Of a stretch of 64,000 nucleotides of DNA, positions 1-64,000 are shown one piece after another. A model generated the notes under the pieces. That model was not told where the DNA came from and made no database searches. It saw nothing but the letters and a program-made list of their open reading frames with translations. The position numbers and the translations under genes were made by a program. Positions within the stretch are counted from its first letter, which is position 1. Every line of letters begins with the position of its first letter. Where the stretch lies: contig CATNEN010000039.1 of the NCBI GenBank assembly GCA_950097015.1, positions 17,732,001 to 17,796,000 on the forward strand. The letters run 5' to 3'. Source of the stretch: Macrostomum hystrix (taxonomy: Eukaryota; Animalia; Platyhelminthes).

Positions 1-400
1 GGAATTCCCATTGGGATTACAACTGGATAATCCATTGTGATTAGAATTGGACAATCCATTGTGGTTAGAATTGGATAATCCATTGTGATTAGAATTGGAC
101 AATCCATTATGGTTAGAATTGGATAATCCATTGTGGTCAGAATTGGATAATCCATTGTGATTAGAATTGGATAATACATTGTGATTAGAATTGGATAATC
201 CATTGTGGTTAGAATTAGATAATCCATTGTGGTTAGAATTGGATAATCCATTGTGATTAGAATTGGATAATCCATTGGGATTACAATTGGAATTCCCATT
301 GTGATTACAACTGGATAATCCAATGTGGTTTGAATTGGATAATCCATTGTGATTAGAATTGGATATTCCATTCTAGTTAGGCCGGGATAATCCATTGTAG
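1..400. repeat. 24-bp minisatellite (CCATTGTGATTAGAATTGGATAAT)n, runs off the window start
   Basis: CCATT recurs at 32, 56, 80 and onward (24-bp period). Confidence 0.9.
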
Positions 401-901
401 TTATACTGAAGGTGGTCAGTCTGTAGAATGGTCATAATTATTGACTGCATTACGTTTTTCAAAACAAAAGATTTGCCAAATACAAAATAATTGACACGAA
501 ATTTGATTTTAGAAAGCTGTGCACGACGAATGTTTTTTAATTAACGTTAAAAATAGATCAGTCTTTTTAATACCCATTCGAATTTAACCGGTATATAGGA
601 AAAACAAATGACAGTTTCTCATGATGCAATCGGCAACAAAGATTCTATTTTGCATGCCTTAAAAATACGGTTTGCAAACATGTTTAAATATAAATCAGCT
701 CCATAATACATTTGGCTGGCATTACTCAGAACAATAAATCTGATGTCGCAAAGATGTGCCGTTCCCACGGTACAATTTCTAAGAAATTCAAAGCAACAAA
801 CAAAAAGAGTCTAGCCGTCTGTCCTGGTACGACTCTAGCCTTGATATTTGGTACGATTTTGGCTGCAGGTTTTGTTAATTGTCATTAGCTGCAGTTTTGC
901 A

Positions 902-1828
902 GGGGGATGAGACAGGGGAGAGATGACAGATGAGAGAGATGAGTCAGGGGAGAGATGAGACAGGGGAGAGATGAGACATGAGAGAGATGAGACAGGAGAG
1001 ATGAGACAGGGGAGAGATGAGACATGAGAGAGATGAGACGGGAGAGATGAGACATGGGAGAGATGAGACAGGGGATAAATGAGACAGGGGAGAGATGAGA
1101 CAGGGGATATATGAGACAGGGGAGAGATGAGACAGGGGAGAGATGAGACAGGGGATAAATGAGACAGGGGAGAGATGAGACTGGGGATAAATGAGACGGG
1201 GGAGAGATGAGACTGGGGATAAATGAGACAGGGGAGAGATGCATGAGACAGGGGAGAGATGCATGAGACATGGGAGAGATAAGACAGGGGATATATGAGA
1301 CAGGGGAGAGATGAGACAGGGGAGAGATGAGACTGGGGATAAATGAGACAGGGGAGAGATGCATGAGACAGGGGAGAGATGAGACATGGGAGAGATAAGA
1401 CAAGGGATAAATGAGACAGGGGAGAGATGAGACATGAGAGAGATGAGACGGGAGAGATGAGACAGGGGAGAGATGAGACAGGGAGAGATGAGACAGGGAG
1501 AGATAAGACAGGGGAGAGATGAGACAGGGAGAGATAAGACAGGGGAGAGATGAGACAGGGAGAGATAAGACAGGGGAGAGGTGAGACAGGGAGAGATAAG
1601 ACAGGGGAGAGGTGAGACAGGGGGGATGAGACAGGGGAGAGGTGAGACAGGGAGAGATAAGACAGGGGAGAGGTGAGACAGGGGGGATGAGACAGGGGAG
1701 AGATGAGACAGGGGAGAGATGAGACATGCGAGAGATGAGACGGGAGAGATGAGACAGGGGAGAGATGAGACAGGGAGAGATAAGACAGGGGAGAGATGAG
1801 ACAGGGGGGATGAGACTGGAGATGAGTC
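902..1828. repeat. ~16-bp purine-rich minisatellite (ATGAGACAGGGGAGAG)n
   Basis: Direct tandem repeat; same family as 11921-12703 and, inverted, 48508-48856. Overlapping ORFs are repeat artefacts. Confidence 0.9.
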
Positions 1829-2339
1829 AAGTAATATGTTGGTGCAAGAGATTTAGGAATTTAGCAGGCTAAAACAGGCTTGTGTGCCTGGAATTACTGG
1901 CCCATGTTTTAATTAATCAGGAAAAGTGACCATGCGCATGCATAATTGATTATCTTCAGAGATGAAAGCCAATATCGAATGTACTTTTGCAGGAGTACAT
2001 ACATTTGTAGTAAGCATAAAACGAGTAAGAATCAGCAAAGTTACGTCAGTAGGTTCTCATGATAACTCCACACCAATAGGTGTTATTATTTTCCAGACGC
2101 TAAACAAGGCATGCAATTTTCTTCATAAATTAGCTCGTATAACAAATTTCATCACACTTCCGCCACATATTCTCAACTGGAAGTGATTGCACAAAAAAGT
2201 AAATTGACGCCTCGCAAGCTATAGTTAGATAAGACTCAAGCTGATTCTGCATCCGGCCGGTTAGGAAAGGATAAATGCACGAAATAACCTTTGCTCAGAG
2301 GATTCTGCTCATGCTGCGATTTTGTGATTAATTTGGAGT

Positions 2340-3250
2340 CCTAGAACGATTCTAGCCGTAATTCTTGTTAAGACTCTAGCTGCGATTCTAGCCGTAATTC
2401 TTGGTACGATTCTAGCTGCGATTCTTAATACGATTCTAGCCGTAGTTCTTGTTAAGACTCTAGCTGCGATTCTAGCCGTAATTATTGGTACGATTCTAGC
2501 TGCTATTCTTAATACGATTCTAGCCGTAGTTCTTGTTAAGACTCTAGCTGCGATTCTAGCCGTAATTATTGGTACGATTCTAGCTGCTATTCTTAATACG
2601 ATTCTAGCGGTAATTCTTGGTATGATTCTAGCTGCGATTGTTAAATCGATTCTAGCCGTAATTCTTGTTAAGACTCTAGCTGCGATTCTAGCCGTAATTC
2701 TTGGTACGATTCTAGCTGCGATTCTTAAATCGATTCTAGCCGTAATTCTTGTTAAGACTCTAGCTGCGATTCTAGCCGTAATTCTTGTTAAGACTCTAGC
2801 TGCGATTCTAGCCGTAATTCTTGGTACGATTCTAGCTGCGATTCTTAATACGATTCTAGCCGTAATTCTTGGTACGATTCTAGCTGCGATTCTTAAATCG
2901 ATTCTAGCCGCCGTTCTTGGTGAGATTCAAGCCATCATTCTCTGTGCGAATCTGGCTGCCATTCTGGCCGAAATTGTTTGTGCGATTCGGACCGAAACTC
3001 TATGTGCTATGTGAAATTCTATCTGCTATTTTTGCTGCGATTCTTGCCTTCATTCTTTGTTCGAATCTGGCTGCAATTCGGACCGAAATTCTTTGAGCGA
3101 TTCCAGCTGCGATTCTTGGTACGATTCTAGCCGTAATCCTTAGTACGATTCTAGCTACGGCACTTGGTGTGATTCTAACTGTAAGTCCTGGTAAGATTAC
3201 AGCTGCACTTTTTGCTACGATCCTGGCCTCTGTAGTTTCTGTTACGATTC
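2340..3250. repeat. 24-bp (2x12) minisatellite ATTCTAGCCGTAATTCTTGGTACG, degenerating 3'
   Basis: Tandem units visible; related degenerate units also at about 810-870. Confidence 0.85.
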
Positions 3251-3772
3251 TAAAAATTATTAGTCAATAAATAAATTTGAAACATTTGAATCTCCACTGT
3301 CTTATATTGCTCGTACATTCTCAGAAAGTTTATATTGTTCCTGAAGCAAACACATTCTATACTGTACAAACAATTTTAGAGTCGCAAAAGATGAATAGCA
3401 ATACAGTAGCATTGTCCTAGAAGCGTTTAATAATTTAAACAAAGCTATTTTAGGAACAAACAACTGAAAAAATGCGACATGAAGCTAATTCAAAGCACTA
3501 TTGAAGCTGAAATCATGATTTTATTAAAAATGGTACGCAATAACTACTATCTATATCAGTAGGTAGTTAAGGACAGATACGCGAATATTTGAGTAATGCA
3601 TGAATTAGTTACATAAGGCACGTTTAAGAGAAAAACAATGGCAATTTTTTTCTCAATAATTGAACTGAGTTTCTAACGTAATTGCTTTCTTAGATTTTCG
3701 AAGATACGGGACCCCAATTGGAAGGACAATGGGATTGAGAAATCAATGAGAAGACTAGAAAGACACTCAATA

Positions 3773-4189
3773 CCCTGTAAAAAATTCGGCTGCTTCTTCG
3801 GCGGGTTTTTTGTGCAAAATAGGAGTGGAATCTACCAAAATCCCCCTATCTCGCAAGAGTTAAAGAAACCACCCAGGAAGCAGCCGATGTAACCGTAAAT
3901 TGTGCGGAAACCGCCGAAGAATCACCCGAACCAGTGGCCCATGGGACAACCAGAGAATTATTTACGGGCGATTCCTCGGCGGTTTCTGAGCATGGAATCC
4001 TCCGAACTGGAGGATTCTTTGGGTGATTATATTTCGCCACCAAGAAGCACCGAGAAAACGCCCAGTTGGTAGATTCTAAGCATGGAATCATCCGATTGGT
4101 ATGTTTCCAGCGTTCGGCTGTTTCTTTTTCTGGAAAAACCGCAGATTCCAACTGGAATCACCCAAAGAAACATCCCTATTTTTAGTGGG
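3773..4189 (+). mobile_element. 417-bp non-autonomous DNA transposon (MITE), CCC...GGG ends, 2-bp TSD (TA); CMC/EnSpm-like
   Basis: Near-identical inverted copy at 17310-17731; short imperfect TIRs CCCTGTAAAAAATT / ATTTTTAGTGGG; TA on both flanks. Confidence 0.8.
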
Positions 4190-4262
4190 TAGGCCGATGT
4201 TAACAATAAAAAAATTAACGAATTAATTTGCTATATATTCGAATGAGATATTCTAGCTTACA

Positions 4263-4328
4263 GGATGTAGCCAATCGGCAAGAGATTCGCATAGTTCACT
4301 AAAGGTCAGGAGTTCGAATCTCAGCCAC
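4263..4328 (+). mobile_element. tRNA-derived SINE head or tRNA pseudogene
   Basis: A-box-like TAGCCAATCGG and B-box GTTCGAATC; related inverted fragment at about 10855-10880; no clean cloverleaf. Confidence 0.5.
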
Positions 4329-4357
4329 AGGAAGACTATATTCCTTGGGCAAGAGGA

Positions 4358-4780
4358 AGGTAAGACTGAGCGGTTGACGCGATTGACCTACGCATCAAAG
4401 TTTTAATGAGCTCGATTCCGCGGCAAGGCCACACTCATTTGGGGCGCAGCCGTGTAGAGAAGGCCCTTCAAGGCCAACCTCCAAGGCGCAGTAAAGTGTA
4501 CACTGCCTGAAGATGAGCATGAGCTCATGAGTCAAGAGCATGTATGCTCAAGAGAGTGTGCTCAAGAGTATGTACTCAGGAGAGTATGATCAAGAGTGTG
4601 TCCTCGGGAGAGTGTGCTCAAGAGTGTGTCCTCGGGATTGTGTGCTCAGGAATGTGCTCAAAAGAGTGTGCTCAGGAGTGTACTTAAGAGTCGAAGCGGA
4701 ATGGGTGAAATTGCCTCTCGCTGGCTGCGGTTCTACAGTCACAAAGGACTGACCAGCCGTACACCTGTCTACTGCATTAT
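4358..4780 (+). mobile_element. tRNA-derived SINE family copy with an internal tandem expansion
   Basis: Shares GAGCTCGATTCCGCGGC...ATTTGGGGCGCAGC and CTCGCTGGCTGCGG with copies at 13093, 21660, 6670 and 53600. Confidence 0.7.
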
Positions 4781-4789
4781 AGTCTATTC

Positions 4790-7212
4790 TCACAGGTGTT
4801 TATCAGCGGCCTCACCACGCCAAGGTGCCTGCCAGCAGTTGGGCAGTATACTAGCGCAGCGCCATCGTACAGCGGCAATGCAGCTGATCAGGCAGGGCCA
4901 GATAAACCACAGCAGCAGAATTGGCAGGCAGTAGCTGTACAGACTGATGACAGTGGACTCGCGAGGCATTCTACACTTGGCAACAGAGTAGGCGGTGCCG
5001 GACACGGTAGCCAATAAGAAGCTGGGCGAGTTAATATTACGCCAAGAGAAGCTGGGCAGCGTGTATTCGGTCAGGTTTCTATGGCCATTAGCTAGGCTGA
5101 GGTGTCTAACGCAGGCCCAGTGGGTGTGGCCGACAAAGGCGAGCCTGGGCCGGATGGATTCGGCCAATGCGTCGGAGGCCTCTGCCGACAGGCAGTCCCA
5201 TCGAGGCCGCAGCCGAGTTCGCCTGGCAGATTCTGGCGCGGTGTCCTCGGCGTTGTTGACGCCAGAGGCAACGGATTCGCAGACTGTTTCATCGGGCCGC
5301 ACCAGCGGATAGTGAGTCAGGAGGATGGGTGCTGTGGCCGGAGGCAGCTGCCGCTGATTCGATTCGTCGCACGCGTCGCCAAGGCGAATGCCGAACGCGC
5401 AGCGCAACCTGTTGGACACGTCGGCCAGTTCGCGACGAGCCCGACGACAAAGGAAACAGTCGTCGCCTTCGAAGGCCACACTGTTGACTAGGACGAAGTT
5501 GACGCTGCCGATCTGGAGGGAAATGGGGACCTACTGGTCAAACTGCCAGACCCAATTTCTTTATAAATTATTCGTCCTTACTTCCTAGGTCCCTAAAAGC
5601 ACATAGATCCCATACTTCTCAGATCCCAATTCGTAATCCCCTGCTGTCTAGTTTCCGATATCTGATCCCATCCTTCCTAGTCCTAGTAGATCCCTAAATC
5701 TACTATGCTATACGTTTTACTTCCCTTGATTCCAAATCCCTAAACACATACTGTTGAAGTCCCCAAAGCCCTGATCCCACATTTCTAGAAGCCCTAGACA
5801 TGGTAATACTTTCTAGATTAATTAAACTCCCCAAATCCAAAATCTTATAATTAGACTTCTGGAATCCAAAATCTAGCTAGACCTCCAAATCCCTGATCCC
5901 ATACTTCGTATATCCCTAAATCTGATCTCATACTTCCCCCCTTACATTTCCAAATCTAGGGAATTGGGGATGCCCAAATCATATACTTCCCAGATCTCTT
6001 AATCCAAAGGACTTTCATTCTCGCAGATCCCAAAACAAGAAAACCCTTAGATTCCTAAATATCTCGCACAAAGTTTTAATTTCTAAGAAATAGACGAACA
6101 TAAAATATAATCAAGGGGGGCAGACAACAAGAACGCAATGACCACTAGGAGTAGAAGGACGGGAAACTACGTTTCTTAGAAAACACTTTAAAGGCAGGTT
6201 TTCTCGAAAAAAAATACACTACGGAGATAGGAAAATTTTTACTCCTTTACGCCCTTTTACTCCTAGTGATCCTTGCAAGAACATTAAAGAACTTTAATGA
6301 GAATGAGAGCCATTGTCAGCGAGTTCCCAATGCCAATGAGCTCACCGTAACGAGCTGCACAGCGGGCATTTGGAAGGCCTTCTCAAATCTGTCCACCTTG
6401 TTCTGCTTGACGTCGTAATGAAAGCCGATGTCGTGATTGCCGGCCACCACGAGGAGGCGGGTGGCGACGGGCACGCGAAACATTCGACGAAAGCGAGCAA
6501 CGTGATGCTGGAACTCATTTTCGTCGGCCCATTTGCCTTCGTCTAGCAAGTCGCCGAGAACGATAACCACCTGCGGGATGTCAGAAGGAAATGGATAAGT
6601 AAAAAAAAAATACGTGCCTTGGAGATTGGCCTTTAAGGGGCGTAAATTGCATGATTAATCCCTAATCCTTTTCTTCGCGGCTGCTCCGCAAATGAATGCG
6701 GCCTCGATGCGGAATCGAGCTCAGGGACCAATTGGTGCGAGAGGCGAACGCGTTAGACCGCTCTGCCAATCACTCACAAAATAAGGCTTTACCTGCGGCT
6801 GGTGCAGCGACAAGCTAGTCTGAAACGCCCGCTCCATCTGCCATTCTCGTCGCAGCCGGTCAAACCAGTGGCCGTTTCGCCAGCCAAGCAGGTGCGTGTC
6901 GGCCAGCAGCATGACCCTGATGCCATCTGATCGGCTAGTTGGAGCCAACGGCGACTCTCCCGGTAGTCCTGGCCAGGTGCAAGCGAGCAGTGCCGCATAA
7001 TAGATCAGGTATTCGCAGAATGCCACTAATCCTACTAATCCGGCTAGAAGGATAAGTAACCGGCGACGCCGGCGACCGCTAGGTCGCGACGGCGAAGGCG
7101 ACGAAGTTGACGACGTTGTCAGCGTTGACAAAGGATCGTCGTCAGCGACGAATCGCGGCAGAACTAGACGCCAAGTTGTGCAGCAGCAACGAGAGCAGAC
7201 AACGATTTTGTG
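4790..7212 (-). CDS. MPPE1: Metallophosphoesterase 1 (PGAP5/Cdc1-like GPI remodelling enzyme); exons 7212-6793, 6570-6346, 5512-4790; start exon not located
   Basis: Motifs LLADTHLLG, DRLRREWQMERAF, GDLLDEG, GNHDIGFH, GHTH, PSFSWRN; N- and C-terminal TM segments; GT-AG phase-0 introns. Confidence 0.92.
6670..6777 (-). mobile_element. Partial SINE copy in MPPE1 intron
   Basis: Reverse complement reads TGGCAGAGCGG...GAGCTCGATTCCGC, matching the copy at 13093. Confidence 0.6.
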
Positions 7213-7297
7213 CTGCAAAAATGCACCGAGATCATCAATTTCAAATTAGCACGATTGTACACTGCATAGGCCGTAGTAGACCACTCATAATTATCCT

Positions 7298-7850
7298 ACA
7301 CTACTCAAAGTCATCCAACAATACTCAAAGTCAGCCAAAACTACTCAAAGTCATCCAACACTTCTCAAAGTCATCCCACGCTACTCAAAGCCGTCCAACA
7401 CTACTCAAAGTCATCCAACACTACTCAAAGTCATCCAACACTACTCAAAGTCATCCAACACTACTCAAAGCCGTCCAACACTACTCAAAGCCGTCCAACA
7501 CTACTCAAAGTCATCCAACACTACTCAAAGTCATCCAACACTACTCAAAGTCATCCAACACTACTCAAAGTCATCCAACACTACTCAAAGTCATCCAACA
7601 CTTCTCAAATTCATCCCACGCTACTCAAATTTATCCCACGCTACTCAAAGTCATCCAACACTACTCAAAGCCATCCAACACTTCTCAAATTCATCCCACG
7701 CTACTCAAATTCATCCCACGCTACTCAAAGTCATCCAACACTACTCAAAGTCATCCAACACTACTCAAAGCCGTCCAACACTACTCAAAGCCATCCAACA
7801 CTACTCAAAGTCATCCAACACTACTCAAAGTCGTCCAACACTACTAAAAA
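7298..7850. repeat. 20-bp minisatellite (CTACTCAAAGTCATCCAACA)n
   Basis: Direct tandem repeat. Confidence 0.95.
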
Positions 7851-8801
7851 TCATTAGATACTACTTAGACTCCTCATAAAGTACTGAAAATCATCTAACA
7901 CTACGTTTTGAGTCATCCCACACAACCTAAAGTAATCGTTCACTATACAATCCCAATAAAATCGTACTTAAACTATTTTGACCTATCCAATCCTACTCAT
8001 GACACTGGAATCCAAATTTTGAAAACACAATTAGCAAAATAACTGAACCAGTTGACGCACAAATTAAGAATAACACAGATTGTATATTGTCGACTTCCTT
8101 CCGAAAAATAAAAAAACGACGCACAACACGTTAGCAAAAAAATTAAGCGACAAAAGCAATTTTGAAACTAATTAACATAAACATAGTAAGGAAATACATT
8201 TTGAGAATTGGTACCAAAATTGACTACTATAAGTAGGTTGATATAAAATTGAAGTGCAAAGAAAGTTAATTTTAAAGAGTTGAACTAGCAGTTACAAACA
8301 TTACAAACTAAAAAATATCAGTAGCAAAAATAGAAAACATTGCAATGCAATTCTGAATTCTTTTTTAAGAACTAAAAATGCACTTCTATGGGACTCGTGT
8401 CGGCTTTTTTAAGAAGCACCTTGACGAAAAGTACATTTTAGATTGTAGATCAGTTTTGGCGATAAATTGAAGGATTAAAAAAATAATTATTATTCGTGAA
8501 TGATAAAACGATGGGTCAATTGCGTTCAGAATCAGCATAGTATCATAGATATTACTAATACGTTTGACTACGTTTGGAAGCTGTAAAACTAAAAATAATA
8601 TTTAATCTGTTTTTTGTTATTGTCACTTTTTGTTAAGCTGCTTTTCGAATTCTTCAGGCGCGCAAACCATAGGCTGTGAGTAGTAAGTTAAGTATAAAAT
8701 ACACGTTTTTACAAAAAAACTTTTTGAAACTAAAACAAAATAGAAAACTAGTAAGCAAATTTTAATTTAAAAGGCTAGTAATAATAACAATGACATTTTA
8801 A

Positions 8802-9666
8802 TGACACAGACAGCAAGAACAGAAGTGACAGACAGAAAGAACAGAAGTGACAGACAGCAAGAACAGAATTGACAGACAGCAAGAACAGAAGTGACAGACA
8901 GCAAGAACAGAAGTGACAGACAGCAAGAACAGAAGTGACAGACAGCAAGAACAGAAGTGACAGACAGCAAGAACAGAAGTGACAGACAGCAAGAACAGAA
9001 GTGACAGACAGAAAGAACAGAAGTGACAGACAGCAAGAACAGAATTGACAGACAGCAAGAACAGAAGTGACAGACAGCAAGAACAGAAGTGACAGACAGC
9101 AAGAACAGAAGTGACAGACAGCAAGAACAGAAGTGACAGACAGCAAGAACAGAAGTGACAGACAGCAAGAACAGAAGTGACAGACAGAAAGAACAGAAGT
9201 GACAGACAGCAAGAACAGAATTGACAGACAGCAAGAACAGAAGTGACAGACAGAAAGAACAGAAGTGACAGACAGCAAGAACAGAATTGACAGACAGCAA
9301 GAACAGAATTGACAGACAGCAAGAACAGAAGTGACAGACAGCAAGAACAGAAGTGACAGACAGCAAGAACAGAATTGACAGACAGCAAGAACAGAATTGA
9401 CAGACAGCAAGAACAGAAGTGACAGACAGCAAGAACAGAATTGACAGACAGCAAGAACAGAATTGACAGACAGCAAGAACAGAAGTGACAGACAGCAAGA
9501 ACAGAATTGACAGACAGCAAGAACAGAATTGACAGACAGCAAGAACAGAAGTGACAGACAGCAAGAACAGAAGTGACAGACAGCAAGAACAGAAGTGACA
9601 GACAGCAAGAACAGAAGTGACAGACAGCAAGAACAGAAGTGACAGACAGCAAGAACAGAAATTGAT
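8802..9666. repeat. 22-bp minisatellite (GACAGACAGCAAGAACAGAAGT)n
   Basis: About 39 near-identical units. Confidence 0.95.
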
Positions 9667-9841
9667 AAGCAAAAAACGGAATTTTCGCAGGAAATAAGAA
9701 AATTTAGGCTTTCGTCACATTTTATAACTAGAAGTGCAACAGTCGCCCAAAACTGAACTGATTATTTGTCTGTATAAATAGCTGTAAAAATACGACAGTC
9801 AGGTAGCTAGTTAGGTTAAATTAATCAGCATCACCTGGGCC

Positions 9842-12800
9842 TCAAACGGCCACATTCTCCATGACGTTCAGGGCGGCGCGCTGTGGCCGCCAGACCCTCT
9901 CCGGAGTGCGAGCCGGCATGCCAGATTTGTCCATGTCGGCGAAGTAGGCGTGCTCCAGGGCTTCGCGGGCGTTGCAACGATCCGAAGGCTCGTAGATGAG
10001 CAGCTTCTGCAATGCGGGGATGTGAAAGAGGTCACGAGTTCGAACTCTGGTTATAACTGTCGAATTGGATCCGTATAAAAACGGGACAGTCATGTGTCCT
10101 TCGACCAACTCTGTCACACTGGGAGTCTGGGGCCATGGCGTGACCTTCCAATGTTACCGTCAACCTTAAAGATGGCTTAATCTTCTAATGCTACGGTCAA
10201 CTGTCTTCCAAAGACGACATGACCTCCAAACGTTACGATGACCTACAAAAAACGGCGTGACCTTCTGATGTTACGGTCAACCTTAAAGATGGCGTGACCT
10301 TCCACTGTTTGGTCAACTTTGAAGATGGCATGACCTTCTAATGTTACCGTCAACACACAACTGTGAAGATTGCGTGACATTTTACCGGCAACAGTGAAGA
10401 TGGCATGACCTTCTAATGTTACCGTCAACGGTGAAGATGGCATGACCTTCTAATGTTACCGTCAACTATGAAGATAGCGTGACCTTTTAATGTTACCGTC
10501 AACTGTGAAGATGGCATGACCTTCTAATCTTACAGTCAACACTAAACTGTGAAGATGGCGTGACCTTCTAATGTTACGGTCAACAGTAAAGAGGGCGTGA
10601 CCATCTTATGTTACGGTCAACTGTGAAGATGGCGTGACCTTCCAATGTTACGGTAAAAAATAAACTATGAAGATGGCATGACCTTCCAATGTTACGGCCA
10701 ACTGCTCCAATGGCGTGACCTAATGTGACAGTCAGCAGAAAAGATGACGAGACCTTCTAATGTATGCCTCATGTTGGTAGTTATTTATCCAGCATTTAGA
10801 ACAGAAGCAGCAGGCAATTAGGTAGCTTAGATCAAAGGCGGAAACTGTTAAAATTTGGCTAAGATTCGAACTCCTGACCCATGTAAGCCATTACCGATAA
10901 AATAAAACTTCCCTACGTCCATGAATAATAATTAATAAGTGTTCCGAACCTGCAGCAGATCCATTCCGGAGTCGTTTAGCCGGCCCTCGATTGCGCTAGA
11001 TAGTCGCAGGCCTTGCCAGGTTGGAAACATCTGCTTATACTCCGGCATCGAGGTGACACCCGGCCAGGTCTCTTCAGTCGGGGTGCCCAGAATGCGGAAG
11101 ATGCGAAACAGCTGATCAATCTCCGAGTCGCCGTGGAATAGCGGCTTCAGCATGGCGATTTCGGCGAATATGCAACCCATGCTCCACATGTCAACGGGAC
11201 AGGCGTATCGAGGACAGCCCAGCAGGATTTCCGGGGCGCGGTACCACAGGGTCACCACCTGGTGGCGATGGTTGCGGAGTACAGTTGTTGGGTCATTTTC
11301 TGACACATTTGATAGAATCTCAAGCAGTGGCCTTGACATTAGAACTACCTAGAACTAACTACCTAGCTCTTCAGACCGTCGAGATATTCAATGGTTCTGG
11401 CCGAAGGTCGGATTTTTCCCATAAGCGCCAGTGTATTTCATACACCCCTATACACGAATTCGCACTGAGCCTCAGTGCGGCCTTGCCAGGCCTTCAAAAT
11501 TTATCACCCGAATGTGCCTGCATCATCTCCGACTTCGGTGGTCACCTACCTTTATCTAGACGGACTGCTGGACCTACAAGGGTTACAACAGGTGGAACTA
11601 GGCCACTATGGACACTCTGACGCGAATTTCTCAAATTTTATTGATCAAGCCAAAAAATTAGGCGCAGCTCAACCACAGGACACCCTCGCGTAGCCTCCTT
11701 ATGGAGTTCATAAGGACGGGCGGCAAAATGACTTGGTACTCCAAGTGTAATTGTCAGTTCGTTACATACCTCGTGAGTGAGAACCCGCACAGGGACGCCA
11801 AACGCTCTAGCCAGACCGAAATCTGCCAGTTTGATGACTCCGCGCTCGTCCAGCAGAATGTTCTGCGGCTTCAGATCGCGGTGGACGACCCGGCGAATGT
11901 GGCAGAACAGCAGGCCCTGCAGATTAGGCAGCAGGAGAGATTAGACAAGGGAGAGATAAGACACGGAAGAGATGAGACACTGGAAAAAAGAGACACGGAA
12001 GAGAAGGGACACTCGAGAGATGAGACACGGAAAAGATGAGACACGGGGGAGATGAGGCACGGAAGAGATGAGACACGGAAGAGATGAGACACGGAAGAGA
12101 AGGGACACTCGAGAGATGAGACACGGAAAAGATGAGACACGGGGGAGATGAGGCACGGAAGAGATGAGACACGGAAGAGATGAGACACGGGAGAGATGGG
12201 ACACGGGAGAGATGAGACACGGGAGAGATGAGACACGGAAGAGATGAGACACGGGAGAGATGGGACACGGGAGAGATGAGACACTGGAGAGATGAGACAC
12301 GGGAGAGATGAGACACGGAAGAGATGAGACACGGAAGAGAAGGGACACTCGAGAGATGAGACACGGGGAGATGAGACACGGAAGAGATGAGACACGGAAG
12401 AGATGAGACACGGGAGAGATGGGACACGGGAGAGATGAGACACGGGAGAGATGAGACACGGAAGAGATGAGACACGGAAGAGATGAGACACGGGAGAGAT
12501 GAGACACGGAATAGATGGGACACTTAAGAGATGAGACACGGGAGAGATGAGACACGGGAGAGATGAGACAAGGTCACACGGAAGAGATGAGACACGGGAG
12601 AGATGGGACAAGGGAGAGATGGGACAAGGGAGAGATGAGACACGGAAGAGATTAGACACGGAAGAGATTAGACACGGAAAAGATTAGACACGGGAGAGAT
12701 GAGAGCAGGCCCTGCTTTTCAAGGGGCCAAAGGTCGGACATACGGTTGACTCACCTGCAGCAGCTGGTACATGAAGCTGCGAATCTTTTCACTGTCCAGA

Positions 12801-13566
12801 GTTTTACCGCGCTGACTATCCAGGTATTTCTTCAGATCCATTGTCAGATATTCGAACACTAAGAATAGCTTGCCCTCCTGCATTAGCACACTCTGCAGGC
12901 AGACTATGTTAGGATGGTGCAGCTCTTTAAGCAGGGAGACTTCGCGCACAGCCGTGGAGGGCATGCCCTCCTCTTGGCACTCCAAGCGGATCTTCTTCAG
13001 CGCCATGATCTTCTGGTTGCGATTGTTGCGCACCTTGTACACAACGCCGTAGGTACCTGCGGGATGCATAGAAGATTATACTAGTTTGGAGTCAGGTGAG
13101 TGGCAGAGCGGTCTCTCGCACCGAGGTCCCTGAGCTCGATTCCGCGGCGAGACCTCATTTATTTGGGGCGCAGCTGCAGAGAGAAGGCTTGGGAGCTTGT
13201 CGTGCAATTTAAGCCTGACGATGAGAAAGTTAAGGCAGATGTGCACACCTGTGTGAGCCTGCGTACAGTATCTGTGTGTGCTCAGGAGTCAACGGAATGG
13301 ACAGAATTGCCTCCTCGCTGGCTGCGAGTCTGCTGTCACCAAATAATGTGCTATTACCCGCAGTCCTCATGCAATGATTATTATTTATTAAGCCTAAGCT
13401 TTCTCCCAGCGGCTGCAAAATTTGAGAGGATACAAATAGTTTCAAAGCAAAAGTTTCTGGCATATATATATAAGCTTTTGTATTTACCTTCGCCAATTTT
13501 TTCAATCCTGCTGAAATCTTCGATGGCCCATTTCTCCAATTGTTTAGAAGTTGTCTGTGACGACAT
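9842..13566 (-). CDS. CDK1: Cyclin-dependent kinase 1; exons 13566-13488, 13056-12755, 11916-11770, 11258-10950, 10006-9842 (333 aa)
   Basis: [63 protein letters not shown]; all introns GT-AG with matching phases. Confidence 0.93.
10133..10762. repeat. Degenerate ~37-bp minisatellite in CDK1 intron 4
   Basis: GATGGCATGACCTTCTAATGTTACCGTCAACTGTGAA-like units. Confidence 0.85.
11921..12703. repeat. 16-bp minisatellite (GAGACACGGAAGAGAT)n in CDK1 intron 2, flanked by a 12-bp direct repeat
   Basis: AGCAGGCCCTGC at 11909-11920 and 12704-12715. Confidence 0.9.
13093..13390 (+). mobile_element. tRNA-derived SINE in CDK1 intron 1
   Basis: A-box TGGCAGAGCGG, B-box-like GCTCGATTCC, ATT-repeat tail; several copies in the window. 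Confidence 0.7.
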
Positions 13567-15080
13567 TACCTTTCGCGCAAATTGTATTGTTCAATTTGAA
13601 GCACACGTTTTAGTCAAGAATTGATCAAGTCAAGCTTCTCAAACAGTTTGTACTTCTCTTTGTGAAAGAACTCAAAATTCTAAAACACGCGCTGAAAGCA
13701 AGACCAAAAATAATGTAGGTAGCGATTTGAAACGCTTTTTGTTACGGATAAGTCGAAATCAAGCGAATTCTGTCATTCTTGCACCATTTAATAGGAAATT
13801 TAAGAGATAGCTCAGCAAAAACCTAAGTCATAGTTACAATGTAATTACGACTTTCAAATTTGAAGAAAGAATTGTTGAACTTTAGTCAGAATATACGGAG
13901 TTTCAATTTGTCTTTACGACAAAAATTGTTGTCTATGGCTCACGGTGGTGTCTATTTTTAGACCTGAGAAAAGTTGGACTGAACTTGGGATTTTATAATT
14001 TCTAATGCGATTTTAATCTAATGCGACTAAAACAATGTAAAATCAGGAGTCTGAATTAAAAAGATAAACATAATATTGCTACCATTAGGTATCGGACAAG
14101 AAAAAAAACTAGAACATTTGACACATTTTGGCCCAAAATGGATGAAAACAAAAACATTCTTAATCGCGTTTATTTTATTGTCGCTAAATATTAATAAAGT
14201 TCAGACATGAGACATAAAGTTAAGCAATAATTAATAAATACTCACTTAATAACTTCTGCTTCACAAACCCCTAGCATGACTCTATTAAATTAATAATAAA
14301 TCATCTTTATATACGTTACAAAAAAAGCACAACGAAAAGAAAATCAAAATGATGAGTTGTTTAGTAAAAAATCACAAATCGCTATTGCTATAACATATGC
14401 AGATATTGCATGTGAATAAAAATTGTCTAAATTGTAGTCCCTAAACTTAATACTTAAACAATGGGACAATAAAAAGAATTATAATAAGAACATAAAAACT
14501 TATTAGAACTGCACGTTAAACGAATTTTGTTTCCCAAAAACATATTCAGAGTTTATCACTTGTTTCATAAAAAAGAGCAAAAGCCTAACTTGACTACTGC
14601 ACAGTAGTAGTGCGGTGCAGTAGTGTTCGTTTGTTAATTCTTTTATGACAATTTTTTGTTTAAAGTCCAAAAAACACTACTGAATTGAAAGGCCTTCCTA
14701 GTAATCATAACACAATAATAGGCATGAAATGAAATTAATAAACTAGCCACTACTGCACAGGAAGAGTTTTATTAAATTAATTAAATAAGCATTACAAGTA
14801 TACAAACACTTTCGGAGGTTAATCAAAAACACATACTAGCAGCCTGTAGAACACTGGCATACTTGGAATAGTAATCGAGAATATTTACTTTTATACATAT
14901 ATATATACTCAATTTCGAAAAGCAGTCATCGCGAAAATTGTATAAGCTTTTTTGAACTCTAAATTTAACTATTTTTCTTAAGAATGATTATATAGTGAAT
15001 TAAATAGGACAATGGACAAGAAGCCAAAAATTATTGAATTACAATAGAAGTATTTGCTCTGGTGGCTTACTAGAAACTTC

Positions 15081-16611
15081 ACTGAACCACATTAATCAGT
15101 GTCTGATTCAAACTGAACCACATTAATCAGTGTCTGATTCAAACTGAACCACATTAATCAGTGTCTGATTCAAACTGAACCACATTAATCAGTGTCTGAT
15201 TCAAACTGAACCACATTAATCAGTGTCTGATTCAAACTGAACCACATTAATCAGTGTCTGATTCAAACTGAACCACATTAATCAGTGTCTGATTCAAACT
15301 GAACCACATTAATCAGTGTCTGATTCAAACTGAACCACATTAATCAGTGTCTGATTCAAACTGAACCACATTAATCAGTGTCTGATTCAAACTGAACCAC
15401 ATTAATCAGTGTCTGATTCAAACTGAACCACATTAATCAGTGTCTGATTCAAACTGAACCACATTAATCAGTGTCTGATTCAAACTGAACTACATTAATC
15501 AGTGTCTGATTCAAACTGAACCACATTAATCAGTGTCTGATTCAAACTGAACCACATTAATCAGTGTCTGATTCAAACTGAACCACATTAATCAGTGTCT
15601 GATTCAAACTGAACCACATTAATCAGTGTCTGATTCAAACTGAACCACATTAATTAGTGTCTGATTCAAACTGGACTTCATCAATCAGTATCTGATTCAA
15701 ACTGAACTACACTAATCAGTGTCTGATTCAAACTGAACCACATTAATTAGTGTCTGATTCAAACTGGACTGCATCAATCAGTGTCTGATTCAAACTGGAC
15801 TGCATCAATCAGTGTCTGATTCAAACTGGACTGCATCAATCAGTGTCTGATTCAAACTGGACTGCATCAATCAGTATCTGATTCAAACTGGACTTCATCA
15901 ATCAGTATCTGATTCAAACTGGACTGCATCAATCAGTATCTGATTCAAACTGGACTTCATCAATCAGTATCTGATTCAAACTGGACTTCATCAATCAGTA
16001 TCTGATTCAAACTGGACTGCATCAATCAGTATCTGATTCAAACTGGACTTCATCAATCAGTATCTGATTCAAACTGGACTGCATCAATCAGTATCTGATT
16101 CAAACTGGACTGCATCAATCAGTGTCTGATTCAAACTGGACTGCATCAATCAGTGTCTGATTCAAACTGGACTGCATCAATCAGTGTCTGATTCAAACTG
16201 GACTGCATCAATCAGTGTCTGATTCAAACTGGACTGCATCAATCAGTGTCTGATTCAAACTGGACTGCATCAATCAGTGTCTGATTCAAACTGGACTGCA
16301 TCAATCAGTGTCTGATTCAAACTGGACTGCATCAATCAGTGTCTGATTCAAACTGGACTGCATCAAGCATATCTGATTCAAACTGGACTGCATCAATCAG
16401 TGTCTGATTCAAACTGGACTGCATCAATCAGTGTCTGATTCAAACTGGACTGCATCAATCAGTGTCTGATTCAAACTGGACTGCATCAATCAGTGTCTGA
16501 TTCAAACTGGACTGCATCAAGCATATCTGATTCAAACTGGACTGCATCAATCAGTGTCTGATTCAAACTGGACTGCATCAATCAGTGTCTGATTCAAACT
16601 GGACTGCATCA
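15081..16611. repeat. 31-bp minisatellite with internal hairpin AATCAG-TGT-CTGATT, in two variant blocks
   Basis: 5' block ACTGAACCACATTAATCAGTGTCTGATTCAA; 3' block ACTGGACTGCATCAATCAGTGTCTGATTCAA. Confidence 0.95.
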
Positions 16612-16855
16612 AACGAGGCTCTACCACAAAAATTGTTGTGGTTCCATAAACAAAAATGGATGGATCCTATTTAAAATAATCTAAAGTTGGCAAAAATATT
16701 GATTGAAAAATTGACACCATGCAGAGCAAACACTCAAACCAAAAATATAAAATAATGTATAGTTAGCGAAACATTGCACCAACTATTACTTCACGTTGTA
16801 GCTTTTAGCACTATAGTTTCATCACTAGTCTTTATCTTAATCGACACAAAGACTC

Positions 16856-19800
16856 TCACAGAGCTCCAAACGGGTCATTTGAGTTCGTCTGAAACGATCA
16901 GAGATCAATAATCAATAAACTAATTAATTAATATATAAAAAACACACGAGAATTCCAAGCTTTGATTTATATTAGTATTCTTACCACATTGTTAGCCTGA
17001 TACCAGCCGGCTTGCTGCTGCTGCTGCTGCTGCTGCATCTGCAGCGGTGACATTCTAAACGCTGGCTGAGACTGGGTGTGCAAGAAACTCATCGATTGTG
17101 GGCCGTAGGCGGAAGTGACCGGATAAGAGGCCTGTTGCAAAGAATGAAATAGGTCTACGTGATCATGTGCCGCGTGAGTAAAGTGTATAGAAACTCTGGG
17201 AAGCTGGCAGACCAGCTAAAATAATCATGGAAGCTGGCAGACCAACTAAAAGAATCATGGAAGCTGGCAGACCAACTAAAAGAATCATGGAAGCTGGCAG
17301 ACCAACTAACCCGCTAAAAAATAGGGATGTTTCTTTGGGTGATTCCAGTTGGAATCTGCGGTGTTTCCAGAAAAAGAAACAGCCGAACGCTGGAAACTTA
17401 CCAATCGGATGATTCCATGCTTAGAATCTACCCAACTGGGCGTTTTCTCGGTGCTTCTTGGTGGCGAAATGGAATCACCCAAAGAATCATCCAGTTCGGA
17501 AGATTCCATGCTCAGAAACCGCCGAGGAATCGCCCGTAAATAATTCTCTGGTTGTCCCATGGGCCACTGGTTCGGGTGATTCGTCGGCGGTTTCCGTACA
17601 ATTTACGGTTACATCGGCTGCTTCCTGGGTGGTTTCTTTAACTCTTGCGAGATAGGGGGGATTTTGGTAGAATCCACTCCTATTTTGCTTAAAAAAAACC
17701 CGCCGAAGAAGTAGCCGAATTTTCTACAGGGAAAAGAATCATGGAAGCTGGCAGACCAGCTAAAAGAATCATGGAAGCTGGCAGACCAGCTAAAAGAATC
17801 ATGGAAGCTGGCAGACCAGCTAAAAGAATCATGGAAGCTGGCAGACCAGCTAAAAGAATCATGGAAGCTGGCAGACCAGCTAAAAGAATCTGGAAAGCTG
17901 GCACACCAAATAAAAGAATCATGGAAGCTGGTAGACCAGCTAAAAGAATCAACGAAGCTGGCAGAGCAACTAAAAGAATCATGGAAGCTGGCAGACCAAC
18001 TAAAAGAATCAACGAAGCTGGCAGAGCAACTAAAAGAATCTGGAAAGCTGGCAGACCAGCTAAAAGAATCATGGAAGCTGGCAGAGCAACTAAAAGAATC
18101 TGGAAAGCTGGCAGACCAGCTAAAAGAATCATGGAAGCTGGCAGAGCAACTAAAAGAATCTGGAAAGCTGGCAGACCAGCTAAAAGAATCATGGAAGCTG
18201 GCAGACCAGCTAAAAGAATCATGGAAGCTGGCAGACCAGCTAAAAGAATCATGGAAGCTGGCAGACCAGCTAAAATAATCATGGAAAGCTGGCAGACCAG
18301 CTAAAATAATCATGGAAGCTGGCAGACCAGCTAAAATAATCATGGAAGCTGGCAGACCAGCTAAAAGAATCATGGAAGCTGGCAGACCAACTAAAAGAAT
18401 CTGTGAAGCATACTAACCTGTTGTCCCCAGTTAACTGTCGGCCCGGCCGAGATTTTCACACCGACGCCACCGGCGGTGCGACCGGCGCCAATCGGACCAG
18501 AGGTCGACGATGACGCCATCGATGTTGACGACGCTGAAGAGGAACCGCCGACGCCCCAGTTGATAGCGGAAGCCTGCTTATTAGCGCCCTGTCTCATGTT
18601 GAGGTTGCCAACCAGGCTAGCTAGGCTGGAGTCCAGATCGCCGGTCAGTTTGCTAGCGGCGGCACCAGCAGAAGCTGCGGGAGCGGCGTTCAGATCACCT
18701 GGAGCAGATCCTTTATCGGCGCCAACGCTGACAGGCTGCAGGACGGAGCCGAAGGGATCGAAGCCTAGAATTTAGTAGATCAGGGTAAATATTTAGCGAA
18801 CTACATTTAAAAGACAATATTTGAAAACACTCATCGGTGCTCACCATTAGAGTTTTGCGGGGTCGTATTTAACGCAGGAAAATTAGCCACAAACGGCGAA
18901 GCAACTGAAGTGGATGGAGGCCCCTGGAGCTGCTGCTGTTGCTGCTGGACACTCCTTGCTGGCGGCGCTGAATTTTACAACATGCTTATTCACATCATTC
19001 AGATGCTTAACTGGAGATTTCGGATTATAGAGCAATAGCTAGGCCAACCTGCAAACACGATAGGTCAAACTGGGGAGTGGGGAACTGGATAGGTCAAACT
19101 GGGGATCTGGGATGCCGGATTGGTCAAACTGGGGATATGAGATCTGAAAACGGAACTCAAAATCTAAGAACTCAGAACAGAAGATCTGAGACATTCATAC
19201 GACAAAGTTGAGGATCTGGGATTATAATTTGATCAGGGATCTCTCGATATCTTTATGATTATGAATAGACCAAGCTTGTACCTAAAAACGTGCATGGCTA
19301 CTATTTCACATACGTGTCGGGCCACTCATTATCAGAAAGTCATCCATAGACGGAGCAGCCGAAACAGACACTGCGGCGGGTGGAGTAGCAGCAGCAGCCA
19401 CCGTTTTGCGCTTCATCTGCTCAGCTTTGAGTCGGTCTAACTGCTGCTGCTCTTCTAATAGCACCTGGCTCAGCTTTGGCGCGGCCGAAGCAGCGGCCAG
19501 GCTGCTGCTGGAGCCGGACTTGGGAACCGCCGGCGCTGGGACTGTCGAAGCCGCCTGTTGGACACCAGCTGGCCTAGGCCGGCCTTCCAGGTGGGCCAGG
19601 TGAGACGCCATGGCCTCCAGAAATGAGGCCGGATGCTTCTCTAGTCTGGTTATATCGGCTCGTTCAATGCCAATATATTCCGCTACCTAAAAAAAGTAGG
19701 CAACATTTTGCTCGATAAAAACGCTTTATAGACTCTGGAATTCCGATTTGAGCCTAGTTTAGGATCTTTATTACAGTTTATAATTGGGCTTAACAAAGTT

Positions 19801-22800
19801 TTAAGAACATCATAATATATCAAAAAAATTATTTCATCTCCATTTATTTATTACGACTGAAGTCTTAATTTATCAATTCAAAAAGATATACTCTACGCCA
19901 TTCAGAAAGCTTTTCAACTTCAACTTACAGTTGCAAATTAAAAAGCATGGCTAGTGCTAAACTATTGGCAAACCTTAAAGACAACTTTATCAGCATTTTT
20001 AAAAATATTTTAAGCACCCTGATAATCAGCAAAAGTTCAACGCAACCTTCAAATCGAAGCTAATTCAAGGCTCGGCATGAACTTGTATCAATATGAAAAG
20101 TTGCACATTAGTTAAGACTCTTTAACTGTCGTGTGATGCCCTTTCGCTACCCAATAAACAGCTAGCAATATTTAATCCATCAGCGTATAAGCTGTCACCA
20201 TCCATTCCTTCTGCGAATCAGCTGTCACCATCCATTCCTTCTGCGAATCAGCTGTAATCATCCATTCCTTCTGCGAATCAGCTGTCACCATCCATTCCTT
20301 CTGCGAATCAGCTGTCACCATCCATTCCTTCTGCGAATCAGCTGTCACCATCCATTCCTTCTGCGAATCAGCTGTAATCATCCATTCCTTCTGCGAATCA
20401 GCTGTCACCATCCATTCCTTCTGCGAATCAGCTGTCACCATCCATTCCTTCTGCGAATCAGCTGTCACCATCCATTCCTTCTGCGAATCAGCTGTAATCA
20501 TCCATTCCTTCTGCGAATCAGCTGTCACCATCCATTCCTTCTGCGAATCAGCTGTCACCATCCATTCCTTCTGCGAATCAGCTGTTACCATCCATTCCTT
20601 CTGCGAATCAGCTGTAACCATCCATTCCTTCTGCGAATCAGCTGTAACCATCCATTCCTTCTGCGAATCAGCTGTCACCATCCATTCCTTCTGCGAATCA
20701 GCTGTCACCATCCATTCCTTCTGCGAATCAGCTGTAACCATCCATTCCTTCTGCGAATCAGCTGTCACCATCCATTCCTTCTGCGAATCAGCTGTCACCA
20801 ATGATACATAATTTACTCAACCTCACGTTAGACTTGTCTCCCTCTCTCATTACTTAATTAACAATATGCAAACATTTGGTTTTGATCGTGAGTGAAAAAA
20901 TATGTAGCTTATCTCTAACCCAACTCGCAAAGAAGATTGCTGAACCGCTAGCCAGGTATAGCTAGCAAACGAAGTATATAGATAATAAAAAAGTTTTTTT
21001 GCAATGAATCATTCCTTTTCAAAAGCACTCTACAATTATTTTAATCTGAGAATTGTGGAGACTCGACTAAGCGCAAGTCCACAATCCACATGTTTAAAGC
21101 AAATTTAGCAATGCAAATAAGCAGCGAACGTAGAATGAATGGCAAATAATCATACTTAGTAAAGTTATTACAATCAATATATACAGTAGATCTACTCCCA
21201 TATCTACAGTAGTTTACCTTTGAAAACTCGGACAGTCGCTCGCTGCGGGCAATAAACTTTTTATAGATTTCTAAAGATTCTCGGCACTGCTTCTTGGACA
21301 TGCTTTCGAAATACTTAGAAAGCAGGTTAATTATGCCGTCATTGAACGCAATAAACAGCCTAGTGGCGTCCCTGTAGAGTAGAGCAAACGCGGCGCTAAT
21401 AACAGCATTGCTTAGCTCGTTGCCTCGCGCGTCGAAGCTTAGAAGAGAATCGAATTGAGCAATGAGCACTGGCAGGGCTTTGAGCAGCTTCTCAGGCGGC
21501 ATGGTGCGAAGGACTGCGTCCTCTGAGCCGCGTTTTATCTGGGGAGAAAGAAACAATCGCGTAGGGTTTTACATTTTTAACTGGAAACACAGGCAACCCA
21601 ATAGGTGTTTTCTATGAAACAGGTGAAATATGAGCAAAACAGGTGTGTTCTAGGTATGAATAATAATAATAGTAATTGCAGGAATTGCAGGCTGCGGGCA
21701 ATGGCACAGCATTCCGTGACATTAGACCCGCAGCCAGCGAGAAGGTAAGTCTGCCCTTTCCGCTGACTCCTGAGCACACGCTCACATAGGTGTGTACAAG
21801 TGCAATCTCCGCGGCTGCGCCCCAAATAAATGTGGCCTCGACGCGGAATCGAGTTCAGGGCCTTGGTGCGAGAGGCAAGCGTGTTAATCACTCTGCCACT
21901 CACCCACGGTGTTCTGCGTAAATTATAATTGTAACATTGGAAACCCAGCATGTGTTCAAAGTAGCATAATCAAGACAGGTGCTTTTTCTTCCATTCTCAG
22001 AGAGTAGAAAGACTACCTTGCAGAAGTCGTAAGCCAAAGATCTATAAGCGATGGCTTTCTCTTGTACATAGGCGCTGTAGCGACAAATGAAGCGCGACAT
22101 ATCGGCGCCCTGCACGCTAGACTTGTCGGAGAAATTTAACAAAGCAAAGGTACAATTATTGGACGCCAAATATTGGGTGAAACGCTCATTGCCATAGTTC
22201 ATCAGGTGATGAATGCTGATCAGAGATTTGAATACCACAACCCAGTTAGGATGCTTCAGGCGTTCCAGAATTTCATTGGCTAGCTCGGGAATGCTGATGT
22301 TGCCCTCGTTGGTGCATTCGACCAGGTCTGAACATGACGGGAGAATGTTAGGCTGTCAAATCTATTTTGTTGTAACTAGGTACAAAAGTTTGTGCTCACT
22401 CGTAAATCAAATAAAAACTAAAGTCATATGTAGTATTTTAGTTTATTCAAACTAGCAGAAAGATATAAACATGCAGGACTTATCTAGCTATATTAGTGTG
22501 ATGGGTAATGACAGAGAAGCAAAAATTTGCTACAAGTTGCATTCTTTACTTTTTATATAGTTTTCAATTTGATTAGATATATCTTCTAGATGGTATAAAG
22601 GTACCTTTAAGAAGTAAAGTACTTATTTTATAGAAAAAAGTATGTTATAATAAACATAAAAGAAGAAAAAACCATCTTTAGGATATCATAATATATAGCT
22701 ATAATTTTTGTTTAATTTGTCGACAGAGACCTAAATGCTTGACCTCCATATATAACAGTTGACGAAAGGACAAAGATGGATTTGCTTTAACTCTGACTAG

Positions 22801-25800
22801 TAAATAAGCTTGATTAAACTAGCATTCTTTAACAATTCAAGTTCAGAAATGAAACAGATTCATAGTGCTGACATAAGATAGATAAATATGGTACAAAAAA
22901 AACAAACCTTTTGAAACAAGTTTTTCAATGATGAAACCAACCTATTACCATCTGAGAAATTGTATGTATACCATGTGCAAAACATAAAACATTTCCATTG
23001 TTTAGATTTATAAAGAATTACCAGAAATCTTATAAATTGGATAAGAGTATAATTGACTGCATCAAGCTACTTATTACTACAACACAGTATGCACAACAGT
23101 ACTCTAATATAAGTTAACACCTAGCTAGGCCTATATCCTAACCTACAGAAGCCCAAAGTTTCACATTATTTTTGTCATTATGCATGAGTGGCTATGAGTG
23201 GCAAAATTGGAAGGCTAGAATGCATGATAAAATGTTTACTTTGCATACTAGTGAAAACTAAAAAAATTAACTAATAAGACAATAAAACAAAGTCTAATTT
23301 TTTGTTTACAAGCTCATTGTAACAGTCAATACTGCTACATATGCATCATACCCACCTTGAGCACAAAGTGTGTGCTTGCCAAAAATTTAATATTAAGGCA
23401 AGTTAATGCCAACCCATATACCAAATTAGGCAGTTACCACAAATGCACACTCAAAATTTTGGGCATGTACCTATTGAAAAAATGACTTTTTTAAGACACA
23501 TGTTTAGTCCATTTTGAAAATTCTGGTTGGCTTGGCACCATGTTGTGCAGCATACCAATTTCATTCTTTCCAATAGGGTTTCATTGACCAAAGCTGTTGT
23601 TAGCTGTTTTGAACTAAAATTTTATAGTTCCCTGACCAGTGCATGGTCATTAGCTTTGTACAAAAATTCCAATATGATTGAGACAAAAGGTAAATATGTA
23701 ATTTTACACTTCTAATACAAAACTGCATTACCCATTTTAAAAAATATTATTAGATCATAGTAGCAAGGAACCTAAGTCAAATATATAATGCACAGTATAA
23801 GTTATAAAAGAAGTGCAATACAGCCTATGCCTATAAGGGGTTCTGTTCTATCTCATTGTCTACTGCTATCTCATTTGCTAACAAACAAGTTAACTTATAT
23901 ATAGGCAAGTGAAATTCAGTTGGCCAATTTGTCCTTACCTGAAATGAGAAAAAATTGAACCTTGCTATCATTCTAGTATGTGGATGAAAGATCAGCAGAT
24001 TTTTTAGTTCTTTGACTAATTTGAATAGATTTATGTTTCTCTATACTTTATATTTATACTAAAGCACTATAATGCACAAAAGAGACCATTTGCTAAATCA
24101 TTAATATGAAGAGTGAGTTGGCAAGAGAGTACATTGCATAAAAAATGCAGAAAAATTTTATTTGATGGCCATAAGGCCAAGAGATGGGTACAGATCAAAT
24201 CGTCATATTCTAAAACGTCATATGATGATGATGATTTGAGCAAAGTGTCACAATATTCAATTTAATATGATGATCTTGACTATTTGTTCATTGCTCCTTT
24301 TAATTATGAATGTGATTTGAATATTTGATTATGCATAATTCAAACAGTTAATTGATTTAAAGGCAGTTAAAAGTAAATGCAGATAAAAAAGCACTGATAA
24401 AAGCATTAGGTAGTCACAATGAACAGACAAATGCAATATGCAAATATTGCAAATCGTGACAATGCAATAGAAAGGCATGTTTGAGTTACATGTACATAGC
24501 TACATGCACATGCTGAATGAAATTCAGTGCACATGTTATGTAATGTGCAATGTAATTTGAGTGGCTCAAATGACATTATTTTTGTAGAGCCAAGTGAGAC
24601 AAGGCCAAAAATGTATGCTTTCGCTTCGCTTATGCTTTCAACAAAGCTGTTTGCAGAGCCTATAAAATAACAATATGACGACTTCGTTAATGTCACATTG
24701 TCCAATGCGGACAATATAACGATTTAGATAATGTTGTATTTTTTTTCGAAGAGCTTGCGTGCACGGCTGCCGTTCGCCCAAAGCCATACTTGTGTGCACG
24801 GCAGCCATTCACTCAAAGCCATACTTGCGTGCACGGCAGCCGTTCACTCAAAGCCATAATTGTGTGCACGGTCAACATGCAGACATGTGACCATCTGCAC
24901 TACATGCTTGACTTACTTATTAGCTCGTATCACTGAAATGAGTGCGCGTATATAAATGTGATTCGAAGCACTATGTACATACATGCACCATATATCTCAA
25001 ATGATATGCTTGTTCAATTCAAAATTGCATGCAAAGTGAAGTGTACAATGTAGTTCTTTGAGATCAGAGTCGCAGTCACGTACTACTTATACATGTAATG
25101 TACATGTAATGTACGTGATGTGTGTACGTAGTGTAACATACACGTAATGTACATGAGCATATGCATTCCCGAAAACCCAGGAAAATTTGCTTCGAAGGAT
25201 TTGTCACGTCACTGACTTTGTGGCAGTGTTTGTGTATGAACAGTGCGTGTATACCTGTACGGAAAGTCGATGCATGATATGCATACGTTTATGATTTATT
25301 CATTCAACTCCAAATTCACCATCTAGTGGTCCCTGCTTGTAGCATACACTACAAGGGAGGGAGGCAACCTCCCTCCTCGCCACGTTCTCCTTATTTGCAA
25401 TTGTCTGAAGGCAGTGCTTATCCTCACGGTACCGTAGAAATATTTTTTGTCTTATTCCTATGGTACCATGGGAATACTTTCCTGCTTATCCGCACGGCAC
25501 ACTGACGAGATAGCTGTCCTATCTTCAGCTATAGACTTAGAAGGTTTGAGCTATAAGATTAGAAAAATACACACTTCAGTTGTATTCTTTTAAATATATA
25601 AATAATAGAAATATATATTTTATATACTTAAAAAGCCACCATATTGGGTAACTACTTGCGAAAAAAGCAGAAAACTTTAATTTGTTAACTTGCTTTTAAA
25701 AACCGGAAGAAAAAATGAAAATTGCAGTCATGATAAAAAGATAGATGATAGGACAGCTATCTCGTCAGTGTGCCGTGCGGATAAGCAGGAAATTATTCCC

Positions 25801-28800
25801 ACGGTACTGTAGGAATAAGACAAAAATTTTTTATACGGTACCATGGGGATAAGCACTGCTTTGTCTGATATCAGTTATCACCATTACAAAGGAATTTTTT
25901 GGAATTACTAAACTTGTATTGCAATGTACAAGTCATCACAATTGTCACATGCAACCGTCATTAAAGACGATTCCGTAACGACCATGCCACTTATAAGAAA
26001 CGTTCGCGGTGCTTAATTGCTTATTGCACCGAGGAGGAGCGGTTCAGAATGTCCTGTTTTACAACGCCGAGACCTGGACGTTGCATTGGAATGTATGCAG
26101 TTCATGTACATGTAATATATATGTAATGTATGTGACTGCGACTGGGTACGCATAAAACCTGGCCATCACTGAGCATCGGCTCAGAATAACAAAATCTATA
26201 TATTATTGTGGAACGAGCATTACATAGTATTTTTTCAAGAGCTCAGAAGTTGTGTCGTATGTTTAAGATCGAATAACAAGCAATAAACATTTAATAAAAT
26301 ATTATTTCCTAGCACTTAAAAAATCTTAATTGCTATAAATTACTTTTCATTAATAAAAGAAATAATGATTTGTTATTCTGAACCGATTCCAGGCTAGTGA
26401 TGCCCTACTGCAACTCTGATCTCAAAGAACTACATTGTACACTTCACTTTGCATGCAATTGTGAATTGAACAAATATATCATTTGAGATATGTGCATGTA
26501 TGTACAAAGTGCTTCGAATCACATTTATATATGCGCACTCATTTCAGTGATACGAGCTAATAAGTAAGTCAAGCATGCAGTGCAGATGGTCACATGTGTG
26601 CATGTTGACCGTGCACACAAGTATGGCTTTGAGTGAACGGCTGCCGTGCACGCAAGTATGGCTTTGAGCGAACGGCTGCCGTGCACGCAAGTATGGCTTT
26701 GGGCGAACGGCAGCCGTGCACGCAAGCTCTTCGATTTTTTTTACAACCCTCATATGATGATTTAAAATATGACAATTTCAGCCGGAGCCCAAGAGATTCC
26801 TCAACATGCTTAATATTTAAATTAATCAATATGAATTACTATTCTTCTATAGGGTAAAACATCATCAACCGAACAGTGCATCATCAAACCCGAACATGGA
26901 TGTAGCTTTACTATTTGTTGTCTTGCCATGAAATAATATGATGCTTTTTTTCCCAAGACCCCTCAAATAAAAGAAGAGTTTAATACCTACACGATGATAT
27001 CTCTCCTATCTCAGAACTCTGAGTAAGAAAAATGATATCGCTATTTATCAGCAAGAAAATTTCCAAAAATGTAATTTCTACGAAATGTTGATGTTTTCCA
27101 TGCTTGTAGGAAAAGTTCAATAACTTTCTTAATTGTTAATAGATTTACAAAACTTGCACCTCGATGAACTCTACACAAAATTATCTTTCATTTCACCATA
27201 GAAACTTGCAACAAAATAGTTCCACTAGTATGACAAATACTCTGTTCGGTTGATGATTCATTTTTTTCATTTGGTTCGGTTTTCAAATGTATGCATCATC
27301 AAACCGAACAAAAAAATCATCAAACCGAACAGGAACAAAAAAGCTAAATGATGTGTCTTTGGGCTTGCTTAAGATTCCCTCCGAAAAATAATGCCTTTGC
27401 ACAACATTTATGTCTACAGGAAAGAAACAATGTGCAAAAAACATGCAGAGTTTTGTTTTAAATTTTGACTTGAAAATGTTTGACATTTTATCAACCGGTT
27501 TTTTACATTCGAAGATGTCAAATGTGCTACTTTCTACTGGCAGTAGCAAGAAAGATCATCGCAAATGTTTCAACTTTACTTTGTGCTAGTGCCAAGAATA
27601 ATACTGGGGCAGTAGCCTCTTGCCTCATGCTACCAGTGGAGGGTGGGAGGGTAAGCTGGAAGTGGTGGGAGGGTGAGGGAAGGGGTGGGAGGGTGAGGGA
27701 AGGGGTGGGGGGTGAGGGAAGGAAGGTTATCGAAAAAAAGTTCAAATGAAAGAATATTTCAGGATCACTTTTGTCAATTAGACATAAAAACGTTGTGTTG
27801 TTTCAAGATAAAGCTGGCATGTGTTGTAAGTAGGCCTGTTACCAAGCATTTATATATATATTGTTTTGTTTGCACCTGTAGGCCTAGTATGAGAATAAAC
27901 TTATTGTTAGTAAGCATAGCAGCATGAAAACTAAGGCAAAGCTGATACAATACAATTTAGCATATGCAATTTTTAGCATATTCTAAAAAATGCTCGTTAA
28001 AAACTGCAATAAATAATGGGGATGGTGCAAAAAATAAATTTGAATTGAATAGGTGCAGAGAAACTCAGTTTAAAAAATGTACCTAATTAAGAAATGATTA
28101 GAATTCACTAATATACGCTCGTACATATCAAATTAAGTAATTGCAGCATGCTCATCGCAGATAGAAATTAAAATTTACGTAAATATACATACTATATTGA
28201 CAAAGAGCATGTAGCCTTTAAACAATGACTGAAAGGACGTGGTGGGCCTAGTCTATGCAAAAGAGAAGAAAGAATTTTTAAAGATGTGGTGTATTTATCA
28301 CTTTGCGAAACAGAAGACGTAGACATGTTAGGGGGTGGGAGAGTGAAGGAATATGAGAGGGAATCGGAGAGGTGCCATGGAGAGGCAAAGGGGAGATGTT
28401 GGAGAGGGGAGAGTGTATTGGGAATGGAATGAAGAGGAAAGGGAGATGTAGAGGAGGGTGGGAAATTGGAAATGTGGTGGAGGGATAGGAGATGGGTGGG
28501 ATGGGGGAGAGCAGAATGACGGCTTAATGAGTTCTTGCACTGCAAGAGAGATAAATGGAATTGATATGAACTAATGATGTACGAATCTTCAGGACATAGG
28601 CCCATTGTTTCGTTTCCTGTCAGTCATTGCCTAACTATTGGTAATGGCTTTTCTGCCGCATTCAAGAATTAAAACATGGCTTCAGGATCTTCAATCATTG
28701 TTCAATGTACATAGATTTTGCTCTGAGCAGCCATCAACTCGGTGTGCGTCCAGATCCACCCGTGGGCCCTTCCAATGGATTGAGCTGGAGGCGGCAATGG

Positions 28801-31800
28801 GGCAAGCTCGCTCACCTTCGCCGGAAAGATATCGTCTTCTGCTGGGAAGATAAACGGCCGGCGTCCACGCGCGATCCACTCGGTGATTGATAAGTCACAC
28901 GCGGAAACGACGGCTAGCTGATCATCAAGCTGTTGAATCCGACAAGGGTAAAACTTCCAGTGCGACTTTCCCCGCAGCTTGGCCTCCACAGCAACAAGAG
29001 CCCAGCCGCCTTCACACAGAGACGCTGCAGGAGTCGCCGGCGAGGATGCCGGCTGAGCGCACTTGGGTAGCAGTGGCAGGTAATGCAGTTCGGGGATGTG
29101 CGCTACCCTGAATGGCGGTCCACTGTGCTTGGCGCGGAGTGGCACAATTTTGATCGGTGTGGATAGTCCAGGCTGGTACACATGAACGGCTCGATTTAAT
29201 GCATTTGCTAATCCTGTGATGGCAACATGGTCGGCATATGTTCCCGAGCGACGCATTCCATGAATGTAAGTCTTAAAATCAGACTCCAGAAAGTCGGTTA
29301 CAGGAGTGCCGTTGATGATCGGATTTGATACTAATTGGTCGCAGGACTGCTGGCGGAGCTGCATAGCACCTACATCAGAGCCCTCGGCGTGCAGCAGCTG
29401 TTGAATGGATTCAAAAAAGCAGTCTCCAAATTGTTTTGTCTGGCCTAGGACGCAGTCTAATGAATTGGCCCTAGCCAGAAGCATAGAAAGACACTCGCTT
29501 CGGTCGACTCGCTTCGCTGACCCGCCTGACTTCATCTGCTCAGCAACTTTCCTTTGCTTGGTCGCCCAATCTTTATCTTTCTTTCGTGCGTTGAGCTGTC
29601 GTGTAGCTGAACGAATTTTTTTCGCATCTTGCAACGCTCTCCGCTTGTTGGCCTTTATTCGCAGAAAAGACAAGGTTGATCGACTTGTCAGATTTGAATT
29701 CGGAATGTCCTGGTACACCGATTTTCTTCGTTTCGAGCTGAAGGCCTGCTCTGCAGTGGCTTTCCTCTTGCTGCCCAGCTGTAATAGCACTTCAGCCGCG
29801 GCCTCTGCAGCAGCGGACACAGATTCCAGGCGACAGAAGGAACCTGTTGATTGTGTAGGTACATGTAAGGTATTAAAGCATTTGTAGAACTTCGAATTTC
29901 GAACTTCGAAAGCATTAATTATTATTCAGGGCATCGCCAAGTTTTTTAGCTCGGGCAAGCGGACCGCCACTCCCTCAACTAGCGCCCTGAAGGACAGGGG
30001 CACAGCCACTGCAAAGGACCGGGGACAGCTAGCGACATTCAAAGACCAAGAAGGAAGCAGCCGCACCTTGCAATGCTCGTATCTCAAAATTGTTTTTGCT
30101 ATCAGCTATAGGCCTATAAGATTGCTATTAATTATTATCTGCTTACCTCGATCAATGAACTAAGCTACTACAAGGATAGTCATATTCAATTTAAACAGCA
30201 ATTGACTGGGGAAATTCAGTGTCAAGGAACGAAAAAAGTCGAGTTCCTGTTTTTGCTCTTTTGTCAGCTGAATCTTTTTACTATTTTATAGTTAAATCTT
30301 TATATGTATTATCAACGGGATTGATGGGGCATTGGCCTAATGGGATTAAGGTCTTTAGGTGAGAACTGGTGATATAAATGAATTGGCGGATGCGTTAAGG
30401 TTTTTAGGTTGCGCGCAACTGGGATTTTCAACCTATTCCTGTTAAAGGACACGCGGACTGGATTTACAGACACAGACACAGGGCTGGATTTAGCCACTCA
30501 GGTAGGGGCCTAACATTCAACATTCAACAATATATATTTCATATTTTGTTTTTCCTGGCGTCCCTTGTGTTTTTACTGCTCTTTTTTTAATACCTTTTCT
30601 TTTCCCTTCCCAGCTCGATAGTTAAATCCTACAAAACTTCGTTTTTTACGTCATGTTTTTTGTTGTCCATTAAAATATTTGTTGTCAAAAATATATATAA
30701 AGGAAGCAAAAATCAGCACCCATAGATGGCGTGCGCGTTTCAATAATAATAATAATAATAATAATGCAGCCATAAAAGAGCACCCTGTATTAACCCGTCA
30801 CAAAATACCCGTTAGTTATCAATTCAGTTAGGAATTTAAAATAGATCAAGCGATCGATAATGACTGAGACTGATTCTTTTCCATGCATTGTACATTCTGT
30901 GAACATCTACATATAGTACGAGTAGTTTGCTTTTCGTACTTAATGCTTTACTAAAGGCAAATATGTATGAGTAGAAGGCTTACCTGCAGGTCCCTCAAAA
31001 TCAGATTCCGACTCGCACATCTCGAATGTCGATTCAGTGGATTCGTCTGATGACGACTGCATGTGAGGTGGACAATTGGTTGGCGAATGCCATTGCGAGC
31101 TGCTGGCTGCCGGAGGAGGCGGGCTGTTGGCGGCTGCTGGCGGCGGATGCGGGCTGCTCGCTGTCGACGGAGACGGGCTGCTGGCTGCCGGCGGATGCGG
31201 GCTGCTGACTGTCGGTGGATGCGGGCTGCTGACTGTCGGCGGATGCGGGCTGCTGGCTGTCGGCGGTGGCAGGCTGCTGGCTGTCGGTGGAGGCGGGCTG
31301 CTGGCTGTCGGCGGTGGCAGGCTGCTGGCTGCCTGCGGATGCGGGCTGCTGGCTGTCGGCGGAGGCGGGCTGCTGGCTGCCGGCGGATGCGGGCTGCTGG
31401 CTGTCGGTGGAGGCGGGCTGCTGGCTGTCGGTGGAGGCGGGCTGCTGGCTGTCGGCGGTGGCAGGCTGCTGGCTGCCTGCGGATGCGGGCTGCTGGCTGC
31501 CGGCGGATGCGGGCTGCTGGCTGTCGGCGGAGGCGGGCTGCTGGCTGCCGGCGGATGCGGGCTGCTAGCTGTCGGCGTAGGCGGGCTGCTGGCTGTCGGC
31601 GGAGGCGGGCTGCTGGCTGCCGGCGGATGCGAGCTGCTGGCGGGCATTGTCTTGTGCGAACTGTCAAGAAGGTAGCTCTCCGCAGAGTCGTCAGAACTTG
31701 CAACGTGCTCGTCGCAGGGTCTGTCGCATCTGATGTTTCCTGTCAGAAGAAACAGAAGCTGCCGAAGCTTTCTGTCTTCTTCCTGCAGGCTATCGGACTC

Positions 31801-34800
31801 CGTTTGCAGCCGGTAGAGCTTTTCTGCTCCAAAAACCAGCTCGAAACACAGCTCCACAGATCCTCCGACAGTCTGGCAGGTCTTCGTTGCCTTTGGGGCC
31901 GATGCCGGCATCTGTGATCCAAGATGTCCATTTTCCAAAGTGCCGCTCTCGCTTTCAGCAGCGCTGGCCTTACAGAGCTTATCGAAAGCAGGTGCACATG
32001 GGTTTCGGGGATAAATCCCACTCTTTCGGAAACCGGCTGCAATGTTGGATGCACTGGCCTTGCGTGTAATGACGTCTCGGAATAGCTGCACGAACTGCTG
32101 TCTGCTGATGCAGCCGCCGATTTCAGCCTGCCGTGACCTTTCAGCGAGTAATTCACGCCAGCCGCATTTCACCGGGCGAAAAACGGCCAAATCCAGGGGT
32201 TGCATTACGTGAGTAGCATTTGGCACAAGGCCGTAAAGCACCACCCTCTCCTCACGCAAAAAATCGAGCAGATCAACGGCAAGGCGAGAATCATGAAGAT
32301 CCGTAAAAAGAACTACTGGACGGCGCACATTTTCTCGTACGAGAAACGGCACAAATGTCTCGCGAATGAAAGCATCGAATCCGGCCGCTGTCATCCATCC
32401 GTTAGGCGAAAATGCGTAGTGGCAATCGGAAGGTAGATGGTCAGTTTTCTGCTGAACTTTTCCCGGAAAGACAAAGCGAGGTGGCAGGAGCTGTCCAGAG
32501 CATTGAACGGCCACTAGCACCGTCGTGAACTTCTTGTCGCTGCCGTGCACCTTTTGAACGACGTTCAGCATCCCTTTGGGAGCTAACACGGCCTGCGACT
32601 TCATTCCTTGCGGAACGGCGATCTCATCGCAATTGAAAATTCTCGTTGGATCTTGCAAGGCTCCATCCAGAAGTTCAGAAGTCTCGAAAGCTGCGAGGTC
32701 TGCAAACCAGCTCTTGATTCGAGCTTCAGTGACAATTGTTCGGGCAGGGTTTGCAGCCTGTGGTACCCTCACTGCTATCTCGGGATGCCGCCGCAGGAAT
32801 CCGTCCAACCAGCCGCGAGTAGGAGTGCTCTCGCTCTGTGAAAAAACGAGGAATGCAAAAAAGTATTTACAACTTTGAAGAGACATCTAATGCCTGAATA
32901 TAAGAGGAAGTAAGAGGGGAAGCCTGAAGTAGACCTGGGAAGAGAGGAGAATCCTGAAGTAGACCTGGGAAGAGAGGAGAAGCCTGAGGTTGACCTGAGG
33001 AGAGAGGAGAATCCTGAGGTTGACCTGGGAAGAGAGGAAAAGCCTGAAGTGGACCTGGGAAGAGAGGAGAATCCTGAAGTAGACCTGGGAAGAGAGGAGA
33101 AGCCTGAGGTTGACCTGAGGAGAGAGGAGAATCCTGAGGTTGACCTGGGAAGAGAGGAGAAGCCTGAAGTGGACCTGGGAAGAGAGGAGAATCCTGAAGT
33201 AGACCTGGGAAGAGAGGAGAAGCCTGAGGTTGACCTGAGGAGAGAGGAGAATCCTGAGGTTGACCTGGGAAGAGAGGAGAAGCCTGAAGTGGACCTGGGA
33301 AGAGAGGAGAAGCCTGAAGTGGACCTGGGAAGAGAGGAAAAGCCTGAAGTGGATCTGGGAAGAGAGGAGAAGCCTGAGGTTGACCTGGGAAGAGAGGAGA
33401 AGCCTGAGGTTGACCTGGGAAGAGAGGAAAAGCCTGAAGTGGACCTGGGAAGAGAGAAGAAGCCTGAGGTTGACCTGGGAAGAGAGGAGAAGCCTGAGGT
33501 TGACCTGGGAAGAGAGGAAAAGACTGAAGTGGACCTGGGAAGAGAGAAGAAGCCTGAGGTTGACCTGGGAAGAGAGGAGAAGCCTGAGGTTGACCTGGGA
33601 AGAGAGGAAAAGCCTGAAGTGGATCTGGGAAGAGAGGAGAAGCCTGAGGTGGACCTGAGAAGAGAGGAGAAGCCTGAGGTTGACCTGGGAAGAGAGGAGA
33701 AGCCTGAGGTTGACCTGAGGAGAGAGGAGAATCCTGAGGTTGACCTGGGAAGAGAGGAGAAGCCTGAAGTGGACCTGGGAAGAGAGGAGAAGCCTGAAGT
33801 GGATCTGGGAAGAGAGGAGAAGCCTGAGGTTGACCTGGGAAGAGAGAAAAAGCCTGAAGTGGACCTGGGAAGAGAGGAGAAGCCTGAGGTTGACCTGGGA
33901 AGAGAGGAAAAGCCTGAAGTGGACCTGGGAAGAGAGAAGAAGCCTGAGGTTGACCTGGGAAGAGAGGAGAAGGCTGAGGTTGACCTGGGAAGAGAGGAAA
34001 AGCCTGAAGTGGATCTGGGAAGAGAGGAGAAGCCTGAGGTGGACCTGAGAAGAGAGGAGAAGCCTGAGGTTGACCTGGGAAGAGAGGAGAAGCCTGAGGT
34101 TGACCTGGGAAGAGAGGAGAAGCCTGAGGTTGACCTGGGAAGAGAGGAGAAGCCTGAGGTTGACCTGAGGAGAGAGGAGAATCCTGAGGTTGACCTGGGA
34201 AGAGAGGAGAAGCCTGAAGTGGACCTGGGAAGAGAGGAGAAGCCTGAAGTGGATCTGGGAAGAGAGGAGAAGCCTGAGGTTGACCTGGGAAGAGAGAAAA
34301 AGCCTGAAGTGGACCTGGGAAGAGAGGAGAAGCCTGAGGTTGACCTGGGAAGAGAGGAAAAGCCTGAAGTGGACCTGGGAAGAGAGAAGAAGCCTGAGGT
34401 TGACCTGGGAAGAGAGGAGAAGCCTGAGGTTGACCTGGGAAGAGAGGAAAAGCCTGAAGTGGATCTGGGAAGAGAGGAGAAGCCTGAGGTGGACCTGAGA
34501 AGAGAGGAGAAGCCTGAGGTTGACCTGGGAAGAGAGGAGAATCCTGAGGTTGACCTGGGAAGAGAGGAGAAGCCTGAGGTGGACCTGAGAAGAGAGGAGA
34601 AGCCTGAGGTTGACCTGGGAAGAGAGGAGAAGCCTGAGGTTGACCTGGGAAGAGAGGAGAAGCCTGAGGTTGACCTGGGAAGAGAGGAGAAGCCTGAAGT
34701 GGACCTGGGAAGAGAGGAAAAGCCTGAAGTGGATCTGGGAAGAGAGGAGAAGCCTGAAGTGGATCTGGGAAGAGAGGAGAAGCCTGAAGTGGATCTGGGA

Positions 34801-37800
34801 AGAGAGGAGAAGCCTGAAGTGGATCTGGGAAGAGAGGAGAAGCCTGAAGTGGACCTGGGAAGAGAGGAGAAGCCTGAAGTGGACCTGGGAAGAGAGGAAA
34901 AGCCTGAAGTGGATCTGGGAAGAGAGGAGAAGCCTGAGGTGGACCTGAGAAGAGAGGAGAAGCCTGAGGTTGACCTGGGAAGAGAGAAGAAGCCTGAGGT
35001 TGACCTGGGAAGAGAGGAGAAGCCTGAGGTTGACCTGGGAAGAGAGGAAAAGCCTGAAGTGGACCTGGGAAGAGAGAAGAAGCCTGAGGTTGACCTGGGA
35101 AGAGAGGAGAAGCCTGAGGTTGACCTGGGAAGAGAGGAGAAGCCTGAGGAAGTATAGTGCATGCTGTTGCGCTTGCAGTTCAACCAATTTTTTTAATTAA
35201 GTAGCCAAGGCCCACTTGTGCATGTATAGGCCTACTGGTTCTTTGCCTAGGCCTAGGCCTACTGTAATGGCTACTACGCAATAGTCTATTTTATGAAGCT
35301 TACCTCGATCTGACGTAAGCCACTTCGATCTTCGCTGCTGGACATTTTGGCGATCGCATTTGTTGCCATTTGCAGAAGCTGCTTTCTGCCAATCGGAAGC
35401 TGCTGCAGAGCTGCTTGTTTTATTGTTCTGCTAAACAATTGCTCCTCTGCTTCTGTAAAGTAGCGCTTGCTGGTGTTTTTTGGGGCGGGCTTCTCGCCAT
35501 TTAAATGCTTGCTAACTCTGTCGTACAGTGTTGTGGATGGCACCGAAAAACTGTTGGCAACATTTCGATAGTCGCCATCGAGTCCTTGATTTAGTCGGGT
35601 CAATACGCTTTCAAAGGCTTCCTTGAGCCGTTTCTCTCTCGGCTCTTTTTTTCGCAGTCTCACTGGACCAAACATGATGGCTGGCCCAAAGTCGGCAACT
35701 CGGAGCACAAAAATAGAATTTTAATAACTTGATTGAATTAGGCCTAGTAGAAGCAGGTAGGATTTAGAGTTTAGTAGGACTGGGGCCTCATTTCATATAT
35801 TTTTATAATCCCCAGTCTAGGTGGGAAGTCAATGCAACTTCCTTATTGGTCCCGCTCGCTCAGGCTTGTTGAGCCCAGCCAATAGGATTTAGGCCTAGCC
35901 GCTGAAGCAAAAGTTTCCTACTGAGGCCTCCAGCCTCCTGGTAAACTTACAGCAAACTTCAAGTCAGAAATAAATCTTTTCTTAGGCCTATTTTACACAA
36001 ATTAGCTCACTTTTGTGTCCTTTATATGATTGCACGATCGATATATTTAAAGGCCCATGGTGACGTAGTTCTCCACTGAAGGACCGGAGGACAGGGGTAG
36101 CGGACTGAAGGACCGGTGGAAGAGTAGCAGCTAGCTCCCATGCACCTTGTTGCCATTATGGGTTGCGACTCCTATTGAAGGGCCGGATTTTGATGCGTAC
36201 TTTTACACGTCTCAGAATAAGCGCGCTGGGGAGAAGCGCGTTATAGAAAAAGTGTTAGAATAAGCGCGCAACAGTTTTTAGGCTCAACTGGATTTGGACC
36301 GGAAAATAGGCCTAACTTTAAAAAGTGATTGAAATGCTTAAACTAAGGCGATTCTATTTTCTCCTTTTATGCTACCATATTTAGGAATCAAGCTGCTTGC
36401 AATACTTCGCCTGCTGAAGGCGCGGCGCGGCAGCAGTTCTACTGGTGTGACGCTGCTGGGGCGTATAAGATAGGGGAATATGGGGATATACCTCCCACTT
36501 CAGCCATACACAATGGTGCCTTACTCCCTCAAAGTCTCCAAAACCCACCTGTTTCACACGGCGCTCAAATTTTTCATGAGCGCCCACCTGTTTCAGTATC
36601 TGGCGCCCACCGCACAAGTGTTTTTCTCGTGCCCCATCATAAATTATCCCCCCACTCCGAATCTCCATGGCTACACCCCTGTGACGCTGACTCTCAAGAT
36701 AGGTTTGCGTCATTACATGCAGTTCCAAAATCTTTCTAACTGAGAGAGCAGACTGAGAGCTTCACAGAAAAGTCGCCTGTGGGGGAAGGCTGGATTTTTT
36801 GTGGGGCGTTATTAGGTCGTTACTAGGCCTATAGGCCTAACCACCTCAGAATCGACCCGTTCAATTTATACATGTTGCTCAACTCAGCTCAAAAATCATG
36901 CGAAAGTTGCTAAAATCCCAATCTCAATGAACACCTGGCCCTGTTGCTCCTGAGCTTCAGAATGGATTCTCGTTTCGTTTTTCTCACAAAGGTGCTATAG
37001 GGGCCTAAAAGCCTTCTATTCATCACTGACACTTGAAAGTCAAAAATGTGGTCATCCTTTTTGCTCTTACTTAAGTTGCTAAATCCTTAAATCACACTGG
37101 GTGGCCTAGTTCAATCAATGCGACGCGCTAAAATGGCAACGCAATCGCAACGTTGGGCTTGATATCAAAAGCCTGTCTTTGCCCTGATCTTTTGTGGCCT
37201 ACCTTATTACGTAAGAAAAGGCAAAACCAAAGCCATACCTTATCATATTGTTCAAAAGCACAGATGCATTCTTCATTTCGTTTCTTAGGCCTAGGCCTAT
37301 GTGTGTTCTCCCCCATGCTGTGCGATTCAAATTGCATTTCGAGAAATCTCCCCGCGGGCTCATGATGATGACTAAAAAAATGGGATCCAAGTTGAACTGC
37401 AGCTCAAAATGTGTGAATTACGGACCTTTAGGCATAGATAGGGCCTAGGCTTTAAGTTTCCAAATGAGTTCGCAGCGAATTTTTTGCTGGCTTAATGTCA
37501 CTTGTACTAGTGCCATATGTAGGCTAGGCGGTGACTGTGTGACGATTAGGCTTAAGTCCATAGCCAATCTGAAGCCAAGATTTCTGAAGCCAGCCAAGAC
37601 TCTCATCTGCATCCTGCACTCCAGTTTCTCTGATTTTCATCCACAGTGGCGGATCAAGGAGCAGGAGGGCATATAGCGGATCCAGTTGGCTGGGGGCGGC
37701 AGAGGGTTAGCGGGTCCAGGGAGCGGGGGCAGCAGAGGGTTAGCGGATCCAGGGAGCGGGGGGCGGCAGAGGGTTAGCGGGTCCAGGGAGCGGGGGGCGG

Positions 37801-40800
37801 CAGAGGGTTAGCGGGTCCATAGAGCGGGGGCAGCAGAGGTTAGCGGATCCAGGGAGCGGGGGGCGGCAGAGGGTTAGCGGGTCCAGGGAGCGGGGGGCGG
37901 CAGAGGGTTAGCGGGTCCATAGAGCGGGGGCAGCAGAGGTTAGCGGATCCAGGGAGCGGGGGGCAGCAGAGGTTAGCGGATCCAGGGAGCGGGGGGCGGC
38001 AGAGGGTTAGCGGGTCCATAGAGCGGGGGCAGCAGAGGTTAGCGGATCCAGGGAGCGGGGGGCAGCAGAGGGTAGCGGATCCAGGGAGCGGGGGCAGCAG
38101 AGGGTTAGCGGGTCCAGGGAGCGGGGGGCGGCAGAGGGTTAGCGGGTCCATAGAGCGGGGGCAGCAGAGGTTAGCGGATCCAGGGAGCGGGGGGCGGCAG
38201 AGGTTAGCGGGTCCAGGGAGCGGGGGCAGCAGAGGTTAGCGGATCCAGGGAGCGGGGGGTAGCAGAGGGTAGCGGATCCAGGGAGCGGGGGCAGCAGAGG
38301 GTTAGCGGGTCCAGGGAGCGGGGGGCGGCAGAGGGTTAGCGGGTCCATAGAGCGGGGGCAGCAGAGGTTAGCGGATCCAGGGAGCGGGGGGCAGCAGAGG
38401 GTAGCGGATCCAGGGAGCGGGGGCAGCAGAGGTTAGCGGATCCAGGGAGCGGGGGGTAGCAGAGGGTAGCGGATCCAGGGAGCGGGGGCAGCAGAGGGTT
38501 AGCGGGTCCAGGGAGCGGGGGGCGGCAGAGGGTTAGCGGGTCCATAGAGCGGGGGCAGCAGAGGTTAGCGGATCCAGGGAGCGGGGGGCAGCAGAGGGTA
38601 GCGGATCCAGGGAGCGGGGGCAGCAGAGGGTTAGCGGGTCCAGGGAGCGGGGGGCGGCAGAGGGTTAGCGGGTCCATAGAGCGGGGGCAGCAGAGGTTAG
38701 CGGATCCAGGGAGCGGGGGGCAGCAGAGGGTAGCGGATCCAGGGAGCGGGGGCAGCAGAGGGTTAGCGGGTCCAGGGAGCGGGGGGCGGCAGAGGGTTAG
38801 CGGGTCCATAGAGCGGGGGCAGCAGAGGTTAGCGGATCCAGGGAGCGGGGGGCAGCAGAGGGTAGCGGATCCAGGGAGCGGGGGCAGCAGAGGGTTAGCG
38901 GGTCCAGGGAGCGGGGGGCGGCAGAGGGTTAGCGGGTCCATAGAGCGGGGGCAGCAGAGGTTAGCGGATCCAGGGAGCGGGGGGCAGCAGAGGGTAGCGG
39001 ATCCAGGGAGCGGGGGCAGCAGAGGGTTAGCGGGTTAGCACTTTTTCCAATAAACCATCCGTTGACCTAAATTCAGTTCAACCATGGACTTCGGTCTGCA
39101 AGAAATACTCTGCATCAGTTATTCGGATTGATCAGCGAAGTGAAAAACAAGGCACAATTTCTTGATGCTTTTAATTGGTTGACTGTCATTTTCATGAAGA
39201 GGAAACACAAACGAGATTGGCTGGCTTCCCCTCAAACCCACACAGAACAAGACGGAGCCGCGCTTCCATTGGGTGGCAAGCATTTCTGGGTGGAAATTAA
39301 TTGTTAATTCAGGGCCCCAAGGCACAAAAGACTCCTGTAAATAAAAAAATCTCTAACCTAAAAACACAAATAGAATCTGAAGGAATAAAACACTTCAGTC
39401 TTAATGTGATCTGGCGATCATGTGACACTCCGACAATCACACAGCTGCTGCTTTGGTAAGTAGGCCTAGCCCATACTGCTTTTCTTAAAATATAAGCCTA
39501 GGGGAAAAATATTTTTAAGACTTGAGCCACATAGCAAATGATGACTTCGCTCTAAATTCCGCACTGTACCAGCCATCCGCTCCCTGCTCCGCGCAGTCAG
39601 AACTCTCTTCACTCCCTCCGCTCTCTCTCCCGCTCCTCCAAGCCATCCGCTCTCTCTCCGAGTCCCTCCAAGCCATCCGCTCTCTCTCCGGCTCCCTCCA
39701 AGCCATCCGCTCTCTCTCCCACTCCTCCAAGCCATCCGCTCTTTCTCCGAGTCCCTCCAAGCCATCCGCTCTCTCTCCCACTCCTCCAAGCCATCCGCTC
39801 TTTCTCCGAGTCCCTCCAAGCCATCCGCTCTCTCTCCCGCTCCTCCAAGCCATCCGCTCTTTCTCCGAGTCCCTCCAAGCCATCCGCTCTCTCTCCCGCT
39901 CCCTCCAAGCCATCCGCTTGCTCTCCGAATCCCTCCAAGCCATCAGCTCTCTCTCCGAGTCCCTCCAAGCCCTCCGCTCTCTCTCCCGCTCCCTCCAAGC
40001 CATCCGCTCTCTCTCCCGCTCCCTCCAAGCCATCCGCTCTCTCTCCTGCTCCCTCCAAGCCATCCGCTCTCTCTCCCGCTCCCTCCAAGCCATCCGCTCT
40101 CTCTCCGAGTCCCTCCAAGCCATCCGCTCTCTCTCCCGCTCCCTCCAAGCCATCCGCTCTCTCTCCGAGTCCCTCCAAGCCATCCGCTCTCTCTCCCGCT
40201 CCCTCCAAGCCATCCGCTCTCTCTCCGAGTCCCTCCAAGCCATCCGCTCTCTCTCCCGCTCCCTCCAAGCCATCCGCTCTCTCTCCGGCTCCCTCCAAGC
40301 CATCCGCTCTCTCTCCCGCTCCTCCAAGCCATCCGCTGTCTCTCCGAGTCCCTCCAAGCCATCCGCTCTCTCTCCCGCTCCCTCCAAGCCATCCGCTCTC
40401 TCTCCGAGTCCCTCCAAGCCATCCGCTCTCTCTCCCGCTCCCTCCAAGCCATCCGCTTGCTCTCCGAGTCCCTCCAAGCCATCCGCTCTCTCTCCGAGTC
40501 CCTCCAAGCCCTCCGCTCTCTCTCCCGCTCCCTCCAAGCCATCCGCTCTCTCTCCCGCTCCCTCCAAGCCATCCGCTTGCTCTCCGAGTCCCTCCAAGCC
40601 ATCCGCTCTCTCTTCCGCTCCTCCAAGCCATCCGCTCTCTCTCCGAGTCCCTCCAAGCCATCCGCTCTCTCTCTGAGTCCCTCCAAGCCATCCGCTCTCT
40701 CTCCGAGTCCCTCCAAGCCATCCGCTCTCTCTCCGAGTCCTTCCAAGCCATCCGCTCTCTCTCCGAGTCCTTCCAAGCCATCCGCTCTCTCTCCGAGTCC

Positions 40801-43227
40801 CTCCAAGCCATCCGCTCTCTCTCCCGCTCCCTCCAAGCCATCCGCTTGCTCTCCGAGTCCCTCCAAGCCATCCGCTCTCTCTCCGAGTCCCTCCAAGCCC
40901 TCCGCTCTCTCTCCCGCTCCCTCCAAGCCATCCGCTCTCTCTCCGAGTCCCTCCAAGCCATCCGCTCTCTCTCCCGCTCCCTCCAAGCCATCCGCTCTCT
41001 CTCCGAGTCCCTCCAAGCCATCCGCTCTCTCTCCGAGTCCCTCCAAGCCATCCGCTCTCTCTCCGAGTCCTTCCAAGCCATCCGCTCTCTCTCCGAGTCC
41101 TTCCAAGCCATCCGCTCTCTCTCCGAGTCCCTCCAAGCCATCCGCTCTCTCTCCCGCTCCCTCCAAGCCATCCGCTTGCTCTCCGAGTCCCTCCAAGCCA
41201 TCCGCTCTCTCTCCGAGTCCCTCCAAGCCCTCCGCTCTCTCTCCCGCTCCCTCCAAGCCATCCGCTCTCTCTCCGAGTCCCTCCAAGCCATCCGCTCTCT
41301 CTCCCGCTCCCTCCAAGCCATCCGCTCTCTCTCCGAGTCCCTCCAAGCCATCCGCTCTCTCACCCGCTTGTTCTAAGCCATCCGCTCTCTCTCCCGCTCC
41401 CTCCAAGTCATCCGCTCTCTCTCCCGCTCCCTCCAAGCCATCCGCTCTCTCACCCGCTTCTTCTAAGCCATCCGCTCTCTCTCACGCTCCCTCCAAGCCA
41501 TCCGCTCTCTCACCCGCTCCCTCCAAGTCATCCGCTCTCTCTCCCGCTCCCTCCAAGCCATCCGCTCTCTCACCCGCTTCTTCTAAGCCATCCGCTCTCT
41601 CTCCCGCTCCCTCTAGGCTAGGCCTACCCACTTTCTATTCTTCCCCCTTCAATCAATCAGCTCATCGTTTCCACTCCCTCCTAGCGATCTGCTTTCGATT
41701 TTATTTATATTCTGTGTTCTATTTCTATTCTGCTTTCTATTCTCACCCCACATACCCACTCCCTCTTCCACTCGTCCAGCTTCCACTCCTTTTTCTCCTT
41801 AGCAACAGCTCACTTTTTCCCATTTCCCTGCCATCTGCTGGTTAACAATAGCTGGCTTATTTCATTTGCATTCTCTAACTTGGTGCTCCTTTCCATATGT
41901 ATAACATCGGGAAGTTTTGTTGGCCTTAGGCTTGCTATATGGACACTAGGCCTATTTTCATATCGCATAAAAGATGAGGCAGTTAGGCCTTTATTAACAT
42001 TTATTCTGACCTTACAAAGTATGTGTGAGTCTATACAAAGAACAGCGATAGGCCTATGCCTAACTGCTGTTGTAGGCCTATCCTGTAGGCTTAGGCCTAT
42101 AGGCTACACAGGTGCACATAGTAGGCCCACTGAGACACTGTCGACTCTACAGGTTTCTCTTTTTTCTAATTGGCTGTTGAATTCATTCCTAAGAAAAACT
42201 TTTCCGAAAACACTTGGTAGCTGACGTGTCTTCAACGGCGTACTGGAAGTAGCATAGTTCGAACATGCATGGAGAAAAAAAAAGCAAAATAGGCAGACGA
42301 TCGCTTCTTATTTCAGCAAAATCTTTTTTCGAAAAATGGGACAGTACTCAATTTGGAAAGGCAAATGAAGCATTTAATCATAAAAGTGAGAAACGAAATT
42401 GACTTCTTTATCTTCAATACAATATTTCCTAACTCATCCATCAATTTGTTATGATGTCTACAGTTCCAATCCCTTGCTTTTGAGTGTCAAAATAAAAAAC
42501 CGAACATCAGATTCCTTGTTCGGCTTGATGATGCATGAAAATAGTTGTTCGGTTTTGGTTGTACAAGGTCTATAACTTTTTTTCTACTGAACCAATTCGG
42601 CTCCAACAACATTGTTTCGAAAGAAAAAAGTGTTTTCTACAACTTTCGGTTGTTTTCACTTTGATATTCAGCGTAGTTAAATTTTAAAAGAAGGTTGAAT
42701 GTGTAAAATCATCGATTTCTTGTTCGGTTGATGATGTTTTACCCTAACAATAAAAGTCATAACAGACTTTGTTTTAATTGTCTTTATGGCAGCCAATTTT
42801 GTACAAATATTTTTAAAGACAAGTTAATAGATAGCAGAGAATATGGCAACAAACAAAAAGACTAGAAGCCTACACAATAACTAGGCCTAGGATTCTTCAT
42901 ATAGCTATAAGCCTATAACTATATCTTTAGGCTAAGACCTAGTCTTGTTAATAGGAATACCATCAATATTTCAAAGTTGACTAGACTAATATAATAAAAA
43001 GCACATATCATATTAAAATTTACAGGCCTAGTGCCTATAGCAAACATGTTTTAACTCAACTTACATTGCAGATGTTTTTTCTTTGGAGCCATTTGTTCTT
43101 CTGTGGTTGCCTTGCATACTACTTTAGCCAGGCCTGCTCCAGAAATAGAATGCTTTGCTGCAGTAACTCTGTCCCTTAAACTCTGGCCACTGCCACTGCC
43201 AGCCAGTTGCTTTACAACATTTGACAT
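16856..43227 (-). CDS. PICALM: Clathrin assembly protein PICALM/AP180 (ANTH); exons 43227-43065, 22327-22017, 21538-21218, 19686-19314, 18967-18845, 18764-18418, 17131-16985, 16888-16856
   Basis: [59 protein letters not shown] motifs, [15 protein letters not shown]-terminal DPFGAL; GT-AG phases consistent; intron 1 = 43064-22328. Confidence 0.92.
17196..18406. repeat. 30-bp minisatellite (AAGAATCATGGAAGCTGGCAGACCAGCTAA)n in a PICALM intron, interrupted by a MITE
   Basis: Tandem units on both sides of 17310-17731. Confidence 0.95.
17310..17731 (-). mobile_element. Second copy of the ~420-bp MITE, 2-bp TSD (AA)
   Basis: Inverted copy of 3773-4189; the array unit CTAAAAG became CTAA[element]AAAAG. 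Confidence 0.85.
20191..20800. repeat. 30-bp minisatellite (GCTGTCACCATCCATTCCTTCTGCGAATCA)n
   Basis: About 20 near-perfect units in a PICALM intron. Confidence 0.95.
21660..21906 (-). mobile_element. tRNA-derived SINE copy in PICALM intron 2
   Basis: Reverse complement matches 13093-13390 from head to ATT tail. Confidence 0.7.
25409..25860. mobile_element. Nested MITE, ~115-bp TIRs, 8-bp TSD TTGTCTGA
   Basis: 25411-25523 inverted at 25747-25859; TTGTCTGA at 25401-25408 and 25861-25868. Confidence 0.8.
26144..26406. mobile_element. Small degenerate MITE inserted in the right TIR of the foldback element, 9-bp TSD ACTGC(G/A)ACT
   Basis: Splits the TIR motif GTGACTGCGACTCTGATCT; internal IR ATCGGCTCAGAATAACAAA / TTTGTTATTCTGAACCGAT. 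Confidence 0.65.
28702..35675 (-). CDS. Spliced pogo-like transposase fused to an OTU cysteine protease; exons 35675-35304, 32835-30984, 29843-28702 (1121 aa predicted)
   Basis: HTH-psq ([16 protein letters not shown]); CENP-B HTH (FTEAEEQ...[11 protein letters not shown]); DDE_1 triad FNCDE / FTDLHDS / QPLD with 35-aa spacing; OTU motifs [28 protein letters not shown]; phase-0 and phase-1 GT-AG introns join in frame. Confidence 0.82.
31098..31642 (-). repeat. Coding 30-bp repeat encoding an ([16 protein letters not shown])n linker
   Basis: In-frame 10-aa repeats inside transposase exon 2. Confidence 0.85.
32919..35148. repeat. 30-bp array (AGAGAGGAGAAGCCTGAGGTTGACCTGGGA)n filling transposase intron 1
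   Basis: About 74 indel-free units; 450-bp higher-order duplication (33740 vs 34190). Confidence 0.95.
35801..35883 (-). promoter_or_regulatory. Candidate transposase promoter (TATAAAA 35807-35801; CCAAT boxes at 35849-35845 and 35879-35883)
   Basis: Motif match about 125 bp upstream of ATG 35675; no expression data. Confidence 0.3.
37675..39038. repeat. G-rich ~31-34-bp minisatellite (GGGTTAGCGGGTCCAGGGAGCGGGGGGCGGCAGA)n inside the transposon
   Basis: Tandem repeat with up to four G-runs per unit. Confidence 0.9.
39612..41613. repeat. C/T-rich ~30-bp minisatellite (CCCTCCAAGCCATCCGCTCTCTCTCCGAGT)n inside the transposon
   Basis: Direct tandem repeat. Confidence 0.95.
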
Positions 43228-44519
43228 ACTCTGGTCTCTGGACACTGTTCTGCCTTATACAAATACTTACAAGTTTACTATTAGGCCTAGCTAAAAATGA
43301 AATTTGAGAAGTAGTGGCTAGGCCTAGGACTACAATTTAATACAAGGATGTAAGCTAACTACTTTTTCGATTTCAGAATGACACGCAAACGAAATTATAG
43401 AGATCAGCAGGTCAGTGACTGTGACTAGTGCACATTTTTAGTGTGAAAAGTTAATCCTGGTTTAATAGCTAAGATTGCTGTGATTATTATGTGTACACTG
43501 AACAATGATAAGTAAACTATTGGTGCGAGTGCCCGATCGAATCTATTGACACTAGCCAACTGTTAAAAATGGTAATTAATTGCGGACTTGACTAGAAATA
43601 TGGGTTAGTAAACAAAATAATATAATTCGCTAAAGTGCAATCTTGAGGTTATGCTCTCTACTACCTAATAACGAATTAGTATTTATTAGTTACAAACCAT
43701 ATGTGAATTATATCTACATTAATTTATCCTATTCCAAGCAAATTAGTCTGTCAGTTAGTCAGTTTGCGTTCTGGTTGTTGTTAGTGGATATGTTTGTATA
43801 TGGCAAGAAGACTTGAATCGTACTTTCCGTCATAAGTTTAAAAAAAAGTACATTTCTTTTAAAAGAAAAACAAAGTAGGTGCAGTTGCAAGTATTATAAC
43901 TTTACTTTAAAATTTAAAAATCATTTTCAGCAGCGCTTATAATAATTAACCAGTCCTAACTTTAAATCATTTGTAATAAACTTAGAAACTGAATTTAATT
44001 AATAATCAAAACCGGGAGCTGACTCGCCGTTGCTCTGTAGTCCTCCAAGCTTACACGATGAAGCAAAAGACCGAACAAATTTTACAAGGAGCAATCGTGA
44101 AATTGCATCGCACGATCTTCTACTTGTTCTATCACTTATTTATGCGGCAATAAAATTTGCAGAAGATAAATATTTTTGCATCTCAATTTCACCTCCAGAT
44201 CGACTTTGCGGTCACTATTCGTTTGGTTATAACGAAAATTAGAAAGATATAATAAAAATTCGATAAAATATATAAAATTTGGATGCTCTCATCTAGAAAT
44301 GCAATGCTGTTTTAGGCTACCCTGTCGGCAGCTGACATCCTCTTATAGTTCGAAGGCCAAATTGATGAGTATAGTTGGCTTTGTCGGCAGAGCTGGGCTT
44401 GGCGGTACAGCTTATGGTTGGTAACGCTGGCAATCGTAATTAGCGAGTTGTGGTCAGGGTCCGCGTGTGGGCGTTGTACAGGACCGCACTTTCGATAACC
44501 ACAACAGCCGGTCTGTAAG

Positions 44520-45178
44520 TGCGGGGCTCTGCAGGACAGTTCGCAGCGAACGAATTCGAAAAGCCTACTAGGCAAGGTTCTCTGCGCTGTACGATGTCGT
44601 TCTGTATGAACTATATAGGAACCAGGCCGCCTTAGGTAGACAAACTCTGTGCAGTCAGGTGGCATGGAGCGCCACTAGCCCGCTCAATTCCCGGCAGCGA
44701 ATCTCAGCCAGAAGGTCCATTTGCGCCGTCAGCATCATCGTTTTCCGGGCGTTTACAGACTGCGCGACCACAGCTGCCGCGGCCGTCAGCATCATCGTTT
44801 TCCGGGTGTTTACAGACTGCGCGACCACAGCTGCCGCGGCCGTCAGCTTGTCAAGCAGGCGTTGGGCTCCTTTAACAATACTTGACGCGGCAATGTCAGG
44901 GCGTCTGCGTAACGCCAGTATAAAAAGTTGCTTCTCGGGATGTCGACTGCTCGTTCTGCGGCAGTTTAAAAAGCCATCGGAGGATGCATACGCGCAGGAT
45001 GCTCACGATGCCAGCCGGAGGATCCGCACCAACCAGCAGCATAGGAGTTTGGCCCGCGGCTGGTCGTCCACGTCAGCGAAGTCGGCCACGCGGCGGTTAC
45101 GCTCGCGAAGCCGTTCTTTTTGTCGGCGTTTTGACGCCAGGGCGTCTAAACAGTCCACAACTGCGATTTTCAATAGCT
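44520..45178 (-). pseudogene. Possible decayed ADA2/TADA2-like coding remnant with a 57-bp tandem duplication
   Basis: Fragments LKIAVVD..KRRQKER, SLPGIE, RRPGSY and RLFEFV in different frames resemble the ADA2 C-terminal half in order; stops present. Confidence 0.25.
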
Positions 45179-46966
45179 ACCACAGAAGCTATTAGTAGCA
45201 AATGTTACTTTTAGTAATTAGCAGAACATTTCTAATTAATTTATTCATTAAGCAAACATGAAAAGAGCTTAAAATTATATTGCAGTCTCATAGTTTGTGC
45301 TATGAAAGAATAGAAAAACAAAACAGCGATTTGAGGCTATCAATCAATTCAATAAATCAATTATGTTGGTTGCATTAGTTGATCCGTGCTCAGATGAGTT
45401 CGTGAGCAGCTCATATACATGCGATATCAATAGAGACAAACACAGAGGATTGCACAGTTCAGAGAATTAAGAGGGGACTATTAATTAATTCTCACGCATT
45501 GACTATTTCTGGTACTTAGATGTTTTGTCCAGACTTTATTTACTCAGAGCCATAATTTGATCACAATAGTAATAATGAATTTACAAGTACGAGCATACTG
45601 ATCTGTATAGCTACACTACTATACACTACTACTACATTTTCTATAGTGCAGTGTGCTAAATATAGAAAGTTTATATTTTGTAAGCATATAGCTAAGATGG
45701 TGTAAACAGTAGTACCATCACGGTTGAAAGCAGCGTTATTTAAAATAATCTTATAAAACTTATAAGTTTTAACAGTACGAGTATTGTTAAAGAACGATTT
45801 GAAGCGAAAACAAGTTTGAAGAAAACTGGGTGTTCATATGGTGCTTTATTGGCACGTAATTTTTTATGCTGTATGTTTTCCACCTTAGAACTTAATTATT
45901 GTGCGATTTTCTGTCGTTAATATTTGTCAAATGTGTTCATGCTCGGATGCAATAGGATAAGAGTGTTGTACTCGCGACTCCCCGGAGGGGTGCACCTAGG
46001 AGGGTCAGAGTACGCGGGCCCGTGCTGGCCTGCGTCAGGGCGCGAGTGTCCGCACGGGACCCTAAGTCTGGGGCGTCAGGACGCACCCAAGTGGCCGGCA
46101 CACGCGTAGGGACGCTGTGATGTCGATCACCTTCAGCAGGGCGTCAGGGCGCACGAGCTGGCGTCTAAGTACAGCAGGTGTACAGTACAGGGTGACCCTT
46201 GGCTGACTACCTGGTCTAGTCCCCCCTCCTTAGTCGGCGTCAGGACACACGGACGGTCCCATGCCATTGTTAAGTTGACAGGACTCAGGGGCGAAAAACT
46301 AAATACACTATATAGGTTGGTAGTGTTCTTTAAAACAAAAAGAAGTATTTCTTTTTTTTATTAAACGTTTCCGCGATTTTTTATTTAAAAAAACATAACG
46401 GCAGCGCTACACAAGGATATACAGATTGCTAAATTACCGTTGCAAAGCAATCATGCATGCCAAAGTCCTTTCGAGTTCAATATGGAAATCGTTTTTTTGC
46501 AGATTTAGAAAATTATTGCACACATATACATTTTAGCGTTTCGATTGTTACAAGTTATGGTGCTTGTACAATGTTTAGGTGCTAGCTATGAAATACCATT
46601 GTTGGTCGAGAATGTTATTGTCATGCAAGCAACTTCAAAGTCAGGTAGATATTGCCTGTGTGAGTTAGTAAAATGAATGAAAATTCTCTACTTAGTTTAT
46701 ATGAAACCTTTCTAACACTTCGTATCTTCTGATAAAGCTAAAAAAATTGCGAACGACAAACTTATTTAGTGCCTTATCTCGCTTAGAACTGAATTTTACA
46801 GCTACATCAAGCTACCCTGACAACGGTCTTGTCATTGGTCCGTCCAATCAAGGCGTGCCGATCACCAAGCATATTGGATTTTCGAGATAGATTAATAGAC
46901 AGGTGATAAAAGGTTAAGTTACACAGAGTTTCTCAGCGCCACACAAAACAGGTTCCAGGGTAGGTC

Positions 46967-47999
46967 ATGAAGATTCCAGGTTTTGTTTTGATTTTGCTGC
47001 TCTGCTGCATCGTCAGCTCCAATGGCGCCCTAATTATGAAGGTGAACTTCACTAAGACTCAAACATGCCCAGCCAGCACAACCCTGAGTGGGCTGGCCAA
47101 GCTGGAAGCTGCAGCAGATTCTAGGACCTGCTTTGTTGAGTGCGCCGTCATGAAAAACTGCTCCGTGATGTTCAGGAGCAGCTCCTTGGCTGTGTGACTA
47201 CTTTGGTGACTCACAGCAGTTGGCTACAAAGTTTTCTCTGACAAACTCATCTGGACCTGGACAGCTATGTGAGAGTCACGTGAGAACCTGGGAATGGCCG
47301 GTGAGCCCGTCAACTGCGCCTGCAGTTCCGACGCCTCCACCAGCACCAGGTCTGGCCGCGAGTCTGCTAGCCAAGCTGATCATCTTCTTTGACTTCAGAG
47401 TGAGCTATTTCAACCTTGTCAACCCGGCCAAGTATCTAGCCACTCCTCACGGATCTGTCTCGAGAGATTCTACGGGAGTAATTTTTCCCGGGGGGAGCGA
47501 CCAGAACTACATTGAAGTCGACACGGACGGAAATTCGTTGGCTGCGAATTACCTTGGACAATCAATGAAATTCACTATATACTCGAGAACATATCGGCAA
47601 GGCACTCACCAGACTTATCATTACTTTTATGACTGTTCAATGACTATCAATCGCGGAGAATTATTCGACAATAATGGTAAGATCTATTTTGCGCACAATT
47701 TTACAACATCAGTTTCTTTGAAAAGAACTAGCAGTACAGTGTTCAGTAGCCCCGGCTCAAGTACGCTAGCTTCAGTTGGTGTCATCTTTGATGGTAACAC
47801 GGTTACAAATTTTTACGAGAAAGGCAGCGCTGAGAGTGCGTCAACCGACACCACAACGATTTCTGGTCCACCTCTGTGCCTGCGCCTCGGATACAACAGC
47901 AACCCATCCTACTCATTCAGCGGCCTGTTTATCTGCTATGCCGTTGCTAATGACGCGCTCACTATTAACGAAATTCAGCAAATAGCTACGTATTGTTGA
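46967..47999 (+). pseudogene. Intronless secreted PAN/apple-like + Pro linker + ConA-like (LamG3) protein with one frameshift near 47189
   Basis: Signal peptide MKIPGFVLILLLCC; Cys pattern CFVECAVMKNC...(frameshift)LCDYF; C-terminal LRLGYN..FSGLF...ALTINEIQQI typical of LamG3/ConA folds. Confidence 0.55.
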
Positions 48000-48137
48000 A
48001 ATATGAGATATAGCAAGCAATTCAATAGTTCGTTTTAATTGAGAATGCACTGTGGAGATGTCTTGAGTCTGCAACTTATTCCAAAGCTTATTTTTGGTAG
48101 CTTTTCAAAAGCCTTTTAAACGGTAAAATTATGCTCT

Positions 48138-48468
48138 TGTTGTGCACGTGCGCTGGCACTGCTCAAGTGCACTCGCCCCCCCCACGCGGCATACCGCAGT
48201 TGTTTTTGGCGTTAAAGGCTCAGCGGTGTAAGCCGCTTAGCCGCCATTGTGTTGTCTGCTCGCTGGTTGGCTGGGCTGCCCTGTGTTGTGTGGCCCTCAC
48301 CCCAGACTGCCCCTCCCCCAGCTGCGCCGTGATTGGCCGTTGGGTAGCTGGGCTGGAGTGGTGGGGTGGGGGTGGGGCGTGGGGGGCCCCGGCCCCGGGT
48401 GAGCCGTGGCCTATATAGGCGCGGCCGGGGGCGGGTGGCCGCCCGTGCTGGTGTTCTCGCTCTACAAC
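48138..48468 (+). mobile_element. GC-rich LTR-like island (TGTTG...TACAAC, reverse CCAAT, TATATAG)
   Basis: Terminal near-inverted ends and promoter motifs; no TSD found. Confidence 0.3.
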
Positions 48469-48507
48469 GCCTGACTAACGTTTCGATATTCAACACGCTT
48501 CAAAAAA

Positions 48508-48856
48508 CCCTGTCTTATCTTCCCGCCTCGTCTCTCTCTCATCTCATCGCCTCCGTCTTATCTCCCCCTGTCTTATCTCTCTCCTGTCTTATCTCTTCTC
48601 TGTCTTATCTCTCCCCTGTCTTATCTCTCTCCTGTCCTATCTCTCTCCTGTCCTATCTCTCCCCTGTCTTATCTCTCCCCTGTCTTATCTCTCCCCTGTC
48701 TTATCTCTCTCCTGTCTTATCTCTCCCCTGTCTTATCTCTCTCCTGTCTTATCTCTCCCCTGTCTTATCTCTCCCCTGTCTTATCTCTCCCCTGTCTTAT
48801 CTCTCTCCTGTCTTATCTCTCTCCTGTCTTATCTCTCCGTTGTCTTATCTTTCCCG
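48508..48856. repeat. 16-bp minisatellite (TGTCTTATCTCTCCCC)n, inverted relative of the 902-1828 family
   Basis: Tandem repeat. Confidence 0.9.
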
Positions 48857-49252
48857 CGTATTTCATATACACGGGAAGATAACCATCGTTTGATGACTAA
48901 TTCAATATTTAGATTTTTTGCCTGAAACACTATTACTTACTTACAGTAGATAAACAAATTTAGTGTCAGGATAGAAATTTATCTATTGAATGTCAAATAT
49001 TTATTTGCGAACGCGTTAATTCGCCAGCTTGCCAACGGCCTCAATTTGACCATTGTCATGAGATTGGTCAAGTGCGAGATTAAGAATCTTTGACAAATTT
49101 TATTTTGTTTGCAACTGATTCAAGAACCACTAGTGGTAGCTTTTGTAGTCTTTAGTAAACTACTAGTCTTAGTAGTAGTTTAGTTATGCAAAACTAATTT
49201 TGCATAACAAGTACGCTCAATATTTATCCTTTTTATACATGTAAAAGTTCGT

Positions 49253-51830
49253 TTATGGAATGGACACGATGAACTTCCAGGGCGAGTCAGTACCAGTCAG
49301 TTGACTCCAAATGTGCTCAGTTTCGATATTAACATCGCTGGCACCTTCCCGGACCCAGATGCCACGTGATACCGTGTGACCGCTGTTGACGAAATTTTCC
49401 ACAGTCTGCCTAGCGATGTCAAATTCGCCGAACTTCAGATAGACCAGCGCTTTCAGGCATTCTCTAGCTGTTCGAGCATAGTCAGGTATGACATTCATCA
49501 TGCGAAGTAAGCCGCCCATCTCCGATTGCTTGTCGTTTGTCAGGCAAAGCAGTAAATCTTTCACATGCTCAAACAGAGCAGAATACTCTTGATTAGCCGA
49601 GAAAGAGAAGCTCTTGGAGTCTATAGGGCAGCGTGGAATAAGCATGAAAGCATGGAACGTCATCAGCGCGTCCGACTCTAACGCTCGCAACTGTCGCATG
49701 TACTCCGTCAGCTCTCTATTCAAGTTGCCAATCACGCTGCGCACAATTTTGGCCACGCTTTCTCGTTTCGGCCCGTCCCTGTGCAGCTGCAGGACTGTGT
49801 CGCTCAGAAAGAAATGCGGCATACAGTCGTGCGGTGTGACATCTGGGTATTGTCTCTCTCAATGCATGGCTAAATTCTCCAACGCTGTTCTCACCAGAAA
49901 TATTATATTTTCTGGCACCCATTGCTCGTTTGGTATGTCGTGCATCATTCGAAACACAATTGAGTCTTCATGTGGTATGACTTTAGTCCACGTTTGTACT
50001 TATTAACATCCCGCTTTGCCAGATGTTTAAGAATGGTTAGAACCTGGCCCTGAACATCGTTCAGACGTCTGGTGTCATGTTTGTGCTGTGAGCCTCTTGA
50101 ACAGGATTGGCAACAGCTGCCAGTTAGAAGCTCAATGATTTCTGGGTGGCCATTCTGAGCCGCAAAGTGCAGGGGAGCGTTTCCGACCTCAAGTTCGCAT
50201 CTTACATCAGCTCTGCCCTTAATCAGCAGGCTTACAATATCAGAATGACCCATAACGAGTGGCAACGTGCAGAGGAGTCCAATCGTGTCTTCCTTTGTGA
50301 TTATCGCTCGCCCCGTGCTCAACCAGCAGCCGAGCAACTTCTGTTCGGCCGAGATGCGAAGCGAAATGAAGGGAAGTCCAGCCTTCGCTCGATGTGGCGT
50401 CAATCTCAGCCTTTAATTGTAGTCCAGCAGCAGTTGAACGATCTTCAAGAAGCCCCTGTCAGAAGCGTAGTGAAGTGGAACGCCGCTCCTTGTGCTCTTG
50501 TGCAATTTAACATTGCAGCCAGCCTCTAGAAGTGCTTTCACAACTTCAGTGTGGCCGGAGTCTGCAGCCGCGTGAAGTGGCGTCATGCCATCATTGCCTT
50601 GAATGTTGGGCTCCGTTCTCTTGCATTCGACTAGCAGTTTCATGGCTTTGATCTGTCCCCGGTGGGCCGCAAAGTACAGCGGTGTGCGGCCCCGGCAGTT
50701 CCGCGAATTGACACAAATTCTTTTCTTATCTACGAGTAATAATAGCTTGACAATGTCTGCATGAGTGGCCATTGTCAGCCGCAAGATAAAGTGCGCAACC
50801 CTGCTTGTCAGTGACGTTGGCATTGAACCTCTCCTGTAGCAGCAACTGCACGACCTCTTTACAATCGTTGTTACACGCGATGTGAAACGGCGTCTGACCT
50901 TTGTTATTGGCTAGACTAATAAGAGCGCCGGCTTTTAGCAGTGCGAACACAACGTATAGGTATTGTTGCTAGCGGCTGCCAAAAACAGGGCAGTCTGAAT
51001 CTCTCCTGCAGTCTTATATCGTTATCCTTCGAGTTAAGATCCACTCCTTCGTCTATAAGACGCCTAACAAGGGACTTGAATTGCGCCAAATGAAGCTCGG
51101 TCTTTCCATCTCTCCGTCTGAGGCTGCAGTTGGCCCGGGCAGATTCAATCAGCCATAGGGTCAGGTCTCTTTTATTCTTCAGACAGGCAAAATGAAGCGG
51201 CATCCTACCGTCTGCTGTCTGCTGGTTCACATCAGCGCCGGCATCCACGAGCAGCTTGGCGGCTTCCAGATGGCCTTGGTCGGCAGCGTGATGGCAGGAT
51301 GGCAGGGTGACAGCTGGTTCTGAGTCCTGATGCTTACATCGATTACTGGCGACGATAAGAGGAGCCGCATAGCGAGCAGCGAGTTCTTCTGTGCGGCAAA
51401 GTGCAGCGGCGCTGCGCCTTTCTTGAGGAGGTAATCCACCAGGTCGTCTCTGTTGTACCTGGCAGCAGTGGCAGCAGAGTGTATTGAGTTCCTTGCTTCT
51501 TGCACTCAACATCGCCGCTGGTTTCAAGCCAGCGAAGCAGCTTGGCATGCCGCTGTGGGCAGTTTGACTGAATTCTTTGATGCAGCAATGGTATTAACTC
51601 TACTTTGGAACTGCTGGCGCAGAAGCGTAGATGAGTTCGCAGCCAAGCTATGGCTTGGTTGGCGACGTACTTTAGCGACGCGATAGCGACGTCGCGGCGA
51701 CGTAATTGCTTTTACTGGGCCTGCCACGCATCCCCAAACGCTTTCATGGTGTCCTTCCATAGAAGTAACTCGAAAATGTACCGAGCAGATTGTAGGCCAC
51801 GTTTCGATGACGATTTTCTTGAAACGCAAC
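49253..51830 (-). pseudogene. Intronless ankyrin-repeat protein fused to a Mab-21/cGAS-like C-lobe, many frameshifts and stops
   Basis: ANK motifs (GMTPLHAAADSGHTEVVKALL, GRTPLYFAA, APLHFAAQNGHPEII) spread over at least 5 ORF fragments; then LTILKHL...LKSYHMKT-(frameshift)-IVF...W...CMPHFF. Confidence 0.75.
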
Positions 51831-53599
51831 TACTACTGCAGTGTACGTTGCAAGTTACCATTGCAAGTAACCAAAGTTTTTAGTTTGTTATAATTATTAT
51901 TTGAATACATCGAAAGTGCACATCGCTTCTCGAAGTTAGCAAATTTAGCCGGCATTAAAAAGGCCTTTCACTACTGACAAATTATTTTACGAGTATGTTA
52001 ATAATAAATGTTAAACGTCAACAATAACGGTTTTCTAGAAAAAAAACACTAATTTGGCTTGCAAGTATAACCTCGTAGTATTGAAAACTTTAAAACGTTA
52101 AATAAAAAGAAAAGCTTTGTAATTAATTCGTTAAACTCGGAAATTTAACTGTGAAAAAACAGTTTTCTTCAAGTACGAGTAATAAAGTTGCAACACTTTA
52201 GTGATATTTGACCTATACTTATTGATGCTGCAGACAGATTCAAAGAAACGGCGGAACTGATGCTGGTATTCCAACCAGCACGACAGCTCGAGCCTATTTG
52301 ATATTCGCTCGGGCAATGTCCAAATAAGAAAAAGTATGAGACCCGACTTATTACGTTTTTGTGAGGCTCTGATAAGCTTAAATACGAATACAAACTAATT
52401 TTCCGCTTCTACTGGGGGCCTTTGGCTCCGCCCATGTCAGGTAGTTGTTTCCGATCAAGGCATAATTGCTATTGCCCGCATACATAGTCGTACTACCCGT
52501 TTCTTCATCATCTTAATATTTCCTTATTTGCAGATTTTTTGTCAAAATCACCCAGTCAGATTGTAGCGTCAAATTTCAGAAGTGGCACATCAGTAAAGCA
52601 ACTCTACCATAATACTAATGTATGAGGGAGCAATTACTGCTGGACAATTACGGCTGGGCTCTAACAGTTGAATACCCACGGGAGGTATTTCAAACGCCCT
52701 CATTTCTCGATATCTCCCAAAATATTCAACCAGTCGCCCTGAAAATCCAGAACACGGACTAAAATTTTCTGCTCTATCTGATGTAACAATTCCAGAATCA
52801 CGAAACATCGGCATAGTCGAGATATTCAAAGATTGTCGTCCGGATGTCTGGTGGCTAAAAGCACCAATATAGGCGCAGTTTTTCTGCTCACAAAATTTAG
52901 TTATGTAACCATGTCGGCTATGTTATTGAACCAATATGGATTCACCACAGAGGTTTATACAGAGCAATGCTAATTGTCATTGTCACGAGGGTCTTAGTCA
53001 AGAATCGCTGAATATCTCGACGATGCTCATGACGTCGGACGGCTTTGAAAGTTCGTTCGTCGTAAAGGGGCGATTGATCCATATGGTGGACTTTCAGGAA
53101 AGTCGGTCATTCAGTTTGGGAGCTATCGTGCAGTACGTAGTCTTTCTACTGTTAAAAGTTGATTACAAGACTATAGAAGTTGCACAGTATCAGATGCGTT
53201 TCCTAAGGTAATTTTTATTTGAGCCAATCAGATTAACGAGATCGGCCTATCTATTCATCGAGATGGACACGGCGATTCGGACACGGCAGCTCAAATGCTT
53301 ATAGAGATAAATTCTCTCCTAGTCCTAGTTGATGGTAAATTTCATATTGCAGACACAATAAAATTTGTTTTTAAGCCTTCATATCCTTATACATGGTCAT
53401 GGTCAAAATCGAATTATTGATTTTATGCACAATGGTGCAGCTTACACAAACCGCGCTGCCGACTTACCGACCAGTTCTCGACACAACGACAGTAAGATAT
53501 TTAGTGTCTTTGTGTTTTAAATATTAATAAATGACAATCACAAGATTGCTGCTTGCACATTGACCCCCGAGCGCACATTCACACAGGGGGTGTACATGC

Positions 53600-53752
53600 G
53601 TCTGCCCTAACTTTCTCATAGTCTGGCTGTGTACACTATTCACTGTGCCTTGAGGATGGCCCTCGTGGGGGCTTAAACTGCGCAACAGGCCATGTTATAA
53701 AGTGGCCTCGCCGCGGATTCGAGCTTAGGGACTTCGGTGCGAGTCACTCACT
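53600..53752 (-). mobile_element. Partial SINE copy
   Basis: GTGGCCTCGCCGCGGATTCGAGCTTAGGGACTTCGGTGCGAG is the reverse complement of the SINE head. Confidence 0.55.
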
Positions 53753-54425
53753 CCTGCACATCGTCTCTATGCTAGCCTTCGCAACTACTCGTAATATTTG
53801 TTAGTAGAAAGTTAATCAATAAATTTCATGTCTCTATGAAACAGCAGCGCTCAGAAACTCAATTTCATGATTTAACAATTTTCAGAAGAACATTGTTTGC
53901 GAATCGAGTAACGCAGTTGTCGACACGAATACTGGCGTCTTTAGTGCTCAAATATTTGGCTCGAAAATGATGAATCAAAATTTCGAATGGACAAACCATC
54001 ACGCTGCAATGCTACGCCTGCTCGGATTCATTTCGGTGCTGCCCGTACTAGTCGATGTTGCAATTGTCTCACTGTACTTTTACATACTTGTCGGAAATGC
54101 TTTGTTCAACGCATTCGAGGTTGGACCTCGTCCAGCACTAACTCTACCAAGCAGAAGATCTGGAAGGCACAATACGAGTAGAATAATTAAGCACAGTCGC
54201 TAGCGAATAGAAGTAACTGGCGAATACGTTTAAGCCATAGACAAAAAACTGTTGGACCGTCGATTTTAGTTAATTTCATTATAACTTCGTGTAAAAAAAC
54301 TATTTTCGCAAAAAGTGATGCATGAACTCTGGAGGTAAAATTATATATATCTGATTACGCAGTTAAAAATTCTTGCATGGCCTTTGCATCTACAACTTTC
54401 AATCTAGTGCACTAGCCGGATAAAT

Positions 54426-55032
54426 CTTGTTCTTGAATCCTCAAATATCGCCAGCTTGTTCTTGAATCCTCAAATATCCCCAGCTTGTTCTTGAATCCTC
54501 AAATATCCCCAGCTTGATCTTGAATCCTCAAATATCCCCAGCTTGATCTTTAATCCTCCTGCAAATATCCCCAGCATGATCTTGAATCCTCAAATATCCC
54601 CAGCTTGATCTTGAATCCTCAAATATCCCCAGCTTGATCTTTAATCCTCAAATATCCCCAGCATGATCTTGAATCCTCAAATATTCCCAGCTTGATCTTG
54701 AATCCTCAAATATTCCCAGCTTGATCTTTAATCCTCAAATATTCCCAGCTTGATCTTGAATCCTCAAATATTCCCAGCTTGATCTTGAATCCTCAAATAT
54801 CCCCAGCTTGATCTTGAATCCTCAAATATCCCCAGCTTGATCTTGAATCCTCAAATATCCCCAGCTTGATCTTTAATCCTCAAATATCCCCAGCATGATC
54901 TTGAATCCTCAAATATCCCCAGCTTGATCTTTAATCCTCAAATATCCCCAGCATGATCTTGAATCCTCAAATATCCTCAGTTTAATATTAAATCCTCAAA
55001 TATTTCCATCTTGATCTTAACTCCTCAAATAT
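54426..55032. repeat. 29-bp minisatellite (CTTGAATCCTCAAATATCCCCAGCTTGAT)n
   Basis: Tandem repeat. Confidence 0.93.
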
Positions 55033-55409
55033 CACAGCTAGACAGGTTTTACGTATTCAATTATGTATTTCTGTCTCCACGGTGCAACCAGCCTGTGAAA
55101 GCGGCAGCAGCTCTCAAATCTTGTAAATGGTTGCTTAAGCGTTTTGACATATTCTTGCATTAAAGAGTAAAGAAGAGTTTTAGATTTAATGGGAGAAAAT
55201 CGCTTGCACATCAAATTTACAAGTGATTTGTGCATTTGCGCTTAAACAACAAGTTACCAGACCTGACAACAGCTGCTGCCGCTCTCACAGGCTGTGCACT
55301 GATATGCAAACCTTCGCGCATGTCTATATCATATTTAGTATTATAAAATAAGTCTAAAAACAGCGCTCCTGAAGCACTAAATCTTGCCTTTCAACAACCA
55401 CATTGCAAA

Positions 55410-57240
55410 ATGAGGACCATGCAACTCCGACTGTCGCTGATTCGATTGGCGATCAGCAGCTGCCTGCTGGCCGTGGCCCTGGCGGCTCCGGGCAGATCGC
55501 CGATTCCCACTGACGAGTCGGCCAATCGCTACATCGACCTGGTGATGGAGAAGCTCGGCCCTCACCTGCGCGAAAATAACATGGACCCGCTGCCTCTGGA
55601 CAACCTGGTGATAGGCTTCTCCAAGAAGATCCTGCTCGTCACCGTGAGTGGCAGCATCGGCCTGACTGACGGCCGCATGTACGGCATATCGACCATGCAT
55701 CGGGCCGGCGACTGCAGCATCGAGTCACAGGGCAACACACTCATCGTGGGCGCCAAGGTACATTTGCACAGGAATCAAGAGGCTGCTCAAACACTGAGTA
55801 TTTGAGAGGCTGCTCTGAACCCTGAGTATTTGAGAGGCTGCTCTGAACCCTGAGTATTTGAGAGGCTGCTCTGAACCCTGAGTATTTGAGAGGCTGCTCT
55901 GAACCCTGAGTATTTGAGAGGCTGCTCTGAACCCTGAGTATTTGAGAGGCTGCTCTGAACCCTGAGTATTTGAGAGGCTGCGCAATCATTGAGGATTTGA
56001 GTGGCTGCTCAACCATTGAGGACTTAAGTGGATGCTCAACCATTTAGAGGATTTGAGTGGCTGCTCAACCAATGAGGATTTGAGTGGCTGCTCAACCAGT
56101 GATGATTTGAGTGGCTGCTCAACCAATGAGGATTTGAGTGGCTGCTCAACCAATGATGATTTGAGTGGCTGCTCAACCAATGAGGATTTGAGTGGCTGCT
56201 CAACCAATGATGATTTAAGTGGCTGCTCAACCAATGAGGATTTGAGTGAATGCTCAACCATTTAGAGGATTTGAGTGGATGCTCAACCATTTAGAGGATT
56301 TGAGTGGATGCTCAACCAATGAGGATTTGAGTGGCTGCTCAACCATTTAGAGGATTTGAGTGGCTGCTCAACCATTTAGAGGATTTGAGTTGATGCTCAA
56401 CCATTGAGGATTTGAGTGGCTGCTCAACCAATGATGATTTGAGTGGCTGCTCAACCAATGAGGATTTGAGTGGCTGCTCAACCAATGAGGATTTGAGTTG
56501 CTGCTCAACCAATGAGGATTTGAGTGACTGCTCAACCAATGAGGATTTGAGTGGCTGCTCAACCAATGAGGATTTGAGTGGCTGCTCAACCAATGATGAT
56601 TTGAGTGGCTGCTCAACCAATGAGGATTTGAGTGGCTGCTCAACCATTTAGAGGATTTGAGTGGCTGCTCAACCATTTAGAGGATTTGAGTGGCTGCTCA
56701 ACCATCGAGGATTGGAAAGGCTGCTCAGTGTAAGTGTCCAATCAAGGGTGTTGGGTTTACATGCGAGATTGCATGTTGGAGGGTTGCGGCTAAAATAGAA
56801 AATGGATCTCGGAAAGCAGATTAGACCAGATCGACAAGACTTTAGTCAGACAATGCCCCCCTGCAGTGAAGACACTCCTCGCCCTTCCACCGCCGCAGAT
56901 CGGTGTCAACGACGTGTGGGGCGCCTTCAACGGCCGCGCCGAGTTCATGGGCATCGGAGTGAACGTCAAGCTCAGTCTGGCCGTAGACAGCGTCAAAGTG
57001 GACGCCCGCATCAGCGCCAGCCTGGGCTCCGGCTCGAGCCCGGACCTGCAGGAGTTCTCCATCTCCAGCCTGTCGCCAATCACGGTGCGGTTTAGCGGCC
57101 TCGGGCCGCTGGACTGGATCATCAACCCGGTGACCAACGTGTTAGTGAATGTGGTGCGCGGCATCCTGGTCAAGGTCATCGAGGTTTTCGTGCGCTTCCA
57201 GGTGCAGAAGGTGCTGCAGGGCGTCACACTGCCTCTGTAG
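55410..57240 (+). CDS. Secreted TULIP-superfamily lipid-binding protein (Der p 7/group-7 allergen-like); exons 55410-55757 and 56899-57240 (229 aa)
   Basis: Signal peptide; ANRYIDLV...MDPLPL...G.I.LTDG...GISTMHRAGDC; phase-0 GT-AG intron; strong GC3 bias. Confidence 0.75.
55778..55981. repeat. 28-bp minisatellite (GAGAGGCTGCTCTGAACCCTGAGTATTT)n
   Basis: Tandem repeat in intron. Confidence 0.9.
55987..56726. repeat. 27-bp minisatellite (GAGGATTTGAGTGGCTGCTCAACCAAT)n
   Basis: Tandem repeat; shares TTTGAG-GGCTGCTC with the adjacent 28-bp array. Confidence 0.9.
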
Positions 57241-59109
57241 GCCCAAGAGAGAAATACAAATATGCATATATGCAAATAGGCTTCTCGCCTTCTTTCTCGG
57301 TAATAAGACAAGCAATAGGCATTGAGTTCGATTCCGATTTTCGACATTGTAGACCATAGAAACAGATGCGTTTACACCCAGGACTATATTATTTTTTAAC
57401 AATGTAATTGTGTATATTTTAAGAACTAAACAATGAACCTAGACATAGTATACAGAGGCAACCGCATTGTAAAGGATCGACAAATCAAATAAAAAACCAT
57501 AGACTTGTTCGCATACTCAATAAATAGCCCTGGAAGTGTGAGCCTATTTTGTTATTGGTCGGTATAGCGCGTGGTTCTGTCTACTTTTAGAACAGTGCGA
57601 ATTCACTCCTGGCCGGTCCGGGCCAGCCAGGTGGGCAGACGCCAACCAGCACGACAACTCTACCCCTGGGCTGGAGTCCCGGCCAATCAGATTGTGATCT
57701 GGCCTCGCTGAATTTCTACCCCGGCGAGAAACCACCCTAAAGGTTATATGAAGTGGGGGCTATTTGTCTAGGGCTATTTGTCAAATATTTACAGCTCGTA
57801 TGCTGCAGTTTGATTCTCAGCCGATAATGTAATGATATTATCGCCCTCAGCCATACGAATTTATCGATCATCAAGAATCAAGAAAACGATAACAATTTTT
57901 TATGTTAACAATTATTTTATTTATTCTATTTAATTGAGACACTGCATACTGTTTTCTTTTTATTTTCAATCCTTATTTAATTTGGATTTGCGCATTCGCC
58001 CGTGAAATTTAACTATTTACTACGGGGCAGGCAAACTATCAGCGGGCAAACTGCAGCGGGTAAACGTCGGTGGGAAAATGGCCAGCTGCCAAACGGGGGG
58101 TATATTCCGGTCGAGCGCATTCCTTAAAATAAATCCCCGGAAAAAAACATTTTTAGCTTTGGTAAATCGATGCTTTGTAGACTAGAAAGTAGCAGAAGTA
58201 AAATTTTTACGCATCGCAATAAATGCTTTATATTTTGTATAACTATAAATTTAAAAAAACGCTTTGTTTAAACAGTAAACTAACAACGCACTCAAGGGTG
58301 CCAAATCAACTTTTGGTTCTTATGTTTTTTATTAAACGTGTGTACATATTTTATAAAATACATGCCTTGTGATTTGCTACAATAGAGAGTACAGCCTACA
58401 TAGTGAACAAGGGCTGTGTATCTAAAATAAGAATAAAGCGTAATATTAAAATTTCTATTTGCAAATTAATTCTTTTAATTTGTATAAACACATCAGATTT
58501 TGTTGCTTTTCTTTTGTTTCTCATCTTTCAGGTTTTAATGTGTATATCCATGCCCATGGCAATGACTGGGGAGCAAATGAAATACTAAATACATGCAGTG
58601 ATCCAGCCAATACTGTTATTTAGATTAATAAAAATTGTTTCTAGCTATGAGCATCACATATCTAATATATCTAATATCTAATAATCTAATACCTAATATA
58701 TAATATCTAATATATAATAATCTAATATCTAATATATCACAAATCTAATATATTAAAAAAAGACCATAAGCTTTGGCCCTGCTATGTTTGTGGCTATTTT
58801 TTAGAGTTTGCTAGTTATCTTGACTTTTATAGCTGACTATCCATATATTCTCTATTTTATTAAAAAGCTATTTATATTTAATTGACACAATCTAATAACT
58901 CAAGCTAGTCCTATACATTTAGCATTATTTCAAGCAGTTTAACATATTCTTTTCAAAGGACATAGAAAAAGGCCCCTCTTAATTCGTTTTTTATTAACAG
59001 TTATTTTTATATATCCTAAACGTAAACATAAATATTGTTATATATGCATTTTTATATAGATACTAGTCTAATAAATGCTCTAGTCTAAGATCTATATTCT
59101 ATATTTGTA

Positions 59110-59530
59110 AATTCTAGATTCCTAGAATCCACTTAAAATTCCTAGATTCTACTCTAGATTACAATAATACACCCTAGAGTTCTAGAATTAACTCTAGATT
59201 TTAGAATCTAGTCTAGATTCCTAGAATACACTTAAGATTCCTTGAATCCACTCTAGACTCCAATACTCCTAGAATCTACATAGATTCCTAGATTGCTGGA
59301 ATCCACTCGAATACTCGAGATTCTAGATTCCTAGAATCTACTCCAGATTCCTAGATTCCTAGAATCCACTTTAGATTCCTAGACTCCACTCTAGATTCCT
59401 ACAATACACTCTAGATGACTAGAATTCACTTAGAATTCCTAGAATCCACATAATTTTCCTAGAATCCACTCTCGATTTCAATAAGATTTCAATAATAAAC
59501 TCTAGATTCCTAGAATACACTCTCGATCCC
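59110..59530. repeat. Degenerate CTAGATTCCTAGAATCCACT-type repeat
   Basis: Recurrent CTAGATTCCTAGAAT. Confidence 0.7.
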
Positions 59531-59764
59531 TTAAATAGGACCAAAGATCCTTAAGGTGTAGGCCTACTCCAAATCCTTTGAAAAGTCATCCATCCATAGA
59601 ATCTACCTTGATTCATAGAATTGTCCAATTTTTTTATCATCTTATAAATTAACTATCACTTTCTGCAAATTCTAAGGAGTTATCCAGTCTTTTTGGAAAT
59701 AATATATATATATATATATTTATGTAAATGTTACTCTGAAAATATCACTGGCTTCAAATTTCAG

Positions 59765-62050
59765 GCCGAATTCGGTTCTGGAAATCTAAAATTCGTTGAA
59801 ACGTCCAGTCTGGACTCTTTCAGCGAGGCTCTTAGATTTCTGCATTTCGACAAAGCCAAAGAGATTATTGTAAGTTAGCGAGTTGGTAAATTAAAATTTG
59901 CTAATGATCATTATAGGCACTCAAAAGATGGTCTAACTAGGCTGAAATATTTTCCAACGACCTCTCGCTGCAATAACCTCCTAGCTTCTTATGACCTCTC
60001 GGTATATATGACCTCTCATCTACTATGACATTTCACCTGCTAGCCTAAGACCTCTTAACTCACATCCATTGACCTCTTTCCTTCAATTAAATATTACTTC
60101 AAATGACCGCTCACCTAAAATGACGCCTCATTTTATCTGTTCTTTTAACTATCATCTAGTAGGCAGCCATACCTCTGCTCTGTTATTTCTTTGTACACAG
60201 CTGTACTATAGCCTCCTCCCTTGTCTCCACCTCCCAAGGACAAGGAAATGGACCAAAACAAATCGGTTCTATCTCCGAATTGGCGCGCCTTTCTTAACTC
60301 CTGCTCAGACCTGTGCTCACACGAGAAGTCCTATTATAGCCTGGCCTATCTGCAGTCTAGGGCGCCAATTTTCGCGGTTCGCAAAGAGAACCTACGCGAC
60401 TCTTATCGCAGCTTGTCAGCTGAGCTTCAGCGCGTATCTCGAGCATCATCTGCAAAACTGGTTAGCCATGTCAGCGATCAGCTTGTTGAGTTTGTTCAGG
60501 CCCGCCTGGACCTCATGGATGTCTATGCGGTCCTGGCGTCGCAATCGTTGACTCAGCAGCAACAGTCAGCACAGTCGCAGCAGCAGGCTCTGCAGCAGCA
60601 GCAGTCGCGTTCTCGGGACTTAGTCATTAGCGATGTTGAAAAACTTATGCAGCATTATAAGGGCAAATTTCATCACCCAAAACTGGCTGGAATATCGAAT
60701 TGCTTTGAGTGAGTCCGATTTCCTGTAAAATTAGGATCTATAGATTCTTGTGTATAGATGTACTATCTGTAGATTGTAGTGTATAGATGTACCATCTATA
60801 GATTCTAGTGTATGGATGTACCGTCTATAGATTCTAGTGTATAGATGTACTATCTATAGATTCTTGTGTATAGATGTACTATCTGTAGATTGTAGTGTAT
60901 AGATGTACCATCTATAGATTCTTGTGTATAGATGTACTACTATCTGTAGATTGTAGTGTATAGATGTGCTGTCTATAGATTCTAGTGTATAGATATACTA
61001 TCTATAGATTCCAGTGTATAGATGTACTACTATCTGTAGATTGTAGTGTATAGATGTGCTGTCTATAGATTCTAGTGTATAGATATACTATCTATAGATT
61101 CCAGTGTATAGATATACTATCTATAGATTCCAGTTTATAGATATACTATCTATAGATTCCAGTGTATAGATGTACTATCTATAGATTCCAGTGTATAGAT
61201 ATACTATCTAAAGATTCCAGTTTATAGATATACTATCTATAGATTCCAGTGTATAGATATACTATCTATAGGTTCCAGTGTATAGATATACTATCTATAG
61301 ATTCCAGTGTATAGATATACTATCTATAGATTCCAGTTTATATATATACTATCTATAGATTCCAGTGTATAGATGTACTATCTATAGACTCTAGTGTATA
61401 GATTTTTTAGTCTTGATGACGGATCTCTATAGATTATTGAGTTTAGATGTAAGATGTCTCTAGATTCTAGAGTTTAGAAGTAGGATCTATCTAGATTCTA
61501 GAGTTTAGAAGTAGGATCTATCTAGATTCTAGAGTTTAGAAGTAGGATCTATCTAGATTCTAGAGTTTAGAAGTAGGATCTATCTAGATTCTAGAGTTTA
61601 GAAGTAGGATCTATCTAGATTCTAGAGTTTAGAAGTAGGATCTATAGATATTAATGTACAGGTGTTGAATCTATAGATTCTAGTGTGTAGATATAGATGT
61701 TCGATCTTTATAAATTCTAGACGTTAACGAGTAGATGTAGGATTTCTATAGATTCTTTTAGAAACGTTGGATCTCTAGATTAAGAGTTTAGATGCGGGAT
61801 CTGCATTGTTTAGAGTGGGATATTTATATTTTCGCCTTTGAATACTATCTCGTAGATTGAATGTTGTAATTATAGTTCATGTCAAGTTTGAATTAATGTT
61901 ACCTTGGTTTCCAGAGACGAAACGGAGATCCTATTCCACCTACTAAATGCCAGTGGAAGAATTAATAATCTTTACTTTCTTGAGTCTATGCTCAGCCTAC
62001 ACGAAGTTAACAATAGGCTGCTGGTTTGGCAGGATCAGGCTACTAAATAT
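59765..62050 (+). CDS. KICS2: KICSTOR subunit 2 (C12orf66), partial; exons 59765-59869, 60239-60708, 61915-62050; start and 3' exons not resolved
   Basis: FDKAKE, EKSYYSLAYL, RKENLRDSYRSL, SHVSDQLVEFVQARL, KFHHPKL, EILFHLLNA match the C12orf66 family as recalled; splice phases consistent. Confidence 0.85.
60736..61402. repeat. 29-bp minisatellite (TATAGATTCCAGTGTATAGATATACTATC)n
   Basis: Tandem repeat in KICS2 intron. Confidence 0.9.
61459..61646. repeat. 31-bp minisatellite (TAGATTCTAGAGTTTAGAAGTAGGATCTATC)n
   Basis: About 6 units. Confidence 0.9.
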
Positions 62051-62230
62051 GTAAGTCTGCATTGCATTGTATTGCATGCTAAAGTATTTGAGTATTTTCC
62101 AATGCTATGAATAAATATCTTAGTGCCATACCGTTTCCACCTATATTTAACAATTTGCAGTACCCCTTTTTACGGAGGGTCAAGGCTATACTAATCAGAC
62201 TTTATAGTCGTTTAAGGTTGGGTCAGAACT

Positions 62231-62782
62231 TCAGGGTTGGTTAAGCATATAGGCCTATTGTCCATCAGGGTTGGTTAAGCATATAGGCCTATTGTCCATC
62301 AGGGTTGGTTAAGCATATAGGCCTATTGTCCATCAGGGTTGGTTAAGCATATAGGCCCATTGTCCATCAGGGTTGGTTAAGCATATAGGCCCATTGTCCA
62401 TCAAGGATGGTTAAGCATATAGGCCTATTGTCCATCAGGGATGGTTAAGCATATAGGCCCATTGTCCATCAGGGTTGGTTAAGCATATAGGCCCATTGTC
62501 CATCAGGGTTGGTTAAGCATATAGGCCCATTGTCCATCAGGGTTGGTTAAGCATATAGGCCTATTGTCCATCAGGGTTGGTTAAGCATATAGGCCCATTG
62601 TCCATCAGGGTTGGGTGAGAATTGACCCATTGTCCTTCAGTGTTGGGTCAGCATTGACCTATTGTCATTCAGGTTGGGTCAGCATTGACCCATTGTCCAT
62701 AATTGTTGGGTCAGCATTGACCCATTGTCCATCATTGTTGGGTCAGCGTTGACCTATTGACCTTCAGTGTTGGGTCAGCATT
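62231..62782. repeat. 34-bp minisatellite (TCAGGGTTGGTTAAGCATATAGGCCTATTGTCCA)n with a degenerate 3' block
   Basis: Tandem repeat. Confidence 0.9.
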
Positions 62783-63313
62783 AATCTAGGTATATTAATC
62801 AATTGGGTCTTGATGTTTTTTCATCAATTTGTGTAGTCAGGCAGTGCTTTAAAAGTGATTCATTAGCTATAAAAATAAATTAAACTGAACTTTTTGGCAA
62901 GTGGTCTCTACATTCTCCGATTATTGAATTTTTTAAATTTCTAAAATTCAAATCAGGGTTTGTTTTAGTTTGCTTATAACTTTAGTCTGCTGTAGCTGAT
63001 TTAAATAAATGCTAATTTGAACTGTTTTTTTTTCAAGAATACACCCGATTCGGAAAATCAGGTAAATTGAAGATTCACTAGAACAGGTTTCTTGTAAGGT
63101 TATTTATGTTTTACATAGTTTTGTATTTATATGTATTCGTGTTTAACTGTGTTAATTTTAGTAAATTAGTCTGCATACTAGTCTTACTTTTTTAAGATGC
63201 TTACAGTGACTGCAGTGCTGTCTGACTTACACAGTGTCAAAATAATGCACTTTTAATTCACTGGTACATTATTATTATGTACAATAAATAAATCACGTAT
63301 AATAAATACATGT

Positions 63314-63649
63314 GCCGATCGGTTCTTTCCGACGCTAAGGCCGACGTCAAATGTACTTCGGAGTGGGGTGGGTGCAAGGCTGGTGGGGTCGTTCATGGAA
63401 AATTCCATTGGACCGCTTATTGCAAAAAATTGACGTACGCATTTAAAAGGATTTCCTCAAGGTCAAACCTCCCTATAACTATGACAAACCATCTTTCCCG
63501 ACTTTATTCCCGACGCTAAAACTTTCCTGATGCTTTAATTTGTTTATAAGTGGACCAATGGAATTTTCCATGAACGACCCCACCAGCCTTGCACCACTCC
63601 GAAGTATGTACATTTGACGTCGGCCTTAGCGTCGGGAAAACCGATCGGC
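63314..63649. mobile_element. MITE-like palindrome with ~105-bp arms
   Basis: GCCGATCGGTT...CCGACGCTAAGGCCGACGTCAAATGTAC...GAAAATTCCATTGG is inverted at the right end; TSD not evident. Confidence 0.75.
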
Positions 63650-64000
63650 TAAAGTAAAAATATCCGTAAAATAAGTTGCTCTAGCTTAGCTTGGCTATCC
63701 TTAACTCAATTTGCACTGTCTATCATTTTTTAACTTCTTGTACATCTAGTGTGCGTAAATTGCATCTTTAGAAAGTACATAATAACTAGATAGGTTCTTC
63801 TAGATTTTTAGTAGTCGTAGTTACCTAACTAATAACTAGTCATCGTGTACTTCTTTGCTTACTATTTTTACAGCAATGTGAAATGACGGATAAGGCTAAG
63901 GTTCGTTGATTAAAAACTTGTATTCAAAATAATTTAAAGTTTGTTAACAGCTTTTTGACGTTTGATTTTCACAAGTTAAATATATACTCGTACTACTCAA

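What the first reader, a model, noticed from the sequence alone, without database searches (positions are those of the whole stretch)
28702..35675. Pogo-type DD35D transposase spliced in frame to an OTU deubiquitinase-like domain
Seen: three ORF-track fragments join through canonical splice sites. Exon 35675-35304 ends GAG|GTAAGC (phase 0). Exon 32835-30984 runs from TTTTCACAG| to GCAG|GTAAGC (phase 1). Exon 29843-28702 starts at CAACAG|GT and continues in frame into the 372-aa ORF. The predicted 1121-aa product has HTH-psq, CENP-B HTH, an intact D/D35D triad, an S/P linker, a basic NLS-like segment, an OTU domain with candidate catalytic Cys (GDCFF) and His (ELHY), and an SH3/Tudor-like tail, with no stops or frameshifts. 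Established: OTU or Ulp1 proteases occur in Helitrons, Ginger1, MULEs and Zisupton. I do not know them as a described feature of pogo transposases. Inference: the transposase may carry its own deubiquitinase to escape degradation or to remove ubiquitin marks from chromatin or repair proteins at excision/insertion sites.
Basis: partly seen in the sequence, partly recalled or inferred. Interest (0 to 1): 0.92.

Follow-up and report, generated by a model that had tools for sequence, protein, structure and literature searches.

The report
Pogo transposon carrying OTU protease
A 15.9-kb jumping gene of the pogo type makes one spliced, transcribed gene that joins its cut-and-paste enzyme to a ubiquitin-removing (OTU) protease domain, a combination I found in no paper on pogo elements, although other transposon groups are known to carry such proteases.

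Summary
The three minus-strand exons (35675-35304, 32835-30984, 29843-28702) are open, and they have the stated GT..AG sites and phases.

- **Domains.** Exon 2 is a DDE_1 transposase with an intact DD35D triad. Exon 3 is an OTU domain by Pfam, by profile against solved structures and by fold (Z 17.5). Its Cys and His are invariant.
- **Splice evidence.** Contigs from four public runs (one study, library type not on record) match this copy with 0 mismatches and skip exactly 29844-30983. The transposase-to-OTU splice is therefore used.
- **Conservation.** Both introns keep their position and phase in three diverged paralogues in this genome. Unnamed public proteins P0001, P0026 and P0059 carry DDE_1 and OTU in one uninterrupted ORF.
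- **Transposon features.** The gene lies in a 15.9-kb element with perfect 26-nt terminal inverted repeats and TA flanks. The same repeat motif occurs 281 times in the genome, and about 640-bp MITEs share it.
- **Not shown.** Deubiquitinase activity and its role in transposition are inferred. The Tudor-like tail is weakly supported (Z 6.5). The exon 1-2 junction has homology support only.
- **Earlier work.** The scan found this fusion before at two other places in this genome (s1-337234, s1-392118).

I rate it a new variant of a known kind.

The parts
26850..42746 (-). Whole element, 15,897 bp. TA flanks at 26850-51 and 42745-46 enclose GGGTAAAAC...GTTTTACCC. About 39% of it (6,225 bp) is tandem repeat. 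It holds a single gene.
   Evidence: Inverted repeat I1; flanks; tandem repeats; ORF survey.
26850..26875 (.). Left terminal inverted repeat (26 nt, including the TA).
   Evidence: 100% complementary to 42721-42746. The motif has 281 genome hits at up to 3 mismatches, against 0 for the reversed control.
42721..42746 (.). Right terminal inverted repeat (26 nt, including the TA).
27237..27311 (.). Subterminal copies of the ATCATCAACCGAACA-like motif (27237-27257 and 27291-27311). A partner copy lies at 42516-42536. These are candidate transposase binding sites (inference).
   Evidence: Inverted repeats I4 and I5.
35304..35675 (-). Exon 1, 124 codons from the ATG. It holds an HTH_psq-like region and the first half of the Tc5/CENP-B-type HTH.
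   Evidence: Its end abuts the start of exon 2 on homologue P0003. The donor position and phase 0 are conserved in paralogues.
32836..35303 (-). Intron 1 (2,468 nt, GT..AG). It holds a 30-bp x 74.6 minisatellite at 32913-35149.
   Evidence: No RNA evidence was obtained for this junction.
30984..32835 (-). Exon 2. It holds the end of the Tc5 HTH and the DDE_1 core, with D70 (32626-32628), D179 (32299-32301) and D215 (32191-32193). The linker follows.
   Evidence: Pfam DDE_1 E 1.1e-10; triad and spacing of 35.
31095..31641 (-). Coding minisatellite, 24 bp x 22.5, encoding [16 protein letters not shown] repeats (the S/P linker). It is absent from the paralogues.
29844..30983 (-). Intron 2 (1,140 nt, GT..AG, phase 1). 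It is removed in the contigs of four runs.
   Evidence: Joint 29841>30982, 'skips 1140, CT..AC (cut +2)', in X1-X4. Intron depth is 0 except at a short repeat at 30519-30583. Position and phase are conserved in L026 and L027.
28702..29843 (-). Exon 3. It holds a basic segment, long helices, the OTU domain and a beta-barrel tail, and ends with stop TGA at 28702-28704.
29056..29520 (-). OTU domain (about residues 108-262 of exon 3). Cys141 is at 29419-29421 and His253 at 29083-29085.
   Evidence: Pfam OTU E 1.5e-8. Profile against solved structures: OTUD5, E 3.2e-13. Foldseek: OTUD5 and OTUD3, E 4.5e-8 to 1.9e-7. VIA-align: Z 17.5, 17.3 and 17.2 for Otu2, OTUD3 and OTUD1. Invariant residues.
28705..29010 (-). 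C-terminal tail of about 100 residues, a small beta-barrel with a Tudor/chromo/PWWP-like fold.
   Evidence: Tail model pLDDT 84. Best VIA match is the PHF19 Tudor domain: Z 6.5, rmsd 1.7 A, 54 of 57 residues aligned. Foldseek found nothing below E 0.14. No Pfam hit.

Best explanation
This is an apparently autonomous, transcribed DNA transposon of the pogo superfamily (IS630-Tc1-mariner group).

Reading from the N-terminus it holds:
- paired helix-turn-helix DNA-binding domains, which probably bind the terminal and subterminal ATCATCAACCGAACA motifs;
- a DD35D RNase-H-like core for cut-and-paste insertion at TA;
- an S/P-rich linker made by a coding minisatellite;
- a basic helical segment;
- an OTU cysteine-protease domain of the OTUD type, with Cys141 and His253;
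- a Tudor-like beta-barrel.

Shown: the gene structure, the exon 2-3 splice, the domain identities, the terminal repeats and TA duplication, related MITEs, and long-term purifying selection on both halves.

Inferred: the OTU domain is an active deubiquitinase, or a protease for a ubiquitin-like modifier, that travels with the transposase. It would strip ubiquitin from the transposase itself or from chromatin and repair proteins at the donor or target site. The barrel would help dock it on chromatin.
For: - Pfam DDE_1 and OTU hits above threshold, and the DD35D triad.
- Contigs of 1455-1465 nt in four runs match with 0 mismatches and skip exactly the predicted intron with GT..AG ends. Exon depth is 11-17 and intron depth is 0.
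- Introns 1 and 2 keep their position and phase in paralogues that are about 62% (transposase) and about 43% (OTU) identical in protein.
- Between subfamilies dN is 0.33-0.63 while dS is saturated, so both exons were kept under selection.
- P0001, P0026 and P0059 carry DDE_1 and OTU in one ORF. P0026 also has HTH_psq and HTH_Tnp_Tc5.
- There are perfect 26-nt terminal repeats with TA flanks and 281 repeat-motif hits against 0 in the control. MITEs of about 640 bp, and the C1 paralogue element, are also flanked by TA.
- OTU fold at Z 17.5, and invariant G139, C141, F143, D204, H205, H248, E251, H253 and Y254.
- Predicted complex with the genome's own ubiquitin: score 0.83, best of 3 controls 0.00. 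That mark was reached by 51 of 78 solved complexes and 2 of 108 mismatched pairs. The runs agree in at least 93% of contacts and the partner's pLDDT is at least 92. The ubiquitin tail (residues 70-76) lies against residues 137-142, 202-206 and 248-254.
- Helitron-encoded VTD deubiquitinases are enzymatically active (PMC9741609).
Against: - No enzymatic or transposition data exist.
- The runs are not on record as RNA (kind '?'), and all four come from one study.
- The exon 1-2 junction has no read support, and the contigs break in the S/P repeat. No single molecule was shown to span the transposase core and the OTU domain.
- The Asp usually found three residues before the OTU Cys is absent in this family (QFGDC, SFGNC), so the third catalytic residue is unclear.
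- OTU-ubiquitin complexes are solved, so the complex score may come from the model's memory.
- Only one copy of this subfamily carries the gene, so recent mobility of this copy is not shown.
- The gene lies on the same strand as a host ANTH (PICALM-like) gene, so its promoter is unknown.
Confidence: 0.85

Rival explanations
1. The OTU domain is mainly a processing protease acting in cis. It would cut the fusion protein, for example in the linker, to release the transposase from the OTU-barrel part, as OTU-like and papain-like proteases of RNA viruses process polyproteins. Any deubiquitinase activity would be secondary or absent.
For: Viral deubiquitinases often also process polyproteins (PMC9741609 introduction). 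A long, poorly conserved linker separates the transposase from the OTU domain. The nearest folds include viral OTU proteases, at Z 12-14.
Against: No ubiquitin-like LRGG cleavage motif is evident in the linker shown. I looked by eye only and ran no systematic search. The best fold and profile matches are cellular OTUD-type deubiquitinases. The predicted ubiquitin docking is canonical.
Confidence: 0.12
2. The OTU domain is a catalytically weak or dead ubiquitin-binding module. It would recruit the transposase to ubiquitinated chromatin or proteins rather than remove ubiquitin.
For: The canonical Asp at position -3 from the Cys is missing. Ubiquitin binding is predicted.
Against: Cys141 and His253 are invariant across relatives as low as 20% identical. 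This is not expected of a pure binding module.
Confidence: 0.1
3. The locus is a domesticated host gene family derived from a transposase-OTU fusion and is no longer a mobile element.
For: Gene-bearing copies are few, about six loci in three diverged subfamilies. The ORFs are conserved. The gene is expressed.
Against: This copy has perfect terminal repeats and TA flanks. The C1 paralogue also lies between matching repeats with TA flanks. Hundreds of repeat-motif hits and MITEs share the ends. Copies L026 and L027 are 92.6% identical, including their non-coding DNA. Some copies are decaying: there is a stop in L028 and a TAA in L029, and L030 is fragmentary.
Confidence: 0.05
4. The transposase and the OTU are two separate neighbouring genes, and the in-frame join is a coincidence.
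For: The exon 2 frame runs on for 15 codons to a stop at 30940 if it is left unspliced.
Against: A spliced contig was found in four runs. The phase-1 intron is conserved in paralogues. P0001, P0026 and P0059 have continuous ORFs.
Confidence: 0.02

Closest known systems
pogo superfamily transposons (Tigger, Passer, pogoR and others) of the IS630-Tc1-mariner group
   Same: DDE_1 core with a DD35D triad, N-terminal psq and Tc5/CENP-B-type HTH domains, short terminal inverted repeats, TA target duplication, and associated MITEs. The best named relatives are 'tigger transposable element-derived'-like proteins at 33-38% identity.
   Different: It carries a C-terminal OTU protease domain and a Tudor-like barrel. 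It has two introns. It is 15.9 kb long, with about 39% minisatellite. Neither pogo survey that I read (PMC7386202, PMC7325037) mentions a protease or ubiquitin domain. The family within pogo was not resolved.
Ginger1 transposons (Bao et al. 2010, PMC2836005)
   Same: A cut-and-paste transposase with a C-terminal OTU (or Ulp1) protease in one protein, often with introns. The same hypothesis has been proposed, that ubiquitin-pathway proteases assist transposition or repair.
   Different: The Ginger1 transposase is a Gypsy-like integrase (rve), not DDE_1. Distant OTU relatives P0036 and P0078 have rve + OTU, and they are a different lineage.
Helitron/Helentron elements with OTU or VTD deubiquitinase domains (PMC9741609; PMC11417382)
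   Same: A transposon-encoded deubiquitinase-type domain fused to the transposition protein. The VTD domains were shown to be active deubiquitinases.
   Different: These are rolling-circle RepHel elements with no DDE transposase. According to that paper, the activity of transposon OTU domains has never been tested.
Cellular OTUD-type deubiquitinases (OTUD5/DUBA, OTUD3, OTUD1, yeast Otu2)
   Same: Fold match at Z 17.2-17.5 with rmsd 2.0-3.1 A over 135-145 residues. Profile E 3.2e-13 to OTUD5. The Cys and His are in place.
   Different: Sequence identity is 12-21%. There is no Asp at -3 from the Cys. The domain is embedded in a transposase.
Unnamed public proteins P0001 (Logan), P0026 (Logan) and P0059/P0126 (JGI)
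   Same: DDE_1 and OTU lie in one continuous ORF. P0001 is 50-53% identical to this gene. P0026 has the full HTH_psq + HTH_Tnp_Tc5 + DDE_1 + OTU set.
   Different: None carries a functional name: P0001 and P0026 are unnamed and the P0059 cluster is labelled only 'hypothetical protein'. P0001 is N-terminally truncated and has Asn in place of the second catalytic Asp. They show no clear Tudor-like tail.

Membership tests
pogo superfamily (IS630-Tc1-mariner group) | DDE_1-type catalytic core (Pfam PF03184) | tested here: met
   E 1.1e-10, 41.8 bits against a cut-off of 22.
pogo superfamily (IS630-Tc1-mariner group) | DDD triad, with the third residue Asp and pogo-type spacing (DD35D here) | tested here: met
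   D70, D179 and D215 align with the catalytic columns of Tigger-like proteins. The spacing is 35. DD35D is among the spacings listed for pogo families in PMC7386202.
pogo superfamily (IS630-Tc1-mariner group) | N-terminal HTH_psq/CENP-B_N plus HTH_Tnp_Tc5 DNA-binding domains | tested here: inconclusive
   This copy's exon 1 has no Pfam hit. Paralogue exon 1 sequences that are 57-60% identical pass HTH_psq at 23 bits against a cut-off of 20.4, and they show the first half of Tc5. Exons 1 and 2 align to the HTH region of P0003 and P0026 and abut there. The joined protein was not scanned, by rule.
pogo superfamily (IS630-Tc1-mariner group) | Terminal inverted repeats and TA target-site duplication | tested here: met
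   Perfect 26-nt repeats with TA on both flanks. The same holds for the C1 element and for 3 of 4 MITEs.
pogo superfamily (IS630-Tc1-mariner group) | Placement in a named pogo family (Tigger, Passer, pogoR, Lemi, Mover, Fot) | not tested
   No reference set of the named families was at hand. The tree used only database hits.
OTU cysteine proteases / deubiquitinases (Pfam PF02338) | Sequence match to the OTU profile | tested here: met
   35.6 bits against a cut-off of 23.3. Profile against solved structures: OTUD5, E 3.2e-13.
OTU cysteine proteases / deubiquitinases (Pfam PF02338) | OTU fold | tested here: met
   Model pLDDT 85.9. Z 17.5, 17.3 and 17.2 to Otu2, OTUD3 and OTUD1. Foldseek E 4.5e-8.
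OTU cysteine proteases / deubiquitinases (Pfam PF02338) | Catalytic Cys and His conserved | tested here: met
   C141 and H253 are invariant in alignment A1 and at least 90% conserved in the 78-sequence alignment A2.
OTU cysteine proteases / deubiquitinases (Pfam PF02338) | Third (acidic or Asn) catalytic residue | tested here: inconclusive
   There is no Asp at -3 from the Cys in this family. E251 and D204 are invariant, but their geometry was not examined.
OTU cysteine proteases / deubiquitinases (Pfam PF02338) | Isopeptidase activity on ubiquitin or a ubiquitin-like modifier | not testable with these tools
   There is only a predicted complex with ubiquitin: 0.83 against a best control of 0.00.
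Tudor / 'Royal family' beta-barrels | Fold match and sequence family match | tested here: inconclusive
   Best match is the PHF19 Tudor domain: Z 6.5, rmsd 1.7 A, 54 of 57 residues. The hit list is dominated by Tudor, chromo, PWWP and Agenet domains, but all Z values are under 8. Foldseek gave E of 0.14 or more. No Pfam hit.
Tudor / 'Royal family' beta-barrels | Aromatic cage for methyl-lysine or methyl-arginine | not tested
   The model coordinates were not inspected.
Ginger1 / Helitron (known OTU-bearing transposons) | rve integrase (Ginger1) or RepHel (Helitron) as the transposition enzyme | tested here: not met
   Only DDE_1 was found in the gene. The element has no other long non-repeat ORF.

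The most novel reading that the evidence does not exclude
OTU-bearing pogo elements form an old, distinct lineage within the pogo superfamily. It would comprise this genome's three subfamilies plus P0001, P0026 and P0059. In it a tethered deubiquitinase, here with a chromatin-reader-like barrel, would be required for transposition or for the stability of the transposase. That would be the first accessory enzymatic domain known in an IS630-Tc1-mariner transposase, and a tractable system for asking why unrelated transposons (Ginger1, Helitron, MULE, CACTA) keep acquiring ubiquitin-family proteases.
Probability: 0.35. Interest if true: 0.75.

Novelty: new variant of a known kind. Interest (0 to 1): 0.62.

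Why it matters
Unrelated transposon groups have repeatedly picked up ubiquitin or SUMO proteases, and nobody has shown why. A 2022 study states that transposon OTU domains have never been assayed (PMC9741609).

Tc1/mariner/pogo elements are the simplest and best-understood eukaryotic cut-and-paste transposons, and they work in heterologous cells. An intact, expressed pogo element with a fused OTU domain would give a direct test: a transposition assay with wild type against Cys141Ala. That would show whether the protease serves transposition, protects the transposase from degradation, or acts on chromatin and repair factors.

The element also illustrates how a normally compact transposon can grow to 16 kb through minisatellites, including one that expanded inside the coding linker.

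Tried and rejected
- **The look-up of encoding contigs.** It was closed, so the contigs and organisms of P0001 and P0026 could not be examined.
- **Read laying.** I kept clear of the long repeats, so the junction 35304^32835 and continuity through the S/P repeat were not tested.
- **Pfam on exon 1 of this copy.** No hit, even at E up to 10.
- **Foldseek on the tail model.** Nothing below E 0.14.
- **ESM Atlas with exon 3.** No usable hit.
- **Profile search with A4.** Among 54 Tigger-like hits only P0026 itself had OTU. The crustacean relatives P0131-P0133 and P0136, which group with the OTU-bearing rows, show no OTU by Pfam.
- **Tree of the transposase cores.** The seven OTU-bearing rows fall in one 11-row group, but with SH-aLRT of only 86, and the OTU label needs two changes. 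A single origin is neither shown nor excluded.
- **dN/dS within a subfamily (0.47-0.81).** Too few changes to interpret.
- **Host organism.** Not identified.
- **Rejected readings.** Two separate genes, a chance ORF arrangement, and a Ginger1 or Helitron identity.

Full report
**1. The observation**

- The ATG lies at 35675.
- The first donor reads GAG|GTAAGC after 35304.
- The first acceptor reads TTTTCACAG| before 32835.
- The second donor reads GCAG|GTAAGC after 30984.
- The second acceptor reads CAACAG|GT before 29843.

The exon lengths of 372, 1852 and 1142 nt give phases 0 and 1. The split codon is G|GT (Gly) and the stop is TGA at 28704-28702. Each exon is an open frame.

I did not build, scan or fold the joined protein.

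**2. Domains**

*Transposase.* Exon 2 matches Pfam DDE_1 (E 1.1e-10) and exon 3 matches Pfam OTU (E 1.5e-8). Both are above the curated cut-offs. In an alignment with Tigger-like proteins the catalytic columns hold D70, D179 and D215 of exon 2, with 35 residues between the last two.

*DNA-binding region.* Exon 1 of this copy has no Pfam hit. It is 57-60% identical to the exon 1 sequences of two paralogues. Those pass the HTH_psq threshold and carry the first half of HTH_Tnp_Tc5. On the Tigger-like protein P0003, exon 1 residues 36-122 align to positions 26-104 and exon 2 residues 2-301 align to positions 104-403. The two exons therefore abut within the Tc5 HTH, which spans P0003 62-125. This supports the exon 1-2 junction by homology only.

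*OTU domain.* An AlphaFold2 model of exon 3 has a mean pLDDT of 85.9. The matches to solved structures are:

| Search | Best matches | Score |
|---|---|---|
| Foldseek | OTUD5, OTUD3 | E 4.5e-8 to 1.9e-7 |
| VIA-align | yeast Otu2, OTUD3, OTUD1 | Z 17.5, 17.3, 17.2 |
| Family profile | OTUD5 | E 3.2e-13 |

G139, C141, F143, D204, H205, H248, E251, H253 and Y254 are invariant across nine sequences whose identity falls as low as 20%. The Asp usually found three residues before the Cys is missing in this family.

*Linker and basic segment.* The linker is a coding minisatellite (24 bp x 22.5 copies, 31095-31641) that encodes SSPPPPTA-like repeats. The paralogues lack it. The 'NLS-like' KRK...KRRK stretch is present, but I did not test it.

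*Tail.* The last 100 or so residues fold with confidence into a small beta-barrel (pLDDT 84). The best match is the PHF19 Tudor domain (Z 6.5, rmsd 1.7 A, 54 of 57 residues), and Tudor, chromo, PWWP and Agenet domains dominate the hit list. All Z values are under 8, Foldseek found nothing significant and Pfam has no hit. 'Tudor-like' is a reasonable label, not a demonstrated membership.

**3. Is it one gene?**

Three independent lines say yes for the key transposase-OTU junction.

(a) *Transcript-like contigs.* Four public runs hold a contig of 1455-1465 nt that matches this copy with 0 mismatches and 0 gaps. The runs come from one study, each has 44-50 Mb of contigs, and the library type is not on record. 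Each contig covers about 28600-29841, skips exactly 1140 nt, and continues at 30982 and beyond. The skipped piece ends CT..AC on the plus strand (cut +2). On the minus strand that is GT..AG, joining 30984 to 29843. Exon depth is 11-17. Intron depth is 0 except at a short repeat at 30519-30583. The genome holds no intron-less copy, so the simplest reading is spliced mRNA. The contigs stop inside the S/P repeat, so continuity back to the DDE core is not shown.

(b) *Paralogues.* The same order and strand (exon 1-like, then DDE, then OTU) recurs at C11, C2 and C1:19.44 Mb, and in broken form at C1:13.46 and 14.14 Mb. Protein identity is about 62% for the transposase and 41-44% for the OTU. In the C11 and C2 copies a phase-1 donor (agccag|GTAAGA) and an acceptor (...CAG|gt) sit at the homologous positions. 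Intron 1 keeps its position and phase 0 as well. For the C11 and C2 copies I read that donor and acceptor by eye from the printed sequence.

(c) *Foreign proteins.* These have no intron at all between the two domains. P0001 (644 aa, 50-53% identical) runs from the DDE core through the linker into the OTU. P0026 (838 aa) has HTH_psq + HTH_Tnp_Tc5 + DDE_1 + OTU. P0059 and P0126 have DDE_1 + OTU. None carries a functional name: P0001 and P0026 are unnamed and the P0059 cluster is labelled only 'hypothetical protein'.

Between subfamilies dN is 0.33-0.37 for the transposase and 0.53-0.63 for the OTU exon, while dS is saturated. Both halves were therefore kept under purifying selection as the family diversified.

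**4. It is a transposon**

- A perfect 26-nt inverted repeat (26850-26875 and 42721-42746) bounds a 15,897-bp element with TA on both flanks.
- The core repeat motif occurs 281 times in the genome at up to 3 mismatches, against 0 for the reversed control. Many hits form pairs about 620 bp apart.
- Of four such MITEs that I fetched, three have TA on both flanks. The C1 paralogue also sits between matching repeats with TA flanks.
- End fragments of this very subfamily occur on C7 (93% identity over 290 bp) and C38 (96% over 82 bp).
- Subterminal copies of the ATCATCAACCGAACA motif lie inside both ends.
- About 39% of the element is minisatellite, and it contains no other gene.
- The C11 and C2 copies are 92.6% identical over more than 5.6 kb, including non-coding DNA.
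- Some copies are decaying. The C1:19.44 Mb copy has an in-frame stop in the linker, the C1:13.46 Mb copy has a TAA in the OTU, and the C1:14.14 Mb copy has a fragmentary DDE.

The window's copy is intact in all three exons.

**5. Mechanism**

*Shown:* a pogo-type transposase gene fused by splicing to an OTU domain inside a TA-inserting element with terminal inverted repeats.

*Inferred:* the OTU domain is an active isopeptidase. A predicted complex of residues 106-266 with the genome's own ubiquitin scored 0.83, and the best of 3 controls scored 0.00. That mark was reached by 51 of 78 solved complexes and 2 of 108 mismatched pairs. The runs agree in at least 93% of contacts and the partner's pLDDT is at least 92. 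The ubiquitin tail (residues 70-76) and the Ile44 patch lie against residues 137-142, 202-206 and 248-254. Because OTU-ubiquitin complexes have been solved, this shows likeness and not binding.

The published idea for other transposons is that such proteases protect transposition proteins from degradation or act on repair factors (PMC2836005; PMC9741609). Helitron VTD deubiquitinases are active, but according to PMC9741609 no transposon OTU domain has been assayed.

The rivals are a cis-processing protease, a dead ubiquitin-binding module, and a domesticated host gene. They are scored in their own section.

**6. Comparison and novelty**

The transposase half meets the tested pogo criteria: DDE_1, DD35D, terminal inverted repeats and TA duplication. 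Its HTH domains are supported only through paralogues and homologues. It is not a Ginger1 or a Helitron, because it has no rve or RepHel. Proteins with rve + OTU (P0036, P0078) turned up only as distant OTU relatives.

Two pogo surveys contain no mention of OTU, protease or ubiquitin. Full-text searches for pogo or Tigger together with OTU found nothing relevant. I could not search Repbase or Dfam.

In a tree of transposase cores the seven OTU-bearing rows fall in one 11-row group with four crustacean-type proteins that lack OTU. Support is SH-aLRT 86. A single origin is possible but not shown.

The scan had already noted the same fusion at two other places in this genome (s1-337234, s1-392118). 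A sister note reported the element's terminal repeats (s1-845711), which I confirmed.

**7. Verdict**

The finding is real and well supported as a structure. Its function is inferred. It is a new variant of a known kind, namely protease-carrying DNA transposons within the pogo superfamily. I score interest at 0.62.

Noticed in passing
G000 genome-wide, e.g. L040 (C1:4949679-4950328), L041, L042, L043: An abundant MITE family of about 640-650 bp has terminal repeats GGGTAATGTATCATCAACCGAACA, 3 mismatches from this element's repeat. TA flanks both sides in 3 of the 4 fetched. Together with other variants the motif occurs 281 times, against 0 in the reversed control.
   Followed up: partly
window 32913-35149, 37674-39035, 39617-41613, 31095-31641: Minisatellites of 30, 33 (or 132), 30 and 24 bp make up about 39% of the element. 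One lies in intron 1. One is coding and forms the S/P linker, which is found only in this copy. Paralogue elements carry their own minisatellites.
   Followed up: partly
window 21224-21547 and 22020-22316 (minus strand): ANTH-domain exons (profile positions 132-241 and 27-130) of a PICALM/AP180-like host gene lie on the same strand as the transposase gene. The element sits upstream of them, either in an intron or in the 5' flank. I did not locate the first exon.
   Followed up: partly
exon 3 residues about 40-70 (window about 29630-29725) and the paralogues: A strongly conserved motif, RRKxSVYQ[DE][18 protein letters not shown], lies upstream of the OTU domain and is shared with P0001. It is better conserved than much of the OTU domain and its function is unknown. 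It precedes a long predicted helix (residues 54-105).
   Followed up: no
L028 (C1:19.44 Mb), L029 (C1:13.46 Mb), L030 (C1:14.14 Mb): Paralogue copies are in different states of decay. L028 has an in-frame stop between the DDE end and the intron-2 donor, L029 has a TAA inside the OTU exon, and L030 has a fragmentary DDE. L028 and L029 are 96% identical over the OTU part.
   Followed up: partly
P0001 (Logan protein): The closest foreign relative has Asn in place of the second catalytic Asp (LFTNLHDS) and starts inside the DDE core. It may come from an inactive or truncated copy.
   Followed up: no
window 30519-30583 (inside intron 2): A repeat of about 65 nt matches the ends of other contigs in the same runs. 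Those contigs are 0.3-6.5 kb long at depths of 14-32, so this is a dispersed repeat expressed elsewhere.
   Followed up: no
window 28053-28602: Low-depth contigs (2-5) lie downstream of the stop codon, while the main spliced contig ends at about 28600-28609. They could be a longer 3' UTR, read-through, or host pre-mRNA.
   Followed up: no
window 50916-51548 (-) and 47220-47999 (+): An ORF with ankyrin repeats (E 1e-14), and an ORF with a weak Laminin_G_3 match (E 3e-4, below the cut-off). Both lie outside the element.
   Followed up: no
P0036, P0078 (Logan proteins): Distant OTU relatives carry rve integrase + OTU (Ginger1-like). P0024 combines a protein kinase with OTU, and P0077 combines TPR repeats with OTU.
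   Followed up: no
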